Source of the DNA: a virus
Reading direction: 5' to 3' (one strand)
Length of the DNA stretch: 64,000 nt
Virus record (IMG/VR): IMGVR_UViG_3300015196_000001
Part shown: positions 1-64,000 of the stretch, in pieces
Layout: each line of letters begins with the position of its first letter
Position numbering within the stretch: the first letter of the stretch is position 1
Translations under genes and position numbers: made by a program
Notes under the pieces: generated by a model
Databases searched by the model: none
Seen by the model: the letters and a program-made list of their open reading frames with translations, nothing else
Told to the model about the DNA's origin: nothing

Positions 1-3000
1 CCAAGCCGGGAGGATGTGCTTCTTCATCTGAAAGCGCGTTAAGGGAGTAACGTTCGCGTATTTTTGATCGATAGGCTTTGCTTTGGTTCCATTGACCTTT
101 GCCTTTTCCGTTTCGTATTCCATAAGCTGTTCGTACACCCCTGAGCCCTGAGGAAATAGGCTTGAGGCAGCCCCAGAAACAATTAGGGTGGAGACGATGC
201 CCTTGTTCAAGGCACTATTCCCAAGCCTCAGTACTTGGTTGCCTTTTTTGTCCACCTTTGGTAGTTCCGTTTTCTTGTCAATCGCTGGCTTTGCAGCTGC
301 AACACGTAGACCACGGATCTTCTGGCACATCTCGGTCACATCATTAAAGGGACGAATCTTTAGTATTTCGCTATGTGCCTTCTCACCAATTCCATGCAGT
401 AGGCTAAGGGGTGCCTGGATGCGATCACCAACAATCTGAAAACCGTCCCCTGATAGCTTGATGTCAGGCATATTGACTAGGTGACGACAAAAACGCCAGT
501 GTTCAGAGTCAATTTTGTTACGATCTTTTTCGTTACGTAGGACGGAAGTCCACCACTCAAGTGGATAATGGCGCTTAAGGAATGCACAGGCATATGTGAT
601 GACCATGTACGAGACGGCGTGGCTGGCGTTGAAGCCGTATTGCCCAAAGGTCTCCATCGATTCCCACAGCTTAGCCGCTTGTGCTTCACCTAGTGACTCC
701 ACTGCTCCCTTCATAAAGATGATACGATCCTTGAACACTTCAGCCATTTGCTTCTTGCCAACGTGCATCCTGAAATTATTTGCTTCAATACCCGTTGCCT
801 TGCCAATCACCTGGAAGGCGTGCTGAAGTTGTTCCTGATAGACAAAAATGCCGTGAGTCTCTGGAAACATTTTGTCAAGAATTGGGAATGCTCCAATGCG
901 TTCGCCCCCGCGCGACCTATTGGCAAACTCTACCAACATGTTGTGCTTTTTTCCATAGCTATCCATTACATAGGCATCTAAAGGGCCGGGGCGATCGAGT
1001 GCCGTAAAAGCAGACAGTGCTTCAATAGAATCTATACCTTTATGCACCGTGCCGTCTGTCTCTACCGACTTAACAAAATCGAATTCTTTTAATCCAATTT
1101 GTGCAGCCGGTTTGTTAAGTTGAAAAACCGTCTCCGTCAAGCCTTCACAGATATCACGAAAAACAGCTTGGTCTATAGGTAAGTCCCAGATGTCATGGTC
1201 TTGTCCTTGAAACGGAACCCGCCTAATACGCGGAACCAGTTTGTCGTTTATGATAATACCGTCTACTCGCTTACCCCCATTACGTTCTTGGACAAGGGTG
1301 ACAGCGGTGGATAGCCGAGCAAGGGCGTCTAGGCCGAGGAAGTCCATTTTAATACCCCCGGAAGCCTCTACACTAGCTGCTGTATAGTCAGTGCAGACCA
1401 CACCTGAAATGTCCAAGGTAGGAATGAAGTTAGACACCGACTCGTTGCAGATGGCATATGCGGAAGCGTGACGGCTCTTCTGTCTTGTTACTCCAAGACA
1501 GCGCTGCACAATCTCCCACTCGTCAGGGTACAGTTTAATATATTCTTTAAGAGGTGCGTCAAACTCTATAATGCCCTTTTCCCAGGTCCCATCCCCGCCT
1601 TTATATCCAAATACGAAGTCGCGGTCTGCAATGCCCTGTGGAGCATTAGGAAGGGCCCCTGCGAGCTTGTTGATGGCAGGTGGGACAATTCCGTCATGTA
1701 GCACCCGCGCAACGTCCTTGATGGAGCTACGGAGCTTTAACGTGGTGTCTACGCTGATCTGGGCGTAGTGGTCCCCGAATCTGGTCTTCAGCCAGCCTTT
1801 TTCGGGATCGATAAGGATATCGCGGTTGGGGAAGTCCAAGTCAATGTCAGGAAGCTTACCTGTCCGAATACGGTCAAGCGTCAAAAACCGGTCTTGCGAT
1901 AGCTTGTATCGAAGTGGATCAACATGGGTAATACCAAGAAGATAGGATGATAGCATGCCCGCTGCTGAGCCGCGTCCAGGACCAGACAACAGATCGGCCT
2001 CCTCATACTTACTGCATGCCTCCTCGGCTAAGAAAAAGTAGGGAAGTAGGTCTAATGTCTTATTCTGGTTCAGAAGGTTAATCTCCGACCCCAGCCGTTC
2101 AAGCATGGCCGAACTGGTCCAATCCATGCGACCATGCTTATCGATCAACGCCTTTAGGTGACCAAGAGTATCCTCGGGGTAAAACTTGGTGGGCAAGGAG
2201 ATACGATCTTTGAAATGAAAGTCCTTGAAGCGTTCAGCCCATTCCTTATTGTTCTTGATCCAGCCATTAAATTTGTCGGCACTGATCCCGATATCCTTGA
2301 AGTATTCAAACGCCTCGTCACTAGACTGTCTGTGATAAGAGGTAGCAAAGCGCCAGCTTCCTCCACCGGCACGCAACTTAATATCCTGAACGATCTTTTC
2401 CTCAGGTTTAGCAAAATGACTGTCGTCGCTAATAAGGCAGGGGTCGTTATAGCTGTGGGCCAGCTCAAGCATGAAAAGGTTGGTACCCTTTTGATAGTCT
2501 CCGTCAGGGGCCCATGGCTTGCACTCATTCGGCAAGAAGCCTTCAACCTTTTCAGCGCTAACAATCTGTTTGGCGTCCAGTTCTTGCCATTCCCGCTTAT
2601 GCTTAACAGCGAGTAGCTTGGTATGCTTGTTGTTTTCTTTACCAAAGCTCTTTACTAGCTCCTCTAGCTTGATTTCACCTGCATCGGTACGTACGGTCTT
2701 GCCGTCGTAGTAAGAAATCTTGGTGCCGTCTTCCAAGCCAACGAATACTTTGTCGCACCAAAAAGTGTCACAGCGGTGCGGAAACATCTCTACGTAGAAG
2801 TTGCCGGGCTTGACTATGGAGCGCAGACGTTCATAGTATTGGATAGCTAGCTCGGGCCGGTCGTTCATCAGATGGCGCTGAACCATCCCGATAAGACACC
2901 CAGATGTCATAGTGATGTTTTTGGAGCCAAGCTCTTCAAGCTGTTCCCATGCAAAGAGAGGCTTGTACTCGCTGCCATGCTTCTCGGTGCGATGCAGCTT

Positions 3001-3363
3001 AGCATGCGAGGTAAGGCGCACGAGTGTCTCGTACGCTTCCTGGTCGAGCGCATGCATAGTAAGGTGCATGTACTTGACGTAGGGAGTAAAGGTACCCTTG
3101 GCGTCTTTAACAAGCCCCTCTTTGGTGAGAATGGGACATTTATCGTCTCGGAAGTAAGCTTCGAGTCCTAGGATAGGGGTCAACTTCTTCTTGAGCGCTA
3201 GATCATAAACCTTGCGACAAACAGAAAGGCTGCCGTGGTCTGTGACCGTGATAGCCCCTGTGCCTAGCTCTATCTCTCGTGCTGCGAATGCTTCAGGTGA
3301 AGAACCTGAGTCTAGTGATTGTACGTGACAGTGGGGGCTCGGGAAGTTGAGAAATTCTTTCAC
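1..3363 (-). CDS. dnaE: DNA polymerase III alpha subunit (family C), 3'-truncated by the window edge
   Basis: Hand translation: open frame from GTG at 3363 to position 1. PHP motifs (HCH..SLD, TDHG, SDDSHF), GPGRGSAAG, LPDIDLDF, SRHASA, KMDFLGL, YQEQL, YGFNASHAVSY. Absent from the ORF track because there is no stop inside the window. Confidence 0.95.
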   Translation of the reverse strand, partial: MKEFLNFPSPHCHVQSLDSGSSPEAFAAREIELGTGAITVTDHGSLSVCRKVYDLALKKKLTPILGLEAYFRDDKCPILTKEGLVKDAKGTFTPYVKYMHLTMHALDQEAYETLVRLTSHAKLHRTEKHGSEYKPLFAWEQLEELGSKNITMTSGCLIGMVQRHLMNDRPELAIQYYERLRSIVKPGNFYVEMFPHRCDTFWCDKVFVGLEDGTKISYYDGKTVRTDAGEIKLEELVKSFGKENNKHTKLLAVKHKREWQELDAKQIVSAEKVEGFLPNECKPWAPDGDYQKGTNLFMLELAHSYNDPCLISDDSHFAKPEEKIVQDIKLRAGGGSWRFATSYHRQSSDEAFEYFKDIGISADKFNGWIKNNKEWAERFKDFHFKDRISLPTKFYPEDTLGHLKALIDKHGRMDWTSSAMLERLGSEINLLNQNKTLDLLPYFFLAEEACSKYEEADLLSGPGRGSAAGMLSSYLLGITHVDPLRYKLSQDRFLTLDRIRTGKLPDIDLDFPNRDILIDPEKGWLKTRFGDHYAQISVDTTLKLRSSIKDVARVLHDGIVPPAINKLAGALPNAPQGIADRDFVFGYKGGDGTWEKGIIEFDAPLKEYIKLYPDEWEIVQRCLGVTRQKSRHASAYAICNESVSNFIPTLDISGVVCTDYTAASVEASGGIKMDFLGLDALARLSTAVTLVQERNGGKRVDGIIINDKLVPRIRRVPFQGQDHDIWDLPIDQAVFRDICEGLTETVFQLNKPAAQIGLKEFDFVKSVETDGTVHKGIDSIEALSAFTALDRPGPLDAYVMDSYGKKHNMLVEFANRSRGGERIGAFPILDKMFPETHGIFVYQEQLQHAFQVIGKATGIEANNFRMHVGKKQMAEVFKDRIIFMKGAVESLGEAQAAKLWESMETFGQYGFNASHAVSYMVITYACAFLKRHYPLEWWTSVLRNEKDRNKIDSEHWRFCRHLVNMPDIKLSGDGFQIVGDRIQAPLSLLHGIGEKAHSEILKIRPFNDVTEMCQKIRGLRVAAAKPAIDKKTELPKVDKKGNQVLRLGNSALNKGIVSTLIVSGAASSLFPQGSGVYEQLMEYETEKAKVNGTKAKPIDQKYANVTPLTRFQMKKHILPAW

Positions 3364-3464
3364 ATGAACACCATAGTAACAAAATTAGCGACTTAATCCT
3401 GCACGTTAGGAGAAGCCCTATCGCACATGCCCAGAATGTAACACGATCAAGTCTATAAACAACT

Positions 3465-3474
3465 ATTATAGCGC
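3465..3474 (-). promoter_or_regulatory. Phage promoter motif GCGCTATAAT (upstream of dnaE)
   Basis: One of 11 NCGCTATANT-type copies at or beside gene starts. Confidence 0.6.
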
Positions 3475-3524
3475 AAAAGGTATTGTAAGCCCAGCTGCGC
3501 TAGCTGCCGCCTTCTTCCGATGGC

Positions 3525-3746
3525 TCACTCATCTGATACCCCGATTAGTGCCTGGAGCTTTGCCACTACTTGTGTATATTGAGCTGCCACATCTTCTTCT
3601 GTGATCATTAACGCAGCTGCAATAACTCGATTGGGGCACCCCTCAGGGTAGCGCTCCATCAAGCGTTTCAGAGAATACTTGTAACGCTTGATGGCAATAA
3701 AGTCAAGGTCGTTATTGATTTTTTTAAGCGTCTCAGTTGTCGTCAT
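3525..3746 (-). CDS. Small HTH protein resembling a stand-alone sigma-70 region 4.2
   Basis: Likely start ATG 3746 (MTTTETLK), 73 aa. PNRVIAAALMITEEDVAAQYTQVVAKLQALI matches the region-4 HTH pattern. Confidence 0.5.
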   Translation of the reverse strand: MTTTETLKKINNDLDFIAIKRYKYSLKRLMERYPEGCPNRVIAAALMITEEDVAAQYTQVVAKLQALIGVSDE

Positions 3747-4137
3747 CTTGGAAGTCTTCCAAAAGAAATAGGTTGTCAAACTCCTCAATTTGCTTTTTAA
3801 CAGACCTTAGGTTAGCTTCAACTAAGGCGACAGTCGCCTTAGCCGCTGCAATGAGGCGTTCATGTTTGAGCAGTTCACTGGTGGCATTCTTATAAAGTTC
3901 AAGGTTGACAATGGCCATCTCCTTGAGGTTCTTATACTCAAGGAAGATGACGCATTTTTTGGTACTACGTAAGAAGGCTAATTGCTCAATCGCGTATTTT
4001 TTAGTTGCTTCAATCGTGAGAAGCGCCTCTTTTTGTTTTGTTACATTTGCTTGGGCACCCCGAATTTCAGACCTTACCTTGCTCAGTACTTCCTTGCCGT
4101 CCTTGAATTTGCGTTCCAGCCCATCCAATGTATCCAT
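3733..4137 (-). CDS. Hypothetical coiled-coil protein
   Basis: 134 aa, K/E/L-rich heptads, tightly coupled to its neighbours. Confidence 0.7.
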   Translation of the reverse strand: MDTLDGLERKFKDGKEVLSKVRSEIRGAQANVTKQKEALLTIEATKKYAIEQLAFLRSTKKCVIFLEYKNLKEMAIVNLELYKNATSELLKHERLIAAAKATVALVEANLRSVKKQIEEFDNLFLLEDFQDDDN

Positions 4138-5270
4138 TAAAGGTCAAACCCTTCGTAAGGAGAAATGATCTTTTCTAGAGAAGCATCGGCATCGGTGGTA
4201 GAATCTACGGTGATAATGCGTAGGTCACCTACCACATGAGCGGCAGTGCTCTCCCAGATGGTCTGGCCGCAAGCGCTTGCCTGGATACCGATAGATACAG
4301 AGAAAGCGTCAGGTGGGATTAGGCACGGATTGGTCATAAATACAGCTCCTGGGAAGCGAGCCTCCGACCTGACATGGACATGACCAGTAGTAAATACACT
4401 ACACGGCTTTTGTCCAGATGCAACAAAAGCGGAATTGATTTTGTTGATCTGACCTTCAATTGATTTGGTATTGATAGCACTGCCTGGATTCCCTGGGTTG
4501 AGTGCGGTATCTCCATGTGTTGCAAAACCAAAATTCTTGAAGATGGGGTATACGTAAAAAGACGACTTAGGGATAATTACTTTTACGTTAGGTAGATGGG
4601 CGGTACTAGCCTTAACGCTAAGGTAGACCATTGTCTCATAGCTGTCCCACTTCTCCTTAATAGCTCGACCTGCGTGCCGATCCTTGCGTCGTCCATGGTT
4701 GCCTGTTACACAATATACTGAGATACCGCGTGGGAAACGCGCAGCAAGGTAAATCAGACCTTGGGTAATATACTGTATCGAAGCCGCTACCTGATCCGCC
4801 ATCGTAGTACCATCACGGGCATCATGCAACATACCCTGAATGATGTCACCATTCAGGTGCACATTAAGAGAGGTTTCGTTACGGTACTGTGACTTAAAAT
4901 CACCTGTCTCTACAATGACTCTACCAAAACGTCGCGCCTCTTCGTGAGGGCCATAAACGAGAGGGGTGTCTTTGCCGTCTAGGTTAGCCCCAAAGTGCGT
5001 ATCGCTAATGATTAAATTGATTTGGCGCTCGATAGAGTGATGCTTGAGCTTCTCTACCTTGGGTGAGCCCCACTTGATACTAGACATTACCTTACCGATT
5101 TTCTCGGTAATAGTGTCAATCTTGTAGGTGTCACGAGCAAGGCCCAAGTTCACCTTCTGGGCCTTGCCGTGATTTAGCTTTTGCTGATCAAGAGAGCCCC
5201 TGGCTCGGAATTCTTCGTAAAGTCGGTCTTCTTCAGCCCCTTGCTCTTGCTTAGCCTTGGACTTACTCAT
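4137..5270 (-). CDS. Calcineurin-like metallophosphoesterase
   Basis: ISDTHFG, NGDII, GNHG, HGD and GHVH motifs in the canonical order. Confidence 0.85.
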   Translation of the reverse strand: MSKSKAKQEQGAEEDRLYEEFRARGSLDQQKLNHGKAQKVNLGLARDTYKIDTITEKIGKVMSSIKWGSPKVEKLKHHSIERQINLIISDTHFGANLDGKDTPLVYGPHEEARRFGRVIVETGDFKSQYRNETSLNVHLNGDIIQGMLHDARDGTTMADQVAASIQYITQGLIYLAARFPRGISVYCVTGNHGRRKDRHAGRAIKEKWDSYETMVYLSVKASTAHLPNVKVIIPKSSFYVYPIFKNFGFATHGDTALNPGNPGSAINTKSIEGQINKINSAFVASGQKPCSVFTTGHVHVRSEARFPGAVFMTNPCLIPPDAFSVSIGIQASACGQTIWESTAAHVVGDLRIITVDSTTDADASLEKIISPYEGFDL

Positions 5271-5812
5271 TACTTCGTCTCTGTTATTTCTGAGGTAACG
5301 GGCACATCTACAATTGAATAAATCTCCTGGATCTCAAATCGACCCAGGTCTTCAGTCTCGATAGAGACACCCACCGGCTGCCCCTCAAACTTCGGCTGAA
5401 ACTCTAGACGTAGATCCTTGAATTGAACCTGGACTCGTCCTGGGTGCCGTAGGGTGCCTTCCTTGGTAAATTCACGACCAACAATGAACGAGGTTGACTC
5501 GACCTTCTCAACCGCCACAAGTCCACCCTCAAGAACTAGCTTGTCAACCTGCGTCTTGGCTGAGTCCGCTTCCTTAGTCTCCCGATCTAGCTTCCGCTTT
5601 TCGACTACAGCGCTAACGGTATCTACGCCTAGTAGTTCAACAACCGAAGAAGCTAGCTCCTTGAGCCCGTCGAGCTGGTTCTGAAACTTACCAAAAACCT
5701 CGTTAATACCATTAACGACCTTCATTAGATCCTGCTCTAGCAGGTCGATCTTGCTAGCAGAATCCTTGGTGCGTTGACGAAGACTTAGCTTGCTTGCGAT
5801 ATTATTTGACAT
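5270..5812 (-). CDS. Hypothetical protein
   Basis: 180 aa ORF, translationally coupled; N-terminal coiled coil. Confidence 0.7.
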   Translation of the reverse strand: MSNNIASKLSLRQRTKDSASKIDLLEQDLMKVVNGINEVFGKFQNQLDGLKELASSVVELLGVDTVSAVVEKRKLDRETKEADSAKTQVDKLVLEGGLVAVEKVESTSFIVGREFTKEGTLRHPGRVQVQFKDLRLEFQPKFEGQPVGVSIETEDLGRFEIQEIYSIVDVPVTSEITETK

Positions 5813-5821
5813 TGTATACTC

Positions 5822-6685
5822 CTATTTTAGGCTTAGGCTTATTGCTGCGGAAATTTGATTCTTGACTTGACTTGCATCTGAACGATCTGCGTTGGCAATA
5901 CCTGGATTAGCGATATTCAACTGAGCTTGCTGCTCAGTAACCATTGTCATTTGAGTGCCCTGGGGCATAGGGAGCGGCTTTAGGGCTCCCGTTGGCTGGG
6001 ACTGAGATGACACGTCTTTTAGAATGGTTTCCCCAGAAACCATTGGATGTGGGATTTCAACAAAACGCTTCTTGCCATTCGTGTTTGTTTGTTTCTTTAC
6101 TAGCTGGCGAGCGCCAGTCATTTGTTGTTTGATACCAAGGCTATCCTGACCCGCTACAGAAGTTTTCGGTGTAGCAACGTGTTTAAGTGTTGGGATATTG
6201 GGTCTTGCCACTGGCAGTGTGTGGCTCGGATTCGGCTTTACCACCGTATTCAGTACAGGTCCCTTTGTTAGGGGGCCATCCATAACTGATGGCCTACCAA
6301 TAACCTTAGCAGCTAAAGCCTTAAGCGCCGCAATCTCTGCGTCCGAAAAAAGAGGCTGGACTGAAGCTACCGATTTAGGTAGTGTGAGCCCTACCAATTC
6401 GCTCAGCTCTCCTTTGACGAACTTTTTAATACGATACGTGACCACCCGAGCTGCATGAGAGGGGTCCGCTCCGAATACAGAATCCTTGAGTAGACAATTG
6501 TAATAGCTAGCCACCTCAAGCCGTTTTTCAATTTCCGTAAGATCGTCATTTAGCTCTTCCTCTTCAAAATTTGAGTCTAAACTGTTAATGACACCCTGAA
6601 CGTTTTGTAGCTCTGGTTCTACGTTTTCGTCTACTTGACTGTCGAATTCTTCGCTGTTTTTGTTAAAGTCAAACGGCATAGTCAC
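5822..6685 (-). CDS. Hypothetical protein
   Basis: 287 aa ORF with RBS (GAGG) and an upstream ACGCTATAAT motif. Confidence 0.7.
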   Translation of the reverse strand: MTMPFDFNKNSEEFDSQVDENVEPELQNVQGVINSLDSNFEEEELNDDLTEIEKRLEVASYYNCLLKDSVFGADPSHAARVVTYRIKKFVKGELSELVGLTLPKSVASVQPLFSDAEIAALKALAAKVIGRPSVMDGPLTKGPVLNTVVKPNPSHTLPVARPNIPTLKHVATPKTSVAGQDSLGIKQQMTGARQLVKKQTNTNGKKRFVEIPHPMVSGETILKDVSSQSQPTGALKPLPMPQGTQMTMVTEQQAQLNIANPGIANADRSDASQVKNQISAAISLSLK

Positions 6686-6694
6686 CTCACAGCT

Positions 6695-6704
6695 ATTATA
6701 GCGT
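6695..6704 (-). promoter_or_regulatory. Phage promoter motif ACGCTATAAT
   Basis: Intergenic, oriented toward the 5822-6685 gene. Confidence 0.6.
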
Positions 6705-6709
6705 AGATG

Positions 6710-8569
6710 TTACCGTACTTCGCAGCCGCCGAGCGATCCACAAGCAATTAAATCACTTCTGGTGGTATTATCATCGACCTCGATAACCTGCCGCAAGTCA
6801 ATCTCGCTTACCAATTTAGACATATCTTCAAATTCCGTCTTGGTACAATCTTGAAAGGGAGCCTGGATATAATTCCCACCGTCATATGGCAGTAATGCGA
6901 TACCCGTATAATGGTCACGATTGGTCCACATAAAGTTACTTACCGCGTCCCACTCATCTTCCCTGACGGAGACAGTGGCGGATACATTGTTCATATTGGC
7001 ACCAGAGCGGTGGCCTGGAGCAATCCAGTTTTTATTGTACATTACTACGCGACTGAGCAAGTCAATAGCACTTTCATCCTTACGGCAGATAGCTCCCACT
7101 GGCGATTCCTGTGGGATCGTAATGATGACTGTGTTGGCTTCGGCTTTGGCCTCTTCAACTAGACCCGGCACAATCGTCTTTAGGTACTTTGCTACTGCGT
7201 CATCTGCATTGATACGGATCCTGCGTAGGTAGTAGGGGGCATGTCGTGCATGGATGCCACTTGCAGAGCCTAGGACGGCACTAGAAGAGCCCTCTGGCTT
7301 AAGTACGGTAGAACGGGCAGCCAAATTGATGCCACCAGCACGTTTAGCGTAGCGGGCGTTGGTGTCAAGTACGAGCTGTGCACCCTCACGTAACCATTCT
7401 GCGGTTATTGCCTTTCCACTGTCAGCAATACCGGTAAAGGATACACCGATCAATGACTCAGACTCAGTAGCCACTTTCCAGTCAGGTCGTAGGTACGGAA
7501 AATCGGTGTAGGCTGCCTGAAGAGTGGCAATAAAGGCAGCCGACTGTACGCGGGCTAGGAAGTCACTCTTATTTACGATACCAGTCTGATTAACTGTGGT
7601 CAGGTTGCAGAACTGCTTTGCCTGTAAACTCACTTCGTGACACGGATTAAATCCCATGTCAGGGTCGTTGGACCAGGAGAAGCCCGGCTCTCCGGCTCCA
7701 CTATTACGAGTAATGTTGAAAATATACTCAAACTCCTCTTTGGTTACTTTGCTACGTGGCAGAAGCGCGCTGTTGTTTGCCCGAGCACGATAAGGGTGCT
7801 GGGTATACCATTCTCCGCTCTTTGCGTGAAGCATCGCATCACTGTCACGATCAAAAAGGGAAATCAGTGCAGCACGTCGAATACCGCCAGCTAAAACGCA
7901 ATCTGAGATGATACAGATAATGTCGTGTACTTCAATATCAGTTAGGTGACGCCCGATCGCCTTTCGTAGGCGCTTCTCGACCTCGATAAGCATGTGCTTC
8001 AGTGGCTCTGGCCCTGGTGCGCGTGCACCAGTAGTGACCAGCAAGGAGCCCTTGGCTCTGATCTGAAAGAAGTCAAATAGTGGGCGCACTCGACCAAAGG
8101 CGTATGCCTCAAATAGAACGTCTAGGGCTTGGGCCCAACCAATAATAGAGTCCTGCACCAGGAAAGCTCCCTCTTCACGCGGCTCCTGGATATGAGGTAG
8201 TTTGTTGATATGGGCTCCCTGAACGGAGAACCCTACTCCAGTACCCGAAAGAAGTAGGAAAAGTACCTCTCCAAAGGCACGTGCGTCGTCAATCGGCAAA
8301 TAAGCGCAGTTGTACTGGCGGGCATTATTCTTGACCACAGCCTGTCCAGCGAACTGCATACCTCGCATTGAAGGCATAACCTCATGCTCGTGTACATGGG
8401 AGTACGCCCGCACAATATCCTTGGACAGCTTTGGGAAGCGATCTAGGTGCATGTTCATATTACGATTGATAGTCTCCTCAAGAGATTCGCGACGACCGAG
8501 CGAGGGGAGGTGTCGTGCGTAAGTGCGAAAGGCTACGATATCACTTAGAAGCTTATTGCTAGTATTCAT
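6710..8569 (-). CDS. nrdJ: Class II (B12-dependent) ribonucleotide reductase, monomeric RTPR type
   Basis: YNCAY, NPCHEVSL (NPCxE), CNLT, LKPEGSSS and C-terminal ACGSLGGCEVR shuttle cysteines. No beta-subunit gene nearby. Confidence 0.9.
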   Translation of the reverse strand: MNTSNKLLSDIVAFRTYARHLPSLGRRESLEETINRNMNMHLDRFPKLSKDIVRAYSHVHEHEVMPSMRGMQFAGQAVVKNNARQYNCAYLPIDDARAFGEVLFLLLSGTGVGFSVQGAHINKLPHIQEPREEGAFLVQDSIIGWAQALDVLFEAYAFGRVRPLFDFFQIRAKGSLLVTTGARAPGPEPLKHMLIEVEKRLRKAIGRHLTDIEVHDIICIISDCVLAGGIRRAALISLFDRDSDAMLHAKSGEWYTQHPYRARANNSALLPRSKVTKEEFEYIFNITRNSGAGEPGFSWSNDPDMGFNPCHEVSLQAKQFCNLTTVNQTGIVNKSDFLARVQSAAFIATLQAAYTDFPYLRPDWKVATESESLIGVSFTGIADSGKAITAEWLREGAQLVLDTNARYAKRAGGINLAARSTVLKPEGSSSAVLGSASGIHARHAPYYLRRIRINADDAVAKYLKTIVPGLVEEAKAEANTVIITIPQESPVGAICRKDESAIDLLSRVVMYNKNWIAPGHRSGANMNNVSATVSVREDEWDAVSNFMWTNRDHYTGIALLPYDGGNYIQAPFQDCTKTEFEDMSKLVSEIDLRQVIEVDDNTTRSDLIACGSLGGCEVR

Positions 8570-9223
8570 TTACATTACTCCGTCACAGATTTTAGCGCCA
8601 CATAGATACGAGGTACCCAAAGAAATAGCGTCAGTCACATCATTGTCTTTCATCTTGAAAGACTTGTTGAAGGTGGCATTTACGTATCGTACTGAAAGAT
8701 GCTTCTTGCTAATTTTTCCCTTGACGCCGATAGTAGCTTTATCAAAGACTGTGCCGTTTTCTTCCGCAAGGCGCTTGCCCTTTGAAAGTAGCTGATTGTT
8801 TTTTTTATCTTCCTTAGTCATTTGTAGGTGTAGGGCAGAGCGCCACATTGAGCTGGAGATATAGTAGACTTCTGGCTTCCAACCGATATTATGGTGATTT
8901 TCAACGAAGGTTTCTTGAAAACGACGCAGAAAAGTACAATGTAGGTATTCTAAAACTTTTTGGGAATACCTGGAAGAGAGCTTGCCCGCGTTCGTCTCTT
9001 CCACCACTATTACATCTGGCTTAACGCGCACCACCACAGCCATCACTCTAGCTATAACATCTTCCACGGCAAAGAGGTAACTGAAAGGGTAGCCACCGTA
9101 CTTGAATACGCTTTGGTGGTTTACAATAGTCCCATATTCGAGGAGACTGGGGACGGTGTCGCGCTCACCTTCGAGTACTGCGAACCCCGTCTTGGTGCTA
9201 ATGTCAAGTGATAGAATCCTCAT
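8570..9223 (-). CDS. RuvC-like Holliday junction resolvase
   Basis: Likely start ATG 9223. MRILSLDISTKTGFAV, IVVEE and DAISLG give the RNase H-fold acidic residues. Confidence 0.8.
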   Translation of the reverse strand: MRILSLDISTKTGFAVLEGERDTVPSLLEYGTIVNHQSVFKYGGYPFSYLFAVEDVIARVMAVVVRVKPDVIVVEETNAGKLSSRYSQKVLEYLHCTFLRRFQETFVENHHNIGWKPEVYYISSSMWRSALHLQMTKEDKKNNQLLSKGKRLAEENGTVFDKATIGVKGKISKKHLSVRYVNATFNKSFKMKDNDVTDAISLGTSYLCGAKICDGVM

Positions 9224-9235
9224 AGGTGTACCTGT

Positions 9236-9245
9236 ACTATAGCGC
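9236..9245 (-). promoter_or_regulatory. Phage promoter motif GCGCTATAGT
   Basis: 12 nt upstream of the RuvC-like ATG. Confidence 0.6.
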
Positions 9246-9289
9246 AAAAGCTCTGAGCCAGCCAAGGCCTCAGAGCTTTTGCCATTACC

Positions 9290-9643
9290 TTACTTTAGCT
9301 GGCTAGTATCCCAGCCAGGAAGACTTCGGTATTCAATATCTCGATTATGTGCAATAGCGTGTTGAATGCCAGCCTCCATACCTTTCGAGATCCCCAAGTC
9401 AGTATAGACCACCGACTTGTCAGCCATGAAGGCCCACTCAAAACCAGCTTCCATCCCTTTCTTCCGTTCTGACTCCTTAGTATCGTCAAGAACACCGGGC
9501 TGCGTGTAAAGTGCGTGACTTGCAAAGGGTGCCTCCCCACGACTCAAGCAATCTGCCATAGCCGCACGCAGATACTTGAGGTTCTTTGCAATGTCACCAG
9601 CGAATGGTGACTCAATAACGACTAGATCGAAGTTCACAGACAT
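9290..9643 (-). CDS. Conserved phage protein, nucleoside deoxyribosyltransferase-like fold (DUF7768/DUF4406-type)
   Basis: VIESPFAGD, GEAPFASHALY, YTDLGISKGMEAGI pattern. Confidence 0.6.
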   Translation of the reverse strand: MSVNFDLVVIESPFAGDIAKNLKYLRAAMADCLSRGEAPFASHALYTQPGVLDDTKESERKKGMEAGFEWAFMADKSVVYTDLGISKGMEAGIQHAIAHNRDIEYRSLPGWDTSQLK

Positions 9644-9917
9644 AGTCTTCCAGTCGATCTTCCATAAACAGGCTACCGACCCCGTGCGCTACGCATTTGG
9701 GTGCCTGCTTCTTCTTGTCAATAGACCAGCTAGACGCTCGTCTAGAACAATCAGGGGCAGAGCAGGTATAAGAAGTAGCCATGCAGCGCAAGCGCCTCCC
9801 AATCCCACCCTCAAACAGGTGTTGCTTGACATTGTGCTTTTCGTTCAAAAAGTCAATAACCTTAAACAGCTCGGCCTCTGTTGCGTCTGTCTTGGGTGGA
9901 TATGTAGACGTGTACAT
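9612..9917 (-). CDS. Hypothetical Cys-containing protein
   Basis: 101 aa ORF in an operon context; CSAPDC...KCVAH. Confidence 0.55.
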   Translation of the reverse strand: MYTSTYPPKTDATEAELFKVIDFLNEKHNVKQHLFEGGIGRRLRCMATSYTCSAPDCSRRASSWSIDKKKQAPKCVAHGVGSLFMEDRLEDYVCELRSSRY

Positions 9918-9921
9918 TTAT

Positions 9922-10374
9922 CTATACCTTACCCTTGTCACCAAGAACACGCATACACCACTTGATCTTTAGCTTGTTGGCCTTGGTGGCTTCCGAATAC
10001 TGCGCCTTGGCTTCGCCCAGAGTCAGCTTGAGTGTGGCGGCGACTTCATCCTCTGATTTCTCATTCTGGTTCACAGCCTCAGCCTTCACGGCTTTGGTGA
10101 TCTCAGTATCGTTGCTCTTGGCAATCCCAATACGCTGAGCTAAGTCATTCTTACGTGACTTCTGCTTATAGCCAGCCGTAGCGTTATTGTACTCAAACGA
10201 AGCTTCGCGCACCTGTAGATCGTTCGTTTGGTTCTTCTTGTTCTCTGCTTGAGCCTTGGCAATACCTGCAATCGACTTGTCAATGTCTTCCGGTGACATA
10301 CCTGCAACGCTATTCTTCCAAGCCTCATCCAATGCGTCAAACGGATCTTTCCCACTACCCTTAGGTCGTCCCAT
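9922..10374 (-). CDS. Hypothetical helical protein with weak internal duplication
   Basis: 150 aa, GGAG RBS; two similar AK/VKAxAxN...Y...K segments. Confidence 0.7.
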   Translation of the reverse strand: MGRPKGSGKDPFDALDEAWKNSVAGMSPEDIDKSIAGIAKAQAENKKNQTNDLQVREASFEYNNATAGYKQKSRKNDLAQRIGIAKSNDTEITKAVKAEAVNQNEKSEDEVAATLKLTLGEAKAQYSEATKANKLKIKWCMRVLGDKGKV

Positions 10375-10473
10375 GTTATTTTTCTCCTGATTGATTGTTT
10401 ACTTCAGCAACAAATGGGCCAGTTAGAGTCTTATTACGCCCAAAGTCTTCGTAGTACCGATATAGTTTCTTCA

Positions 10474-10881
10474 TTAGTTGTGTACCACCGTATTAGTGAT
10501 TAAAGTGTCTAGTATTTCTGGAAACTCTTCTTTCTCACATGAACAAATCTCGACCCTCAATGGACAGCTATACTCTTTTTTGGTATTCTCACTGATATTT
10601 GGATATGCCTTAAAGAGCTGAGGTAAGCTCATACCCATCGCTACAAGGTGAGAGGCTTTTAGACCAATGTAGCCACCTATCACGTCCTTATAAAAAGATG
10701 CCTCTTCCTTGTTTAGAAAAACCCTCATAAGGGTTTCTTGCACTTCGTGGACTGTCAAGCCCTGATCGTCGGGGCTTTCCACATAGAAACAACCCTCGTC
10801 TGTCTTGACTAGGAAAACCTCGTCTGTTTTATCTAGCTCTTCCCAGACCTCAACTAGCTTTTTTTGATCCTTTACTTTCAT
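10474..10881 (-). CDS. Hypothetical protein
   Basis: 135 aa ORF. The GCGCTATAAT motif overlaps the ATG, so the true start may lie downstream. Confidence 0.65.
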   Translation of the reverse strand: MKVKDQKKLVEVWEELDKTDEVFLVKTDEGCFYVESPDDQGLTVHEVQETLMRVFLNKEEASFYKDVIGGYIGLKASHLVAMGMSLPQLFKAYPNISENTKKEYSCPLRVEICSCEKEEFPEILDTLITNTVVHN

Positions 10882-10896
10882 TATAGCGCACCGTAC

Positions 10897-12987
10897 CTAA
10901 AGAATAGTTGACTTGCCACGAGTAAATTCCACATCTATAAAACTAGTAAACAGCTCTTTGAATTCTGAGGAATGGTCAACTACCAGCACAAGCCTTTTGG
11001 TAGCGTATTGTTTCAACAGCTCCATGCACGACTCTTTAGTGATCTCATCCAAGCCCTCGAACGTCTCGTCTAATATGATCCATCCAGGTGCGGTGCCGGT
11101 ACGCTCCTGCACCACCATCGCTACGGCTAGGTCTACGGCTAGCTCAATCGAGGTTGTCTGGCCACCAGAGCACCCAGCTAGGGTCGTCTCGTGTCCATTG
11201 ACTGAAACGACCAACTTAATCTCATGTTCTATCTTCCCCTTGAGCGTTATGCCTTCACTTTTGAAAGATAAGGTGACGTGAGCCGTGTTAGGTAATAAGG
11301 CAAGTAGTTTATTTGATTCATCAGCAATAGCAGCTAGGGATTCATCGAATACACTACCCAGAAATCCCTTGATCGCTTTGGCCCAATCCACTTCCTTGGC
11401 ATACTCGACATGAGCTACCTTATATTCAGTAGATGCTACCCTCCACCTCGCCTCGGCTTCCTCCGCTGCACGTAAGTTTCTGTCTGCCTCTGATTTTATA
11501 GCGCTGTTTTGGGATCGTCGCCGTTCGAGACAGCGTTCTACATCAAGGAGGGCCGTTTTGGAGTCAGAGGAGGCCTCTACAGCATCGACTAGCTTTTTCC
11601 CGTAGATTTCCTTGTTCTTGGTGATGGAAGCCTCCCAAGTGGCTCTTTCTTCGCGTAGAATGGCTTCAGCTTGCGCAACGCTCTGCGTCAAGCCATGAAG
11701 AGCATTGATAGCTGCTATCTCGTGCTCTGATTGTTCAAGATCCAAACGGCGGTCTGCTTCTTCAAGTCGCCCCTTAATCTCCCCACTTACGTTGGCTAGA
11801 AGGGCCGCTGTACCACTTTCCTCTGCCTGGAGCTTCTCAAGCTCTACCAAGCCCAATTCGGCTTCCTTGACTTGAGTAAGTCGAAACTCAAGCGCCTCTG
11901 CTTCTTTGATTTTCACGGCAAGTCGCTGGGGGGAGTCCCAGGCGCGTTCACACTCTGGACAAATAGCGGCGTTGAGAGCTGCTATTTGTGACTTAACCTT
12001 ACTAAGTTCTCCCTGTAACCGTTCTTTGGAACGAACTATATTAGACAGGTCGCGATGGCTTTGGTGTAATGTCCCTATGTTCTTGTCAGAGGCGTGGAGC
12101 CTAGCACAAACTTCACTGTAAAGAGCGCTCAACTCTTTGACTTCGGTTTCGTTGCGGATATACCTTGGCGCTTGAGACTTACGGCTCTCGTATTCAGCCT
12201 TAAAAGCAGCAATGGAGGAGGTAAGCTCTTTGTTGGCTACCCACCCCAAGGACTTTTTGTTGAATAGGTCAAGGTCTTGTTGAGCTGTTAGCTTAGCCGA
12301 CAAGGTAGCGGAACATACTACCTCAGCCGCACTCAGCTCTTTAAGTAGTGGGACTTCGTCTAGCAATACAAGCGGTGTTACACGTCCCTTGGCTACGGTG
12401 TACTGTTCCTCAAGCAATTGCTCTCTGCTTGTCAGAACTTCCAGCTTAGTAGAGATGGCCGAGGTAGCCTTGGTAGCTTTGTCATACTCAGACTCAAATT
12501 CACCAAGTCTCAAAAGAGTAGTAAGAAATTCTTTCTTTTCAATGTCTTTCTTGGATAGGAATAGGCCACGTGCTTTCTGCTGACGAAAGGTAAGGGCAGA
12601 GAGCAGGTCGGTACTTAGACCGAGCACTTCTTGGAGGCGTGCATTAACAGCACGTGCGCCAGTTGTTTCTTTTTCAGCCTCAATCAGAAGAGGCTTGGGG
12701 CCACGCTGAAGGTAGACGGGTATGTCATCTACTGTAAACCACACCTCCACATTAGGTGGAGAAGGTAAATCCCAATTCTGAATTTCCTTGGAGGTAAGAG
12801 GGCAGTAGTCAAAAGCGTAGGCAAGGGCGAGCAGCACATTGCTCTTGCCCGAGCCCGAGGAGCCCTGTGTGTCTCGATTGAAACCACGTACTAGAACCAT
12901 ACCTGACTTATCAAAAACGACCGTGGCCTCCTCAGCTAAGCTGCGAAAGCCACGTACCACCATTTTCTGTAAAAAGATCGTGCCCAT
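10897..12987 (-). CDS. sbcC: SbcC/Rad50/gp46-like SMC ATPase
   Basis: Walker A GSSGSGKSN, long coiled coil with a CPEC zinc hook, signature CSGGQ, Walker B ILDE/FEGLD, H-loop VDH. Confidence 0.92.
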   Translation of the reverse strand: MGTIFLQKMVVRGFRSLAEEATVVFDKSGMVLVRGFNRDTQGSSGSGKSNVLLALAYAFDYCPLTSKEIQNWDLPSPPNVEVWFTVDDIPVYLQRGPKPLLIEAEKETTGARAVNARLQEVLGLSTDLLSALTFRQQKARGLFLSKKDIEKKEFLTTLLRLGEFESEYDKATKATSAISTKLEVLTSREQLLEEQYTVAKGRVTPLVLLDEVPLLKELSAAEVVCSATLSAKLTAQQDLDLFNKKSLGWVANKELTSSIAAFKAEYESRKSQAPRYIRNETEVKELSALYSEVCARLHASDKNIGTLHQSHRDLSNIVRSKERLQGELSKVKSQIAALNAAICPECERAWDSPQRLAVKIKEAEALEFRLTQVKEAELGLVELEKLQAEESGTAALLANVSGEIKGRLEEADRRLDLEQSEHEIAAINALHGLTQSVAQAEAILREERATWEASITKNKEIYGKKLVDAVEASSDSKTALLDVERCLERRRSQNSAIKSEADRNLRAAEEAEARWRVASTEYKVAHVEYAKEVDWAKAIKGFLGSVFDESLAAIADESNKLLALLPNTAHVTLSFKSEGITLKGKIEHEIKLVVSVNGHETTLAGCSGGQTTSIELAVDLAVAMVVQERTGTAPGWIILDETFEGLDEITKESCMELLKQYATKRLVLVVDHSSEFKELFTSFIDVEFTRGKSTIL

Positions 12988-12993
12988 GTGATG

Positions 12994-13003
12994 AGTATAG
13001 CGG
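12994..13003 (-). promoter_or_regulatory. Phage promoter motif CCGCTATACT (leaderless sbcC)
   Basis: 6 nt upstream of the sbcC ATG. Confidence 0.6.
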
Positions 13004-13015
13004 GAAAGCCCAAAA

Positions 13016-13309
13016 CTAATACTTTTCCTTCAATTCTTCACTTGTTTTGGAACGTTCCCGAAAAATCCGCTCTGCGTCTGCGATCCTCTCTACTACCCTA
13101 GCCTGCAATCCGTTGTCAAGCCGTTCCTTGACTGAAGCAGAGGGGGGCTCGGGTGTACGTATCAATAACTGCCCCATCTCACCCGGCCTTACGTGCGGGC
13201 TAAAACAGGTGGGGTTCAGGCAAAAAAAAGCGTCATTATTTTTGTACCCCTCCAAGAGAAGACGTGAACGTACACCACACCAAGAACACTTAAAATGAAA
13301 AATAGCCAT
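13016..13309 (-). CDS. FmdB-like zinc-ribbon protein
   Basis: MAIFHFKCSWCG...CLNPTC. Confidence 0.6.
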   Translation of the reverse strand: MAIFHFKCSWCGVRSRLLLEGYKNNDAFFCLNPTCFSPHVRPGEMGQLLIRTPEPPSASVKERLDNGLQARVVERIADAERIFRERSKTSEELKEKY

Positions 13310-13685
13310 TTGGAACGTCTGTGTATGTTGGTGTGGGGACTACTGGGGACTGTATAGGGTAATTTAGCTGACCTCCTAGCCAACCGTGCTGAGGACAAGA
13401 GAAAGCGGAGAGGGGAGTTTGGCCGCAGTTACACCACCGATGTGGGAGAACAACACCCACACCTGTCAAGGGTTGTGGAATACCTGTCAAGGCCAACACA
13501 AGTTCATAACTTACCCCAACCTTGTAAGCGTTAAATGTAGAAACATCCACCTCAAAGCTGTGGATATTAGTGATATTCCCTGGGTTACTAATTTGGGTTT
13601 CGACTTTGAATTCTATCGTGTTTTTGATAGAATTACTTGTTGCCTGCTGCTCACTGGTCTTGGAAACAACTGTCATCTTAATCAT
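13290..13685 (-). CDS. Hypothetical protein
   Basis: 131 aa ORF directly downstream of groEL; C-terminal WCNC..CPQH. Confidence 0.6.
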   Translation of the reverse strand: MIKMTVVSKTSEQQATSNSIKNTIEFKVETQISNPGNITNIHSFEVDVSTFNAYKVGVSYELVLALTGIPQPLTGVGVVLPHRWCNCGQTPLSAFSCPQHGWLGGQLNYPIQSPVVPTPTYTDVPNGYFSF

Positions 13686-13687
13686 GG

Positions 13688-15460
13688 TTAGGCTCTTTCA
13701 TTTGCAGGGTCTTCTGCGCCTGCGTCGCGTAAGAACTGGTTAGTTTCGGTTGCTTCACGTCGCTCAAATTCTGCGTCTCTTTCAAAAACTACACAACCAC
13801 CCAAAGTGCCCAGTAGAGAAGCAATTGAGATGGAGTTACGAATGGCTTCCAATACTGCTGGAGTGCTGTCTAATACATTAAAAGATGGTACAAACTTGCC
13901 TTCAAGTGCATCGTATACGTCAGTTTTTTGGGACACGTAAATAGTACCAATAATTTCATCTATCTCATCGGCGTTGTAACCTGCATTGTGCAGCAAAACC
14001 TTGACGGGCACCTGTAAGGCTGCGCCAAGCACTTCAGATAGCATCACGTCATTCTGTTGGTCGATTAGACGAGCTAGATTAACAAGCATCCAACCGCCGC
14101 CCGGCAGACACCCATGCTTAATGGTACCACGTACTGCACACACCGCGTCTTCAGCTCTATCACGCTTTTCACGTAGCTCTCCATTGGAAGAGCCACGCAC
14201 CTTAAGCTTGGCAATACCTCCCGCCAGCTTTGCAATGCGCTCACCCAAAATGCTCTGCTCTAAGATGGCTCCATCAAACTGAGTGTTCTGTGCCTTCAGT
14301 TCGTCTACTCGCTTAAACAAAACTCCTTCGTTAGCGTAACCAAAAATGGTTGAACGGTATCGACCACACTCAAACTGGTCCGCTGTACCAAAGTCGCTAA
14401 TGTCTGCACGCTCTAGGGGATCGCTTATAGGATCCCAAACACATCCATTGGTAACAGCTGCAATATCTAGTAGAAAATCAAGCTGTCCCTGGGGGAGGGG
14501 TGACTGAGGTGCGAGAAGCGGGAAGACGTTAATAGTATTAGCAGACGAGAAGTTAACCGACAGCTGAGCAAGGACCGATTCGCTAAAGCCTGTTGCAACA
14601 AGAACTACATTATGCCGCACAATAGGCCCTTCGTACTGGGGTAGCATGCTCTCATTCCAGGCCTGCCCCACCTTTTCCATTGCCGCGATCAGTGTCCCAA
14701 TGTCCGTGATCCTGCCGTGGTAGATAACAAATTGTGGATTATCAAGTATAGTCTTTTGTGAATTGCTGTTTAGAAATTGTGGGTAAAACTTTCCACATGA
14801 ATCCTCGTACCCAATCCCAATTGGGTACCCCTTGATCTTTTCAACTTCATACCCTGTACTGCCGGACACTTCGCTAATAGCTACATTGCCGTCATCCCCG
14901 ACTAGGTCGAAACACTTCAGCACTGCATCGGCTAGCTCAGCGTCACCATTACCTGACACTTTAGCTACGGACATAAGAAGCGCACGGCCCTCGTCGGTGG
15001 TAAGGTCGGCATGATAAGAAGACGAATGTACGGCTGGCTCAATGACAGAAGTGAACGTTGCCAGAAGGCGACGTACAATTTTCTGGGGGCTCACCTTCGG
15101 GTTTTTGCGTACATACCCGTCCATTAGGCGGACAATCGCTTCAGAAAGTACGGTAGCCGTTGTGGTGCCGTCTCCTGCCTCATTAGCCGTGCGTACAGAG
15201 GCGTCACGAGCTGCCTCCATGATATTATGGGCAATGGGATCTTTGAAGCCCAGCGACCTGAATACGGTGACCCCATCCTTGGTCAAAGCAGGGGCCATTC
15301 CGTTCTCCTGGCGTTCGAGCAAGACCTGTGAGCCACCGGGCCCGAGGGTTGCACCTACGATAGAGCTGATCTTAGCCATGGTATCCAGTACCTTGACCGA
15401 AAGGGTTTTGCCTTTAACTTCAACCACCTTTGAGACTGACTGAACCTTCTTGTATTGCAT
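13688..15460 (-). CDS. groEL: Phage chaperonin GroEL-like
   Basis: TLGPGG, TKDGVTV, AGDGTTTATVL, GGIAKLKV, EDAVCAVR, PGGG. Confidence 0.93.
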   Translation of the reverse strand: MQYKKVQSVSKVVEVKGKTLSVKVLDTMAKISSIVGATLGPGGSQVLLERQENGMAPALTKDGVTVFRSLGFKDPIAHNIMEAARDASVRTANEAGDGTTTATVLSEAIVRLMDGYVRKNPKVSPQKIVRRLLATFTSVIEPAVHSSSYHADLTTDEGRALLMSVAKVSGNGDAELADAVLKCFDLVGDDGNVAISEVSGSTGYEVEKIKGYPIGIGYEDSCGKFYPQFLNSNSQKTILDNPQFVIYHGRITDIGTLIAAMEKVGQAWNESMLPQYEGPIVRHNVVLVATGFSESVLAQLSVNFSSANTINVFPLLAPQSPLPQGQLDFLLDIAAVTNGCVWDPISDPLERADISDFGTADQFECGRYRSTIFGYANEGVLFKRVDELKAQNTQFDGAILEQSILGERIAKLAGGIAKLKVRGSSNGELREKRDRAEDAVCAVRGTIKHGCLPGGGWMLVNLARLIDQQNDVMLSEVLGAALQVPVKVLLHNAGYNADEIDEIIGTIYVSQKTDVYDALEGKFVPSFNVLDSTPAVLEAIRNSISIASLLGTLGGCVVFERDAEFERREATETNQFLRDAGAEDPANERA

Positions 15461-15668
15461 TGATTTTCCTTTGATTCACCCATGCTCCGTAGCAGGGATA
15501 TTTATGAGTGGTAATAGTTACCAATTTCAAGTCTCGAAGACGAGCAAGGTATCTCTTCAGCTGTCGGGGACTAACCCCGACTTGGGCTGCCAGGGTATGG
15601 TTGGTAGCTCTACCCAACCCGTGCTCCACCAAGGACAACAGCGTCTTTTCGTTAGGCAGTAGTGTCAC
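15420..15668 (-). CDS. Small winged-HTH DNA-binding protein
   Basis: GTG start, 82 aa; TNHTLAAQVGVSPRQLKRYLARLRDLKLV. GCGCTATACT ends 6 nt upstream of the start codon. Confidence 0.65.
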   Translation of the reverse strand: MTLLPNEKTLLSLVEHGLGRATNHTLAAQVGVSPRQLKRYLARLRDLKLVTITTHKYPCYGAWVNQRKINAIQEGSVSLKGG

Positions 15669-15674
15669 ACACTA

Positions 15675-15684
15675 AGTATAGCGC
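15675..15684 (-). promoter_or_regulatory. Phage promoter motif GCGCTATACT (leaderless wHTH)
   Basis: 6 nt upstream of the GTG start. Confidence 0.6.
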
Positions 15685-15704
15685 AACTCCAGGATGGCCC
15701 TTCA

Positions 15705-15721
15705 GATACCTAGTAGGTATC
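15705..15721. promoter_or_regulatory. Perfect palindrome GATACCTA-G-TAGGTATC (operator-like)
   Basis: 8 bp arms around 1 nt, between the wHTH promoter and the tandem repeat. Confidence 0.4.
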
Positions 15722-15746
15722 ACGCGCGAAATACTAGGACCTGCTA

Positions 15747-15927
15747 GACTAATGTTTACTTTATGTTTACTTTACAATAGAGCTGCGCCGTAAGGCAAGC
15801 AGCGACTAATGTTTACTTTATGTTTACTTTACAATAGAGCTGCGCCGTAAGGCAAGCAGCGACTAATGTTTACTTTATGTTTACTTTACAATAGAGCTGC
15901 GCCGTAAGGCAAGCAGCGACTAATGTT
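15747..15927. repeat. Tandem repeat: three identical 57 bp units plus a 10 bp partial; candidate replication origin
   Basis: Units start at 15747, 15804, 15861 and 15918 (partial). Unit = GACTAATGTTTACTTTATGTTTACTTTACAATAGAGCTGCGCCGTAAGGCAAGCAGC, an AT-rich TGTTTACTTTA doublet plus a GC hairpin with a GTAA loop. Confidence 0.95.
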
Positions 15928-15967
15928 ATGTCTAGGGAAAAATAAATCGTAAACATATTGAATAGAT

Positions 15968-15977
15968 CCGCTATACT
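15968..15977 (+). promoter_or_regulatory. Phage promoter motif CCGCTATACT (helicase)
   Basis: Upstream of the RBS and the ATG at 15993. Confidence 0.6.
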
Positions 15978-15992
15978 CATAGCAGGAGTAAC

Positions 15993-18524
15993 ATGCTAAA
16001 TATTATTGAACCAACGCTGATCAAACTAAGCGGCTACGAAGGTAAGCGCCTTGAGCAGGCTAAAGGCGTATTAACATACGTTGATACTAGCGTTGACTAT
16101 GAAATTAAGAAGCACCGTAATTCAAGTTGGTTTCTCAATAAATACGGCCAAGCAGAATGGAAAAAAAAACTTGATCAATTAAGGGCTGTTAGGGAGAAGT
16201 GTTTACTTTATCCAGATCAAACAATACCATCTGGGCTAGGTCATCTGCTAGCTTCTCAGTTTCAGGATCAGATCGTAAACAAGGTAGTTTACCCTTCTCC
16301 AGAATCTATGCCATGGCATAACATACCAAAGTTTAAGAACCGGTATTTCCAGGATGAGGCTGCTGAACAATTGATTGCAGTTAATCATGGTGCAGTTGAG
16401 ATAGGTTGTCATAGACGTGGTGATGGAATTCTCATGTATGATGGTTCTATCAAGGGTGCTGAGAAAGTGGAGGTAGGTGATAGGCTTATGGGACCTGACT
16501 CTAAGCCTAGAACAGTCCTAGAATTAAGGAATGGCTTTGATAAAATGTTTTGTGTTAAGACGGTCAACGGGCAGACTATGTATGTAAATGGTCACCATCT
16601 TCTAGCTCTTCGTCGTACCAATCGTGGTACAACTACCCCCAAAAAACAAAAAAAGCGCTCAGATTACAGGGGGACTAATCCTATCGACTTTGTTACCGTA
16701 GAGCACTATCTCAACAAAAGTAAAAAGTATAAGCATCTATACAAAACCTTTTCACCGGGGCCTATTGTGTTCCCGGATCCCAAACCCGTTCCACTAGACC
16801 CTTATTTTTTGGGGGCATGGCTTGGGGATGGCGATTCTGCTGCTCCAGCCTTGACCACGATGGACAAGGAGATTGTGGATGTGATTTATGATACTGCCGC
16901 CAAATTTAACTGTAAAGTCAGTATTGCTGGTATAAAAAAAACAGCCCCACATTACAGAATTTCTCGTAATGTGGGAACCCAACAGGAGAACCCTGTCTGG
17001 GAGATTATTAGACATTTAGGGTTAGGAAGTGTTACGTGTAGTACAAAGTACATTCCATTTATATATCTGACAGGCTCTATCGAAACTAGAATGCAGTTTT
17101 TGGCGGGTTTAATCGATACGGATGGCAGTGCCGCTGAGGGCTGTTATGATTTTATTTCAAAGTCGAAGCAGCTATCTACGGACGTAGTGTATCTAGCGCG
17201 CTCTTTGGGCTTTCGAGCCAGTATGGCACTATGTACCAAAAAGTCGCAACGTGGTACTGAGGGGGAATATCACAGAGTAACGCTGTCTGGTAACTTATCC
17301 CAGCTACCCGTACGTTTGCCTAGGAAAAAACTGCAACCAAGAAAACAAAAAAAAGATTGTACTAGCTTTGGGTTTTCGGTTACCCAGGTATCTGAATATG
17401 AAGAGTATTTTGGGTTTATTCTAGACTCTGATCACTTATATTTGACAGATAGCTTTTTGGTAACGCACAATACAGGACTGGGCAAGAGCGCCATTATTCG
17501 TAACTTGGCTAAGCATTACGGATTACGCACAGTTGTTATGACTCCTTCAGTCTCTATTGCTCAGCAAATGCACAAAGACTTTCAATACCATTTTGGTCGT
17601 AAGAATGTTGGTGCTTACTTTGACGGAACCAAGGAGTACAAGAAGCTATTTGTAATTGCAGTAGCAGCTTCTCTAGCTAGAGTAGCTGCTGATTCAGAAG
17701 CGTACAAATATCTTTCTCAAGCCAAGGTCTTTTTAGCGGATGAATCTCATCTCTGTCCAGCAAAGACCTTAGCTATAGTATGTTTTGGTCTGCTACGTTC
17801 TGCCCCGTATAGGTTCTTCTTTTCTGGTACTCAAATACGAGGAGATGGCGCTGACATGTTACTGGAAGGCATTACCAATAAGATTGTGTACACAATGACG
17901 GTAAGACAAGGGGTAGATCAAGGTTATCTCTCAAGGCCTATCTTTCATATGGTACAGACCAATAGCGACAGCAGTGCAACCGGTGACAGTAATGAATTAA
18001 CCCGTCAACACTTGTATTACAACAATCGTGTTAACAGGATTGCAGCTGACATAGCCAACAAATCAGTCTCCCTTCTTGGTCACCCTACTTTAATCCTAGT
18101 TGAAGAGGTGGAGCAAATCAAACATTTGATGCCATACCTAAATCATGCCACCAAGTTTGCCCATGGTGGTCTAACTGCCGAAAATAGGAAGAATGTACCA
18201 GTCATTTACCACAAAAGTGATCCGAAGGAGTTAATTGCTGAATTTAATGCAGGTAAGCTGCCCATCTTAGTCGGCACTTCTTGTATAGCTATTGGTACGG
18301 ACATACAAGCAGTTCGCTGTATGATTTACTTACGTGGCGGCAAAAGTGAAGTAGAAGTAAAGCAGAGTGTAGGCAGGGTTACCCGCCTCTTCGAGGGTAA
18401 GACGGAATGTAACGTTTTTGATTTTAATGTAACTAACATACCGAAACTTAAAAAACACGCTCTGGCTCGTGTCGATATTTACAATGATATTTACGGGCCG
18501 GTTGAGAGTGTACAATGGAATTGA
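15993..18524 (+). CDS. Superfamily 2 (UvsW/DEAD-like) helicase containing an intein
   Basis: Spliced Walker A GAVEIG|TGLGKS, motif II LADESH, FSGT, motif VI QSVGRVTR. AGGAG RBS. Confidence 0.9.
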   Translation: MLNIIEPTLIKLSGYEGKRLEQAKGVLTYVDTSVDYEIKKHRNSSWFLNKYGQAEWKKKLDQLRAVREKCLLYPDQTIPSGLGHLLASQFQDQIVNKVVYPSPESMPWHNIPKFKNRYFQDEAAEQLIAVNHGAVEIGCHRRGDGILMYDGSIKGAEKVEVGDRLMGPDSKPRTVLELRNGFDKMFCVKTVNGQTMYVNGHHLLALRRTNRGTTTPKKQKKRSDYRGTNPIDFVTVEHYLNKSKKYKHLYKTFSPGPIVFPDPKPVPLDPYFLGAWLGDGDSAAPALTTMDKEIVDVIYDTAAKFNCKVSIAGIKKTAPHYRISRNVGTQQENPVWEIIRHLGLGSVTCSTKYIPFIYLTGSIETRMQFLAGLIDTDGSAAEGCYDFISKSKQLSTDVVYLARSLGFRASMALCTKKSQRGTEGEYHRVTLSGNLSQLPVRLPRKKLQPRKQKKDCTSFGFSVTQVSEYEEYFGFILDSDHLYLTDSFLVTHNTGLGKSAIIRNLAKHYGLRTVVMTPSVSIAQQMHKDFQYHFGRKNVGAYFDGTKEYKKLFVIAVAASLARVAADSEAYKYLSQAKVFLADESHLCPAKTLAIVCFGLLRSAPYRFFFSGTQIRGDGADMLLEGITNKIVYTMTVRQGVDQGYLSRPIFHMVQTNSDSSATGDSNELTRQHLYYNNRVNRIAADIANKSVSLLGHPTLILVEEVEQIKHLMPYLNHATKFAHGGLTAENRKNVPVIYHKSDPKELIAEFNAGKLPILVGTSCIAIGTDIQAVRCMIYLRGGKSEVEVKQSVGRVTRLFEGKTECNVFDFNVTNIPKLKKHALARVDIYNDIYGPVESVQWN
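16407..17471 (+). mobile_element. Intein with LAGLIDADG homing endonuclease (355 aa) in the helicase P-loop
   Basis: Starts CHRRGDGILMYDG, ends FLVTHN followed by Thr. LGAWLGDG and LAGLIDTDG motifs. Confidence 0.92.
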
Positions 18525-18537
18525 CACAGAGGTTACT

Positions 18538-19596
18538 ATGGCTATAATCAGAAATAAGCGTAATGTAATTACAGACGACTACTTCAGAAAATTTGCAACG
18601 TCCCTAGAACGAGCTATAGCCCGTTATGGCGACTTGAATGAGGAAACCCTAGTAGAGCGCCAGAAGCGTCAGGTGGAGAAGCTGGTGGAGCTGGAAACGA
18701 CCTTCCGTCACACCCTGATAAAGCATTACTGGGGCCCAGGCGTCTACCGTAAATTTGTACGCATGATCTGCGATGAAAAGCGAAACATTTTAGCTGCCCG
18801 GCCCTTCTTCCGTGAACGCCAGCCAATTTTTACAAAAGAGATAGCTAAGGCATTGAAGCTAAGAGCTGACGTAAGCTTATACAAGTTTCACTTTAATTAC
18901 CAGTTTGTCTTATTTGCAATGAGAGCCCGACCTTGGCCCGTGAATGGAAAGCTTGGCAAGCTAGCTACCGAGATAGCGGAGCTGCGAATAGAATTGGTCG
19001 AAATGAACATGCCGCTTGCCATCGCCAGGGCACGCCTCTTCTGGGGTGGTACACCCAGAGCCCATTTGACCTACATGGACCTTGTACAGATTTCCTGTGA
19101 AGGATTGATGGCGGCTATTGACAAGTTTGTCCTGCCCTATAGCCAGACCTTTCGTCACGTTGCTATAGGTAGGATACTAGGAAACTGCATCGAAAACTAC
19201 AGCGAGACACTTGTGCATTTTTACCCATCCGACAAGCGTAAGTTGTATAGGGCGAACAAGCTAATCAAAAATCAGGTAGACGTTACTGTAAACTATGAGC
19301 AATTAGCCAGGGGGGTAAATGAATGGCCCGGTGCGGGAGGGGTGAACACCAACGCCTCCGAGATAGCAGACCTTATGTCAGCCGCTTCTTGTGTATCGGC
19401 TCACTGTGCAACCCGAGCGTATATGCATGGTGAAGAAGAAGAAATGTCGGCTATAAACCGTTTCGCTGCTGATAGCTCAAGCCAACCAGATATCAGGTTT
19501 GAAGAGACAGAGGCTCGTCAGGTAACGAGCCGTGCAATCGTTCAGTTATCGATTATTGAACAAAAATTGCTCAAGATGAGTGGAATTACGCTATAA
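18538..19596 (+). CDS. Phage RNA polymerase sigma factor (sigma-70 family), C-terminally truncated
   Basis: Likely start ATG 18538. Region 2 LVEMNMPLAIARA..DLVQISCEGLMAAIDKF..TFRHVAIGRI. Ends LSIIEQKLLKMSGITL. Confidence 0.8.
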   Translation: MAIIRNKRNVITDDYFRKFATSLERAIARYGDLNEETLVERQKRQVEKLVELETTFRHTLIKHYWGPGVYRKFVRMICDEKRNILAARPFFRERQPIFTKEIAKALKLRADVSLYKFHFNYQFVLFAMRARPWPVNGKLGKLATEIAELRIELVEMNMPLAIARARLFWGGTPRAHLTYMDLVQISCEGLMAAIDKFVLPYSQTFRHVAIGRILGNCIENYSETLVHFYPSDKRKLYRANKLIKNQVDVTVNYEQLARGVNEWPGAGGVNTNASEIADLMSAASCVSAHCATRAYMHGEEEEMSAINRFAADSSSQPDIRFEETEARQVTSRAIVQLSIIEQKLLKMSGITL

Positions 19597-19597
19597 T
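19588..19597 (+). promoter_or_regulatory. Phage promoter motif ACGCTATAAT (GroES-like/sbcD operon)
   Basis: Overlaps the sigma-factor stop codon. Confidence 0.55.
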
Positions 19598-19613
19598 CCA
19601 TAGGGGGTATCTT

Positions 19614-20021
19614 ATGAGAACATGTAACGGTTATTTAGCGGTAGGGCCTTTTCCCGATAAGGGGATTGAGGCTAAAACTAGTAACGGTTTTGCTACTATC
19701 AAGCAAAAGAATACTTTGACTATGTTACCAATTTTGTTTGGATCGGAGAAGTTTCCAGGAGGTCATGTCTGGGTTTCCTCTTCTGTCCACGTGACGCAAT
19801 TTGCTCGTGAGGTCTATGAGCTAAATGGTCTTAGTTTTATCTTGATTCCAGAGTCAGAGGTACGTATTTTTAATCCCTCTATCGAGTTCGCACCTCTCCA
19901 GCGCGAACTCGTGGGGGTACCCGAGGGAACAAATGCCCGCGCGGTCCCCAAGGCTCTGGTCGGAGGGATTCATCCGGCCTTCACGGTTGGAGGCACGAAG
20001 TTAGGTAACTATGATTACTAA
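19614..20021 (+). CDS. Divergent GroES/cpn10-like co-chaperonin (candidate)
   Basis: MRTCNGYLAVGP..EAKTSNGF..EVYELNGLSFILIPESEVRIF parallels the GroES pattern (RPL.DRV.V..KT.GG..EVKIDGEE.LI..ESDILA). Confidence 0.55.
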   Translation: MRTCNGYLAVGPFPDKGIEAKTSNGFATIKQKNTLTMLPILFGSEKFPGGHVWVSSSVHVTQFAREVYELNGLSFILIPESEVRIFNPSIEFAPLQRELVGVPEGTNARAVPKALVGGIHPAFTVGGTKLGNYDY

Positions 20022-21009
20022 AATCTTGAGGGTTGGGGATCCTCACGTCACTGTAGACGCCCTGTCCGATTGTCAGGCTTTGTTGAACCTAGTCCTAGAG
20101 ACTGCTATCGAGCACAAGGTAAAGAGAATCGACTTTCTAGGCGATCAGTACAATAACCACGCCTTGATGCATATTGAGGTAATGGCTTTTTGGCAACGTA
20201 ACTTCAAGAAGTTACGTCACGCAGGTTTTGAAGTCCTGGCTCTTGTAGGCAACCATGACATGCCTGGAGATGGGTCGTGTAACACGGCAATGATGGCTCA
20301 CCCTAACATTACAGTTATAGACACACCTACTGTACTAGACGGAATCTTGTACGTACCCTACATGGCTTCTGAAAAAGAATTCGTAGAAGCGTGTAAGGTG
20401 GAGTCACAAGTGGTAGTAGCTCACCAGAGCTTCTTTGGGGCAATGTATGAGAATGGTTTTCCATGTGAAGATGGCTTCAACCCCTCCTTGCTCCACCAGG
20501 GGCTAATTATCAGTGGCCATATTCATCGACCTCAGGAACTTGTTGGTACGGCTGTAGACGGTTCATATCAAAAAGTTTGGTACCTTGGGGCTCCGCGCTG
20601 GCGAACAGTATCCGATGCCAATACGGTACGTAATATATGGGTAATGACGCACGACGAAAAAGGTTTCCTGTATGATACGGTTGCGATTCCAACCGGCAAA
20701 GTGTGTTGCCAGATTATTCATCTTGAAGATACACCCGCTGTTCCTTTGATCCTAGACCCAAGCCCGAACACTAGCTACACAGTCGATATTAAAGGGCCCC
20801 TTGCCTTTATTGAACAGCGTAAAGCTTTGTGGAGCGGTATAGGTCGTGTACGTACTTTTAACACCGACACTATAGTCATTAAGGTAAAAGAGAGCGAGGG
20901 CATCTCTGTAGCCTGGGATAAGTACTTGGACGTGTTTAAGGCACCTATGGGAACTCCTGCCTCGGTTTTGAGAAAATTAGCAACAGAGAGGTTACACGTC
21001 AATGCTTGA
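20011..21009 (+). CDS. sbcD: SbcD/Mre11/gp47-like nuclease
   Basis: VGDPH, LGDQY, GNHD, AHQ, SGHIH, LGAP motifs. Confidence 0.88.
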   Translation: MITKILRVGDPHVTVDALSDCQALLNLVLETAIEHKVKRIDFLGDQYNNHALMHIEVMAFWQRNFKKLRHAGFEVLALVGNHDMPGDGSCNTAMMAHPNITVIDTPTVLDGILYVPYMASEKEFVEACKVESQVVVAHQSFFGAMYENGFPCEDGFNPSLLHQGLIISGHIHRPQELVGTAVDGSYQKVWYLGAPRWRTVSDANTVRNIWVMTHDEKGFLYDTVAIPTGKVCCQIIHLEDTPAVPLILDPSPNTSYTVDIKGPLAFIEQRKALWSGIGRVRTFNTDTIVIKVKESEGISVAWDKYLDVFKAPMGTPASVLRKLATERLHVNA

Positions 21010-21451
21010 AAAAGACGCATGGGAGCAGCTGATCGCGCTCAGGGACCTCTCCAACAAGACACAGACACTACATGAAGCTCAGGTGCTTCAGCTGCGCCTA
21101 TGGCCCATCCTGGCTCTTCCACAGGCAAAAGAGACAGCCGGGCAGGTTGACCTAAATTGGTTGTCTAGCTCAATCCAGTTTTCAATGTTTAAGAAAAGGG
21201 GGCTACGTGCCCCCAAGAATCAACAGGACCGACTCAAAAAACTCGATGAAGCAGTTAAAGAGCTTTTAGGTAGCTGGTGGACTGTCCAGGTACTTTTGGA
21301 TAAAAAGGTGATATACAATGGAAAAGCTACCGGAACCCAGCACTCTAACCTTGCAGCCGCACTTAGACTTAAAACAAGAGCTAATAAGGACCTCCTTAAA
21401 TCCCAAGGAGAGAGCAGCCTATTGGACAGCAGTCCGAAACAATCCGCTTAG
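21002..21451 (+). CDS. Hypothetical protein
   Basis: 149 aa ORF in the operon. Confidence 0.6.
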   Translation: MLEKDAWEQLIALRDLSNKTQTLHEAQVLQLRLWPILALPQAKETAGQVDLNWLSSSIQFSMFKKRGLRAPKNQQDRLKKLDEAVKELLGSWWTVQVLLDKKVIYNGKATGTQHSNLAAALRLKTRANKDLLKSQGESSLLDSSPKQSA

Positions 21452-21962
21452 TCCCGCTCGCCAAGCACAATTATTTGAGTTGTTCCTAAACGGGAAGTCA
21501 GCCGAAGAAATTGCCAACCTTAACAAGATGCCGCTTGGTGAGGTTGTACGTGCACGTATTGATTTTGAGTGGGATAATAAAAAGAATGAGCACGTAGCTT
21601 TCCTTATGGGAAGCGTCCGCGATCGGGTACGTCAGACACAGTTGGAGACAATCATTTTTTCTTCCGACCTCCTTGCGGCTGCCCATAAGTTACACGGCGA
21701 ACGCATCCGTAAATTTCTCCAGTCAGGTGACGAGTCAGAACTAGGCGACCTAAAGATTACTAGCCTCAAGGCCTACAAAGATACTGTCGAGCTATTTATG
21801 AAGCTTACTGGTCAGGATAAAGATGCAACTGCTACTCAAGTCGTAATCAATGGCGATCCCAAGACAATTACAGTCACAGAAATAGAGACAAAGAACGCCA
21901 TCTGGACACAAGATCAGGCAGCTGAAGTGCTCAAGTTGATTTCAGTCAAGGAGAAAAAATAA
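21318..21962 (+). CDS. Putative terminase small subunit (HTH protein)
   Basis: HTH-like KSAEEIANLNKMPLGEVVRAR, helical body, upstream of terL. Confidence 0.5.
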   Translation: MEKLPEPSTLTLQPHLDLKQELIRTSLNPKERAAYWTAVRNNPLSPARQAQLFELFLNGKSAEEIANLNKMPLGEVVRARIDFEWDNKKNEHVAFLMGSVRDRVRQTQLETIIFSSDLLAAAHKLHGERIRKFLQSGDESELGDLKITSLKAYKDTVELFMKLTGQDKDATATQVVINGDPKTITVTEIETKNAIWTQDQAAEVLKLISVKEKK

Positions 21963-22258
21963 TGGTAAAGACTACTATGGAAGCGTTTTCCACGAAGGCG
22001 ATCGGGCAAGATGGCGAGTCATGCGACGATGACTCAGCTAAGCCTTATGCTTGTTACGCCAAGTTTCAGATGTACGATCCAGCCGACTGTGTTGGTTCAT
22101 TAGAATTCTATCAGATATCTGCTGGTCAAATGGAGTATACCAACGAGCAGGGAACTGTAGTCGCCTCTAAGCCTGCCATTCACGCTACCTTCTGTCAAGC
22201 TCATTCGGACATTGGCAAAGAAAAGCTAAGGGCAGTTTACAAGTCTGTTGGCTGGTAA
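21962..22258 (+). CDS. Hypothetical protein
   Basis: 98 aa ORF coupled between the terS candidate and terL. Confidence 0.6.
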   Translation: MVKTTMEAFSTKAIGQDGESCDDDSAKPYACYAKFQMYDPADCVGSLEFYQISAGQMEYTNEQGTVVASKPAIHATFCQAHSDIGKEKLRAVYKSVGW

Positions 22259-24200
22259 TGATATGAGTAAGTTGCTACCCACCATCGAAGAGCTTAAGCG
22301 TAAGGCACTGTTTGTTCCATGCAAGGATCAGGACAGCCTACACCGCTGGGTAAACGTGTATCTTGGTGTCGATATACCTGACGGTATTGTTGATCCAGAC
22401 AGCACCGCCAGTCCTATGAGCGCAATGTGGGAGCTTTATTCCGCTCTACTCAAAGGGGATCGACCTGAATTCACCAGAGTGCTCACCTACGCTTCCCGTG
22501 ACTCGTTTAAGACGCTTGGTGCATCTATCCTAGAGATTCTATCCGTCTTCCATTGTCGTCGCTCGGTGGGTCACATGGCTGCCATTAAATCGCAGTCTCA
22601 AATCTGTCAGCGTTATGTCAAAAATTTCCTCAATAAACCATTCCTTCGTGACTTTGTTTCCAAGAAGAATGAAACAGAGGTAGAGCTTCTATGGTTTGAC
22701 GCACCTGACGGTTCTATCCTTAATCAGGTTGAATACGCCGTATTGGCACCTGACGCCAAAGATCGGCACGTAGAGATCAATCTGTACATCAAGATCGTGG
22801 TAGCAACCCTTCAGGGGGCGAACGGCCTCCACGCCCCCTTCTTCGTACTGGACGAAATAGATATTGTTGAGGACAAGCTGGCATACGAAGAAGCAAAGGC
22901 GATCCCCTGTGCCATCAACGGGATGCCACCAATTACCCTTCTTACCTCCACCCGTAAGTTTTCATTCGGATTAGTACAGAAAGAGATTGACGCTGCGTAC
23001 AATGACCCCAATACGGGCTCTCCATCACTACACATTAGGCATTGGAACATTATAGATGTAACGAGCCGATGCCCCACCACTCGTCACCTCCCTGAAGAAC
23101 CGAATATCCCCATTTTCGTAAATGACGATACGTTAAAAGCTATTGATAAACCAAACTACGATTTACTTGATCCACAGTCTAAGTCTGAGTTTATCCAAAC
23201 CGAAGGGTTTGCTGGCTGCCTAAAGAATTGCACCATTTTCGCAGCCTGCCGGGGTCGCCTACCTAATCAGACTAGCACAAGTAAATTGCTCAAGCCGCTT
23301 GCCGACGTTGTATCTAAATTCAAGAGTATGTCGGCCCAGATGGCGAATGCACAGCTTCTCTGTCGTAAGGCTTCACAAGAAGGCCTTGTGTTCCCTAACT
23401 TCAACGCAGCTATCCATATGCTCACCGCCTATCAGATGGCTCGTAGGATCCTAGGGCCAGATGAACACATCCCAGAGACACTAGATAAACCGGGTCTTCT
23501 CCAGTTGATGAAGGGACGACAAGTATCGTTCCATTCTGGTATGGATTTTGGTTACACGCATAATTTTGCTGTAGATACTGGAGCGCTTGACGGACAAAAC
23601 TTTTACGTCTTCGATGTCATCTCAATGGCAGAATTAGAACTAGAACAAAAAGTAGCAGTTTGTGATGCACGCATCAAGCATCTAAATGGAACGGTTTACC
23701 CCGATCCAGAAGCCGCCGCAGACATTGCCACTTTTCGTCGTAAAGGGTATAGAGTAAAGACTGTAAATAAATATGCGGGAAGCGTGGTGGCGGGTATTGA
23801 GATTATTCGTCGCAAGTTGATGCCATCCGCTGGTAACCCCTCCCTGTTCTTTCTAAGGGGTGATGACGGTTGTGAATTGCTGGCAAAACGTTTTGGTGCA
23901 TACCACTGGAAAATAGATGCAGCCGGTAAGCCTACCGATATTCCCGACGAAGATGACGATGATGAATTGGATGCATTGCGTTATGTGATGCTTAGTCTAT
24001 TTGACCTAAAGGGTAGACTGACAACGGCACCAGACAAGGTGCTCACCCAAACACTAGCTCCTTCCTCGCGATCCCCAACTCAGCAAGATTGGATGAAGAA
24101 ACAGATTGATTTACTCACCGGTCAAACGGAGGTATCCGACGATCTTTCACCCCCAGGTGGAATGGTTAAGACCGGCTCCATGGTTTTTGACTTCAGTTAA
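22248..24200 (+). CDS. terL: Terminase large subunit
   Basis: Walker A ASRDSFKT, Walker B VLDEID, LTST coupling motif, nuclease GMDFG and DDDELDALRY. Confidence 0.88.
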   Translation: MAGNDMSKLLPTIEELKRKALFVPCKDQDSLHRWVNVYLGVDIPDGIVDPDSTASPMSAMWELYSALLKGDRPEFTRVLTYASRDSFKTLGASILEILSVFHCRRSVGHMAAIKSQSQICQRYVKNFLNKPFLRDFVSKKNETEVELLWFDAPDGSILNQVEYAVLAPDAKDRHVEINLYIKIVVATLQGANGLHAPFFVLDEIDIVEDKLAYEEAKAIPCAINGMPPITLLTSTRKFSFGLVQKEIDAAYNDPNTGSPSLHIRHWNIIDVTSRCPTTRHLPEEPNIPIFVNDDTLKAIDKPNYDLLDPQSKSEFIQTEGFAGCLKNCTIFAACRGRLPNQTSTSKLLKPLADVVSKFKSMSAQMANAQLLCRKASQEGLVFPNFNAAIHMLTAYQMARRILGPDEHIPETLDKPGLLQLMKGRQVSFHSGMDFGYTHNFAVDTGALDGQNFYVFDVISMAELELEQKVAVCDARIKHLNGTVYPDPEAAADIATFRRKGYRVKTVNKYAGSVVAGIEIIRRKLMPSAGNPSLFFLRGDDGCELLAKRFGAYHWKIDAAGKPTDIPDEDDDDELDALRYVMLSLFDLKGRLTTAPDKVLTQTLAPSSRSPTQQDWMKKQIDLLTGQTEVSDDLSPPGGMVKTGSMVFDFS

Positions 24201-24239
24201 ACACAATCTTCTCATCAGACCCTTACCTAAGGCCTTCCA

Positions 24240-25235
24240 ATGATCGGTATCCTCAATCTTTTGTCTTCAGCGGTCGCATACGGCGATTCGGTTGCTACTA
24301 GTGCGCCGAAGAGACGCTTCTTTGACTGGTCGCGTAACTTTCAGGGCATTGTAGTCAATAACCCAAAGTCGGAGCAGTACACGATAGACCCGTCAAGTAC
24401 ACTAAGTATCTTTAACGGCTCAAGGACTTTGACTAGTGATGGCACCACGGCCTTCGCGGTCACCCAGAGCCCCCTAGACCCCTCTATTTATCGTTTTACG
24501 GTCACGGCTGGCACTTCTCCTGGGTTTAGGACCGATCGTGCTCTCAACGTGGCGGGGGCCGTTTCTTTGACCTTCGCGGTCAACAGCAATGGTTCTGTCA
24601 GCGTGACTGCCTCGCCAGAGGTGGTATCTACTATTTTCGCGGCAGTCCAGGTAGGAGATACGGTACTTGTTCCTGGTTTAGTCACAGGTGACGTTACTAG
24701 CCCATTTGACCCGATGAACAGCGGGCAATGGATTGTGCTAGGAGTTGCTACCCGTGTGTTAATGCTCGCGCGCCCTCCAAATCAGATTTTCTCGGGCGCC
24801 AATCAAGTAGCAGCGGTTACTTCCAATATCCAATTCAGCGCCTTCAGCGCCTTTGGCTCACAGATTAACGACAAGGTAGAGATTTCAGCTGGGTTTTCGC
24901 AGTCTACTCAAAGGTCTTATACAATCAACAACATTACTCCTACCTATTTCGAGGTCGTAAGCACCCTGCCTCTCGCCCTTGAAGCAGCTATTTTACCGGG
25001 TGCGGCTGGTTTACAGATATACAAGTTTTCAAAGCGCTTCTTGCGTGTTGAATGTGATCAAGAAGCTGCTGTACAGACTAATGGAGACACAGGTCAGCTA
25101 CATCGTATCTCGCCTCTTGTGGCGGGCGACCCTGAGAGTATGGGGTGGATGGAACAGTGGGGACCTGCTTGGAGCTTGAGTGTGGTTAACCGTTCCGCTG
25201 CACCTATGTCCGTCTCCATTATGAGTGCGGAGTAA
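24240..25235 (+). CDS. Putative virion structural protein (beta-rich)
   Basis: 331 aa, S/T/V/G-rich, directly upstream of portal, preceded by CAATCTT. Confidence 0.55.
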   Translation: MIGILNLLSSAVAYGDSVATSAPKRRFFDWSRNFQGIVVNNPKSEQYTIDPSSTLSIFNGSRTLTSDGTTAFAVTQSPLDPSIYRFTVTAGTSPGFRTDRALNVAGAVSLTFAVNSNGSVSVTASPEVVSTIFAAVQVGDTVLVPGLVTGDVTSPFDPMNSGQWIVLGVATRVLMLARPPNQIFSGANQVAAVTSNIQFSAFSAFGSQINDKVEISAGFSQSTQRSYTINNITPTYFEVVSTLPLALEAAILPGAAGLQIYKFSKRFLRVECDQEAAVQTNGDTGQLHRISPLVAGDPESMGWMEQWGPAWSLSVVNRSAAPMSVSIMSAE

Positions 25236-25241
25236 ATTATA

Positions 25242-28200
25242 ATGGCTAAATCACCCCTAAGCCAAGCGCTCTCAAATAAAAGCGCTAGCGCCAAACAGAC
25301 CATTATGATTAGCGTAGCTGATCCTAACAGTACCAATATAGCCAAGTTGACCAAGTCTATTGGTACTGGTGCCGCCGCAGGCGCAGAGAGCCCCTTACTG
25401 AAGAGCATTATGAATGTGCTCAACGGTGATGCACAGGACTCGATTGAGCGTTTGGCCTTTGAACGTGACCCTACTGTCACCAATGAATTCCAGGCGCTGT
25501 TCTATACCAAAACTCGACTCCTACCCGATTCAGTGCTTAAGCGTATCGCAATTCAGGACGACCTAGTAGCCGCTATCGTAGGTGTACGTAGCAATCAGAT
25601 AGCAGCCTTTGGACGCCCTCAACCTGACCGTTTCTCAACCGGTTTCAAGATTGAACCTAAGCCGGGTGTCTTGAATGACAAAGAAAAGAACTATAAAGAT
25701 GAGATCCAGAGTCGTATTGAGAAGGCCCGCGACTGCCTCTCTATGTGTGGACGTGTAGCTGGGTGGGCAGATGCTGACCGCATGACCCTTTCCCAGTTCT
25801 TATACCAGCAAACACGCAATGCAGTTATTGTAGGACGCTTTGCTACGGAAATTATCCATGTAACTGAGGATGGTGAAAAAAAGTTTCACTCTTTCCGCCC
25901 TATCGATGCAGGCACTATCTATAAAGCCACTCCACAAACGAAAGCTGCCGAGCAGGTACGTAAACAGGCTCGTCTGTTACTTGAACAACTGAAGAACGAA
26001 AAATTCATTCCAGACAAGATGGAGCATGGCGAGTATGCCCATGTTCAGGTGATCGAAGGTCGCCCAGTTCAGGCCTTTACTCCAGATGAATGCGTAGTTC
26101 ATAACGTATACCCAGTCACGGACGTGGAACTGTGTGGCTACCCACTTACCCCAATCGACACAATGATTGCGGCAGTTACTACCCACATCAATATCGTTAC
26201 CCATAATAAGCTTTACTTCCAAGCAGGCCGTGCAGCACGTGGCATGCTTATCATCAAGTCAGAAGACGTTAGTCCAGCCATTGTAGCTACTATTCGTCAA
26301 CAGTTTAATGCCTCTATCAATAGCGTAAACAACGCATGGCGTATGCCTGTCTTTGGTATTGGTCCCCAAGATGAGATCACATGGGCTCCTATTGATAATA
26401 GCTCGCGAGACATGGAGTTTCAGTATCTGTCTGATAGCAATGCACGGGTGATTCTGTCAGCATTCCAGATGAGCCCGGAAGAGCTTCCGGGCTACGCTCA
26501 CCTTTCTAGAGGTACCAATAACCAAGCATTGTCAGAGTGTTTTCAAGAGGATAGCATACTTTGGACTGACAATGGCGCGGTGTCAGCGAAGGACCTACTA
26601 GGTAACATCAAAAACGAAGTGCCGGTTCGCGTCTGGACCGGAACGGAATACACAGCTGCTCGCCTATTCCGCACAGGCGATAAAATCCTATGCGAAACTC
26701 GTGCAGGAAACCTAACCCTAAAAACAAGCCCCGACCATCGCTTTCGAGTGTTGACGGATGAGGGGGACCTAGCCTGGAAGCGTCAAGAAAAGTTACGTGT
26801 AGGCGACCTGTTGGTTGTCAATGCAAAACCTGTACCCGGTGATGCCTCTAAAATTCCAATGTTCAGGGGTAAAGTGTTTACCCCTGCCATGATGGAGGTT
26901 CTTGGCTGGTCAATTGGTGACGGTACTTTAATCGAACCGGTAGCAAACGTTCATGGTGGCGGGCTCAAGTTGTTTTACCACCATGACAAGGAACGCGACA
27001 TTTGGGAGAGCCACGCAAAAACATTGACGGACTTTGGGTTTGACGTTAAGCAGCACGAGCGTGTTGTTACGGAAGAAGAAGCAACTAAGCTCAAATCTGA
27101 ATACGGGTTTAAGACTGTCGCCAAAACACGTATTACCAACACCATTTATAGTAATGAGTTTTGTGCTTTTTTGAAAGAGATCGGTTTTTCGTTTAGCTCT
27201 AGGGACAAGTCTATCCCTGCTGTCTTCCATGTGCTACCAATTGAATACCGTAAGGCTTTCTTGAAGGGGCTTTTTTCTGCCGATGGACACGCGACTAAGC
27301 AAGGGGCCATAGTGCTGACCATGCAGGCTGATAGTACTCGGGAACAGGTGGGACAGATGTTGCTCGGGCTGGGAATCAGGACGCTTGCTTGTAATGGGAT
27401 CGTGCGATGTTCTTTTGGAGATAAAGAACTAGAGAAACAGCTGTATGTCAAAGATAAAAACTTGTTCTGGGAACAGATTGGGTTTATTCAATCTCACAAA
27501 CTGGCACGTCGCCGTGACCAAAAATGGAGCTTAGGCGCTGCCCCCACTACCTTAGCCGCTCGCCTACTGGGACCTTTAATTGAGACTACGTTGTTTAAGT
27601 CTTGGGGAAAAAGGACTAGGGATAATATTAAGGGAATTATTCAAGGGAAGCGTACTGTTTCATTTAATAAGCTTCAGGAGTTTTTATCTGAAATTGGACA
27701 AGTTCCTGCGTGGATGTGTGACTATCACGTCGAGCCTGTCACTGAGCTAGTTGCACATGGCTCCGTAGTGCCCATGGTTGATGTTGAGGTATTCGACAAA
27801 GAGCACGCGCAAATTCTTCAAGGATTTCAAGTACATAACAGCAACAATGAATACAAACTTGAGGCCCATCGCGATGTAGGCATAAGGCCACTCATTAGCC
27901 AGTTCCAGGACTTCCTCAACTCACGCATTTTCCCACTTATTGACGAAAACCTAGCAAAACTGTGTGTAATCAAGCTAGTTGGTCTTGACGCGGAAACAGC
28001 CGAGAAGGAGTCAGTACGTCTTCAGCAGGACATGGTTATTCACATGACCTACGACGAGGTACGTGAAAGAGTTGAGAAGGATCCGCTAGGTGAAGAATGG
28101 GCAGGCGACTTACCACTTAACCCTACTATTTGGGAATACATAAACTCCCTCTTTACAGTAGGGGAAATACTGGAAAAATTCTGCGGACGAGAAGGGGCAA

Positions 28201-28622
28201 GCAAGGACCCCTCTCTGGCATACCGTCGAGATCAGTACTGGTTCAGTCAGGTTAATAACCTTATGCAACAACAGCAGATGCAAGCGCAAGCTCAGCAAGC
28301 CCAAGCCCAAGCGGCTCAGGGTGGTCAGCCAAGCCAGGGCCCTGACGGCAAAGGTCAACCTCCTGAAGGCGGTGCGCCTCCCCAGGGCGGTCAAGGGCAA
28401 GCTCAGCCTCCTCAGCAGGAAGAGTCAGACTTGACTCGTGGTCTAGATCAGCTCATGGGATTGCTAACTAAAACAGAGAAACAACTAACTCCCTCTAAGC
28501 GCCGAGTACTTGCACAACAGCGTAAGACTGTTAAATCGACTATGGACAAGTGGCATGAAGAAAGAGATGCCACCCTAAAATCCTTTATGGATACCGTTGA
28601 GCACTTTGTACCAAAGAGCTAA
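25242..28622 (+). CDS. Portal protein containing an intein
   Basis: FRPIDAGTI, MEFQ..ARVILSAFQMSPEEL, GIRPL, EVRE portal-like motifs; between terL and gpF; Q/G/P-rich tail. Confidence 0.88.
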   Translation: MAKSPLSQALSNKSASAKQTIMISVADPNSTNIAKLTKSIGTGAAAGAESPLLKSIMNVLNGDAQDSIERLAFERDPTVTNEFQALFYTKTRLLPDSVLKRIAIQDDLVAAIVGVRSNQIAAFGRPQPDRFSTGFKIEPKPGVLNDKEKNYKDEIQSRIEKARDCLSMCGRVAGWADADRMTLSQFLYQQTRNAVIVGRFATEIIHVTEDGEKKFHSFRPIDAGTIYKATPQTKAAEQVRKQARLLLEQLKNEKFIPDKMEHGEYAHVQVIEGRPVQAFTPDECVVHNVYPVTDVELCGYPLTPIDTMIAAVTTHINIVTHNKLYFQAGRAARGMLIIKSEDVSPAIVATIRQQFNASINSVNNAWRMPVFGIGPQDEITWAPIDNSSRDMEFQYLSDSNARVILSAFQMSPEELPGYAHLSRGTNNQALSECFQEDSILWTDNGAVSAKDLLGNIKNEVPVRVWTGTEYTAARLFRTGDKILCETRAGNLTLKTSPDHRFRVLTDEGDLAWKRQEKLRVGDLLVVNAKPVPGDASKIPMFRGKVFTPAMMEVLGWSIGDGTLIEPVANVHGGGLKLFYHHDKERDIWESHAKTLTDFGFDVKQHERVVTEEEATKLKSEYGFKTVAKTRITNTIYSNEFCAFLKEIGFSFSSRDKSIPAVFHVLPIEYRKAFLKGLFSADGHATKQGAIVLTMQADSTREQVGQMLLGLGIRTLACNGIVRCSFGDKELEKQLYVKDKNLFWEQIGFIQSHKLARRRDQKWSLGAAPTTLAARLLGPLIETTLFKSWGKRTRDNIKGIIQGKRTVSFNKLQEFLSEIGQVPAWMCDYHVEPVTELVAHGSVVPMVDVEVFDKEHAQILQGFQVHNSNNEYKLEAHRDVGIRPLISQFQDFLNSRIFPLIDENLAKLCVIKLVGLDAETAEKESVRLQQDMVIHMTYDEVRERVEKDPLGEEWAGDLPLNPTIWEYINSLFTVGEILEKFCGREGASKDPSLAYRRDQYWFSQVNNLMQQQQMQAQAQQAQAQAAQGGQPSQGPDGKGQPPEGGAPPQGGQGQAQPPQQEESDLTRGLDQLMGLLTKTEKQLTPSKRRVLAQQRKTVKSTMDKWHEERDATLKSFMDTVEHFVPKS
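26538..27839 (+). mobile_element. Intein with LAGLIDADG homing endonuclease (434 aa) in portal
   Basis: Starts CFQEDSILWT, ends FQVHN followed by Ser. LGWSIGDG and LKGLFSADG motifs. Confidence 0.92.
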
Positions 28623-28625
28623 GCA

Positions 28626-31286
28626 ATGCCAAAGCACAATCTGAGTCGTAAAGCGGTCAAGGAGATCTCAGCCGCGATTGACGAGTTATTCAACCGTGCT
28701 AAGACTAGATTCCTCGGTCCACAGTCGGTGGAAAGCCGTATCCAGGTATCCTATCAGCACCCTCTCAGCCTGCCGGGTGTCTTCGAGGCAGCCGCAACTG
28801 AGGAAGGTGCCAAACCTAACGTAGATACCCTTAATGGACTCATCGATATTGCCGACTCCTACCTGGATGCAGTCAAGGGTTCGGCCAAGGCTAAGACTTT
28901 AGCTGAGATACGCCAATTCCTATCCGATGCCTCGGTCAATGGTATCGATACTGATTGGAAGACCGTACTGGGCGGCAAGATCGCAGACCTATGGGGTGAC
29001 ATTACATCCAATGTCGAGCGTATTATTACTTCAGAGACTGCTACCGCTAAGAACGTATCTGTACTCGATGGCATTATCAAGGTTAATCAGTCAGTAGGTA
29101 TCGAAGACCCAGTTGTGTACTTTATCGTGGTGCACGACGGAGCACTCTGTAATGAGTGCAAACGCCTACATCTGTTGCCCGACGAAGTGACTCCTCGTGT
29201 ATGGAAGGTAAGCGAGCTAGGACACGGTTACCACAAGAAGGGTGAAGACAACCCCAAGCTAGGCGGGCTACACCCTCACTGTAGGTGCGTGTATGACGGG
29301 AGCGCACCTGTACTTACAGAGCGGGGTACTGTCTCACTAAAAAATGTGGTAGTTGGCGACCGCGTATTGACCCATACAGGTAAATTTAAGAGGGTGTTAT
29401 CTACTTTTGGGAAATACGGTATTCCGTCTAATGAAGATTTGTTTAGGGTGGAATTCAAAACTCCGCAAGATAGGATCCATAAATTGCGTGTGACAGGTGA
29501 CCATCTACTGTTGACTCAACGAGGTTGGGTCAGAGCGGACGGACTTGAACCTTCGGATAGCCTCCAATATCTATTTAAGGAGTGTGAATATTGCCATACC
29601 CCCTTTCCTCACGATATCAAAAAGCCAAATAAAAGATTTTGTTCCGTTCGATGTGTAGGATCTTCCCATGTTGGGAAGCCCGGACCTGCAAAGGGGCGGG
29701 TAGTTGGGGCTATGGAGCGAGAACGACGGACTGAGAGTATCCGTGTCACGAACGAAGAAAAAAATAGGAGCGGCACGCTCACGAGCGCCCTGACCTGTAG
29801 TGTGTGTCACAGTCCGTTTACATGGCAATCGGCTTACCGAAGCGAGTCAGGGCGATGGATTCAAAGATATAAAATCCCCGATACCTGCTCGCGGTCGTGT
29901 CATAGTAAGCGACTTTCGGCTGCTCAGTGGGAATCCGATAAGCATCGTGTAGCTGTATCGAACAAAAACCGCGAATCTATGCTTGAACAATATCGCTCGG
30001 GGGCACGTACGCCAGCTGGTATCGAAAAAGCGCGCAAGGCGCTCTATGCTAATGGCGGCGGTCCAAGTAAAGACCAGCGTAGTCTGTTTGATCTTGTCAA
30101 GTCACAATACATGGACGCCGAATTGGAATACCGAATTGGTAAGTATTTTGGCGATATCGCTATCCCGTCAGTCAAGACAGTCATTGAGTGGGACGGAGGC
30201 GGTCACTGGATGGATGTATATAAGGGAAAGAAAACAAGGGAACAGAAAGAGGATGAAGATAGGTTGCGTGACGAGTACATGCATTCTCAAGGATGGCATG
30301 TACTACGTTATTCGGAGGAGTCCGGGTCCGCCTCTGTACTCACTGATATTCGCCGTGTCGCATTAAATTCAATGGATGGATATACGTTCCAGAGCGTGCC
30401 CATACTACGTGTTGTTAAGGTCCCTAAAGGGAAGGTTTCAAGGTTGGCTAGATTGTACGATATTACTGTCGAGGATGATGCCAGCTTTGTAATTCAAGGG
30501 ATCGTATCGCATAACTGTACTATGGTAACGCTTATGCAAGGGTATGGGTTCACCAACGATGGCATGGTAACCTATATCTCACCAAAGCATGATGAGCTAA
30601 AGGCTCAGCGTAATGGCAAGAAGTTACAGAAATACGAAGACGATCTCATTAAGGGCTTGCGCTTCTCAGAGCTAGCTGATTACATGAAACCGTTTGGCTG
30701 GAAGCCTGACAATAAAGGTATTGGCGGTCACCCTACCAAGCTTGTACATGAGTCAGGTCGCACCGTTCCTATCCAACAGAAGCACCTCGACGGTGTCATG
30801 GATGACCAAATGGTGCGCAAATACAGTGGGCAGGGCGGCTTGAAGTTTATCCGCCAGCCTAGACCGCACTTTAAGCCTAACGAGGCGGATCCCGTGTTTC
30901 TTCCCCTGTACCAAGCCGCAGGGCACGTAGAAGGCCCCTCAGAGCCCGCTGTGAAGACGTGGACCCCAGAAGCGCCCGGTTTTACCCATGTGCCACTGTC
31001 GCACGTCTCAGGGCTTCCTGTGGCTCCTGCCGACAGCTGGAAACTCGGCAAGATCCGTGATATGTTCAACAAGATGCCGCACAAGGTCGCACCGATACGT
31101 GCCACCCCAGTAGATCTGGGTGGTGGTAACATTATGCACGATGTTGTGGAGGGACACGACCGGCTAGCAGCCGCTATAGAGGCGGGTTATACCCATGTGC
31201 CGGTTGTTTCTGATCAAACTATCAAGCGACAGCCTCTTTTCCACGAGCAAAAATCAGATCAAGGTCCGTCGCAAGTGCCTCCATAG
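28626..31286 (+). CDS. MuF/gpF-like head morphogenesis protein with intein and C-terminal HicA-like and ParB-like modules
   Basis: ERIITSE, CNECKRLH and LHPHCR|C MuF motifs; FGWKPDNKGIGGHPTKLVHESGRTVPI (HicA-like); VVEGHDRLAAAIEAG (ParB/Srx-like). Confidence 0.85.
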   Translation: MPKHNLSRKAVKEISAAIDELFNRAKTRFLGPQSVESRIQVSYQHPLSLPGVFEAAATEEGAKPNVDTLNGLIDIADSYLDAVKGSAKAKTLAEIRQFLSDASVNGIDTDWKTVLGGKIADLWGDITSNVERIITSETATAKNVSVLDGIIKVNQSVGIEDPVVYFIVVHDGALCNECKRLHLLPDEVTPRVWKVSELGHGYHKKGEDNPKLGGLHPHCRCVYDGSAPVLTERGTVSLKNVVVGDRVLTHTGKFKRVLSTFGKYGIPSNEDLFRVEFKTPQDRIHKLRVTGDHLLLTQRGWVRADGLEPSDSLQYLFKECEYCHTPFPHDIKKPNKRFCSVRCVGSSHVGKPGPAKGRVVGAMERERRTESIRVTNEEKNRSGTLTSALTCSVCHSPFTWQSAYRSESGRWIQRYKIPDTCSRSCHSKRLSAAQWESDKHRVAVSNKNRESMLEQYRSGARTPAGIEKARKALYANGGGPSKDQRSLFDLVKSQYMDAELEYRIGKYFGDIAIPSVKTVIEWDGGGHWMDVYKGKKTREQKEDEDRLRDEYMHSQGWHVLRYSEESGSASVLTDIRRVALNSMDGYTFQSVPILRVVKVPKGKVSRLARLYDITVEDDASFVIQGIVSHNCTMVTLMQGYGFTNDGMVTYISPKHDELKAQRNGKKLQKYEDDLIKGLRFSELADYMKPFGWKPDNKGIGGHPTKLVHESGRTVPIQQKHLDGVMDDQMVRKYSGQGGLKFIRQPRPHFKPNEADPVFLPLYQAAGHVEGPSEPAVKTWTPEAPGFTHVPLSHVSGLPVAPADSWKLGKIRDMFNKMPHKVAPIRATPVDLGGGNIMHDVVEGHDRLAAAIEAGYTHVPVVSDQTIKRQPLFHEQKSDQGPSQVPP
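29286..30515 (+). mobile_element. Intein (410 aa) carrying zinc fingers and a DUF559/Vsr-like endonuclease
   Basis: Starts CVYDGSAPVLTERG, block B VTGDHLL, ends GIVSHN followed by Cys. CEYC..FCSVRC and CSVC..TCSRSC fingers; ELEY..GDI..VIEWDGGGHW..RDEYMHSQGWHVLRY. Confidence 0.88.
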
Positions 31287-31593
31287 CGGCATTATGCCCG
31301 GGATCTTCGGGTTCCAGATCAAAGCGTGAGTCTGGTCCGTTGTAGCCCTCACCGCTATCGCTATTGTGCGATGCCATTGCCCTCCCCTGGTACTGGATGA
31401 TAAAGCGGGGGCTCTCCTCATCCTTGCCGTTCAACATGGTGGCGATAACATCTAGCTCTACCTCAGCAAATGTAAGCCCTTCCCGGTACTCAAACCTTGA
31501 GTCGCGAAACTTCTCGCGCCGGAAGTAGATAACAGAAGGGTGATAGGTGATCAGCGTAAAGACCTTGTCTTCGTGGCTCATTTTTAGCTCCAT
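31222..31593 (-). CDS. Hypothetical protein
   Basis: 123 aa ORF; overlaps the 3' end of gpF convergently. Confidence 0.6.
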   Translation of the reverse strand: MELKMSHEDKVFTLITYHPSVIYFRREKFRDSRFEYREGLTFAEVELDVIATMLNGKDEESPRFIIQYQGRAMASHNSDSGEGYNGPDSRFDLEPEDPGHNAAMEALATDLDLIFARGKEAVA

Positions 31594-32006
31594 CGCTTTC
31601 CCAGCTCTCGTTCGTTTCTTTGGATCGGGTAGCTGTCAAAATTGGTAAACCCGTGGTAGCCACCGATTGCGTGATATGCCCAAAAACGCCTGAACGGATC
31701 AGGGCTGCACAGCGCTTCAATCAGCTTGCTCTTCTCGCCACCGATTGACTTGGCAACCACCGACAAACTCCCGGCAAACCACTCCGTATAGCTTGCCAGT
31801 GAATGGGGCCAGTCACGACTATATTTCTCACTGACGAGGTGCCCACCGACAAGCTTGAGCCTGTCAAGTGGAAAACGGTACACAGTAAAGCTACGTGCCC
31901 CACTCTCCTCAGTGATCTCAGCCTCTTCCGTGTAGATCCCGGTCGAGTCATGGAAGATGGCGTAAAAGTCAGTCGCATCGAGCAGCACCCAGGATGGCTG
32001 AGACAT
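31584..32006 (-). CDS. Hypothetical protein
   Basis: Likely start ATG 32006 (MSQPSW) with a GAGGAG RBS. Confidence 0.65.
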   Translation of the reverse strand: MSQPSWVLLDATDFYAIFHDSTGIYTEEAEITEESGARSFTVYRFPLDRLKLVGGHLVSEKYSRDWPHSLASYTEWFAGSLSVVAKSIGGEKSKLIEALCSPDPFRRFWAYHAIGGYHGFTNFDSYPIQRNERELGKRWS

Positions 32007-32008
32007 TG

Positions 32009-32206
32009 TTACTCCTCCTCTGCTTTGACGTAGATGAGCACACCGTTGCTGGTGTAGACGTTCCAAACTTCGCCACAGGCGACGACCTCGACCTTGGTAT
32101 CGTAAACCATCGGGCCGGTCAGCTCCAGGGTGCCATCTGGAGCCTCGGTGTAGAAGACCGTTCCAGCTGCCAGCGTCATGTTGGTCACTTCCACCGTCGT
32201 CGTCAT
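32009..32206 (-). CDS. Hypothetical protein, probably leaderless
   Basis: ATG 32206 lies 7 nt downstream of the -10 box of a TTGACA-N17-TATACC promoter. Confidence 0.55.
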   Translation of the reverse strand: MTTTVEVTNMTLAAGTVFYTEAPDGTLELTGPMVYDTKVEVVACGEVWNVYTSNGVLIYVKAEEE

Positions 32207-32212
32207 GCACAA

Positions 32213-32241
32213 GGTATAGCCCAGCTGGTTTTAGATGTCAA
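32213..32241 (-). promoter_or_regulatory. Sigma70-type promoter TTGACA-N17-TATACC
   Basis: Read directly. Confidence 0.65.
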
Positions 32242-32314
32242 GATCTTTGATTTTTTTTTGCTCCTGACGGCCGGGAAGCCCTCCATCCTAATCTTTTGAC
32301 TTGGAGAGAAACCT

Positions 32315-32581
32315 ATGACCCCTGTTCCGACCGCTTGGAGAACCGTTTTAACCGTACTCATTGCATGTTTTATGATGCTGAGCGGCTTTCTTTACGCAGT
32401 TCATTTTGGCATGACTTCTGAGGTAGCAACTGCTTTTAGTTCGTTGTGTATGTTCATAATGATGGCATCGACCGGGCAAGCGCTGAAGGGGACGTTTGAG
32501 TCTGTAGCCAACGGTACTGGCTGGGCCGGTATTAAAGCAGCCATCTTGACCAACGCCAAGCCGGGCGAGCCCGCACCTTAA
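32315..32581 (+). CDS. Holin-like two-TM membrane protein
   Basis: 88 aa with two hydrophobic helices; preceded by TAATCTT and a GGAG RBS. Confidence 0.5.
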   Translation: MTPVPTAWRTVLTVLIACFMMLSGFLYAVHFGMTSEVATAFSSLCMFIMMASTGQALKGTFESVANGTGWAGIKAAILTNAKPGEPAP

Positions 32582-32621
32582 GAAAACAAAGAAAATCAAA
32601 GCCTACCACAAGGAGCTTTTT

Positions 32622-35531
32622 ATGACATTACGTTCTTTTCTACTAGCAGTTGCTATCTCTGCCACAAGCCTATTTGCCCCCGCTTCTCCCGCATCGACCA
32701 GCACCCCGGTGGGTGTCTGGACAAATGTGACCCCGGCAGGGATGAACCTCAGCCCCAATTTTGGTGGAACCAACAATAACTACGGCGTGCAGGTTGTCGT
32801 TGTGGACCCGGCCCGTCAGAGCGATCTATACGCTTCAATTGATTACCAGGGAATATGGAAATCAACCGACTACGGCGTTAACTGGAGCAAAATCAGCACA
32901 GGAACTAACGGCACTGTCCTTGATTTTGGCCGACCCTGGGCGCTGGCCATCGACACCAACAAAGCGCGCAATCCAGCTACAGCGCCAACACTGTGGACCG
33001 TCTCCGGCTATGGCACTCAGACCGGCATTTTTAAGTCCATTGATGGTGGCGTTAACTGGGTAAAAACATCGTTCCCGTATTTTGCCGATGGCTATCTTAA
33101 TGGCCAGGATCCTTACAGCCTTGAAGTAGATCCATATGACGGTACACACCTCATCACTGGATTCCACGGTACCTCTGAGGCTGCTGAGTCAATCGACGGC
33201 GGAAGCACCTGGAAGATCGTGCCTACACCTCCTGGAGTTGGCACTTCGCTATACCTTTTCTTCATTGATACCGGCGTTGCAGCTACGACACGGACTAATT
33301 GGGTATCTATTTCTCAGTGGACTAGCAACACCAAAGGTGTTTGGCACACTTCAAACGGGGGAGCGAGCTGGACACAGGCTGCCACCTTCGAGCATTTCCA
33401 CGGTAACTCTCAGCTCTTCAATGCAGGCAATAGCGTAGCTTATATTGGTGCGACCGGGGGCGTCTATAAAACGGCAGATGGCGGGGCGACATGGAGCAAC
33501 ATTCTCGGCGGCAATAAAAATGGCGTAGTTGGAACGCCGAGCACTCTTTACACCTCGTTTGGTTGGGCTACTAATGGCAGCTGGGGAGCTGCACTCGCCC
33601 ATGCGGCGGTCAGCAACGATAAGACGTGGATCACAGACCCGATCCCCGCTACAATGAGCAATGGAGCTAAGCACACTGCGGTCACCTTTGATGGAATGAA
33701 CTACGTGATTGTTTCTCCTAATGGCCTCGCCGGGTTATGGCGATTCGTTGAGGTTGCGAGTGCACCGCCACCCGCTGTTTCCGTTTCAATCTCACCTAAT
33801 ATCATTGCTGGGGCAGCGTTACAATTTAGTGCTCTCGTCAGCGGCTCTTCCGACACTACCGTTAACTGGGTTTTACAGGAGGGACCTGTATGCGGCGCAG
33901 TTAGCTCGGGTGGTCAGTACACAGCGCCGTTAATGGTGCCTAATCCGGCCACTTGCCACGTTGTTGCGACCAGTCGGGCAGACGCCACTAAGACCGCCTC
34001 TGTCTCTGTCACCGTTACAGCCTCAGCTAGCGTTGGCGGTCTCGGCCCGCCAGCACTTCAGATCACTGGTGGCATGCTGCTCGATCCACATGGCAATAAA
34101 GTAATACTGCGCGGAGTCGCTACAATGGGGATGGGAATGGTTTATGGCGATAAGGCCAACCCAGGTACTTACTTGCCGATGACGGTGCCACAATATGTAC
34201 ATCTGGCTTCGCAGACTGACGCTACCGGCAACAAATGGTATCCAACTGCAATCCGCCTTGCGTTCGAGCGTTTCCCCTGTGTAGACCCGAAACGGCTTTA
34301 CACAATCGAAAACAGGCCATACGCAATGCCTGACACCGTCACCTTCAGTGCCTGGATGGCTAATGCCGTATCGATTGAAGGTGCAGTAGCTACTTTTGGC
34401 GGGAGTCGTTACCGTGCGGTAAAGATCAATTGGCGCGCAGATCGTGGGGCCGCTTGGAATCTAGGCACCTACGCGCTTGGTGACGTGGTTTCTGGTTACG
34501 GTAATGGCAACGATATGCACCTTTATCGCAATACATTTGCTTCAGGCGCTGGACCGTCATACACGTGGAATGGCGGGCCATCTGGAACTAGCTTGACCGT
34601 TCCTTCAACCGACGCAATGAGCAATCAGTGGCTTTACATTGGCGAGTTCGGGACCAGCGGCAGCACTCAGCCATTCACTGGCGCGACCGTGACTGATTAT
34701 AGTGTTGGTGCTGTTTACCCGGACAACTTTCTCTGGTGGCAATATATGAGTATCGATTACACGCCCGCCCAGGCGCTGAGCAACTTCAACGACTGGAAAT
34801 CTAAGGTTATGGATCCTGCTATTCAGGCTGCGGTAGACGCCAAGCTCTACGTAGTAGTCACTGACTTTGACTTCGGCCCCGCGCAACACCCTTTGCGTCA
34901 CGCACGCATGCTTGATTTCTGGTCTAGGATGGCGCGCTCGCAGTGGGCAAACCATCCACAGGTGATCTTTGAATTGTGGAATGAAAGCGAAGACGTTGGC
35001 CCCTACGCGGGTGGATCTGGGTCGTGGGCAGTTCAAAAGCCGATCATTCAGGAGACGGTCAACGCTATTCGAGCAGCCGGAGCTAACAATATCGTCGTTG
35101 TGCCAACTCCCTTTTACAGCGCCTGGGTAGGCGAGGCAACGGCGAGCCCATTGACTGGCACCAATCTGGCCTATGCACTTCACGCCTATCGGAGTCAGTG
35201 GGAATCTTATTCTTCAAATCGGGACCAGATCAGCCAAGGTCTCGCCAGCGGGCAGGCAGTTATGATGACTGAATGGGGCGATAACACCGACCCCTCCAGT
35301 GCCACCAATACCTGGGCCACCACCACCTCGACCCCACCCTCCCTGCGGCAGTTACTGGAGCCAAGCGAAGGCTCTCTGCATCCGCCTATTGGTTGGTTTG
35401 CCTGGGCTCAGACCCAAACGTGGTCGCCCGATCTGTTCAGCGATGCAGCCCTCACCCAGCCTACTAATTTTGGCACGGCGACCCGGCAATGGCTGCTTGA
35501 TAAAAGACTGGACAGCCAGCCCGTTCCCTAG
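32622..35531 (+). CDS. Secreted multidomain glycoside hydrolase (GH74/BNR-like propeller + Ig-like + GH5-like TIM barrel)
   Basis: Signal peptide MTLRSFLLAVAISATSLFAPA; S.D.G.(T/N)W BNR repeats; Ig-like VSVSISP..GQYTAP; GH5 motifs LRGV, IRL, FELWNE, LHAY, MTEWG, GWFAW. Confidence 0.8.
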   Translation: MTLRSFLLAVAISATSLFAPASPASTSTPVGVWTNVTPAGMNLSPNFGGTNNNYGVQVVVVDPARQSDLYASIDYQGIWKSTDYGVNWSKISTGTNGTVLDFGRPWALAIDTNKARNPATAPTLWTVSGYGTQTGIFKSIDGGVNWVKTSFPYFADGYLNGQDPYSLEVDPYDGTHLITGFHGTSEAAESIDGGSTWKIVPTPPGVGTSLYLFFIDTGVAATTRTNWVSISQWTSNTKGVWHTSNGGASWTQAATFEHFHGNSQLFNAGNSVAYIGATGGVYKTADGGATWSNILGGNKNGVVGTPSTLYTSFGWATNGSWGAALAHAAVSNDKTWITDPIPATMSNGAKHTAVTFDGMNYVIVSPNGLAGLWRFVEVASAPPPAVSVSISPNIIAGAALQFSALVSGSSDTTVNWVLQEGPVCGAVSSGGQYTAPLMVPNPATCHVVATSRADATKTASVSVTVTASASVGGLGPPALQITGGMLLDPHGNKVILRGVATMGMGMVYGDKANPGTYLPMTVPQYVHLASQTDATGNKWYPTAIRLAFERFPCVDPKRLYTIENRPYAMPDTVTFSAWMANAVSIEGAVATFGGSRYRAVKINWRADRGAAWNLGTYALGDVVSGYGNGNDMHLYRNTFASGAGPSYTWNGGPSGTSLTVPSTDAMSNQWLYIGEFGTSGSTQPFTGATVTDYSVGAVYPDNFLWWQYMSIDYTPAQALSNFNDWKSKVMDPAIQAAVDAKLYVVVTDFDFGPAQHPLRHARMLDFWSRMARSQWANHPQVIFELWNESEDVGPYAGGSGSWAVQKPIIQETVNAIRAAGANNIVVVPTPFYSAWVGEATASPLTGTNLAYALHAYRSQWESYSSNRDQISQGLASGQAVMMTEWGDNTDPSSATNTWATTTSTPPSLRQLLEPSEGSLHPPIGWFAWAQTQTWSPDLFSDAALTQPTNFGTATRQWLLDKRLDSQPVP

Positions 35532-35545
35532 TCGGCGCTCACGGC

Positions 35546-35971
35546 TTAGGGGACACAGTTTTTACAAACTAGAGCCAAGATGTTATAGTGTCTAAGCCGC
35601 ATGGGCTTGGCTGCTTCCGGTGCTGCCATCATGGACCAGCCAGCAGGAGGGGGCCACGCACCTAGCATTTTGGAATTGCCGTGTTCCGTAGTCGCCGCAG
35701 GGCAACGAGTACAGGTAAAAAACCGGAACCCGTCAACCGTCTTTGTTCCCGATACCAGGATCTCGTCCTTCGTGTCGAGTACCACGAGGATAAATTTACC
35801 AGCTGGGCTACGCACAGTACCCTGTTCCTGGAGGAGAGCCAGCCAACGCCAGAGCCTTCTTAGGTCGGGGCCATGGATCGCGGTCTTGTCGTTCTCTTTC
35901 ACCTCAAGGTGAGCTAGTCCCCTTGGACCCCGCGCCGCCCGCTCTTCCCCAAAAAGTTTACGTCGGTCCAT
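35546..35971 (-). CDS. Hypothetical protein with CxxC pairs
   Basis: Likely start ATG 35971 (MDRRKLF); CTRC and CKNC. Confidence 0.5.
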   Translation of the reverse strand: MDRRKLFGEERAARGPRGLAHLEVKENDKTAIHGPDLRRLWRWLALLQEQGTVRSPAGKFILVVLDTKDEILVSGTKTVDGFRFFTCTRCPAATTEHGNSKMLGAWPPPAGWSMMAAPEAAKPMRLRHYNILALVCKNCVP

Positions 35972-36269
35972 CTTGGACCCCGTGCGTTGCGCTGTGTGCG
36001 TTGCGCTTGTCACTAGTGGCAAATACCATGGGACAGCTATTGCACTTGTAGGCCAGAGGCTGAGAAAATAGATCCTGCTCTGCCTTAGCCACTGCCCGTG
36101 CGTACAGCTCCCGCTCCTTGATATCGCATACATGCCGCCTCCTCCTGGTCCATGGAAGGCAAAGCGCCTGGAAAAACTCAGGAACGGTCATGCCTCTGCT
36201 CTTTGCTTCCTCCTGTATCAAGCCACCCAGGAACAGCGCTTCAGTAGCTCTCTTTTCTTCGTCAGTCAT
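35958..36269 (-). CDS. Small protein with a C2H2 zinc finger
   Basis: YKCNSCPMVFATSDKRNAHSATH. Confidence 0.65.
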   Translation of the reverse strand: MTDEEKRATEALFLGGLIQEEAKSRGMTVPEFFQALCLPWTRRRRHVCDIKERELYARAVAKAEQDLFSQPLAYKCNSCPMVFATSDKRNAHSATHGVQDGPT

Positions 36270-36283
36270 CTTGTGTTCCTTTT

Positions 36284-36553
36284 CTAGTCCAGCTCTATGC
36301 CAGCGTCGGCGTCTGCTCGGGCTCTGGCTGTACGCTTATCACGTCGCCACTTCTTGGGCAGTTTGCCACCCTGCGTCAAGTGTTGGTTGAACATCAATAC
36401 CGTGTCAGCGAGTAGAAGTGCTACTTCTAGGGCTTCGTTAATTTGCTTGTTATCTGTGTTAATGGCTAGCGCATAGATCATCTTTGCTGCCGCCACCTTT
36501 AACGCTAGGGTTTCATCGGGGTCGAAAACGGTAGGTACTTTTAGCTTGTCCAT
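36284..36553 (-). CDS. Hypothetical protein
   Basis: 89 aa ORF in the leftward cluster. Confidence 0.6.
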   Translation of the reverse strand: MDKLKVPTVFDPDETLALKVAAAKMIYALAINTDNKQINEALEVALLLADTVLMFNQHLTQGGKLPKKWRRDKRTARARADADAGIELD

Positions 36554-36561
36554 TTAATGGC

Positions 36562-36825
36562 CTATCCGCCCAAAAAACTGTCTAGGTGCATTGTCTCGAT
36601 GAGCTTACCTGCCTCGACGCTAGATCGTCCACCGCGCCACGTAATGCCACCGGGCAGCTTGATCAGGCGGTCGAAGTCGTCTTCTCGCCCCGCTTCGATG
36701 GCTGCTTTGGCGACGGGCAGGAGGGTCAGCGGAAGCGCCGGGTAGTGATTGTGAGACAGGTGCCAGCGCAAGGCGGTGTCTTCGTCAGTCAGCTCGATCA
36801 TACCGTCCAAACTATGTCTCCCCAT
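36562..36825 (-). CDS. Hypothetical protein
   Basis: 87 aa ORF with an AAAGGA RBS. Confidence 0.65.
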   Translation of the reverse strand: MGRHSLDGMIELTDEDTALRWHLSHNHYPALPLTLLPVAKAAIEAGREDDFDRLIKLPGGITWRGGRSSVEAGKLIETMHLDSFLGG

Positions 36826-36867
36826 GTCAAGTCCTTTTTGTATGAATAAGCGTGGTTGAGAAGTGCT

Positions 36868-36905
36868 AAAAAAGGGGGGCCTAGTTTTCCCAGCCCCCTT
36901 TTTTT
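36868..36905. terminator. Intrinsic terminator-like hairpin (AAAAAAGGGGG...CCCCCTTTTTT)
   Basis: Inverted repeat with A/T tails just downstream of the DUF932 gene. Confidence 0.55.
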
Positions 36906-37894
36906 AGGCAGCCGCCTGAAGCTTCAGCCCGGTCTGCTCCGCGATAAAATCCCAGGCTTTCTGCTTCAGCACCCGCCCCGACCCAAACCAGTTGGCGGTC
37001 AGGCGGCTCTCGGCCTCGTTGCCAACCCTCGCTGACGCGGGTGGAGCGGTGGTGGTCAGAGTACTCGGTGATCCCGTTGTAAGCCGCCCACGCCGTTCCT
37101 TCGATCTTCTTCTGTCCCACGCCGTTCTCCATCAAATTCAGGGCTGCTTCTCGGTTGTTCTTGGTGCGGGTGGCGATCTCTTCCTCCGAGCTGGGGAAGA
37201 GGTGATTGACCAGTGCGATTGACTGCTTGACGGTGTACTTGGTTTGCGCAAGGGCCTTGAAAGTTTCGCCAAGAACATCGTAATACCTGTTGGCAAGCCC
37301 AAGCACCGATTTGGCCTCGTCGATCTTCTGGCGGGCGTTCTTGGTGTGGCGAATGGACACACCATCCTTGGTGTTGAAACCGCGCATCGCCGCGTTCAGG
37401 GTGTTCTGGCACACAACCCGGATCGGGGTGTAGTGCATGCGGATCGCACCGCTGCCGTCGTGGGTATTGGACAGGAGGAGGTACTTGTCCACCACGTCAT
37501 CCCGCGTCACCTTGATCGAGGAGGGGAGCTTGGCGAGCAAAAAGATGCGCCGACCGTCGTCCAGGCTGCCAGCCGTTTCGTACATTGCCGCATGCTCGCC
37601 CACCACGCCGTCGAAAAAGTCGAAGGCCTCAACGTTTTGGAAAGGCTGGTACCGCTTCCCCACGATGCCCAGGGCCTTCTCGTCCGAGACGCGGACAATT
37701 GCCTTGTAGTCCCCGACCAGCTGTGCAGTCTGACCCGCCGCTCCAGCTGCGTACAGGTCGCGCTTCTCGACGTTCCAATCCAGCCCAGCCGCCTTGATCG
37801 CGCTGGCTGCGTGCTGGGCTCCCTCGACGGCAACTCCCAGACCATGCCAGGGCTTCGATCCCGTGTACATCATCGTTTCGACATTTGCGGGCAT
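36904..37894 (-). CDS. DUF932/DUF945 (TIGR03299-like) phage/plasmid protein with an apparent +1 frameshift near 37024
   Basis: MPANVETMMY..PWHGLG..AGLDWNV, YETAG, HDGSG, RVVCQNTL. The family-like C-terminus ESRLTANWFGSGRVLKQKAW is in another frame ending at 36904. Confidence 0.8.
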
Positions 37895-37926
37895 TTGTGT
37901 TCTCCTTTTGCTGCGTTTATAAAAAG

Positions 37927-37955
37927 ACCCTACACTAACTTTTTGAATCTGTCAA
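37927..37955 (-). promoter_or_regulatory. Sigma70-type early promoter TTGACA-N17-TAGGGT
   Basis: Read directly; upstream of the DUF932 gene. Confidence 0.65.
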
Positions 37956-37969
37956 GCGTCTACTAAGGC

Positions 37970-38404
37970 TTAGTACGTAAAGTTCAGAGCTGCCTTCTCA
38001 AGCACATCTCGTGCCATGTCGAGCTGATCCCGTTCGGTAGCCAGGATGGTAATGCGCGCCGTCCAGCCAGGAGACTGGTAGCCGAGCACAAAACCGTCGC
38101 TGCTTTTGACCGGCACGGCAGCCTCGGCGCTCACCTCGGTACCAAAAATTTTGCCAAGGTCGTCGAGCAGGGGATGGAGTGGCTGGCCGATGGCAGCTTC
38201 GCCGGAGCGCGCGAGGCGGTTGGTGTGCCAGTCCCAGCATACCTCCTGGGAGATGATGAGCATTTCTGTCCGCGTCTCTTTCAGGCCGACACCTTTCCAC
38301 ATCAGAGTGAGAATGACCGACTTCTCGGTTTTCTCAACGATGGCGCTAAGATGGGGGGTCATTGATGTCATTGCTGTCTCCATGTGGCGGCTTTCTTTGT
38401 TCAT
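37970..38404 (-). CDS. Hypothetical protein
   Basis: Start at ATG 38404 or 38383, below the promoter at 38414-38443. Confidence 0.6.
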   Translation of the reverse strand: MNKESRHMETAMTSMTPHLSAIVEKTEKSVILTLMWKGVGLKETRTEMLIISQEVCWDWHTNRLARSGEAAIGQPLHPLLDDLGKIFGTEVSAEAAVPVKSSDGFVLGYQSPGWTARITILATERDQLDMARDVLEKAALNFTY

Positions 38405-38413
38405 CTTACAGGG

Positions 38414-38443
38414 AGGATACCACGGCTCTGTTAAACTTGTCAA
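38414..38443 (-). promoter_or_regulatory. Sigma70-type promoter TTGACA-N18-TATCCT
   Basis: Read directly; shares CTTGACAAGTT..AACA with the 39033 and 39469 promoters. Confidence 0.55.
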
Positions 38444-39003
38444 GTTTCTTCGCAAGAAACCTTTGCCTGATAGCGCCCCGAGTAGTACAGAGAGTTTCCC
38501 AGCCTGCGCGCTTCCCGCGCAAGGTGTACGCTGTTGGCGAGCAGCTCCAACATTCCACGGGTGTAGGGGTAGGGGCCACGGGTGTCGGTGTCGCCATCTG
38601 CCCAAACAACGAACATATCGCGCAGCGCCTTACGGCGGTCAGAGCGAAAAGTCTTGGTCTTGAGCAGCTTAACGATAGCCAGCCGCACGACCTCGCTGAA
38701 CGTGCAGTAGGCGAGAGCCCTCTGGACACCGGGTGACCAGCTCTTGTCGCAACCGAAACCCCAGGCGTACTTCCAGGCGATCACATTGCGCAGCCACTCT
38801 TCGGGAGGGAGGAAATCGGGCAAGGTAACATCACCCACCTCGTAGAGCGGGACACGCACGAGCCCGTTATCGTCGGGTCCACGGCAGCAGACAACCATCG
38901 TGGTCAAGTCAAGATCACAGGCGGCAAGGAACACGGCAACCGGGTCGCGCGGCGTGGTGGCGTTCTCGCCCAATTGCTTGAAGAGGATCTTGTGGGTAGC
39001 CAT
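38440..39003 (-). CDS. Hypothetical protein
   Basis: 187 aa ORF with an upstream promoter. Confidence 0.65.
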   Translation of the reverse strand: MATHKILFKQLGENATTPRDPVAVFLAACDLDLTTMVVCCRGPDDNGLVRVPLYEVGDVTLPDFLPPEEWLRNVIAWKYAWGFGCDKSWSPGVQRALAYCTFSEVVRLAIVKLLKTKTFRSDRRKALRDMFVVWADGDTDTRGPYPYTRGMLELLANSVHLAREARRLGNSLYYSGRYQAKVSCEET

Positions 39004-39032
39004 TTTTTGTTCCCCCGCTCAGTGTGCTAACA

Positions 39033-39061
39033 GAAATACCACAGCCTGTTTAACTTGTCAA
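39033..39061 (-). promoter_or_regulatory. Sigma70-type promoter TTGACA-N17-TATTTC
   Basis: Read directly. Confidence 0.55.
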
Positions 39062-39067
39062 GACTTT

Positions 39068-39436
39068 TCAGTCCATCTCGATCTTGCGGATCCCATCGGT
39101 CGCTTCCAGGGGGAAGATTTTGGCCGCGTCGGGGTGCTCGATGGTGGGCAACACAAAGAGCGCTTTGAGGACCCCAAAAAGCTCTGAGATGTAGCTGAGG
39201 CAGACGATTTCCCCTTCGGTCATCCCGCTCGCCCCCCGCACTCGCTCGAACAGCTTTGCACGCATGACAGGTAACAGTTGCAGCATTCCCTCGATGCTGT
39301 TTTGGTTGTTCAAGGGCAAAAGCTTCTTGATGTTGTAGGGCCCATCGACGAATCCGTTCGCGTCTAACTCGGACGCAATTTTTTCCGCGATTGTGGTGGA
39401 GTGGGCAAGGACCGTCTTGTAGTCTGCGCTGAACAT
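39068..39436 (-). CDS. Hypothetical protein
   Basis: 122 aa, AGGAGG RBS. Confidence 0.7.
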   Translation of the reverse strand: MFSADYKTVLAHSTTIAEKIASELDANGFVDGPYNIKKLLPLNNQNSIEGMLQLLPVMRAKLFERVRGASGMTEGEIVCLSYISELFGVLKALFVLPTIEHPDAAKIFPLEATDGIRKIEMD

Positions 39437-39468
39437 TTTGTGCCTCCTGTTAGGGCAACTTGTAGGGC

Positions 39469-39497
39469 ACTTTACAGCAGCTTGTTTAACTTGTCAA
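39469..39497 (-). promoter_or_regulatory. Sigma70-type promoter TTGACA-N17-TAAAGT
   Basis: Read directly. Confidence 0.65.
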
Positions 39498-39830
39498 GCT
39501 TTTTGGTTCAATTTGCTCCTCCCAGTCCTGCGGTGCTTTCGACTCACAAAGGAAAGCATACGTGGTCGCGTGGTCGTTTTCGGGGTCGAATTGGCACTCC
39601 AGCTCATAGTAGGTTCCAAAGTCGTGGCTGTGCCCCTTGATCACGAGGCGGGCCCCCACCGGCTCGGCCCCGAGCTTCTTGCGGATCAGGTCACGGAAGC
39701 GTGCACACTCCTTTTTAGCCTCCACTTCGTCGTAGGTAGGTGCCCCAAGCTGCTGGCAGGGCTCGTTGCATGGAGTAGACCCAATCGAGAGATAGTTGAT
39801 CACGGTAGTCTCCGTTTGTGGTTTAACCAT
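39486..39830 (-). CDS. Conserved hypothetical phage protein
   Basis: YLSIGSTPCNEPCQQLG..HDFGTYYE pattern. Confidence 0.65.
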   Translation of the reverse strand: MVKPQTETTVINYLSIGSTPCNEPCQQLGAPTYDEVEAKKECARFRDLIRKKLGAEPVGARLVIKGHSHDFGTYYELECQFDPENDHATTYAFLCESKAPQDWEEQIEPKSLTS

Positions 39831-39891
39831 AAGTCGTAAACGATAACAGCCGGTAGAAGATCGGCATGTAGACCACCTTACAGCACAAAAG

Positions 39892-39920
39892 AAAAGGGCT
39901 GGACGTTTCCGCCCAGCCCT
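39892..39920 (-). terminator. Intrinsic terminator (AGGGCTGGGCG-GAAA-CGTCCAGCCCT-TTT)
   Basis: GC stem, GAAA loop and U tail downstream of the 39937-40311 gene. Confidence 0.7.
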
Positions 39921-39936
39921 GAGAGTCGTTCACGGT

Positions 39937-40311
39937 CTACGTTTCGCTTAGCGTTCCAGGCACCAGGATTGTCAGCTCACGGTGCTGGGGAACCCTGGTA
40001 TTGCTCTGGACCGCAGCAACCTCTTGGTCTGCGTTGAGCCTCATCCTTGTCGCCAGGGCCTTGAGGGCATCCTTCCACTTGGGGCGGCAGTCACCGGTCA
40101 CCCAGCCCCAGGTCGCCTTCCAGGGGCCTTCTACCCCGGCTCCTGCAACGAGCCGGGTGATCACGTCCTTCTCCAGGCCCTCCAACCTTGCCTTTCGGTT
40201 TTTGAGGGCCTTTTCGGCCTCTGCGACCGAGGTTCGCTCGGTTTCGATGCTCGCCAGCTCCAGCGAGCGCACAGTGATGGGGAGAACCGTCTTCTTTGCG
40301 ACCTTCGACAT
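39937..40311 (-). CDS. Hypothetical protein
   Basis: 124 aa, AAGGAG RBS. Confidence 0.7.
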   Translation of the reverse strand: MSKVAKKTVLPITVRSLELASIETERTSVAEAEKALKNRKARLEGLEKDVITRLVAGAGVEGPWKATWGWVTGDCRPKWKDALKALATRMRLNADQEVAAVQSNTRVPQHRELTILVPGTLSET

Positions 40312-40347
40312 GTGTTGCTCCTTGGCTAGGTGTCAGCCTTTGAGTGG

Positions 40348-40376
40348 ATCCTACCACGCTTCTTGAGACTTGTCAA
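40348..40376 (-). promoter_or_regulatory. Sigma70-type promoter TTGACA-N17-TAGGAT
   Basis: Read directly. Confidence 0.7.
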
Positions 40377-40380
40377 GCAA

Positions 40381-41079
40381 CTACACGTCGATCAGGATTT
40401 CGTTGAGAGAGCAGGAGGCGTTTGAGAGGGTAGTCCCGTACCACTGCTCGGTTTTGCCACCCGAATTGTGGATGTGCCCAAAGGCGTGCAGCTGAACAGT
40501 AGGGTGCTTTATAAGCCATTCCTTGAGGCCCTCGATGCCAACGTGGATATAAAACGGACGCACCCCCTTTTCCCGTCTTTCGACGATATCGAGGGCACCA
40601 AATGGGGGTGAATGTGTGACAAGGATGTCGGCCTTAGGATCCAATTCCCTGATCAACTTCTTGAAGGCCTTCATCTCCAGCTCGTACGACCACCAGTTGC
40701 AAATATATGGCACACCACGAAAACCGGTAATACGGATATCGTTAACTACAAAAGTTTGTGTACCGTCATCAAACGACTGAACAAGTCCGTCGATGGAATA
40801 GTCACAAAAATCATGGTTACCGGGTACTGCAACAATCGGCACACCGGGGAAAATGCGCCCGATGGACTGTGCTTGGGACACCCAGATAGCCCGCTGCCAC
40901 TTCCCCATCTCGGCGCGCCCTTCCTCACTGTCTTTTTTGGTGAGGAAGCCGGGCATATCCTTAACCATATCTCCTGTTACGAGGATAAGGTCAGGCCCCC
41001 AAGCACTCTGGTATTTTGAAAGCATTCCTTCAATGTTTTGCGTGTGCCAGTCGCTGATATGGAGTACTTTTCGGATCAC
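40381..41079 (-). CDS. Metallophosphoesterase
   Basis: HISDWH, TGDMV, PGNHD, THSPP, FGHIH. Confidence 0.88.
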   Translation of the reverse strand: MIRKVLHISDWHTQNIEGMLSKYQSAWGPDLILVTGDMVKDMPGFLTKKDSEEGRAEMGKWQRAIWVSQAQSIGRIFPGVPIVAVPGNHDFCDYSIDGLVQSFDDGTQTFVVNDIRITGFRGVPYICNWWSYELEMKAFKKLIRELDPKADILVTHSPPFGALDIVERREKGVRPFYIHVGIEGLKEWLIKHPTVQLHAFGHIHNSGGKTEQWYGTTLSNASCSLNEILIDV

Positions 41080-41309
41080 AAGCTTAGTTCTTTCTTAATG
41101 TGAGCATGGGCGGTACTCGACCGGCTTTCGAGGTACGAAAGGAAGTCCGATCGAGTAATCGAGTCTGTGGTCATAAGCAGGTCATTACCCTCCAGCACAG
41201 GGAGCCGCTTATAGAAAGAATTGTTGACGGTAGTGGTCAGCAAGTCAATCGCTACCTTGACCGCTGCCGCCTCGTCCTTGGATAGATGAATCAGCTTATA
41301 GGTGGCCAT
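41076..41309 (-). CDS. Hypothetical protein
   Basis: 77 aa, coupled ORF. Confidence 0.55.
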   Translation of the reverse strand: MATYKLIHLSKDEAAAVKVAIDLLTTTVNNSFYKRLPVLEGNDLLMTTDSITRSDFLSYLESRSSTAHAHIKKELSL

Positions 41310-41311
41310 TT

Positions 41312-41506
41312 TTAACTTTGCTCCTTGTATCTTGCGTAGACCCCTGCTTGCTCTATTTGTAGCTGTCGCAGTGCCTTGTCGTACTGTACCTGGGTGATCT
41401 GTCCCGTGCGCAGGTCAGAGGCAATAAAGATGGACTCCATGAAGATAGCCTCCAGCGTCATCTGGTCCGAGGCACTGACGACGACCCTGTTGTCATTTAA
41501 GAGCAT
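41312..41506 (-). CDS. Hypothetical protein
   Basis: 64 aa, GGAG RBS, promoter upstream. Confidence 0.6.
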   Translation of the reverse strand: MLLNDNRVVVSASDQMTLEAIFMESIFIASDLRTGQITQVQYDKALRQLQIEQAGVYARYKEQS

Positions 41507-41527
41507 GGTGTTCTCCGATTGAGAGAC

Positions 41528-41556
41528 ATTTTACCACGCCCGTTTTTAATTGTCAA
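41528..41556 (-). promoter_or_regulatory. Sigma70-type promoter TTGACA-N17-TAAAAT
   Basis: Near-consensus; read directly. Confidence 0.75.
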
Positions 41557-41687
41557 GAGTTTTCGTCATAGCAGCTAAAATACGTTCCTTTGCTTTATCA
41601 TTGCCTCTAGCGCGTCGTGCGCCTCGTCCCCCTCCTGCTCAGCCTCCCGCGCGCGTGCCGTAAGTCGATCGCAATCAGGGCACGGTT

Positions 41688-41942
41688 TCATCGCTTGGGC
41701 TCCTGCGCGGCGTCGCGAATGCCACGGCGCAGGATCCTCAACTGCGCGACGACCGATTCAGTTCCTGCTGGGTGCGCCGCGTAGTGCCGATACGCTTCGG
41801 CAGCCTCGCAGATCGTGACAGCCTGAGATTGAGTCAGTGTTGCCAACGAGTAGCGCGCGGTCCACAGGGCCGTGAGTAGCGTCTCGTGAGTCGGGTTCAG
41901 GGCACTCCAGTCGCCGAATCTAAAATAAATCGGATCGTTCAC
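41688..41942 (-). CDS. Hypothetical protein (GC-rich insert)
   Basis: 84 aa, 4-nt overlaps with both neighbours. Confidence 0.6.
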   Translation of the reverse strand: MNDPIYFRFGDWSALNPTHETLLTALWTARYSLATLTQSQAVTICEAAEAYRHYAAHPAGTESVVAQLRILRRGIRDAAQEPKR

Positions 41943-42181
41943 GGCTTGGGCTCCAGCGCGGCGCGGATGGCGTCGATAGTGCGAACAACCCTTGCTCGAC
42001 TGCGGGCATCGAGATCGCGCCCCCCGGCGCGCGCAATAGACTCCAGCGAGAGTGCCGCCTCCTCTAGCGCTAACGTTTGCTCCAGCGCCTCTGCTGTCGG
42101 GGCGCCCCGAGCTTTCGCAAGCGTTTCTCGTTCAGCTTTCTCCGCGCGTGCCGTAAGTCGCTCGCAATCAGGGCACGTCAC
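41939..42181 (-). CDS. Hypothetical CxxC/coiled-coil protein (GC-rich insert)
   Basis: GTG start at 42181; MTCPDCERLTAR..LEPKP. Confidence 0.6.
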   Translation of the reverse strand: MTCPDCERLTARAEKAERETLAKARGAPTAEALEQTLALEEAALSLESIARAGGRDLDARSRARVVRTIDAIRAALEPKP

Positions 42182-42420
42182 GGCTTGGGCTCCAGCTTCC
42201 TGGTCGCGCTGAGGTCGAGGCAGCCGCAGGTCCAATGAGTGCTCATGCTGGAGTCGAACGTCGTGATGGCCATAGCCGCCGTTCCTGCCGGGCAGACATT
42301 CCGGCATGTCGAGATGGTATTGGCTGCTGCCTCTTGCGCACGCGGGCTCGCGCTGGCCATCTCGAAATTGCAGCCAGCGAGGAGGAGCATGGCGAGCGGG
42401 ACTATTCTCATCGCGCTCAT
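42178..42420 (-). CDS. Small Cys-rich lipoprotein
   Basis: MRIVPLAMLLLAGC signal with a lipobox; four further Cys. Confidence 0.65.
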   Translation of the reverse strand: MSAMRIVPLAMLLLAGCNFEMASASPRAQEAAANTISTCRNVCPAGTAAMAITTFDSSMSTHWTCGCLDLSATRKLEPKP

Positions 42421-42875
42421 CCCTTCTTCTCCGGCTTCAGCGCAGCGCGGGCGATAGTCAGGAACCTAGCGGCCATCGAGGCCCATTCGCCCATCGGATG
42501 CTCATGGTCGGCGCGGACCTTCCCGATCGATATCTCGCGCAACGCGATGCGCGCGGCGTCACGCTGATCCATCATCCGCCCGAGCGCAGCTTCCAATGGC
42601 TTAAGGTCGGCAATCGCGGTGGCTGCGCGCTCGTCCGCATCCTCCATGTCGGAATATCGCCGCTTGTAGTCGTCCCTCTCCTGCTCTGCCTTCTCCGCGC
42701 GCTGCTCGGCGGCACAGGCACGCTTCCGCTGCTCGGTCTGCTCTCGCTCTGCCGCGAGCCAGTCCTCGCGCAGGTCGGCCATCTTGCTCTTCTCGCGTGC
42801 CAAGGCGATGCGATGGACTGAGCATCGACAATCACCATTATCCATGTCCATACCACAATCAGTACACACTCTCAT
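42417..42875 (-). CDS. Hypothetical zinc-ribbon + coiled-coil protein (GC-rich insert)
   Basis: MRVCTDCG..CRC; RAEKAEQERD heptads. Confidence 0.65.
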   Translation of the reverse strand: MRVCTDCGMDMDNGDCRCSVHRIALAREKSKMADLREDWLAAEREQTEQRKRACAAEQRAEKAEQERDDYKRRYSDMEDADERAATAIADLKPLEAALGRMMDQRDAARIALREISIGKVRADHEHPMGEWASMAARFLTIARAALKPEKKG

Positions 42876-42970
42876 GGCTTCTTCTCCAGCGCCGCGTAGG
42901 CGGCGTCGCTACTCGTAGACATTGCAGTGCTGCTCTCGGTCTGTGCGTTCATATGTAAATTCCTATAGCG

Positions 42971-43225
42971 CTAATCAGCCCGCCAGTTGAAATAAAAACG
43001 CGGGTTGTGGGTGAATTCGAGGGAGCCAACAACCCCATCACCACTCCGGGTAACCACCACGTAAGGGGCCATGAAGCCGGTCACAGCGAACTCTGCGCGT
43101 AGCTCCTCCGTGTTCCAGACCTGCCCATAGCGGCCCTCCAGCTCCTGGCGCGTGTTGGATTCGGCTGCAAGTTGGACTACTCGTGCACGCCGGTACTCTT
43201 CCGTCTCATCCATTGGGTTCTCCAT
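42971..43225 (-). CDS. Conserved hypothetical phage protein
   Basis: 84 aa; F.V.GF.APYVVV..GSLEFTHNPRFYF. Confidence 0.7.
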   Translation of the reverse strand: MENPMDETEEYRRARVVQLAAESNTRQELEGRYGQVWNTEELRAEFAVTGFMAPYVVVTRSGDGVVGSLEFTHNPRFYFNWRAD

Positions 43226-43300
43226 GTGTTCCTCCGTGAAGTCTATTGTTACCTCGTTTCTGGTAACGTTGTCAAGCTGTTATTCACTCGTTGATTTCAC

Positions 43301-43330
43301 ACATTACCCCGGCTACCCCGGCACTGTCAA
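43301..43330 (-). promoter_or_regulatory. Sigma70-type promoter TTGACA-N18-TAATGT (a second TTGACA lies at 43270-43275)
   Basis: Read directly at the right border of the early region. Confidence 0.5.
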
Positions 43331-43420
43331 GCCCAAAGCGTAATCTTAGGTAGATGACTCCAACTTTCATTCTTTACAGGCCTTTTGATCCACGAGATAG
43401 GCAGCTATGGTACGTGTCAA

Positions 43421-46400
43421 ATGACAAATAAAATACCGAAGGGCTTGATCCTCTCAGGGTGCGCGGCTAGTAGTGCTATCGATAGCAGTGGCGAGATATT
43501 GGACATTGAAGGAGCAGATATTAGCGACCTAGAAGAGGGTCGCGGTGTACTCAATTATGAACATGTCAATGACAAAGATAAAGGTGCCTCCTTTAACTCT
43601 ATCATTGGTAGGATCATTTTCGCTAAGAAATTGTTCAAATTAGGCGATTGCTCTACCGACGATGAACGTAAATTTTGGAATCAAGTCAAGCTTCCAATGA
43701 TCTATATCCAGGTCGAACTATTCGACGAGGAGGGGCACCCTGGAGCCGTAGCCGCAGCCGCGATGCTTCGTCACTACGCAGCTCGCGGTTTACCGATGCT
43801 CCAACGTTACAGTATTGAGGGGTCCACCTTAGAACAAGACGGTCAAAAGATCAAGAAATCGATTATAAGGCGCGTTGCATTAACAACCAAGCCGTGTAAT
43901 AGGTCTTGTCATTCCGGCATCTTGGAAGATCCTAAAGCCCCAAAAGGACCAGAAGCTGAAAAAGATCCACTGGAAACTGGTAAAGCAGAAGAGCACCCCA
44001 GTTATCGTAAACTGGGGGGCAGCGTGGAATTGGAGTGTGACCCAATCTGCAAGATGGAAGAGCTTGAGCTTGACTCAGACACACTTCGAGCTAATGCCTA
44101 CCTAAAACTACAAACAATCAAGAAGGCAATTACCGCAGGCAACTACAATGCTGCGCCCGGTTCCCTTACCCAAGGTGCAGCGTTGCAAGTGGAAGACCGC
44201 AACCTGCACAAAGCTCGTTTTAAGAATCAGGTCATGGCCGTGTGTCGTGACTATCGTAAAGAAGACCATGGGGATCTTAAAGCATTTCTAAAGCACCGTC
44301 TTCCCGAGGCTGATCCTGAGTTTATTGATACTTTTGCAAGGCTAGTCAGTGAGTATTCGGTTAAGAAGACAGAGGCTTCAGACAATGAACTAACCAAGGC
44401 CTTGACCTCCCCACCCAATGACGTTAAAGGGAAGACCGCCAAGCCCGAGGCTATTAAGGCTCCTGCTGTTATTGGGCTAAAGTCACCTCGGCAATTACTA
44501 GCTCATCTGCCGGCTGACGAGCCATGGTTTCACGACGACTCAGGCACTCTTAATGTACCTGCCTCTGGCGGCAAAGAGCCTTCTCCACGTAAGCTACACA
44601 AAATATATATTCCGGGTGAAGAGTTCAAAAACTTGATGGATGACCCCTCCGTAACTGTACCACATGAGCATGCTGTAGCTAACTGGCAGAACGTTAATGA
44701 CTTGATGACGCAGAAGCAGACTCCACCCCGTGTATCTATGCTTGCCTCACTACTAGGTTTTTTCTCAGCTAACGAGGGCGTGCCCGTTCAGGAGTTAGCG
44801 GTAGCTCATGCAATGGACATGATCAATGGAGGCTATGATCCGTCTAAGGGGCCTATGACCCCAGAGCAGGAGCTGGAGTTGCGTCTACGCTGGTCATCTC
44901 GTATCCCGCCTGAGTACGAGCACGATTCGATGAGCACTCGACCCGACTTACGTATTAAGACCAAAAAGGATCCTAACTTTGGTCAGATGAAACTGGTCGG
45001 TTTGCCTGATGGTAAGACCCGTGCACTAAATTCTTATCATCGGATGAACGATCGTATCATGGACCTGATTTCTCAACACGGTAATAATGGTCGTGCTATT
45101 GTAGGTGAGCTGGTCAAAGACAAAGTAGCTTACGAAAATTGGAAAAAGCATGCAAAAGGACAGGAGACTGAGTACAAAGGTATAGCCTTTGACGGTATTA
45201 AAAACAAGATCCTGCGCTATACCACAGCTATGATGGGAGCGGGCAACATCCATATACCTGATACCCACTTTCTTAGACACACATTCGGATTAGCTCATGG
45301 TAAGGATAACCAGATGATTAAGGATGTCGTCTGGAATGAGAATAACGCACATCTATTAAATCAAATTGATAAGTATTACTACGCCCACCATCCAGCCGTA
45401 AGGAAGACCATCGATAAGTTTTTTGGTGGAGTCGCCAATGAGCAGGCCATCTTTCCTGCTTTCTGGTGGCACTGGTTGACTATTGCCGCAGATGAAAAAC
45501 GTCGTGGACTAAAAACAGGTTCGCAGCATAATGACGGCACCGATCACGCAGTCTTCTTTAATGGTATCCATAAAACCGTTCAAGATACTTTGCATAGATA
45601 CGGCATCCCATCTCATACTCCTGCGCTCGATAAGGCAGAAGGCGTATACCCAATCCCAGGCATTCATCATGTACCAATTGAAAATCGAGTTGCTTATGCG
45701 ACTGAGGATCTTCGTCAAAAGTATGGAGAAGCAGCCGCAAGTTGGGCCATGTATGCGTATATGTATCCAGCTATTGAGGCAGCCGATCGCGTGGATTCCC
45801 TAAAACAAACCGCCGTTCAGAAGACAGAAGAGTTAACCATTCAGCTGAGCTACGTTGCTAAACTCCTAAAGGGTGATCCTTTAGCCGATCAGCTTTATGC
45901 CGACCTAAAAGACGACTTCCCCTCCCCTTCCCCTCCCAAAAAGATTGTATTCAGAGGAGCTGTAGTTCGCCCAGGAGAAATGCATGGTATTGGTAGTTCT
46001 GTTAAAGGACAGAAATTCCATATTTTAGGAAATAGAGATGGTCACCATATTGTGGTTCCTTGGGATAAGATTCTAGACTTTACTCACGCTGATCTCAAAA
46101 GTGTTAGACCTGAAGACGTTGGGACCAAGTTTAAGCTCATTAACCCCTTTGAATTAGAACCAAACAGTTCAAGTAGCACCATAATATCTGGTTTTCATGG
46201 TATTCCTCGATATATGCGTCATCCAGAACAAGCAGCTCTCATAAATGGGACTGACGTATCCGCACCTGAAGTAGCAAAAAGTAACAGTGGAGTGAACCAA
46301 TATTGTAGCCATTGGCGTAAAATGGGGAATGGTAAGCTTGGTTACATTAAAGAGACTGATGGTAAAGGTAAAAATCAGTTATCGGAGGCACATTCCGAAG

Positions 46401-47104
46401 CACTTGCTTATAACGTCGCCAAGTCGATGGGGCTAGGGCATTTTTACCCCACCACATCTGTCTTTATTCATCCAGTGACGGGTCGGCCTACTAGCGTTAT
46501 GGAGGCCGTGTCTGGAGGCCGTCACCGAGAAGGCTCCAGCAGTCAGCTGCCTGGAGCCCCCGTGCAGGAACAGCGCGACATGTTACATTTCCACGCCAAA
46601 TCGGGTGATTTACAAAAATTAGCGCTACTTGACCAAATTATGGCAAACAACGACCGACACTCTGGTAACTATATGTTTGCACATGGACAGACTCCGTCAA
46701 TTATGATGATTGATCATGGCTTCACTTTTGCTGAAGACAAGGAATCTGTTTCTAGTCCTGGATATCTTCGAGACGAAGACCCACACTGGATGAATCGCTC
46801 GATTCATCCAGAAGCATTAAAGTGGTTACTTGCACAGGATGCAGATAAATACGAAAATTTGCTTCTCGACCATGGAATGCAGGGCGAAGCTAAACCATTC
46901 GCCAATCGCCTTCGGAACCTTCAACAGGCGACAACTGGTTATGGGCCATGGGGACCTGAAATGTCCTTCGGCGCCTTGCGCGAGGGGGTTGACCCCTCTC
47001 CACCGCCTTTGTCATGGCAGTGGAGTACAAACCGTGAGGTAAACGATCATCTTCCTGGTTGGACTGAGCAGGAAGAAAATCTGCAAAGACGAATCGATTC
47101 GTAA
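43421..47104 (+). CDS. Prohead protease fused to a capsid N-arm mimic, an HhH-like domain and a PI3/4-kinase-like domain
   Basis: Likely start ATG 43421. LILSGCAASSAIDSSGE, LNYEH, YSIEG, VALTTKPCN (HK97-type prohead protease); IPDTHFLRH; IKE..SEALAY..DQIMANNDRHSGN..IDHG. Confidence 0.8.
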   Translation: MTNKIPKGLILSGCAASSAIDSSGEILDIEGADISDLEEGRGVLNYEHVNDKDKGASFNSIIGRIIFAKKLFKLGDCSTDDERKFWNQVKLPMIYIQVELFDEEGHPGAVAAAAMLRHYAARGLPMLQRYSIEGSTLEQDGQKIKKSIIRRVALTTKPCNRSCHSGILEDPKAPKGPEAEKDPLETGKAEEHPSYRKLGGSVELECDPICKMEELELDSDTLRANAYLKLQTIKKAITAGNYNAAPGSLTQGAALQVEDRNLHKARFKNQVMAVCRDYRKEDHGDLKAFLKHRLPEADPEFIDTFARLVSEYSVKKTEASDNELTKALTSPPNDVKGKTAKPEAIKAPAVIGLKSPRQLLAHLPADEPWFHDDSGTLNVPASGGKEPSPRKLHKIYIPGEEFKNLMDDPSVTVPHEHAVANWQNVNDLMTQKQTPPRVSMLASLLGFFSANEGVPVQELAVAHAMDMINGGYDPSKGPMTPEQELELRLRWSSRIPPEYEHDSMSTRPDLRIKTKKDPNFGQMKLVGLPDGKTRALNSYHRMNDRIMDLISQHGNNGRAIVGELVKDKVAYENWKKHAKGQETEYKGIAFDGIKNKILRYTTAMMGAGNIHIPDTHFLRHTFGLAHGKDNQMIKDVVWNENNAHLLNQIDKYYYAHHPAVRKTIDKFFGGVANEQAIFPAFWWHWLTIAADEKRRGLKTGSQHNDGTDHAVFFNGIHKTVQDTLHRYGIPSHTPALDKAEGVYPIPGIHHVPIENRVAYATEDLRQKYGEAAASWAMYAYMYPAIEAADRVDSLKQTAVQKTEELTIQLSYVAKLLKGDPLADQLYADLKDDFPSPSPPKKIVFRGAVVRPGEMHGIGSSVKGQKFHILGNRDGHHIVVPWDKILDFTHADLKSVRPEDVGTKFKLINPFELEPNSSSSTIISGFHGIPRYMRHPEQAALINGTDVSAPEVAKSNSGVNQYCSHWRKMGNGKLGYIKETDGKGKNQLSEAHSEALAYNVAKSMGLGHFYPTTSVFIHPVTGRPTSVMEAVSGGRHREGSSSQLPGAPVQEQRDMLHFHAKSGDLQKLALLDQIMANNDRHSGNYMFAHGQTPSIMMIDHGFTFAEDKESVSSPGYLRDEDPHWMNRSIHPEALKWLLAQDADKYENLLLDHGMQGEAKPFANRLRNLQQATTGYGPWGPEMSFGALREGVDPSPPPLSWQWSTNREVNDHLPGWTEQEENLQRRIDS

Positions 47105-47141
47105 CCGCGTCTCGGATGCCTTTTACTTAGCTTTCCAAGTT

Positions 47142-47151
47142 GCGCTATAAT
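47142..47151 (+). promoter_or_regulatory. Phage promoter motif GCGCTATAAT (GGDEF polyprotein)
   Basis: Intergenic, upstream of 47215. Confidence 0.6.
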
Positions 47152-47214
47152 TATAGGTCAGGTCACTTCTGCATCCTGTACAAGCTTTTGTTATAAATCA
47201 TTGAAGGAATAAAT

Positions 47215-50200
47215 ATGGCTGTTTCTACTTTACATGATCTTTATCGAGTTTATTTGACTACCCCGCAAGAGGACGGTAATGTAAACTATCGGCTTGCGGG
47301 TAGGTTTGCTTTGCACGGGGATCAACTAGATATTCTAGAAGACCATATGGGTGTCATTGCCAGTAACATTCACGAAGGTCACGTCAACGTGAGGACACGG
47401 CAGGCTATTGAGGCACTTAAGCATTCCGCTTATATGAAAATAGTAAGTGAACACAGCCTTAATTCAGGTGAAGACACTGACCTAATTGAGCCACTTGACG
47501 GAGGTGAAGGTCTTGCTTCCCCTGTTGTTGAGGGAACCACTATTCCTCAAGCACCAGCTGATGTATTTCACTATTACCATGCAGGTATGGAGCATCCACA
47601 GGTACTTGAAGCAATCGATGATAAGGTACTGATGAATGGTAACGAGCTTGCCCCAGATGAAATGGAACAAGTAATAGCCAACATCCAAAGCGGGAACGCC
47701 TCGCTACGTTATCCTAAAGCCCCTGTAGGAGAAAGAGTGCTCAAAATGGAACAAGCACTCGAAGAACTATCTAAAGTAGAAAAGACTATTACTCCTGCTA
47801 TGCGGGAGTTACGAGCCGCTGTTGACTCAGGGCATATTAGCCCTGAGTCGCTTAAGGTAATCACCCATCACATGTTTGTCGATGCAATGGTGCCAGGAGT
47901 AGGCAATCGTTTTGCATACCGTGACTTCCTTGCGCGTTCTAAAAAGGGCATTCATGTACGTATTGACGCCAATGACTTTGGTGGTATCAATAAAGACCAT
48001 GGCTTTGAGACAGGCGATGGAGCTATTAGAGCTTTAGGTGGCGCCCTACGTGCTTCAATGGACAATGCAGTAGGACAGAAACACGGAAAATTGTTTCGTA
48101 TCGGTGGAGACGAATTCCATGCGTTTGTTCCCAATCACGAACAGGCAGCTCGTTTCCTGAGAACAGCTCGCGAGCAGCTTGGTAGTATCCCACCTATCGG
48201 CGGAACACACAACCTCTCTTTCTCCGCTGGCATGGGTCCTTCACCATTTCATGCAGAGGCTTCTTTAATGGCAGCTAAGAGGGCCAAGAAGAGCATGGGG
48301 TACTTGTTGGGTCAAGCAAAGAACCATGTATATAGCAGCACTTCAGGTCATATTCCTATTGATACTGATAAGCCACCTTTGATCCCTCCACCACCAGAAG
48401 CAAAGGGAGTACCTGCACCTACTGTTGCTGACGTAGCTGTAGGTATGCCGCCTCCTAAGCAAGAGATCCCACTTCAGGAAGTCCAGAAAGCCGAGGGTGC
48501 TGATTTTTTAGCCCAGGTGCAGGACCAGCTGACGGACGATCTACGTAAGCCAAGATATCAGGGCAACGTAAATCCTATGGCTGGACACTGCTATGTTGCC
48601 TCAGAAGCAATGTACCATTTGTTGGGTGGAGTGCGAAGTGGCTATACACCACAGCAAATCAACCATGAAGGTGAGAGTCACTGGTATTTGCGACATAAAG
48701 AGACAGGCAAGATACTAGACCCTACTGCCAACCAGTTCGAGACACCTGTGCCATACGAGAAGGGTCGCGGAAAAGGTTTTCTTACAGCCCACCCCTCAGT
48801 ACGTGCCCGCACTGTTATCGCTGGGATCACTAAAAAACACGGTCCTCAAGTAAAAAAGGCAGAACCAGAAGACTTGAAACCACTCTCAGTGGTGAGTAGC
48901 GTGGAGAAGGTGCCTACCAAGCCAGCCAACGGTCAACCGATGTGGTACCAGGACGAGACTTCCTCGTCTCGTTTTCCCAGTCAATTTAACCCCAAACTTG
49001 CTGAGTGGAAAGAGAGCTATATTGGCGCACTCAAAGAGTATTTCGGGAAAAACCTGAAGCCGGTCAAGATCAGGGTGGCGACGGCAGTCCCCAATAACGC
49101 TATTCACAAGCCTGACCGACGCGACCTGTATAGTGAGATGATCAGGAATGGGGCACCTATCCCGCCTGTAGTAGCCAGCCCCTACGACCCGTTACAAGGT
49201 GGTCATCAAATAAAAGATGGGTCACATCGCTTAGATGCTGCACAGAGAGCCGGTTTAGAAGAGATAGATGGATATGAGATAGTTCCATCTGAGGTCCCTC
49301 CTCAGTTCAACCCCAATCTCATCGCATCGTCTCCGCAACCCGAAGTAGACCAGTACCGATTTATGCGTGATGTAGCAGGTCGTCTACCCTGGGAAGCAGG
49401 GTTCACTAAGACTGAGATTAACGAGAAGCTTGACAAGCTGTTGAGTTTGGGTGAAGATGTTGAAATGCAGAAGTCCGAGCCCAGCCCGCGCCAGTCAAAC
49501 CCTGCGCCTGCGAACATCGAAGCATATATGAATCAGGACCCCTCGGCGCGCTTTGACCACACCTCCCCAGAGCCCAAACGACCAGTTTATACGTTTGGGC
49601 CTATCGGGCATACTCGTACACTTCAACGACAAGTACCACTTTCTAATTTATATCTTGCACATCATTCGGTTAATCCGTTAAAACCAGATACTATGGATTC
49701 TTTGCAAAATGACCACCCATCTAAATACCCACCGATTTCAGTCATTATTGACGAACCGGCTGCTTGGCCTGAATGGCTTAAGCTCAACAAACAACCTCTT
49801 GATCCAGCTCATCCAAAATTATTTGTGAATGATGGTCATCATCGCATTCGCGCCGCCAATAACCAAAAAGTGTCATCTATCTTAGCGGATGTACGAGAGA
49901 AACCAACTGACAGGGCTCATTGGCGTGATGAGGATATCGTAAAGTCCGAGCCCGCCGCGCTGGAGAAGATGGCAGCTCTCGACCCGAACGCGGGCTACAC
50001 GTTCGAGTACGGCCCCTACCCGCACGGCCCGTCGTGGGCCGACCCCATGGTGCAAGTGACGGCACACCATAACGGGCAGCGGGTCGGGCACGTTACCTTC
50101 TCCGTTAATGGGAATACCATGAAGCCCTGTAACGTAGAGGTCGTCTCGGAGCATCGTCGCAAAGGCCTCGCGAGCGCTATGTATGCCCACGCGGAGAGTA

Positions 50201-50394
50201 AGGCATGGGGGCGGAAGATCGTGCCGTCTGGCATGCAGACCCCAGACGGGCAGGCTCTCTGGGCAGGCAATGAGCGAGACAAGCAATTCGGGAAGGTTGA
50301 GCCCACGAAGAAGGCGTCGTTCATTTGTCCAAAATGTCTGGCGAGGTACGCGGAGAATGGAGCCTGCAACTGCCCGCCGACGAAGAAGCTTTAA
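47215..50394 (+). CDS. Polyvalent protein: GGDEF + papain-like + two ParB-like + GNAT + zinc ribbon
   Basis: DANDFGGINKDHGFETGD..RIGGDEF; GHCY..HWY..LDPT; DGSHRL and DGHHRI; HRRKGLASAMY; CPKC..CNC. Confidence 0.8.
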   Translation: MAVSTLHDLYRVYLTTPQEDGNVNYRLAGRFALHGDQLDILEDHMGVIASNIHEGHVNVRTRQAIEALKHSAYMKIVSEHSLNSGEDTDLIEPLDGGEGLASPVVEGTTIPQAPADVFHYYHAGMEHPQVLEAIDDKVLMNGNELAPDEMEQVIANIQSGNASLRYPKAPVGERVLKMEQALEELSKVEKTITPAMRELRAAVDSGHISPESLKVITHHMFVDAMVPGVGNRFAYRDFLARSKKGIHVRIDANDFGGINKDHGFETGDGAIRALGGALRASMDNAVGQKHGKLFRIGGDEFHAFVPNHEQAARFLRTAREQLGSIPPIGGTHNLSFSAGMGPSPFHAEASLMAAKRAKKSMGYLLGQAKNHVYSSTSGHIPIDTDKPPLIPPPPEAKGVPAPTVADVAVGMPPPKQEIPLQEVQKAEGADFLAQVQDQLTDDLRKPRYQGNVNPMAGHCYVASEAMYHLLGGVRSGYTPQQINHEGESHWYLRHKETGKILDPTANQFETPVPYEKGRGKGFLTAHPSVRARTVIAGITKKHGPQVKKAEPEDLKPLSVVSSVEKVPTKPANGQPMWYQDETSSSRFPSQFNPKLAEWKESYIGALKEYFGKNLKPVKIRVATAVPNNAIHKPDRRDLYSEMIRNGAPIPPVVASPYDPLQGGHQIKDGSHRLDAAQRAGLEEIDGYEIVPSEVPPQFNPNLIASSPQPEVDQYRFMRDVAGRLPWEAGFTKTEINEKLDKLLSLGEDVEMQKSEPSPRQSNPAPANIEAYMNQDPSARFDHTSPEPKRPVYTFGPIGHTRTLQRQVPLSNLYLAHHSVNPLKPDTMDSLQNDHPSKYPPISVIIDEPAAWPEWLKLNKQPLDPAHPKLFVNDGHHRIRAANNQKVSSILADVREKPTDRAHWRDEDIVKSEPAALEKMAALDPNAGYTFEYGPYPHGPSWADPMVQVTAHHNGQRVGHVTFSVNGNTMKPCNVEVVSEHRRKGLASAMYAHAESKAWGRKIVPSGMQTPDGQALWAGNERDKQFGKVEPTKKASFICPKCLARYAENGACNCPPTKKL

Positions 50395-50491
50395 CCATAT
50401 CACCGACAACCCTGACTTCAAGCTCGACCCACAGAAAAAGTTTTTTTGAGAGCCCCTGTCAGACCGTTACAGGCCCATGCGTCTTCTGGGC

Positions 50492-50968
50492 ATGACGAAG
50501 AAAATCGACAATGTGGCCGAAGTACGAGAAGGTAACTCTTACCGGGCGTTCTCCGCTCTCCTTGAGGAGGACGGTACATTCAGTATCGTCAACCCCTGGT
50601 CCTTCCTCGACTCATCCGAGGCACGGGATATCGACGCCACCCTGGCAGCAGCTGTGGAGGGCTCTGAGGCACCGCCCTTCGACTGGATCGCTCTTTTGCC
50701 GGGTGCACTCCAGCTGCTGCCCGCTTCGTCTCCTGCGGTCTTCTGGCTGCGTACGACCGGCTACTGGCAGCAGCTGACCCGCGAAGAAGTTGCCGCCGAG
50801 GAATTGCGGCAGCGTGCCCAGTTTCGTGAGGAGGCTAAGGTCCTCCTGGAAAAAGGCGAACCCTGCACGTGGTGTGGTCGGGTAGCCAAAAACCACAATC
50901 ACGGCAAGCATATGATGCCTTTCTGTCAGATTGGGAAGTGCGAGTCGTCTTACTGGGAAGCAAGCTAA
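50492..50968 (+). CDS. Hypothetical protein
   Basis: Likely start ATG 50492; C-terminal CTWC..C..C; GC-richer than its flanks. Confidence 0.55.
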   Translation: MTKKIDNVAEVREGNSYRAFSALLEEDGTFSIVNPWSFLDSSEARDIDATLAAAVEGSEAPPFDWIALLPGALQLLPASSPAVFWLRTTGYWQQLTREEVAAEELRQRAQFREEAKVLLEKGEPCTWCGRVAKNHNHGKHMMPFCQIGKCESSYWEAS

Positions 50969-50980
50969 CCAGGAGGTTGT

Positions 50981-51145
50981 ATGAAGTGGTATGTTACGAC
51001 GCGGATCGGTCAGATGGAAATCTGGGCAGACACCAAGGAAGAGGCAATGCAGCGCTTTATGGCGTGGGTTGGTTGCACTTGTCCCACCTTGTGCAACGGG
51101 TGTAGCTGTCTGTGTGGTGGAGGTTGCGGCTGGAGCGCGTTTTAA
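50981..51145 (+). CDS. 54-aa Cys-rich peptide (not in the ORF track)
   Basis: AGGAGG RBS at 50971; MKWYVTTRIGQMEIWADTKEEAMQRFMAWVGCTCPTLCNGCSCLCGGGCGWSAF. Confidence 0.6.
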   Translation: MKWYVTTRIGQMEIWADTKEEAMQRFMAWVGCTCPTLCNGCSCLCGGGCGWSAF

Positions 51146-51438
51146 TAATCGCACCTCTTACACACCCTCTTGTGTCCGTAGAAGCCATCTATTTCGGAGA
51201 ATAGGTGGCATTTTTTGCATTGTCTAAATTCACTCCCCTCACAACACGATCTACACCAGCCTCGTGCATCTTTATAGATCCTTTTTAATTCGAGACAACT
51301 TGGACAGGTTCTCCTCCGCGAGCGGCATAGTTTACACCAGCTAGTTACATCTCGTTTTCTATCTGACCCCGCCGCCTCGTGAAAGAGGTTGCGGGGTTTT
51401 TCTGTTTGGCACTTTGAACACCTATATAGTTTTTCCAT
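51142..51438 (-). CDS. Cys-rich zinc-finger repeat protein (endonuclease VII N-terminal-like fingers)
   Basis: Likely start ATG 51438; RCSKCQTEKP..F..SWCKLC and further CxxC pairs. Confidence 0.5.
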   Translation of the reverse strand: MEKLYRCSKCQTEKPRNLFHEAAGSDRKRDVTSWCKLCRSRRRTCPSCLELKRIYKDARGWCRSCCEGSEFRQCKKCHLFSEIDGFYGHKRVCKRCDY

Positions 51439-51538
51439 ATACCATAGATTATTACCGGAATGTTGTTTCGTATTTGGAATCCTAATCATTGTTGGTGAAG
51501 GTAGATACTCTACCAAACAATTTTTAAGGAGACTCACC

Positions 51539-52030
51539 ATGGCACAAACGATCTCAGAAAGAGCATTCAACCTAGCACGTCTTATTCAGGACGAGTTCAA
51601 GGTTCGCTTTGCCGCCGACGCTTCACTTTCGATCAATGCGCTGACTTTCGACGCCTCTGGCTTTCCGGTTCTTTCAATCGGAAACGGTACCGCTGGTCAG
51701 AAGAACGCCGTTATCCGCATCAAGCAGATTCAGGATCAGGCAATTCAGGCTAGCCTTGGTCTAGTCAACTCAGTTGGCCTCGTCCAGGACAACTGGGGTC
51801 CTCACGTTACGCAAATCTGCCTCGAAGCCAACAACGCAGCCGCCGCAGGCGCAGACGTTATGGACTTTGATTCTCTTCTTCCTATCGTTGCCCGCGTTTC
51901 ACTAACCGGTACTAGGGTTGAAGTTTATCGCACCGCAAACGGCACCGCTCCCACAGTCGCCGGTATCATCTCAGCAAACCTAAAGGGAAGCTACGAAAAC
52001 CTACAGTATCCTCTAATTAGCTCGATGTAA
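51539..52030 (+). CDS. Putative head/capsid-associated structural protein
   Basis: ATG 51539 with an AAGGAG RBS; first gene of the scaffold-capsid operon; codon usage like the capsid gene. Confidence 0.6.
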   Translation: MAQTISERAFNLARLIQDEFKVRFAADASLSINALTFDASGFPVLSIGNGTAGQKNAVIRIKQIQDQAIQASLGLVNSVGLVQDNWGPHVTQICLEANNAAAAGADVMDFDSLLPIVARVSLTGTRVEVYRTANGTAPTVAGIISANLKGSYENLQYPLISSM

Positions 52031-52054
52031 TTAGAAAAATACTAGGAGATTCCG

Positions 52055-52912
52055 ATGACTTTCAAAGACAATGAACTAAAGGCACTTCTAGCCGAAGTGT
52101 CAGCTGACCTAGAAAAAGCGATGGCATCTGAAGCGAATGAGCTTCGCAAAGCCATTGGCGACGAACCCGGTGAGGAAGACCCCTCAGCAGCCCCTGATGC
52201 CTCGGCACCAGAAGGCTCTGCAACCGCAGCTGACGCAAGCCCGGCACCTGCTGACGGCTCAGCGTCTCCCGGTCCAGAGGCCTCAGCGTCTCCTGGTGGG
52301 GACATGGGTCCAGGTGATGGCTTAGACCCTGCCGCCGATGCAGCTGTAGACCCTGAGGCGCTTAAGCAGGAATACATGAAGCTAGGACCCGAAGGAATCA
52401 AGGTCCACTTTATGGCCTGCAAGGCAGCCGCAATGGAAATGGTTGGTGGTGGTGGTGACCCTGCCGGTGCACCCGCCCCGTCGCCTTCACCCGCCCCTAT
52501 GGCACCTCCTGGTCCTGGTGCAGGCCCCGGCGCTCCTGGAGTAATGAAGGATGAACGCCTAATGAGTATCCAGCCTAAGGGAAAGATTACAAATGGGCCC
52601 GACCGTCTAGCTGACATTGCTGTCACTAAGTCGGAAAAGGAAATTGACTCACTTCGTGCCCAGGTTGACCTCCTTTCAAAGGCGATCCACGAAATCGTCG
52701 GTAAGCCGATTCGCAAGGCTGTCACTGAGGTTGAATTTAATGGCAAGCCTGAACTACCGACTACTACCAAGTTACTATCTAAGTCGGAAGTAACTGCCAA
52801 GCTTAAAGTCGTAACGAGCCGTCACGATCTAGCTAAGGGCGACCGCGAGCGAATTAACCAGTACTACGATGGTCAAGTAACCATCGAAGGAATTTCGGAT
52901 CTTTTGAAATAA
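52055..52912 (+). CDS. Capsid scaffolding protein
   Basis: Acidic A/P/G/D low-complexity protein directly upstream of MCP; many xxK|A/S/G sites (LEKA, LRKA, VTKS, LSKA, IRKA, LSKS, LAKG). Confidence 0.7.
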   Translation: MTFKDNELKALLAEVSADLEKAMASEANELRKAIGDEPGEEDPSAAPDASAPEGSATAADASPAPADGSASPGPEASASPGGDMGPGDGLDPAADAAVDPEALKQEYMKLGPEGIKVHFMACKAAAMEMVGGGGDPAGAPAPSPSPAPMAPPGPGAGPGAPGVMKDERLMSIQPKGKITNGPDRLADIAVTKSEKEIDSLRAQVDLLSKAIHEIVGKPIRKAVTEVEFNGKPELPTTTKLLSKSEVTAKLKVVTSRHDLAKGDRERINQYYDGQVTIEGISDLLK

Positions 52913-52943
52913 TTAACCCCAAAAGGGTAATGGAGAGAATAAA

Positions 52944-54341
52944 ATGGCGAACACACTAGAACAGCTACAGAGCCTTGTTAAGGCACTTGCGGCGGGCAGC
53001 TACAACGCAGCCCCTTCAACCCTAACTCAAGGATCTGCACTACAGGTCGAGGATCTATCACCGGTAATGAACAATGTTACCTTCGATGATTCTCATATTA
53101 AGCTTCAGAAGATACTAAAGGTCACGCCATGCAAGTCAACACTTGCCCAGTTTGATCGTCAGCTTAGCTACGGTATCTTCGGAGGTAGTGCTCAGCTCGA
53201 AGGCGCTATCGGTCAAGAAGAGACTAGCGATTTCGTACGTGTCGTGGTTCCAATTGCGTTCTACTCTCACGTACGTAAGGTAACTCTGGTTGCCAACCTC
53301 GTCGAGACTATCGACGGTAAAAAGGCAGAAGAGCGCGCCGCAGCTGACGCCGCTAAGAAGCTAGCAGCCGATATCGAATTCGACCTCTTCCGTGGTAAGG
53401 AAGCCTTTACGAACGTAGGCGTGTTCGACGGCAACCCTCTACAGATTCCGCCTCTTCCTAACGTTCTCGGTCTAGATACCCAGATCCGTCAGTCAGATGG
53501 TCAGCGTATTGCTTCGGACCTGATGTTCGCTGAGTACGGTTCAGACGACTCAGTTGTCATTGCCGGTGGTGGTACTCTTGCCCAGACAATGATTGAAGAC
53601 TCTGCTGTCCGCTCAGCCATGAACCTCGGCAACGCAGACAAGCTCGTAGTTGACCCCAAGGTTCTTTCGGCTTACAACAAGCTTATCTTCGCCAACCAGC
53701 GTATGGTTTGGGGTGGAAGCTCACCTGTCGATGCAACTGGTGCCGATCTTCGTCGCCAGTGGGTATCTGGCGGTACCGTCAACATCGAGGCAAGCCGCTT
53801 CCTGTCCGGCAAGTCAAAGGCCGCTCCTGCACGTAGCATCGGTCCCCTTCCTCCTGTTTCGGCAGTCGGTACGCCCGGCGCAGGTTCAACTGGTCTAGCT
53901 GCCGGTGTTTACATTTACGCGGTCAGCTCATGCAATGAAATGGGCGAGTCGGTCCAGGTCGTTTCTGCCGGTGCAACCCTAACCGCTGGGCAACAGACCA
54001 GCCTAGTTATCACTCACCCCGCCTCAGGTATCGTACGTTATTTTAACGTGTACCGTACCGCAGTCGGCGGGCTCGTGACTAAGTTCATCGGACGCATTGC
54101 AATCAATACCGCAGCCGGTGCAACCACTACCACCTTCCTCGACCTTGGAAACAAGCTCCCTGGATTCGTAACTGGTTTCCTACTCGAAGGCGACACTATG
54201 GAGATTCGCGAACTAGCTCCTTATAGCCGTCTAAAATTGGCTGTGGTGGATCTCAGCCAGCCCGAGGCGCACTTTAGATTTTTGACTCTATGTGTAACTC
54301 AACCGCGCAAGAATGTTTTGATCGACAACCTGATCGGTTAA
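52944..54341 (+). CDS. Major capsid protein (SPO1/Twort-like precursor)
   Basis: Short propeptide ending LVK|ALAAG..QGSALQVEDL, analogous to the KS|FTTG..AGALRRE start of Twort-like MCPs; 465 aa; followed by a terminator. Confidence 0.85.
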   Translation: MANTLEQLQSLVKALAAGSYNAAPSTLTQGSALQVEDLSPVMNNVTFDDSHIKLQKILKVTPCKSTLAQFDRQLSYGIFGGSAQLEGAIGQEETSDFVRVVVPIAFYSHVRKVTLVANLVETIDGKKAEERAAADAAKKLAADIEFDLFRGKEAFTNVGVFDGNPLQIPPLPNVLGLDTQIRQSDGQRIASDLMFAEYGSDDSVVIAGGGTLAQTMIEDSAVRSAMNLGNADKLVVDPKVLSAYNKLIFANQRMVWGGSSPVDATGADLRRQWVSGGTVNIEASRFLSGKSKAAPARSIGPLPPVSAVGTPGAGSTGLAAGVYIYAVSSCNEMGESVQVVSAGATLTAGQQTSLVITHPASGIVRYFNVYRTAVGGLVTKFIGRIAINTAAGATTTTFLDLGNKLPGFVTGFLLEGDTMEIRELAPYSRLKLAVVDLSQPEAHFRFLTLCVTQPRKNVLIDNLIG

Positions 54342-54367
54342 CTTAATCAGGTGTAAGGTTCGACCAG

Positions 54368-54400
54368 ACCCTCCGCTCCTTCGGGATCGGGGGGTTTTAT
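54368..54400 (+). terminator. Intrinsic terminator after MCP (TTCG-loop hairpin + T tail)
   Basis: ACCCTCCGCTCC-TTCG-GGATCGGGGGGT-TTT. Confidence 0.65.
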
Positions 54401-54406
54401 ATTTTA

Positions 54407-54416
54407 GCGCTATACT
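54407..54416 (+). promoter_or_regulatory. Phage promoter motif GCGCTATACT (thyX operon)
   Basis: Immediately after the MCP terminator. Confidence 0.6.
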
Positions 54417-54436
54417 CTCAGTGAGGGTACAAGCTA

Positions 54437-54706
54437 ATGCTAATTATGTTTATCAGTACTATTTTACAAAGCTCTTCCTTTACGTTAGTGTCAAGGGCTC
54501 GTAACAGCCAGAGTATTATATATCATGCAGTGGGTGTTATTGTCAGCAGTACGATATGGTTAATGGTTATTCGTCAAGTTGTACAGCACATGGACTCTTT
54601 TTCTTTGATGGCAGCTTATGTTATCGGCTCCTCGATCGGCTCTCTTGCTTCTCATTGGCTTTTAATGAAGTTTGTAGAAAAGGCCCGTACCAATGACCCA
54701 CGCTAA
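54437..54706 (+). CDS. Small membrane protein (DUF5698-like)
   Basis: 89 aa, three hydrophobic segments; AYVIGSSIGS. Confidence 0.6.
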   Translation: MLIMFISTILQSSSFTLVSRARNSQSIIYHAVGVIVSSTIWLMVIRQVVQHMDSFSLMAAYVIGSSIGSLASHWLLMKFVEKARTNDPR

Positions 54707-55040
54707 TGTATCTGACTTCCGTTCACTTCGTAAAGGTGATAAGGTATTACTAACACACAGGCACTGTGGTGGTACAGTTCGTTACATTGACGGTGAAATG
54801 TGGTATCCTGACTCTTTCCGCTGTGGTGTATGCAGCACAGAATGGGAAGAGTCTTACATTGACATTATGCCATCCAGCGTAATGACCGAGACTTTTGAGG
54901 TGCACAATATTGAGCAAACATTTCGTCTGGAGCTGGTGGTAGGAGAAGGGGAAAGAGGCCTTACCTATTATCATTTAGTACCTGCGCTAACGTTAGACCC
55001 CACTCCTGTGAATTCTATCGACCCACTGTGGTTACTATGA
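54693..55040 (+). CDS. Hypothetical zinc-ribbon protein
   Basis: HRHCGG..CGVC. Confidence 0.55.
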
Positions 55041-55699
55041 AAATCTCTATCGTTAGCCTCACCCAGCCCATTGCGGGGCATGTAGCTAAGACGGCTGAAG
55101 ACCTTATTGTGTACACCGCTCGTGTCTCTTCTCCCAAGAACCAGGAGAACCTAGATACAGGAGCCAAACTACTTGCCTATTGCATCCGCAAGAAGCACTG
55201 GTCTATCTTTGACATGGCTGACATGACGGTAGAGATAAAGACAAGTCGAGCCATTAGTGCCCAGGTGTTAAGACACAAAAGCTTCTTTTTTCAAGAGTTT
55301 AGTCAAAGATATGCCGAAGTAACCGGGTTTGAAAGGTACGTAGCCCGGCGACAGGACAGTAAAAATCGTCAGAATTCTATTGATGATCTAGCACCCGAAG
55401 TCAAGGTGTGGTTCGATACTGCCCAGAAACATGTTCAGGGGCTCTCACAGGCTCTGTATGATCAATCCCTGAAGCTTGGCGTAGCCAAGGAGTGTGCACG
55501 CTTCCTACTGCCTATGGCTACCTCCACTACTTTTTACATGAAAGGATCAGTACGTTCATGGCTGACCTACTTTATGGTACGTCTAGGTGAGGAAACACAA
55601 AAAGAGCACCGTGATATAGCACTAGGTATCTGGCCCGTCTTCAAGCAACATTTTCCTGTAGTTGCTGACGCATATGAAATGCAGTATGGTGTAGTATGA
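55037..55699 (+). CDS. thyX: FAD-dependent thymidylate synthase
   Basis: TARVS, HWSIF, ThyX signature [27 protein letters not shown]. Confidence 0.95.
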
Positions 55700-55965
55700 G
55701 TTATACTGCGCAAGACCACCAGCTCGACGCAGAAGAGTCATGTGTAGATAACCACAAGGCGCTCTGCTGGGGATGTGTAGAGCGCGAAGTAGTTTGGCGA
55801 AGTCATCTTGAGCACGTTGAGGTACTGCGTGCTCTACCCGGCTGGACTTGCCTTGGTTGTGGTGCTGAGATTGGTGAAGGTTACCGTCGTGTCCACGGTG
55901 ACGGTTGCTCTACCTGTCTTCCTTTATTCAAACTAATTGACGGATGGCTCAAGACCAATGTGTGA
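55696..55965 (+). CDS. Hypothetical Cys-rich protein
   Basis: CWGC, CLGC, CSTC. Confidence 0.55.
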
Positions 55966-56152
55966 ACTGTGCCCACCAAAAGATAAGATGCTTACCGTAC
56001 TTGAAACCCAAGCTCTACTACTCAAGTTAATCAACTATGACCTAAACGATCCACATATTATTAAGCTTACGGATCGTCTATTGGAAACAGAACCAGGACC
56101 TAATCTAGATAAAGAGTACGGTGACTGGGAAGTCAACTATCGGAGCAAGTAA
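55958..56152 (+). CDS. Hypothetical protein
   Basis: Likely start ATG 55958 (MCELCPP). Confidence 0.5.
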   Translation: MCELCPPKDKMLTVLETQALLLKLINYDLNDPHIIKLTDRLLETEPGPNLDKEYGDWEVNYRSK

Positions 56153-56153
56153 A

Positions 56154-56489
56154 ATGAACAAGAAGGATACTTTCGAGTGTACTGCGATCTTAAACAGTGC
56201 CAACCGCCTCTTCAAAAGTGGTCAACTCGGCGCAGGAGAGTATTTTAAGACATTGATGTGTCTTAACTATGCCTTTGCTGTAGACCATGACATGAGGACT
56301 GTATTGGATTTAATAGAAGTTTGCCCATTAGCATATTTCAAAACAGACTACCAGAGGCAGATAGCTGAAGATGAGCGCTTTGGTCAAATGTGCGCTATAG
56401 TTAGAGGGCAGATGGTGGTTTATGGTATGGCTGATGACGATACGGTCCCTGCCCCTACCATGCCAGCTGCAAGGCGACTAAGAAACTAG
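56154..56489 (+). CDS. Hypothetical protein
   Basis: Likely start ATG 56154 (MNKKD). Confidence 0.6.
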   Translation: MNKKDTFECTAILNSANRLFKSGQLGAGEYFKTLMCLNYAFAVDHDMRTVLDLIEVCPLAYFKTDYQRQIAEDERFGQMCAIVRGQMVVYGMADDDTVPAPTMPAARRLRN

Positions 56490-56496
56490 GTGTGTT

Positions 56497-56916
56497 ATGT
56501 CATGTACAGACTCTTCTCCATGCTTCTCTTCTGTTCTCCGTTGGGTACATAGTCCCGTTTGTCAAAACGGGACCAAAGAGGTGGGGGTACTTGGACCACC
56601 TGACTTCGATAGGGTCTTTGACGAGTCTAGCGTTAAGTTGCTCAGGCTCTACAAGGTGCCACTCATGTCTGGTAAAGGCAGAATAGTAACGGCTACCAAT
56701 CCAGTTGTGGTCAAGGACAGCTCTGGTAATCGCATCGGCTATGCTACCGTATACGCACAAGACGCCGATTTATTTGCCGATCTTTTTATCAACTATTCTA
56801 TCCCTGAACGCTTAGACCTTGAGAATGGTGAGCCGGTCTTCGCCACCCCACAGGTTTCATGGGGGAAAGTCATTGAAGTGGTGGCTGTCATTTTTGAGAA
56901 GCACTCAAGCCACTAA
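56497..56916 (+). CDS. Hypothetical protein
   Basis: 139 aa ORF filling the operon; start uncertain. Confidence 0.5.
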   Translation: MSCTDSSPCFSSVLRWVHSPVCQNGTKEVGVLGPPDFDRVFDESSVKLLRLYKVPLMSGKGRIVTATNPVVVKDSSGNRIGYATVYAQDADLFADLFINYSIPERLDLENGEPVFATPQVSWGKVIEVVAVIFEKHSSH

Positions 56917-56947
56917 GCGGTAATCTTAGGGGTAAGGAGTATACCCT

Positions 56948-57352
56948 ATGATTCTTTCATGCCGTATTTTAGATAATGTGGTCGATGTTAATAACTTTGA
57001 CTACGTTAACCAATTTGAATCCACCCAAGGCGACGCTAACACAATCTATTTTCAATTGATGGACGCCTCTGTGGACAAGGCTTCGGGGGGCTTCGTGCCG
57101 CCTGGGCGTCGTTATATGCCAGCAGTTGGAGCTACTCTTATTGTGATTGTCGATACACTCGATGACGCTAAGAAAATCAACCGCTCTGCCGTTCAGCCGT
57201 TTGCTACTCAGGATCCGTCTCTCTGGTCATTCCAGATACTAAGCACCGATCCTATTCGTGGAACCTCAAACCTTAAGCTTACATTAAGCGAGGGTTTGAA
57301 GATTACACGAGGTGTAGCTCGTACTGCTATTTCAATCTCGCCAGCACAGTAA
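56948..57352 (+). CDS. Putative virion protein (Ig/BppU-N-like)
   Basis: TQGDANTIYFQL, beta-rich; preceded by TAATCTT and an AAGGAG RBS. Confidence 0.55.
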   Translation: MILSCRILDNVVDVNNFDYVNQFESTQGDANTIYFQLMDASVDKASGGFVPPGRRYMPAVGATLIVIVDTLDDAKKINRSAVQPFATQDPSLWSFQILSTDPIRGTSNLKLTLSEGLKITRGVARTAISISPAQ

Positions 57353-57364
57353 AGGATTGACTAA

Positions 57365-58210
57365 ATGGCTATCTATACAGGTTCTAAGCTAGATATTGGG
57401 CAGCAATTCCCAGAGCACGTAATTGACACAAGTTGGCAGCGCCACGAACCTCTATTAACACCTGAGCAATTTCGTGCACGTTTTCTTTTCGGTATTCCCT
57501 TGGTTTCAAATATATCGGATCCAGTCTCTGGAAAACGTCAGGCGATGACGGACGTTCTACTCAAAGACTATATCGAGAGAGCCGTTGAAATAGCAGCAGA
57601 AGCAGTAGGTATCCACATTATGCCTGCTCAGTTGAGCGAGAAGTACCCATTCGACCGGAATTTATTTGAGTCGTTCGGGTATTTACAGCTAGAACACCGG
57701 CCCGTTTCGTCGGTTGACGCATTGTCTATTCGCCCAGCTAATAACGTAGATATCTACTCATTCCCTATGGACTTCGTGGAAGTGACCGGACTCCAGCGTG
57801 GACAGCTCAACCTTGTACCGATTGGTTCAGCCATCGGCGTGTCTTCTTCATTTCAAGGTGGAGGCGGCTCAGGCATCGGCTACCTACTTGCTTTGGCTGG
57901 TGCACGTGGCTGGATCCCAGCTTGGTGGAATGTAACGTATACCGTTGGATTTGTCGATGGCATGCTCCCTAAGCTTATTAACGAGCTGATTGGAACCATC
58001 GCCGCTATAGAGGTACTGTGCAGTCTAGCTGCTACTCATGCCAACAGTACTAGCCATTCTTTGGGTATTGACGGTATGAGCCAGAGTATCAGCTCACCGG
58101 GACCAGATGTGTATACCATTCGTACCACTCAATTATCCGATAAACGCGATAAGACGGTCCAAAAGCTTAAAGCGATCTTCGGACTGAAGATGTTCTCAGG
58201 TCATGTCTAA
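57365..58210 (+). CDS. Head completion / head-tail adaptor protein
   Basis: LLTPEQ..LFGIPL, YIERA, QL..RPVSSV, VTYTVGF, SLGIDGMSQSIS; lies downstream of MCP. Confidence 0.7.
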   Translation: MAIYTGSKLDIGQQFPEHVIDTSWQRHEPLLTPEQFRARFLFGIPLVSNISDPVSGKRQAMTDVLLKDYIERAVEIAAEAVGIHIMPAQLSEKYPFDRNLFESFGYLQLEHRPVSSVDALSIRPANNVDIYSFPMDFVEVTGLQRGQLNLVPIGSAIGVSSSFQGGGGSGIGYLLALAGARGWIPAWWNVTYTVGFVDGMLPKLINELIGTIAAIEVLCSLAATHANSTSHSLGIDGMSQSISSPGPDVYTIRTTQLSDKRDKTVQKLKAIFGLKMFSGHV

Positions 58211-61190
58211 TCAACTACCTCCAGCCCTTGGCACAGCACCCCTGAAGCCGGGGCATGTGCGGTTGTATCACCAGACTGACAAGGCAAACCTAGAGAGCAT
58301 TAGACAAAACGGATTAACCCTTGCTGCTGCTCGTGGCATAGAAGGGCCTAAAGCGATCTACGCCTCTAAAGCTCCTTTTTATGGCTCAGCAGATCGTATC
58401 CCAACGGTAGAATTTCAGGTACCTGAAAAGGACTTTAGTGCTCCGTTTGTAACCGGCGATCACTATCATAAAGTAGACCCTTCTGAATTCTTAGCTATCC
58501 ATGAACCTTGGCATGGACACGCACGCTATTTAGAGGAAGACCCTGAACAGATCCGGCTCACAATGAGTGGCGGTCACGATCATCTTTTAGACATGGAAGA
58601 TCACGCCAAGGCAATCAATTATATCAAGGGTAAATATGGAGCCCCGTTAGTCCAAAAATCAGAGGCATCTAAAGAGCGCCGTGTGTCCTCAGTAGCCGTC
58701 TTTGGTAAGGACGATCGTCTGCTTTTTGGTAAACGACGCGACTGTGGGAAGTGGACTATGCCTGGAGGGCACTGTGAGGGCAACGAAGCCCCCGAGAAGG
58801 CAGCAGTGCGGGAGATGATGGAAGAGTGCAGTCTTGTCCCAGAAGAGCTTACTTACCTTGGCGAGGCACTTGCCGGGCGAAAAGGTAATGTACGTATTTA
58901 CTCCTTTAAGGCTATTGGTAGAGGTACTCCTTCTGCACGCAATGACCCAGACCATGAGTTTTCAGAGTTTAAGTGGGTCAACGTCAAAGAGGGTCTACCA
59001 GCTGAGATAGCCAATAACCTGTACAACCACAAGGACGTAACATTACGCCTATTAGGTTTACAAGAAAGTGGTTTAACTAAGGCTGAAACCCCGATCCGCA
59101 ACTCAGGAACATTCGACCCCAGCAACCCTGATGTGACTAAATCAGAGTTAGCTGACGGCGCTGCCAGTCAGGACAAAGATCACACCAAGACTCCAGAGTT
59201 TCACGACTGGTTTAATGGATCTAAAGCTGTTCATTGGGAAAAAGATCCAGACCAACCTAAGAAATATGGGGTTACTCAGTATAGGCCTACCAATAAACCC
59301 ATAGTAGCCTTTCATGGCACTGCCAAGGACTTTAGTCAGTTTGCTGATAAGGATGCGCAAGGCCAAGGTCCTCGCAAAGAAGGACGTGGCCAAGCTCGGC
59401 ATCCGTGGGCAGGCGACTTAGGGCATTGGTTCTCAGCCCCCTCTAAGTATCTTGGAAACTATGACCCAGGTAATGCGGAGTATGTGGCGGGATCGTTTAC
59501 TGAAGACAAAGACCCCAGTGCCCCCTATAACGCTTATAAGGAAGGGGCTCGTGTGTTGCCAGTCCATCTTTCTATTAAGAATCCAGCTGAATATGGCGAA
59601 TACGAAGAGATGCACGATGAAGCCAAAGATCATCCAACTTGGAAACATTTTCGTCAGCACCTTATAGACAAAGGGCATGACGGAGTTGTCATTCGTAATA
59701 GCATGACTGACGGTAACGTTGACCGTGACGACTGGGTGGCGTTTTACCAACACCAGATCAAGAGCGCTATAGGCAACTCAGGCACCTTTAACCCAAACGA
59801 CCCCCATATCGGTAAGTCTGAATTACTCAAGATGGCTATTGCTGACATTAAGCCGGGTGAAGAGTCAGGGTGGGGTGATGTTAAGACACCGGAGTATGTA
59901 CGTAGAAAGATTGCACGTGGCAAGCTCGACACCTCTGTATTTAACTATGATCATGTGCTTTCACCAGAGGAACGAGCTAAGGGTTACAACATAAGAGCCA
60001 CCACAATGCCAATTCACGATGGTTGGGCATATGGTCACGAATTATACACTTACCTGTTCCATCACAACCACCACGTAGGTGAAATAGGTGGCGAAATTCG
60101 TACAGACCATAACGTAGACTGCCTGCAACCATTGGACTGCACGAGCCCGAAGAGGCCGAGCCTGTCCGCTACTCGCCCGACCCGTCGGTGCTATAGTGTG
60201 TTAGATATTGGTTTAGCTGATGTAAGAGAAGAGCATAGAGGTAAGGGCCTTGGTTTACATCTTTACGAAGCAGCCATGGCCCACGCTAAGCACTATCATG
60301 GTGCCAAGAAAGTAGTTGGTAGTCACCACTCAACGTTTGCTCACCGTGCTCACGAGAAGGTGTCTGCACGACACGGGATGAGCTACTCAGCAGAGCTTCT
60401 TCCATGGTCAAAGGATAACAAGGTAGGCCCCTATGATAATAGATATGGAGACTACGAGTACAAGATCAAGAGCGAAGAAGAGGACGAGCCAGTTGATGCA
60501 AATCACTTTGAGGGGGACGGCGAAGTAACCCGCATGCTAAAACACCCTGTTCCTGCTGAACGACGTATGGCTCTTAAGCTTAACCACGTTCGCCACGACC
60601 ACATTTCTACTGCACTACGCGATAGTCATTTTGGCGTAAGGACAGATGCGGTAAAGCATCCCCTTTTTAATACAGAGCACGTAGACGAAGTATTCGATAG
60701 TGGAGACAATGCACAGAAGGCAGACGCCTTGCTTTCCCCTCATGTACGCAGTGAACACCTAGATCGAGCCTGGGCTTCTGAAGACGAAGGGCTGCGAGAT
60801 ATTGTAGCAGAGCACCCCAAGCTTACTGACGGTCATATACTCAAGTTCTACCATGAAGCAAATTTGGATGACGCACGTAAGGTACAACTCCTACGCCATG
60901 CCAACATTACACCGGACGTAGTTAACAGTATTTACAAAGAAGGTATCGAACATGTCGTCCATGGTGGAACAAACTATCCTATTTTGCATACGTTATCACA
61001 TCCTGCGCTGGGCATGGAACATTTACTTGATGCACTTCATTCTCCTGACCCGCGTCTTCACTTAAATGCTGTGCGCAATCCAATGGTGCCACAAGAGGAG
61101 CTGGAAGGGCTTCTGATTGAAGACTCAACCAGCCGTGAGCTACGTAATTTGGTATTAGAGCACAAGAATTTGGGTGGTTCAAATGGATAA
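58203..61190 (+). CDS. Polyvalent protein: ART-like + NUDIX + ART-PolyVal-like + GNAT + HEAT/LRV repeats
   Basis: LYHQT..SIRQNGL..IYAS; Nudix box GGHCEGNEAPEKAAVREMMEECSL; EFHDWF..FHGT..VHLSIKNP..GHDGV..QIKSAIGNSGTF; EHRGKGLG; ALxD/KHP helical repeats. Confidence 0.82.
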   Translation: MSNQLPPALGTAPLKPGHVRLYHQTDKANLESIRQNGLTLAAARGIEGPKAIYASKAPFYGSADRIPTVEFQVPEKDFSAPFVTGDHYHKVDPSEFLAIHEPWHGHARYLEEDPEQIRLTMSGGHDHLLDMEDHAKAINYIKGKYGAPLVQKSEASKERRVSSVAVFGKDDRLLFGKRRDCGKWTMPGGHCEGNEAPEKAAVREMMEECSLVPEELTYLGEALAGRKGNVRIYSFKAIGRGTPSARNDPDHEFSEFKWVNVKEGLPAEIANNLYNHKDVTLRLLGLQESGLTKAETPIRNSGTFDPSNPDVTKSELADGAASQDKDHTKTPEFHDWFNGSKAVHWEKDPDQPKKYGVTQYRPTNKPIVAFHGTAKDFSQFADKDAQGQGPRKEGRGQARHPWAGDLGHWFSAPSKYLGNYDPGNAEYVAGSFTEDKDPSAPYNAYKEGARVLPVHLSIKNPAEYGEYEEMHDEAKDHPTWKHFRQHLIDKGHDGVVIRNSMTDGNVDRDDWVAFYQHQIKSAIGNSGTFNPNDPHIGKSELLKMAIADIKPGEESGWGDVKTPEYVRRKIARGKLDTSVFNYDHVLSPEERAKGYNIRATTMPIHDGWAYGHELYTYLFHHNHHVGEIGGEIRTDHNVDCLQPLDCTSPKRPSLSATRPTRRCYSVLDIGLADVREEHRGKGLGLHLYEAAMAHAKHYHGAKKVVGSHHSTFAHRAHEKVSARHGMSYSAELLPWSKDNKVGPYDNRYGDYEYKIKSEEEDEPVDANHFEGDGEVTRMLKHPVPAERRMALKLNHVRHDHISTALRDSHFGVRTDAVKHPLFNTEHVDEVFDSGDNAQKADALLSPHVRSEHLDRAWASEDEGLRDIVAEHPKLTDGHILKFYHEANLDDARKVQLLRHANITPDVVNSIYKEGIEHVVHGGTNYPILHTLSHPALGMEHLLDALHSPDPRLHLNAVRNPMVPQEELEGLLIEDSTSRELRNLVLEHKNLGGSNG

Positions 61191-62265
61191 TCTAAACAAA
61201 GCAACCGACCCAGCTGACCTAGACGATCTAGCTTCAGCTAGCACACCAAATGGTCCATTTATAGTAGATCATAAATTCCACGTAGGTAATCACCCACCTC
61301 ACAAAGAAGCCGAAGATTTCCAAGAAAACATAGCAAAAAACCCAGAGACAGTAGAGTCACTTGCTCTGCCTAACAGGATGGAAGAAACTTCCATTAAGTC
61401 TTTGTATAAAAGCCCTAAGACTAACCAGAAGTTTCTCCTTAAGCCTTACCATGAAGCACTAAACGAGAATGTTCCTAGCCAACGCTTTCCAATTGCGGGT
61501 TGGGCTGAGCTAGCCACACAAAAGCTATTTCACGCAGGCGATATAGGCTACATGGTTCAGAAATCGCATGTCTCAGAACACCCTACTTCCAAGGGTATGA
61601 CTCCAATGGTAGTAATCGCTTTGGATAAAAAGGCAAATAGATCAATAGAGGATTTTCAGAACTATTATGGGCCTTATCCTCACCAGATGTATGACGATGC
61701 AGTCAAAATGGGGATGATGGACTTCCTCGCTAACAATAACGACCGCCATAATGAAAACGCTATGTACCATGAATCACGCACAGGATCAAAGAATATGGCT
61801 AGTCACTTACTGGCTATTGACCATGGTAGAAGCTTTGGCTACAAACGTCCTAATCGTTGGGCCTTACCTGAAAAACACCCAGTAGACTCATTGTATGCCT
61901 ATATAGCTGGCGGTGGACTCTCCGCTCACGAGTCCCTGGTGCGCCCCGATTTTGGTTGGAACCCATGGAGCAATGCTCACCTCCAGCACGGTGTTGAATG
62001 GTGGGAGAGCAATCGACAAAAGATCCGTGACGAGATGAAGAACCAGCTACAGGGAATTGTCCACCCTGAGGTAAAGGACTACATAGCACGTAACTTTGAT
62101 TTTCGTACCCAAGCCCTTGACAAGTTTGCTAAGGCTTGGCGTCTAGACCCAGAAGCAGAGCAGTATATACCATTGGTAAATCCGGCAGCTATGCGTATTC
62201 ATAGCGCACCTATGCTACCTTTCTTGCCCCCGCCACACGCCCCTGCCCAAGAAAAGGTGGCTTAA
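61183..62265 (+). CDS. PI3/PI4-kinase-like (HipA/actin-fragmin-type) protein
   Basis: Likely start ATG 61183 (MDNLNK|AT); LLKP, AELAT, DFLANNNDRHNEN, IDHGRSF. Confidence 0.8.
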   Translation: MDNLNKATDPADLDDLASASTPNGPFIVDHKFHVGNHPPHKEAEDFQENIAKNPETVESLALPNRMEETSIKSLYKSPKTNQKFLLKPYHEALNENVPSQRFPIAGWAELATQKLFHAGDIGYMVQKSHVSEHPTSKGMTPMVVIALDKKANRSIEDFQNYYGPYPHQMYDDAVKMGMMDFLANNNDRHNENAMYHESRTGSKNMASHLLAIDHGRSFGYKRPNRWALPEKHPVDSLYAYIAGGGLSAHESLVRPDFGWNPWSNAHLQHGVEWWESNRQKIRDEMKNQLQGIVHPEVKDYIARNFDFRTQALDKFAKAWRLDPEAEQYIPLVNPAAMRIHSAPMLPFLPPPHAPAQEKVA

Positions 62266-64000
62266 ATGAAACTATTGTTAACCAATCACATGACAGGCGC
62301 AGAGCTGGTACTCGAAGGTAATGATACCCAGTTAGACGCCCAGCTGCGCCTACGATTCCCTGGTGTTATGGCTCATGTACCACATGGGAATATAGCAGCT
62401 GGCCTGTATGAGATATCACGCCTTCAAAACTACGTACTACAGGTGGTTGACGGAGCTATCCCAAGGACAGTAGCACCAAGTAACGCTATTCAGTATGACC
62501 AGCCAGAGCCAGTCCTACAGCCTGAAGTGCCTCTATTTGAGAAATCATTAAATGAATGGCTAGAGAACGACTCTCTTGCCAAGATGGCTATTAAGGATTT
62601 ACAGCCTGGAGAATTAACGTCTGAAAGTCAATTTGAAAATGGAAGTGGTAGTGTCAACAGAGAACATCACGACTATTCACATCTTCTTCCTCAACACCAT
62701 AGAGATAACGGATACAGTATAAGGCTGGAGACAGATACAAGTACTGGTGATTACCCTCGTAAATACATAAAGTCTGAATTGCTTAGAACAACCAGTCGTT
62801 CTAACGGAGGCCCCTTGTGGGCTAAGGTAGGGGAGGTAGTAGGTTTGATGTACCCGACAGACCCGCACCACTTAGATGTTACCTTCTCTGAATTATCAGG
62901 TAATGAACATAAGGGTAAGGGGCTGGGGAAGAGTATGTACGAAGCATTATACGCCCACGCCTATCACGTCCATGGTGCCAAAACAGTAGGTGGAACAACC
63001 CACTCTACTTTAGCTCATAGAGTCCATAGTGGACTTGCTGCAAAGCATGGTCTGGATTACAGAGCTGAAAAAGAGCCGCGCCAAAACCCAGATAACCCCG
63101 GCTCTCTTGAATTTGACAACGCTTTTGGTCAATATAGATATGCTATGAAGTCTGAAACTGAGTCCAAGCGCAATCTTCAAAATGAGATTGCGATCAACAA
63201 GGACTTGGTACAGGACATGCTCGGCTTCAACCCCTCAGCTCATAGCGCCTTTGATACTGCCCGACTTATGTCGGGTGGGCCGCTGTTGTCACTTAACCAG
63301 CTACGTTGTGCACTGTATGAGGAAGATGGCGACATTGAGCGTGCCTCACTTCGTGCCTATGGAATGGAGCCTGATGAAAAGTCTATTAAGATACTGCGCG
63401 ACCTAGCCTACGTAGCACGTCTAGGGAAGAGCATGGACGAGTCTGCACAGAAGGTGGTTACTCCAGGCACCCCCGAGGCAGATGACGCAGCAGCAGCCAT
63501 CTCTAGGGCCTTCAAGGAGCACTCGGCTCAACAGGTATCCATCAACGGGAAATACTCCAAAGGAGCGATGGTAGCCAAAGATCCAAATGGCGGTAAAATC
63601 TACCTACTCAAGCCCTCCTTCGACGGAAACAGCTCAGCAGCTGGAGTCAAGGAAGAGAAAGCGTCTCAGCCACGTCGTGAGGCAGCATTTTCGCACATAG
63701 GACATTCCTTTGGTCTAGGACAAGACTTTGTTCGAGCAGACCTGATTTATGTAGACGGTGCTGAATGGGCAGCCCTAGAGCTTCTCCCCTTTAATTACAA
63801 ATCACTTGACGCACGCTGGAAGCTGGACCGTTCCAAGGTACATAAGCTATTAGAACGATACCGTATGCGTGGTACACTACATAAATGGGCCATCCTGGAC
63901 TTTGTGTTAGGCAACCCCGACCGTCATGGTCAGAATATGATGATTGGTACAGATGACGATCACAGTGAGAACGAGACTATTAAGCTGATTGACCACGGCT
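62266..64000 (+). CDS. Polyvalent protein: leader + GNAT + PI3/4-kinase-like; truncated by the window edge (not in the ORF track)
   Basis: Hand translation: open from ATG 62266 to the end. LAK|MAIKDLQPG, EHKGKGLGKSMY, MK|SE, LGK|SM, YLLKPS, RREAA, DFVLGNPDRHGQN, LIDHG. Confidence 0.85.
   Translation, partial: MKLLLTNHMTGAELVLEGNDTQLDAQLRLRFPGVMAHVPHGNIAAGLYEISRLQNYVLQVVDGAIPRTVAPSNAIQYDQPEPVLQPEVPLFEKSLNEWLENDSLAKMAIKDLQPGELTSESQFENGSGSVNREHHDYSHLLPQHHRDNGYSIRLETDTSTGDYPRKYIKSELLRTTSRSNGGPLWAKVGEVVGLMYPTDPHHLDVTFSELSGNEHKGKGLGKSMYEALYAHAYHVHGAKTVGGTTHSTLAHRVHSGLAAKHGLDYRAEKEPRQNPDNPGSLEFDNAFGQYRYAMKSETESKRNLQNEIAINKDLVQDMLGFNPSAHSAFDTARLMSGGPLLSLNQLRCALYEEDGDIERASLRAYGMEPDEKSIKILRDLAYVARLGKSMDESAQKVVTPGTPEADDAAAAISRAFKEHSAQQVSINGKYSKGAMVAKDPNGGKIYLLKPSFDGNSSAAGVKEEKASQPRREAAFSHIGHSFGLGQDFVRADLIYVDGAEWAALELLPFNYKSLDARWKLDRSKVHKLLERYRMRGTLHKWAILDFVLGNPDRHGQNMMIGTDDDHSENETIKLIDHG

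Follow-up and report, generated by a model that had tools for sequence, protein, structure and literature searches.

The prohead protease fusion of this phage contains an internal copy of the N-terminus of its own major capsid protein (MCP), and the resemblance between protease and MCP is far beyond chance. We analyzed a stretch of 64,000 nucleotides of virus DNA (IMG/VR record IMGVR_UViG_3300015196_000001; the whole stretch is referred to as the window) together with related phage loci. Across these, the copy is an ancestral module of phrog_1028 proteases paired with SPO1-type (phrog_752) MCPs and not an invention of this phage. The MCP copy is apparently an old, undescribed part of these proteases; we found no paper describing it in full-text searches of a limited body of literature. 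The observation is solid, phylogenetically broad and extends beyond this window, and its function is one that we infer. On the best reading, to which we give an about even chance, the copy imitates the MCP N-terminus, thereby docks the protease in the procapsid and is cleaved at the bond where the MCP is cut, with the cargo carried in behind it. The following features of the window are needed for the argument.

43385-47104 (+): prohead protease fusion ORF, 1239 aa, listed from TTG 43385 (phrog_1028 match, PI3/PI4-kinase-like C-terminus)
43445-43930 (+): catalytic domain, assemblin/S78-like, about residues 21-182 of the fusion (AF2, invariant H60 and S143, Foldseek)
44090-44197 (+): internal MCP N-terminus copy, 36 residues (236-271) (BLASTP, BLOSUM and HMM scans)
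44198-44368 (+): small conserved helical domain, residues 272-328, end of the canonical protease (alignment, AF2 helices)
44369-47104 (+): appended cargo, residues 329-1239, with kinase-like C-terminal domain (profile matches, comparison of long fusions)
52055-52912 (+): scaffolding protein, 285 aa, the last ~45 aa forming a conserved domain (site count, conservation, gene position)
52944-54341 (+): MCP, SPO1-type HK97 fold, 465 aa (phrog_752, PDB 9vel)
52947-53054 (+): MCP residues 2-37, comprising propeptide (residues 1-13), predicted cut LVK|A (K13|A14) and the first 24 mature N-arm residues (BLASTP, homology)

The capsid protein copy and the genes around it

The initial annotation had reported that 25 residues of the capsid protein N-terminus recur within the protease fusion, and this duplication proved to be real. 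The in-frame translation of 44123-44197 (+), KAITAGNYNAAPGSLTQGAALQVED, covers residues 247-271 of ORF 43385-47104, and that of 52980-53054 (+), KALAAGSYNAAPSTLTQGSALQVED, covers residues 13-37 of the MCP ORF 52944-54341; the two segments are identical at 19/25 positions. When protease residues 1-346 were compared with the MCP by BLASTP, the match extended to protease 236-271 and MCP 2-37 (23/36 identical, E 3e-11), indicating that the propeptide side was copied as well. In a six-frame scan, the pair of copies scored 100 (BLOSUM62) and every other place in the window scored below 35. A motif HMM run on the window recovered both copies (E 4e-19 and 2e-17), with the next match at E 0.5; neither the BLOSUM nor the HMM scan found a third copy in the window, and the other large multi-domain head-region proteins of the window lack the motif according to the motif HMM. 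At the DNA level the two copies share 50/75 nt (67%), an identity low enough to argue that the duplication is not recent.

The copy is laid out as a propeptide-like helix, IKK|A, and then the N-arm motif AGxYNAAPxxLTQGxALQVED, with the predicted scissile bond at K247|A248 (codons 44123-44128). AF2 gave no confident model for the copy in isolation (residues 1-346; pLDDT <50 at 249-256 and 261-272), and the MCP N-arm residues 10-46 likewise remained at pLDDT <50 in the monomer model.

The ORF of the fusion is listed from TTG 43385, and alignment with homologues suggests that the true start is ATG 43421 (residue 13). The catalytic domain was modeled with pLDDT 85-98 over residues 22-181 (AF2), and H60 and S143 (FSIEGS), invariant in an alignment of 27 homologues, are by analogy the putative catalytic residues. 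Foldseek matches of the protease domain in the PDB were weak (E 0.05-0.4, TM 0.35-0.45), the top ones being nearly all herpesvirus proteases together with T4 gp21; a sequence search of the protease against the PDB gave no match. The fusion protein itself matched phrog_1028 (head maturation protease) weakly (E 1e-5, residues 19-66 only) and had no Pfam match. Its homologue from phage Touem01 matched phrog_1028 at E 4e-30, SPO1 gp3.2 matched PF04586 (Peptidase_S78) with 23.7 bits at a cut-off of 21, and by tblastn the fusion protein is linked to proteins annotated as prohead proteases in Mx1, CP-51, JL and other phages. For the small helical domain, AF2 modeled helices at 266-289, 296-305 and 311-341, and a further conserved φxK| site (VKK|T, K328) closes the domain. 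The first ~330 residues of the fusion correspond to an entire canonical protease.

The MCP matched phrog_752 (E 3e-41, residues 4-463) and SPO1 Gp6.1 (9vel; sequence E 2e-19; fold E 3e-28, TM about 0.7). Encapsulin shells were among the fold matches of the MCP model. The ORF at 52055-52912 occupies the position of the annotated scaffold gene in SPO1 and CP-51, contains six [LIVMF]xK[AS] sites against 1.04 expected (0/500 shuffles reached 6), and ends in a C-terminus, LSKSE..KSDRE.IN.YY....I.HLLK, that is conserved across related loci; it gave no match to the motif HMM. Many xK|S sites are also visible in the scaffolds of SPO1 and phage K.

Distribution of the copy and its co-variation with the capsid protein

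Among cultured phages, Myxococcus phage Mx1 comes closest (MCP identity 59%) and also encodes a 1239-aa fusion with its own copy (KAMEAGNFNAAPSTLQGGSALQSES, versus KAMEAGNFNAKPSTLVQGSAMQIED in the Mx1 MCP); the Mx1 genome announcement is silent on the fusion protein (PMC10720576). We compared 50 IMG/VR loci encoding related MCPs, together with Mx1 (L001; the other L numbers below likewise denote loci). A second copy was located within 10 kb of the MCP gene in 29 of the 50 IMG/VR loci and in Mx1, 30 in all, and all 30 second copies sit in proteins with the same N-terminal protease domain. In these loci the copy (at residues 210-523) separates a variable linker from the small conserved helical domain, within proteins of 384 to 1424 aa in total whose C-terminal lengths range from ~90 to 1200 aa. 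Seven more loci have a diverged copy detected by HMM, bringing the count to 37/40 loci holding a protease gene (the protease ORF of L024 is cut by the contig end). The proteases of two lineages, L029/L031 and L033, contain no detectable copy, which indicates that the copy is dispensable in some backgrounds.

The copy extends well beyond these loci. The ~256-aa proteases of SPO1, CP-51, phage K, Listeria phage LMTA-34 and Bacillus phage Taffo16 all contain it and have no cargo. Phage K has FMK|SFLTGHGTSPDTQVDAGALRKE in the protease versus VVK|SFQTGYGITPDTQIDAGALRRE in its own MCP, and SPO1 has LDK|SLEAGYEVDPEKMEGGDVFRKESL versus LNK|ALEAGHTVNPLDLEGGGAFRVESL. Using tblastn, the phage K MCP 37-mer was found at 1384 places in 722 records, mostly Herelleviridae, or ~2 per genome; the majority of the proteases concerned have a length of ~256 aa and lack cargo. 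Pseudomonas phage Touem01 also has the copy, in a phrog_1028 protease. For Bacteroides phage DAC19 and Chryseobacterium phage MA9V-3, a search extending 10 kb from the MCP gene revealed no copy, and HK97 gp4 shows no C-terminal copy when compared with gp5, meaning that the copy is not a general feature of S78 proteases. The initial annotation had staked its case on the peptide recurring in homologous proteases, and it does, in 37/40 loci as well as in SPO1, phage K and others.

We then considered whether each copy resembles the MCP of its own phage. Among 28 distinct Mx1-like genomes, self pairs shared 14.5/25 residues versus 13.2/25 for non-self pairs, a difference reached in 0/10000 permutations (p<1e-4). 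Rare residues are common to both copies within a genome: K at position 11 in L005, PDS in L017/L047, and M and N in L048. Across clades, self comparisons gave 19-22 identities of ~34 versus 7-15 off the diagonal. K, A-G, P, L, G, A-L and E are invariant at the same positions in both families. This co-variation with each phage's own MCP bears out the earlier proposal that the peptide mimics the MCP N-terminus. In the same 28 genomes, codons were shared 154 times at 405 identical residues, versus 180 expected from codon usage. Since shared codons are no commoner than expected, the likeness appears to be kept by selection on the protein, and on these sequence comparisons we take it to reflect co-evolution, not gene conversion; occasional ancient gene conversion may have contributed to the co-variation.

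Predicted cuts, cargo and the proposed role of the copy

Capsid structures of two relatives bear on where the MCP is cut. The PDB chain 9row (phi812 MCP, 439 aa) begins at S25, placing the start of the depositors' mature protein after VVK24. The longest SPO1 capsid chain, 9vel_B, has 445 residues (468-23), consistent with a mature protein that begins at A24, following LNK23, and whose arm is ordered in the capsid. LVK13|A14 of the window MCP aligns with phi812 K24|S25 and SPO1 K23|A24, which supports K13|A14 in the MCP and K247|A248 in the protease as predicted cuts homologous to those implied by the phi812 and SPO1 capsids. The cleavage site shared by the two copies, as claimed in the initial annotation, thus gains support from homology to these K|S and K|A cuts; it cannot be read from the sequence itself. 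In phage K virions the tryptic peptide SFQTGYGITPDTQIDAGALR is prominent (PMC5258805), indicating that the arm is kept.

The six φxK[AS] sites of the scaffold lack the long motif, and so the long motif seems unnecessary for cutting; most likely, the enzyme cuts φ-x-K|A/S without needing the 24 residues that follow. If a short φxK[AS] suffices in the scaffold, the 24 conserved P' residues of the copy would serve a purpose other than the cut.

The window protein, Mx1 and five other metagenomic relatives carry ~900 further residues of enzyme domains behind the protease. In a comparison of these long fusions (window, Mx1, L002-L004, L009, L044), φxK| sites were conserved in 7/7 at K247, at K328, near K750 and near K813/844. 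The conserved φxK| at K328, behind the helical domain, predicts that the cargo is severed from the mimic, and the cargo is probably severed there. Cleavage at these sites would release the mimic together with the helical domain as an 81-residue fragment, equal in size to the tail that follows the K|S in SPO1 gp3.2, and would set the enzymes free separately. The earlier idea that the cargo retains the mimic as its new N-terminus finds no support in view of this conserved site. Nor is there support for the copy being a cargo-specific address, as had been suggested, for it is present in the ~256-aa cargo-free proteases and absent from the other multi-domain head proteins of the window. The earlier interpretation is therefore supported in part: for MCP mimicry, conservation and the K|A site, but not for the cargo-specific address. 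The cargo would exploit the entry route of the protease before cleavage and not carry the mimic afterwards.

In the mechanism that we propose, the unstructured copy would be held during procapsid assembly by whatever binds the uncleaved MCP N-terminus; by precedent, candidates for this binder are the scaffold's C-terminal domain and a further N-arm, alone or together. Binding of the copy would build the protease into the core. The active protease would then cut the copy at its MCP-type K|A bond, freeing the catalytic domain. The ~900 residues of kinase-like and other enzymes that this phage and its Mx1-like relatives carry behind the module would enter the head with it. Finally, a cut at K328 would free the cargo and leave the 81-residue mimic and helical domain, the equivalent of an ordinary protease tail.

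The precedents are two other HK97-fold phages that depend on a scaffold. In the procapsids of 80alpha (PMC5644958) and SPP1 (PMC6813328), the scaffold uses its C-terminus to bind the N-terminal helix or N-arm of the MCP, and in SPP1 the released arms additionally form antiparallel pairs. If the two copies had a partner in common, or paired homotypically, their substitutions would be expected to be identical and not complementary, as is seen here. The low pLDDT of both copies in the monomer models is what would be expected of a segment that binds in trans. A complex prediction with MCP 38-465, the C-terminal 90 aa of the scaffold and protease 231-300 scored 0.00, which speaks neither for nor against binding. 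A broader version of the proposal, which we put forward only tentatively, is that the copy is a portable, phage-specific head-entry tag that zips to scaffold or MCP N-arms, loads fused cargo and leaves its release to the protease, and that Mx1-like phages use it for kinase-type enzymes.

A possible but doubtful alternative to docking is pure substrate mimicry, in which the protease recognizes a long P' segment and the linker copy serves only to make self-cleavage match capsid cleavage in efficiency or, as a pseudo-substrate, to delay activity. Self-processing of prohead proteases is established for T4 gp21 and HK97 gp4, the same φxK| bond precedes both copies here, and the need for one enzyme to fit both would also explain their co-variation. 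However, the enzyme's six candidate φxK[AS] sites in the scaffold come without any long motif, and a need for at least 24 P' residues would be unusual among assemblin-type proteases. The AF2 model of residues 1-346, in which the copy (pLDDT <50) is not packed on the catalytic domain, also argues, weakly, against this alternative. A further proposal, that of the initial annotation, starts from the cut at K247|A248 and has the whole cargo dock afterwards in the mature capsid lattice through the mimic as its new N-terminus, as an address or retention tag. The mimic does lie directly after the predicted cut, and in SPO1 order in the mature N-arm starts at the very first residue (9vel_B, 445 residues), so that an arm-binding site exists; yet we consider this improbable, given that the copy is ancestral in proteases that have no cargo, that it is missing from the window's other cargo-like proteins, and that φxK| at K328, conserved in 7/7 long fusions, predicts that mimic and cargo part. 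In a complete lattice, moreover, neighboring subunits would already occupy the N-arm sites.

That the copy is a decoy, an extra MCP N-terminus titrating a host immune sensor of capsid protein, strikes us as very improbable. Some defense systems do sense capsid proteins or the prohead protease, a general fact with nothing specific to this locus; the copy, in turn, is fused within a structural enzyme, keeps a constant place relative to the catalytic and helical domains, and is conserved in phages of Firmicutes, Myxococcus and Pseudomonas, hosts that differ greatly in their defenses. Chance resemblance, or a functionless recent duplication or gene conversion, has nothing more than the short length of the match in its favor and can practically be dismissed in view of the HMM E values (1e-17 to 1e-19 versus 0.5 for the next match) and the conservation across phage families. 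Recent duplication or gene conversion was rejected on the 67% nucleotide identity and on shared codons at or below expectation.

Significance and relation to known systems

To our knowledge, the route by which prohead proteases enter the shell has been established in few systems, namely for the HK97 tail, the scaffold fusions of herpesviruses and lambda, and the T4 core. A large and medically relevant group, including the Staphylococcus phage K/812 group, Listeria A511-like phages, SPO1, myxophages and some Pseudomonas phages, seems to use a different entry device, a co-evolving copy of the MCP N-terminus. The 25-36-residue element is concrete and can be mutated in the well-developed systems SPO1 and phage K. 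On the function that we infer for it, the copy would explain how Mx1-like phages package their giant protease-enzyme fusions; if true, the same tag could serve to bring designed cargo into the heads of phage K or SPO1.

The nearest counterparts are the Herelleviridae proteases (SPO1 gp3.2, phage K ORF42, CP-51 gp32), which have a homologous catalytic domain, a copy of their own MCP N-arm preceded by K|, and the same helical domain. These canonical proteases end after the helical domain, whereas the window protein continues for ~900 residues of enzyme domains.

In T4, segments processed by the head protease, the capsid-targeting sequences (CTS) of internal proteins, also deliver proteins into the head. 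A CTS of this kind stands at the N-terminus as a leader and is cleaved off at L/I-x-E, whereas the segment described here is internal (236-271 of 1239), lies mostly downstream of the predicted φxK| cut and belongs to the protease itself. Encapsulin cargo-loading peptides resemble it in that a short unstructured peptide binds the inside of an HK97-fold shell; unlike the copy, they are C-terminal, unrelated in sequence and no copy of the shell protein.

HK97 does without a separate scaffold and has a delta domain of 103 residues. The C-terminal part of its S78-family protease gp4 is reportedly needed for encapsidation, according to Duda and colleagues. HK97 gp4 belongs to the S78 family like the SPO1 homologue (PF04586), but its C-terminal part has no similarity to gp5.

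Herpesvirus pUL26, lambda C/Nu3 and P2 gpO are protease-scaffold polyproteins whose release site for self-cleavage is established. They combine an N-terminal assemblin-fold protease, a release site and a procapsid-entry segment, to which the putative assemblin-like domain, the predicted cut and the proposed docking segment of the window protein would correspond. In these polyproteins, the shared targeting segment is the C-terminal capsid-binding tail of the scaffold; here it is the MCP N-terminus, and the scaffold is a separate gene without similarity to it. The architecture of the window protein resembles both the protease-scaffold polyproteins and the targeting tail of HK97 gp4, but its element copies the MCP and not the scaffold.

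Start and predicted cut sites of the protease fusion

The listed start of the prohead protease fusion (ORF 43385-47104, + strand) is a TTG at 43385; because alignment with homologues begins at ATG 43421 (residue 13), the latter is more likely the true start. In 6-7 of the long protease fusions, conserved [LIVMF]xK|[ASGTM] motifs are located at the domain boundaries, with the following conserved positions in the window ORF:

44366-44371, + strand, K328|T motif
45632-45637, + strand, K750|A motif
about 45821-45826, + strand, K813|T motif

This conserved placement suggests that the polyprotein is processed into defined fragments.

Neighboring proteins

The scaffold-like protein (52055-52912) contains six φxK[AS] sites (φ, hydrophobic), against 1.04 expected, together with a C-terminal domain of ~45 aa (LSKSE..KSDRE.IN.YY....I.HLLK) that is kept across loci resembling Myxococcus phage Mx1. 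Adjoining the protease fusion, a 1059-aa protein (47215-50394) carries GGDEF (PF00990, E 1e-7) and GNAT domains and a weak ParB-like match; the major capsid protein (MCP) motif copy is absent from this protein.

The MCP N-terminus copy in protease homologues

In most of the metagenomic relatives (L005-L048), the protease gene lies on the strand opposite the MCP gene, 2-4 kb upstream, and the tail following the helical domain is highly variable in length, with Gly/Pro-rich or Lys-rich stretches in some. In the protease homologues of two related metagenomic lineages (L029:8214-8708, with L031, and L033:4764-5270), the copy was undetectable, while the catalytic and helical domains were retained. 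The MCPs of these loci retain the motif, despite proteases without a detectable copy.

Comparison with HK97 and Pseudomonas phage Touem01

For HK97 (L058:3348-4025 compared with 4028-5185), the gp4 N-terminus (DGKQGIFEGYASVFNNTDSDGDIILP) shows a weak similarity to the junction at which gp5 is cut during maturation (DGKQGTFGAKTFNK|SLGSDADSAGSLIQP), with 14/31 residues identical and E 0.018 in a single comparison, a likeness that may be due to chance.

In Touem01, a protein annotated as hypothetical (L057:8406-9290) is, by its match to phrog_1028 (E 4e-30), a head maturation protease, and its residues 199-233 copy the phage's own MCP N-arm at 63% identity.

Follow-up and report, generated by a model that had tools for sequence, protein, structure and literature searches.

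The gene at positions 47215..50394 of the DNA analysed here raises the question of whether a phage can carry in its head an enzyme that makes a second messenger of the host. The window, which is the whole stretch of 64,000 nucleotides that was analysed, comes from an uncultured Mx1-like myovirus of glacier ice, and all features discussed lie on its + strand. The gene is a single ORF coding for a polyvalent head-module protein of 1059 aa (P0001). An identical protein is called on 10 contigs, and the stretch with the ORF is present in six sequencing runs from three glacier/ice studies, among which no RNA dataset is listed; a scan of IMG/VR with this single protein gave no match. The reading we lean towards is that the protein is a polyvalent head-cargo polyprotein with a true nucleotide cyclase domain of the GGDEF type as its second domain (about aa 193-380). 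The head protease probably releases this domain, which probably travels in the capsid. To a bolder reading we give only tentative credence: that the module represents an undescribed family of myovirus head cargo, cut free in the capsid and injected as a feedback-insensitive synthase which rewrites host c-di-GMP within minutes. If true, it would be the first virion-delivered signalling-nucleotide synthase.

The original prediction placed the domain in a head-module protein, and the neighbouring genes bear this out. The ORF has the prohead protease on one side and the genes for scaffold and capsid on the other, and the order terminase, portal, protease giant, ORF 47215-50394, scaffold-like protein, capsid is syntenic with Myxococcus phage Mx1. 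The giant protein encoded upstream (43385..47104; 1239 aa) has a C-terminal PI3/PI4-kinase-like domain, is 34% identical over 95% of its length to the Mx1 "putative prohead protease" and matches phrog_1028 (E 1.1e-5), while its N-terminal 260 aa gave no Pfam match and no PDB sequence match. The name prohead protease is a tentative one, taken from the weak phrog_1028 match, the Mx1 annotation and the motif pattern. Downstream follow a scaffold-like protein of 285 aa (52055..52912), which is rich in h-x-K-[ASMV] sites and for which a family search gave no match, and the major capsid protein (52944..54341; phrog_752, E 3e-41; 59% identity to the Mx1 capsid protein). A second polyvalent protein (58203..61190) combines NUDIX (PF00293), ART-PolyVal (PF18760) and GNAT (PF00583) domains, each of which exceeds its own cut-off.

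The 1059-aa protein begins with a family-specific N-domain (aa 1-187, 47215..47775) built from two beta3-alpha-beta subdomains with no recognised fold. It is followed by the GGDEF domain with two leading helices (aa 193-380, 47791..48354); the range first proposed for the cyclase, 47881-48300, corresponds to aa 223-362, the core of this domain. Next comes a YunG-like domain (aa 432-536, 48508..48822) which matches phrog_12251 (E 1e-19), scores 21.2 bits with PF24585, under the cut-off of 27, and has stand-alone homologues in Caulobacter phiCbK-like phages. Two ParB/Srx-like domains are weakly assigned. The first (49072..49284, DGSHR at aa 668-672) matches phrog_1033 (E 6.5e-5) and the ParB chain 6t1f (E 0.05), the second (49777..49929) carries DGHHR at aa 873-877, and in a single comparison the two resemble each other around DGxHR (E 0.002). 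The protein ends with a GNAT acetyltransferase domain (aa 944-1004, 50044..50226; PF00583, 22.3 to 26 bits against a cut-off of 20.7) and a CxxC...CxC zinc-ribbon-like tail (50320..50391), read from the translation, which has no family match. Polyvalent proteins join at least two unrelated domains, as a rule enzymatic ones, in one polypeptide, and here the GGDEF and GNAT domains exceed their Pfam cut-offs, the YunG-like domain and the two ParB-like motifs being weaker. They occur in portal-terminase phages in a late or structural setting, and this gene is flanked by terminase, portal, protease and capsid genes. The domain vocabulary of such proteins is also found, as ART-PolyVal with NUDIX and GNAT in the same window. 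In relatives, two further members of this vocabulary, PBECR5 and a PI3/4-kinase-like domain, are joined to the N-domain and GGDEF domain.

These two domains form a conserved module of ~400 aa, and the family defined by it, widespread in metagenomes and not previously described, has at least 173 cluster representatives at E<=1e-30. The module sits at the C-terminus of a homologue of the prohead-protease giant in 45 of 151 family representatives (about 30%) and is a stand-alone protein with no protease fusion in 94 of the 151. The N-terminal part of the relatives bearing the C-terminal module is homologous to aa 20-821 of the giant encoded at 43385-47104. Because relatives fuse the module to the prohead protease, its packaging in the capsid is plausible.

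Candidate cleavage sites are found on both sides of the GGDEF domain. Between it and the N-domain lies the motif L185-S-K187-V-E189 (47767..47781), a candidate prohead-protease site which resembles LVK|A at the N-terminus of the capsid protein and whose residues 185-188 have a pLDDT <50 in the model; of 71 relatives, 62 share L185, 64 share K187 and 58 have E or D at 189. After the GGDEF domain a Pro-rich linker ends in VQK|AE (48481..48495), which follows the pattern K[AVST]E. This pattern occurs 7 times in the 1059-aa protein against 1.14 expected, a number reached in 0 of 5000 shuffles, and always outside the matched domains; the sites separate the YunG-like, the two ParB-like, the GNAT and the zinc-ribbon parts. 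The broader pattern [LIVMF]-x-K-[ASMV] is mildly enriched (9 against 3.8 expected, p 0.014), and the putative cleavage signal is carried by the narrower K-[AVST]-E. The scaffold-like protein 52055-52912 has 6 h-x-K-[ASMV] sites where 1.45 are expected (p 0.001); the portal, the helicase and ORF 28626-31286 show no enrichment of [LIVMF]-x-K-[ASMV], and the terminase has zero sites. On where prohead proteases of the Herelleviridae type cleave, a search of the literature yielded no usable information.

The course of events which we propose is as follows. The protein would be made alongside the head genes and enter the prohead with the protease and the scaffold, an entry which we infer from the prohead-protease fusions in relatives. 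The protease would then cleave after Lys in the L/V-x-K|(A/S/V)-E linkers, releasing a GGDEF fragment of ~238 aa (aa 188-425) and setting the remaining enzyme domains apart from one another, and all these pieces would leave the capsid with the DNA in the way of T4 Alt, the internal proteins and the P1 Dar proteins. In the cell the GGDEF fragment would condense two GTP to c-di-GMP. A fragment free of product inhibition should therefore raise host c-di-GMP early and go on with no shut-off by the product, by which motility, pili, exopolysaccharide and other c-di-GMP-controlled functions would be shifted in favour of the phage, for example towards superinfection exclusion. Among the points against the proposal is that GGDEF catalysis depends on dimerisation, and cleavage which removes the N-domain may strip away an element needed for it. 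A homodimer prediction with two copies of aa 1-400 and the alignment of 71 relatives (alignment A1) gave a score of 0.00, which is informative neither way.

It is rather improbable that the cyclase is active and not delivered by the virion. It would then be made late with the head genes and work inside the already infected cell, where it might alter the cell surface and thereby spare progeny from loss on debris or infected cells, modulate lysis or act as a signal to phage proteins; copies trapped in the capsid would be incidental. Since the gene belongs to the late structural cluster, the bulk of its expression should be late, and the 94 stand-alone members of the family agree with such a role, as does the consideration that a few injected copies of an enzyme which must dimerise may be too small a dose. 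It is harder to reconcile with the 45 relatives in which the module is covalently joined to a protease that acts inside the prohead. The conserved L-x-K-x-E/D linker and the like sites between every domain point instead to processing in the head, and the neighbouring genes code for typical capsid-delivered polyvalent effectors.

Delivery of a cyclase, the reading we prefer, concerns a domain whose sequence, profile match and predicted fold are all those of a GGDEF domain, as originally claimed. The peptides first pointed out are all found in one frame of ORF 47215-50394. They are MVPGVGNR (aa 225-232, 47887-47910), which corresponds to the canonical LTGLxNR segment at the start of GGDEF domains, RIDANDFGGINKDHGFETGDGAI (aa 249-271, 47959-48027), LFRIGGDEF (aa 293-301) and LSFSAG (aa 334-339); the signature itself, G297-F301, is translated from 48103..48117. 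PF00990 scores 32.2 bits with the whole protein and 34.6 with aa 1-400 against a gathering cut-off of 23.8, and it also matches all 71 aligned relatives. With TIGR00254, the NCBIfam GGDEF model, the score is 18.8 bits, under the cut-off of 37.4, and the domain is a divergent member. The fold searches returned the palm-like GGDEF fold, and the Pfam, PDB profile and fold searches in every case grouped the domain with the diguanylate cyclases.

The list of catalytic residues of PleD was used as reference for the active site (PMC6629876). Six of the seven canonical catalytic residues are present (D251, N259, D268, G297-F301, K355 and K358/K359), with Gly256 at the position of PleD Lys332. The description of the active site as intact therefore needs a qualifier, because Gly stands in the place of Lys332, probably compensated by a Lys four residues further along. 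The metal-binding Asp (PleD Asp327) is D251 and the phosphate-binding Lys442 is K355, both invariant in alignment A1, as are D223, G245, N259, G267, G298, D299, G330 and G339. In the larger set of 152 family rows the guanine-binding Asn335 (N259) is kept in 150, and the guanine-binding Asp344 (D268) in 131, with Asn in 16. The position of Arg446 is K359 (Lys or Arg in 83 of 152) with K358 as neighbour (133 of 152), and in the signature G298 is found in 152, D299 in 151 and E300 in 140 of the 152 rows.

The exchange at Lys332 appears to be a swap. The segment G256...K260 (47980..47994) is a variant of the FKxxND helix in which the FK lysine is Gly256 and a Lys stands at 260, one helical turn on, both positions being within helix 255-262 of the model. 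Covariation over the 152 rows gave K/D/H in 75 and G/K/x in about 40, K256G accompanying D260K in about 40 relatives. A tree-based test of the swap is weak, with about 4 of 11 independent pairs going the same way and none the opposite way (p about 0.125). Judged from this covariation K260 probably compensates for Gly256, and the swap is a natural experiment on the catalytic mechanism of GGDEF domains.

The missing lysine also bears on another explanation, to which we give no more weight than to a late-acting enzyme: that the domain has the GGDEF fold and is no diguanylate cyclase. It could make another nucleotide, such as cGAMP, c-di-AMP or linear pppGpG serving as decoy or competitor for host cyclic-nucleotide immunity, or it could be an internal head protein which binds GTP or is purely structural, catalysis having been lost with the Lys332-to-Gly change. 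Besides the Gly, the TIGR00254 score under the cut-off speaks for it, and the 16 of 152 relatives with Asn for the guanine-reading Asp268 hint that specificity varies. Other products are known among the relatives of GGDEF enzymes; the Hypr GGDEF structure 6d9m is among the matches, and mCpol makes c-di-AMP (PMC12657218). On the other side, relatives with as little as 30-45% identity to each other retain the GGDEF motif, the metal Asp, the Asn and Asp that bind guanine and the Lys that binds phosphate, and the loss of one Lys is matched by the gain of another a single turn further along this helix. As a rule, GGDEF domains that have degenerated and lost catalysis no longer carry the signature. 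In the cGAMP-making Hypr GGDEF domains (Geobacter GacA) Ser replaces the guanine-reading Asp344, and the Hypr type is disfavoured here because this ATP-switching position has no Ser and holds Asp268. Chance occurrence of the letters GGDEF in an unrelated protein is ruled out for practical purposes by the Pfam, PDB profile and fold searches, since the PF00990 score exceeds its gathering cut-off; nothing speaks for it except that the motif is short.

For a diguanylate cyclase it matters whether the product can inhibit it, and the absence of an RxxD I-site, noted from the start, was confirmed. QKHG (aa 288-291) is found five residues before GGDEF, no RxxD I-site is present in the protein or its family, and in column 291 Asp is outside the five commonest residues of the family. 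As the I-site is lacking, the predicted cyclase would not be shut off by its product. The domain further differs from PleD, WspR, DgcB, SiaD and SadC in having no sensor or receiver domain, in the Lys332 to Gly exchange with Lys four residues later, in its phage-head setting, and in the second Asp of DxD, which is Asn throughout the module family.

The concept of a virion-delivered GGDEF domain is not new; it was put forward in 2017 from domain architectures. GGDEF domains in polyvalent proteins of phages and prophages were noted by Iyer, Burroughs, Anand, de Souza and Aravind (2017; PMC5512222), with the Acetonema longum prophage protein WP_004096050.1 as example. In those proteins, as here, GGDEF is linked to unrelated enzyme domains in a portal-terminase phage. 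GNAT, ParB-like, kinase and ART partners are likewise described for them, and packaging with delivery at invasion was predicted (PMC5512222). By its published description the Acetonema protein combines GGDEF with SNF2, methylase, zincin peptidase and ART domains (PMC5512222), whereas the present GGDEF domain has YunG-like, ParB-like, GNAT and zinc-ribbon partners and forms a constant pair with an N-domain of its own. This two-domain module is flanked by K-x-E linkers, and fusion to the prohead protease is frequent. GGDEF was described as "not very widespread" in polyvalent proteins (PMC5512222), as against the number of cluster representatives found here.

The proposed mode of action resembles that of known injected proteins. 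T4 Alt and the internal proteins are packaged in the capsid, processed by the protease and injected. DarB and DdrB of P1 belong to the same kind (P1 DdrB is cited in PMC5512222). Like the T4 and P1 enzymes, the GGDEF module, a putative cargo, would be synthesised late and directed to the prohead; after trimming by the protease it would leave with the DNA and act on the host immediately. T4 Alt, the internal proteins and P1 DarB/DdrB modify proteins or DNA, and none is known to make a second messenger. Phages degrade or sequester host signalling nucleotides, and a capsid-borne c-di-GMP synthase, if true, would be the reverse strategy, the second messenger of the host being written from the first minute. 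The pili, flagella, exopolysaccharide and development controlled by c-di-GMP are also phage receptors or barriers, which is why the enzyme could control whether superinfecting phages are excluded or how the host behaves.

Other phage-encoded GGDEF proteins, those of Pseudomonas Yuavirus and Bordetella Vojvodinavirus phages, are thought to alter host biofilm and motility (PMC8471281). Only their GGDEF core matches the present domain (26-28% identity); they have no N-domain, and their genes lie beside DNA-binding or exonuclease genes outside the head module. The closest comparison is with Mx1 (OR576727.2), where WNM70323.1 and WNM70324.1 ("nucleotide cyclase") are encoded at the corresponding place, with the prohead-protease giant on one side and the capsid gene on the other. 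The orthologue is 33% identical over aa 9-356 of the 1059-aa protein and has the FG..NK lysine-swap type, the GGDEF motif and an L-x-K-x-D-P linker; it differs in that two separate, neighbouring ORFs encode the N-domain and the GGDEF domain, and in having no C-terminal extension. The Mx1 genome announcement makes no comment on the nucleotide cyclase gene (PMC10720576). Since this orthologue is found in a cultured phage with a genetically tractable host, M. xanthus, a test of the idea is practical.

The single long ORF at 47215-50394 (+) codes for a protein of 1059 aa, and the segment for which the original prediction proposed a phage GGDEF cyclase (47881-48300) corresponds to its aa 223-362. 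The peptides quoted in that prediction were all found in this frame at the places given, the GGDEF motif being G297-F301 (48103-48117). The region is a GGDEF domain. With the Pfam model PF00990 it reaches 32.2 bits (gathering score 23.8), a single-sequence search of PDB chains matched only GGDEF cyclases for this region, and a profile from 71 relatives matched solved diguanylate cyclases with E-values of 7e-13 to 1e-9. An AlphaFold2 model of aa 1-400, made on the alignment of 71 relatives, has a mean pLDDT of 88.9, and Foldseek with this model gave only GGDEF proteins at probability 1.00. A chance match is refuted, since the Pfam, PDB profile and fold searches all led to GGDEF proteins or diguanylate cyclases. 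The Pfam match begins as late as aa 243, yet MVPGVGNR with the preceding D223 corresponds to the canonical DxLTGLxNR, the opening segment of GGDEF domains, and the domain is therefore complete. The more stringent NCBIfam model TIGR00254 did not reach its cut-off (18.8 versus 37.4); the domain thus represents a divergent branch. The protein is called in identical form on 10 contigs. Its DNA is found near-verbatim in six sequencing runs from three glacier/ice metagenome studies, which excludes an assembly accident as the origin of the long fused ORF.

When aa 1-400 were searched exhaustively with HMMER, 693 cluster representatives matched at E<=1e-3, of which 173 reached E<=1e-30. In the conserved unit of about 400 aa, here called the module, an N-domain (aa 1-187) is followed by two helices and the GGDEF domain. 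The N-domain is modelled as two beta3-alpha-beta subdomains (pLDDT 89); searches of Pfam, PDB, AFDB clusters and the ESM Atlas gave no convincing match for it. The module stands alone in 94 of 151 representatives and carries a long N-terminal extension in 45, a long C-terminal one of the window-protein type in 11 and both in one. The gene upstream (43385-47104, +) codes for a 1239-aa protease giant; in each of the 45 sequences matching it at E<=1e-3 the module lies C-terminal to the matched region, which in most cases is roughly the first 330 aa of the giant. In other relatives a PBECR5 nuclease, a PI3/PI4-kinase-like domain, DUF3626 or fvmX5 is appended to the module. The closest relative (65% identity) is a stand-alone protein of 411 aa, and the C-terminal extension of the window protein is therefore a lineage-specific fusion. 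The related Myxococcus phage Mx1 has the module split between two ORFs (16721-17904; 11992-13175 in locus L001), one for the N-domain with 150 aa and one for the GGDEF part with 243 aa. They lie in different frames with a one-base overlap, and the second begins shortly ahead of the L-x-K-x-D-P linker.

The active site had been predicted to be intact. Residues were mapped from the PleD list quoted in PMC6629876 and from the constant spacing within the motif DxDxFKxxNDxxGHxxGD in an alignment to 5euh. Six of the seven PleD residues are present or conservatively replaced, namely Asp327 (D251), Asn335 (N259), Asp344 (D268), Glu370/371 (D299/E300), Lys442 (K355) and Arg446 (K359, with K358 adjoining), and only Lys332 differs, its equivalent being G256, so that the claim needs this qualifier. 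Of 152 family rows, 87 have Lys and 46 have Gly at this position, whereas 78 have Asp and 42 have Lys four residues on; taken jointly, K/D/H occurs in 75 rows and G/K/x in about 40. Both positions are modelled within helix 255-262 and would therefore lie on the same face. Gly256 with Lys four residues on may thus be a relocated lysine, a reading with modest support: with these columns left out of the tree, the change goes the compensating way in about 4 of 11 independent pairs and the reverse way in none (sign test p about 0.125). The G...K type is also found in the Mx1 orthologue.

The absence of an RxxD I-site is confirmed, since QKHG (aa 288-291) occupies its position, and Asp is not among the commonest residues there in the 152 rows. 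A GGDEF domain with a different product, or with a non-catalytic role, is a rival but less likely reading. Asn replaces the guanine-reading Asp in 16 of the 152 rows, which could reflect another base preference; many G...K members have GN for GD (P0008, P0009, P0011, P0013 and others). D251, N259, G267, G298, D299 and K355 are invariant among the 71 aligned relatives at 30-45% pairwise identity, which argues for selection on catalysis.

The window protein is, by architecture and context, a polyvalent protein as named by Iyer et al. (2017; PMC5512222), who already list GGDEF among the rarer domains of such proteins and propose interference with nucleotide signalling. A proline-rich linker after the module leads to a YunG-like/phrog_12251 domain (aa 432-536, 48508-48822, +; E 1e-19), two weakly assigned ParB/Srx-like segments (DGSHR at aa 668, DGHHR at aa 873), a GNAT domain exceeding the Pfam cut-off and a CxxC...CxC tail. 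All Caulobacter phiCbK-like phages share a stand-alone hypothetical gene to which the YunG-like domain is 43-46% identical, and two 735-kb uncultured phage records also match this domain. The surrounding genes code for terminase, an intein-bearing portal, the protease giant (34% identity over 95% of its length to the Mx1 "putative prohead protease"), a scaffold-like protein downstream of the ORF and the capsid protein (59% identity to that of Mx1). Further downstream, as in Mx1, follow a second polyvalent protein with NUDIX, ART-PolyVal and GNAT domains (58203-61190) and a protein with a PI3/PI4-kinase-like C-terminus (62266-63999); a similar kinase-like match lies at aa 1076-1122 of the protease giant.

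The window protein has seven copies of the tripeptide K-[AVST]-E (1.14 expected; reached in 0 of 5000 shuffles), at K187, K425, K548, K732, K753, K910 and K1027, always outside Pfam- or PHROG-matched segments. The NUDIX-ART-GNAT protein has five (1.21 expected, p 0.007), the scaffold-like protein has six h-x-K-[ASMV] sites (1.45 expected, p 0.001), and the capsid protein starts ...LVK|ALAAG. The first site is kept in the family (L185 in 62, K187 in 64 and E/D189 in 58 of 71, Pro often next) and lies in the sole low-confidence stretch of the model between N-domain and GGDEF domain. We regard these linkers as candidate cleavage sites. The protease giant also bears a copy of the capsid N-terminus, LVK|A-like residues included: about 30 residues (aa about 240-275) resemble aa 8-40 of the capsid protein (52944-54341). 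The copied segment, …K|A..AG.YNAAP..LTQG.ALQVED…, includes the likely maturation site of the capsid protein and is retained in relatives such as P0003.

We propose that the window protein would be made late and taken into the head as cargo, where the prohead protease would separate its domains from one another. The fragment with the GGDEF domain (aa 188-425) would leave the capsid together with the DNA and, presumably as a dimer, synthesise c-di-GMP free of product inhibition, to the likely benefit of the phage. A late role inside the infected cell, with no virion delivery, is a less likely rival that would agree with late synthesis; the fusions to the protease and the cleavage-like linkers speak against it. 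Proof that virions deliver an active cyclase would add to the interest, and Mx1 with its host M. xanthus makes such a test feasible.

The Mx1 orthologue is annotated "nucleotide cyclase", and the genome announcement makes no comment on the gene (PMC10720576). The GGDEF genes already annotated in Yuavirus and Vojvodinavirus lie outside the head module and match the GGDEF core only. What this analysis adds is a large two-domain family with defined limits, along with the findings that it is often fused to the prohead protease, has a conserved linker resembling a cleavage site, lacks the I-site throughout and shows the lysine swap.

The window phage has a GC content of about 49%, and no tRNA was found in the 64-kb window. 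Mx1 has 55.5% GC versus 68.8% in its host (PMC10720576), and GC therefore does not settle the host of the window phage. Three large genes bear intein/homing-endonuclease signatures: an SF2 helicase (15993-18524; Hom_end_hint and LAGLIDADG), the portal (25242-28622; Intein_splicing and LAGLIDADG_3) and the ORF at 28626-31286 (Intein_splicing and DUF559/HNH). A local high-GC stretch (0.55) encodes a 969-aa protein (32622-35531) that combines a GH5 cellulase domain (66 bits) with a weakly Sortilin/BNR-like N-terminal part, and between structural blocks the opposite strand codes for a DUF932/phrog_1221 protein (36881-37894, -; 211 bits).
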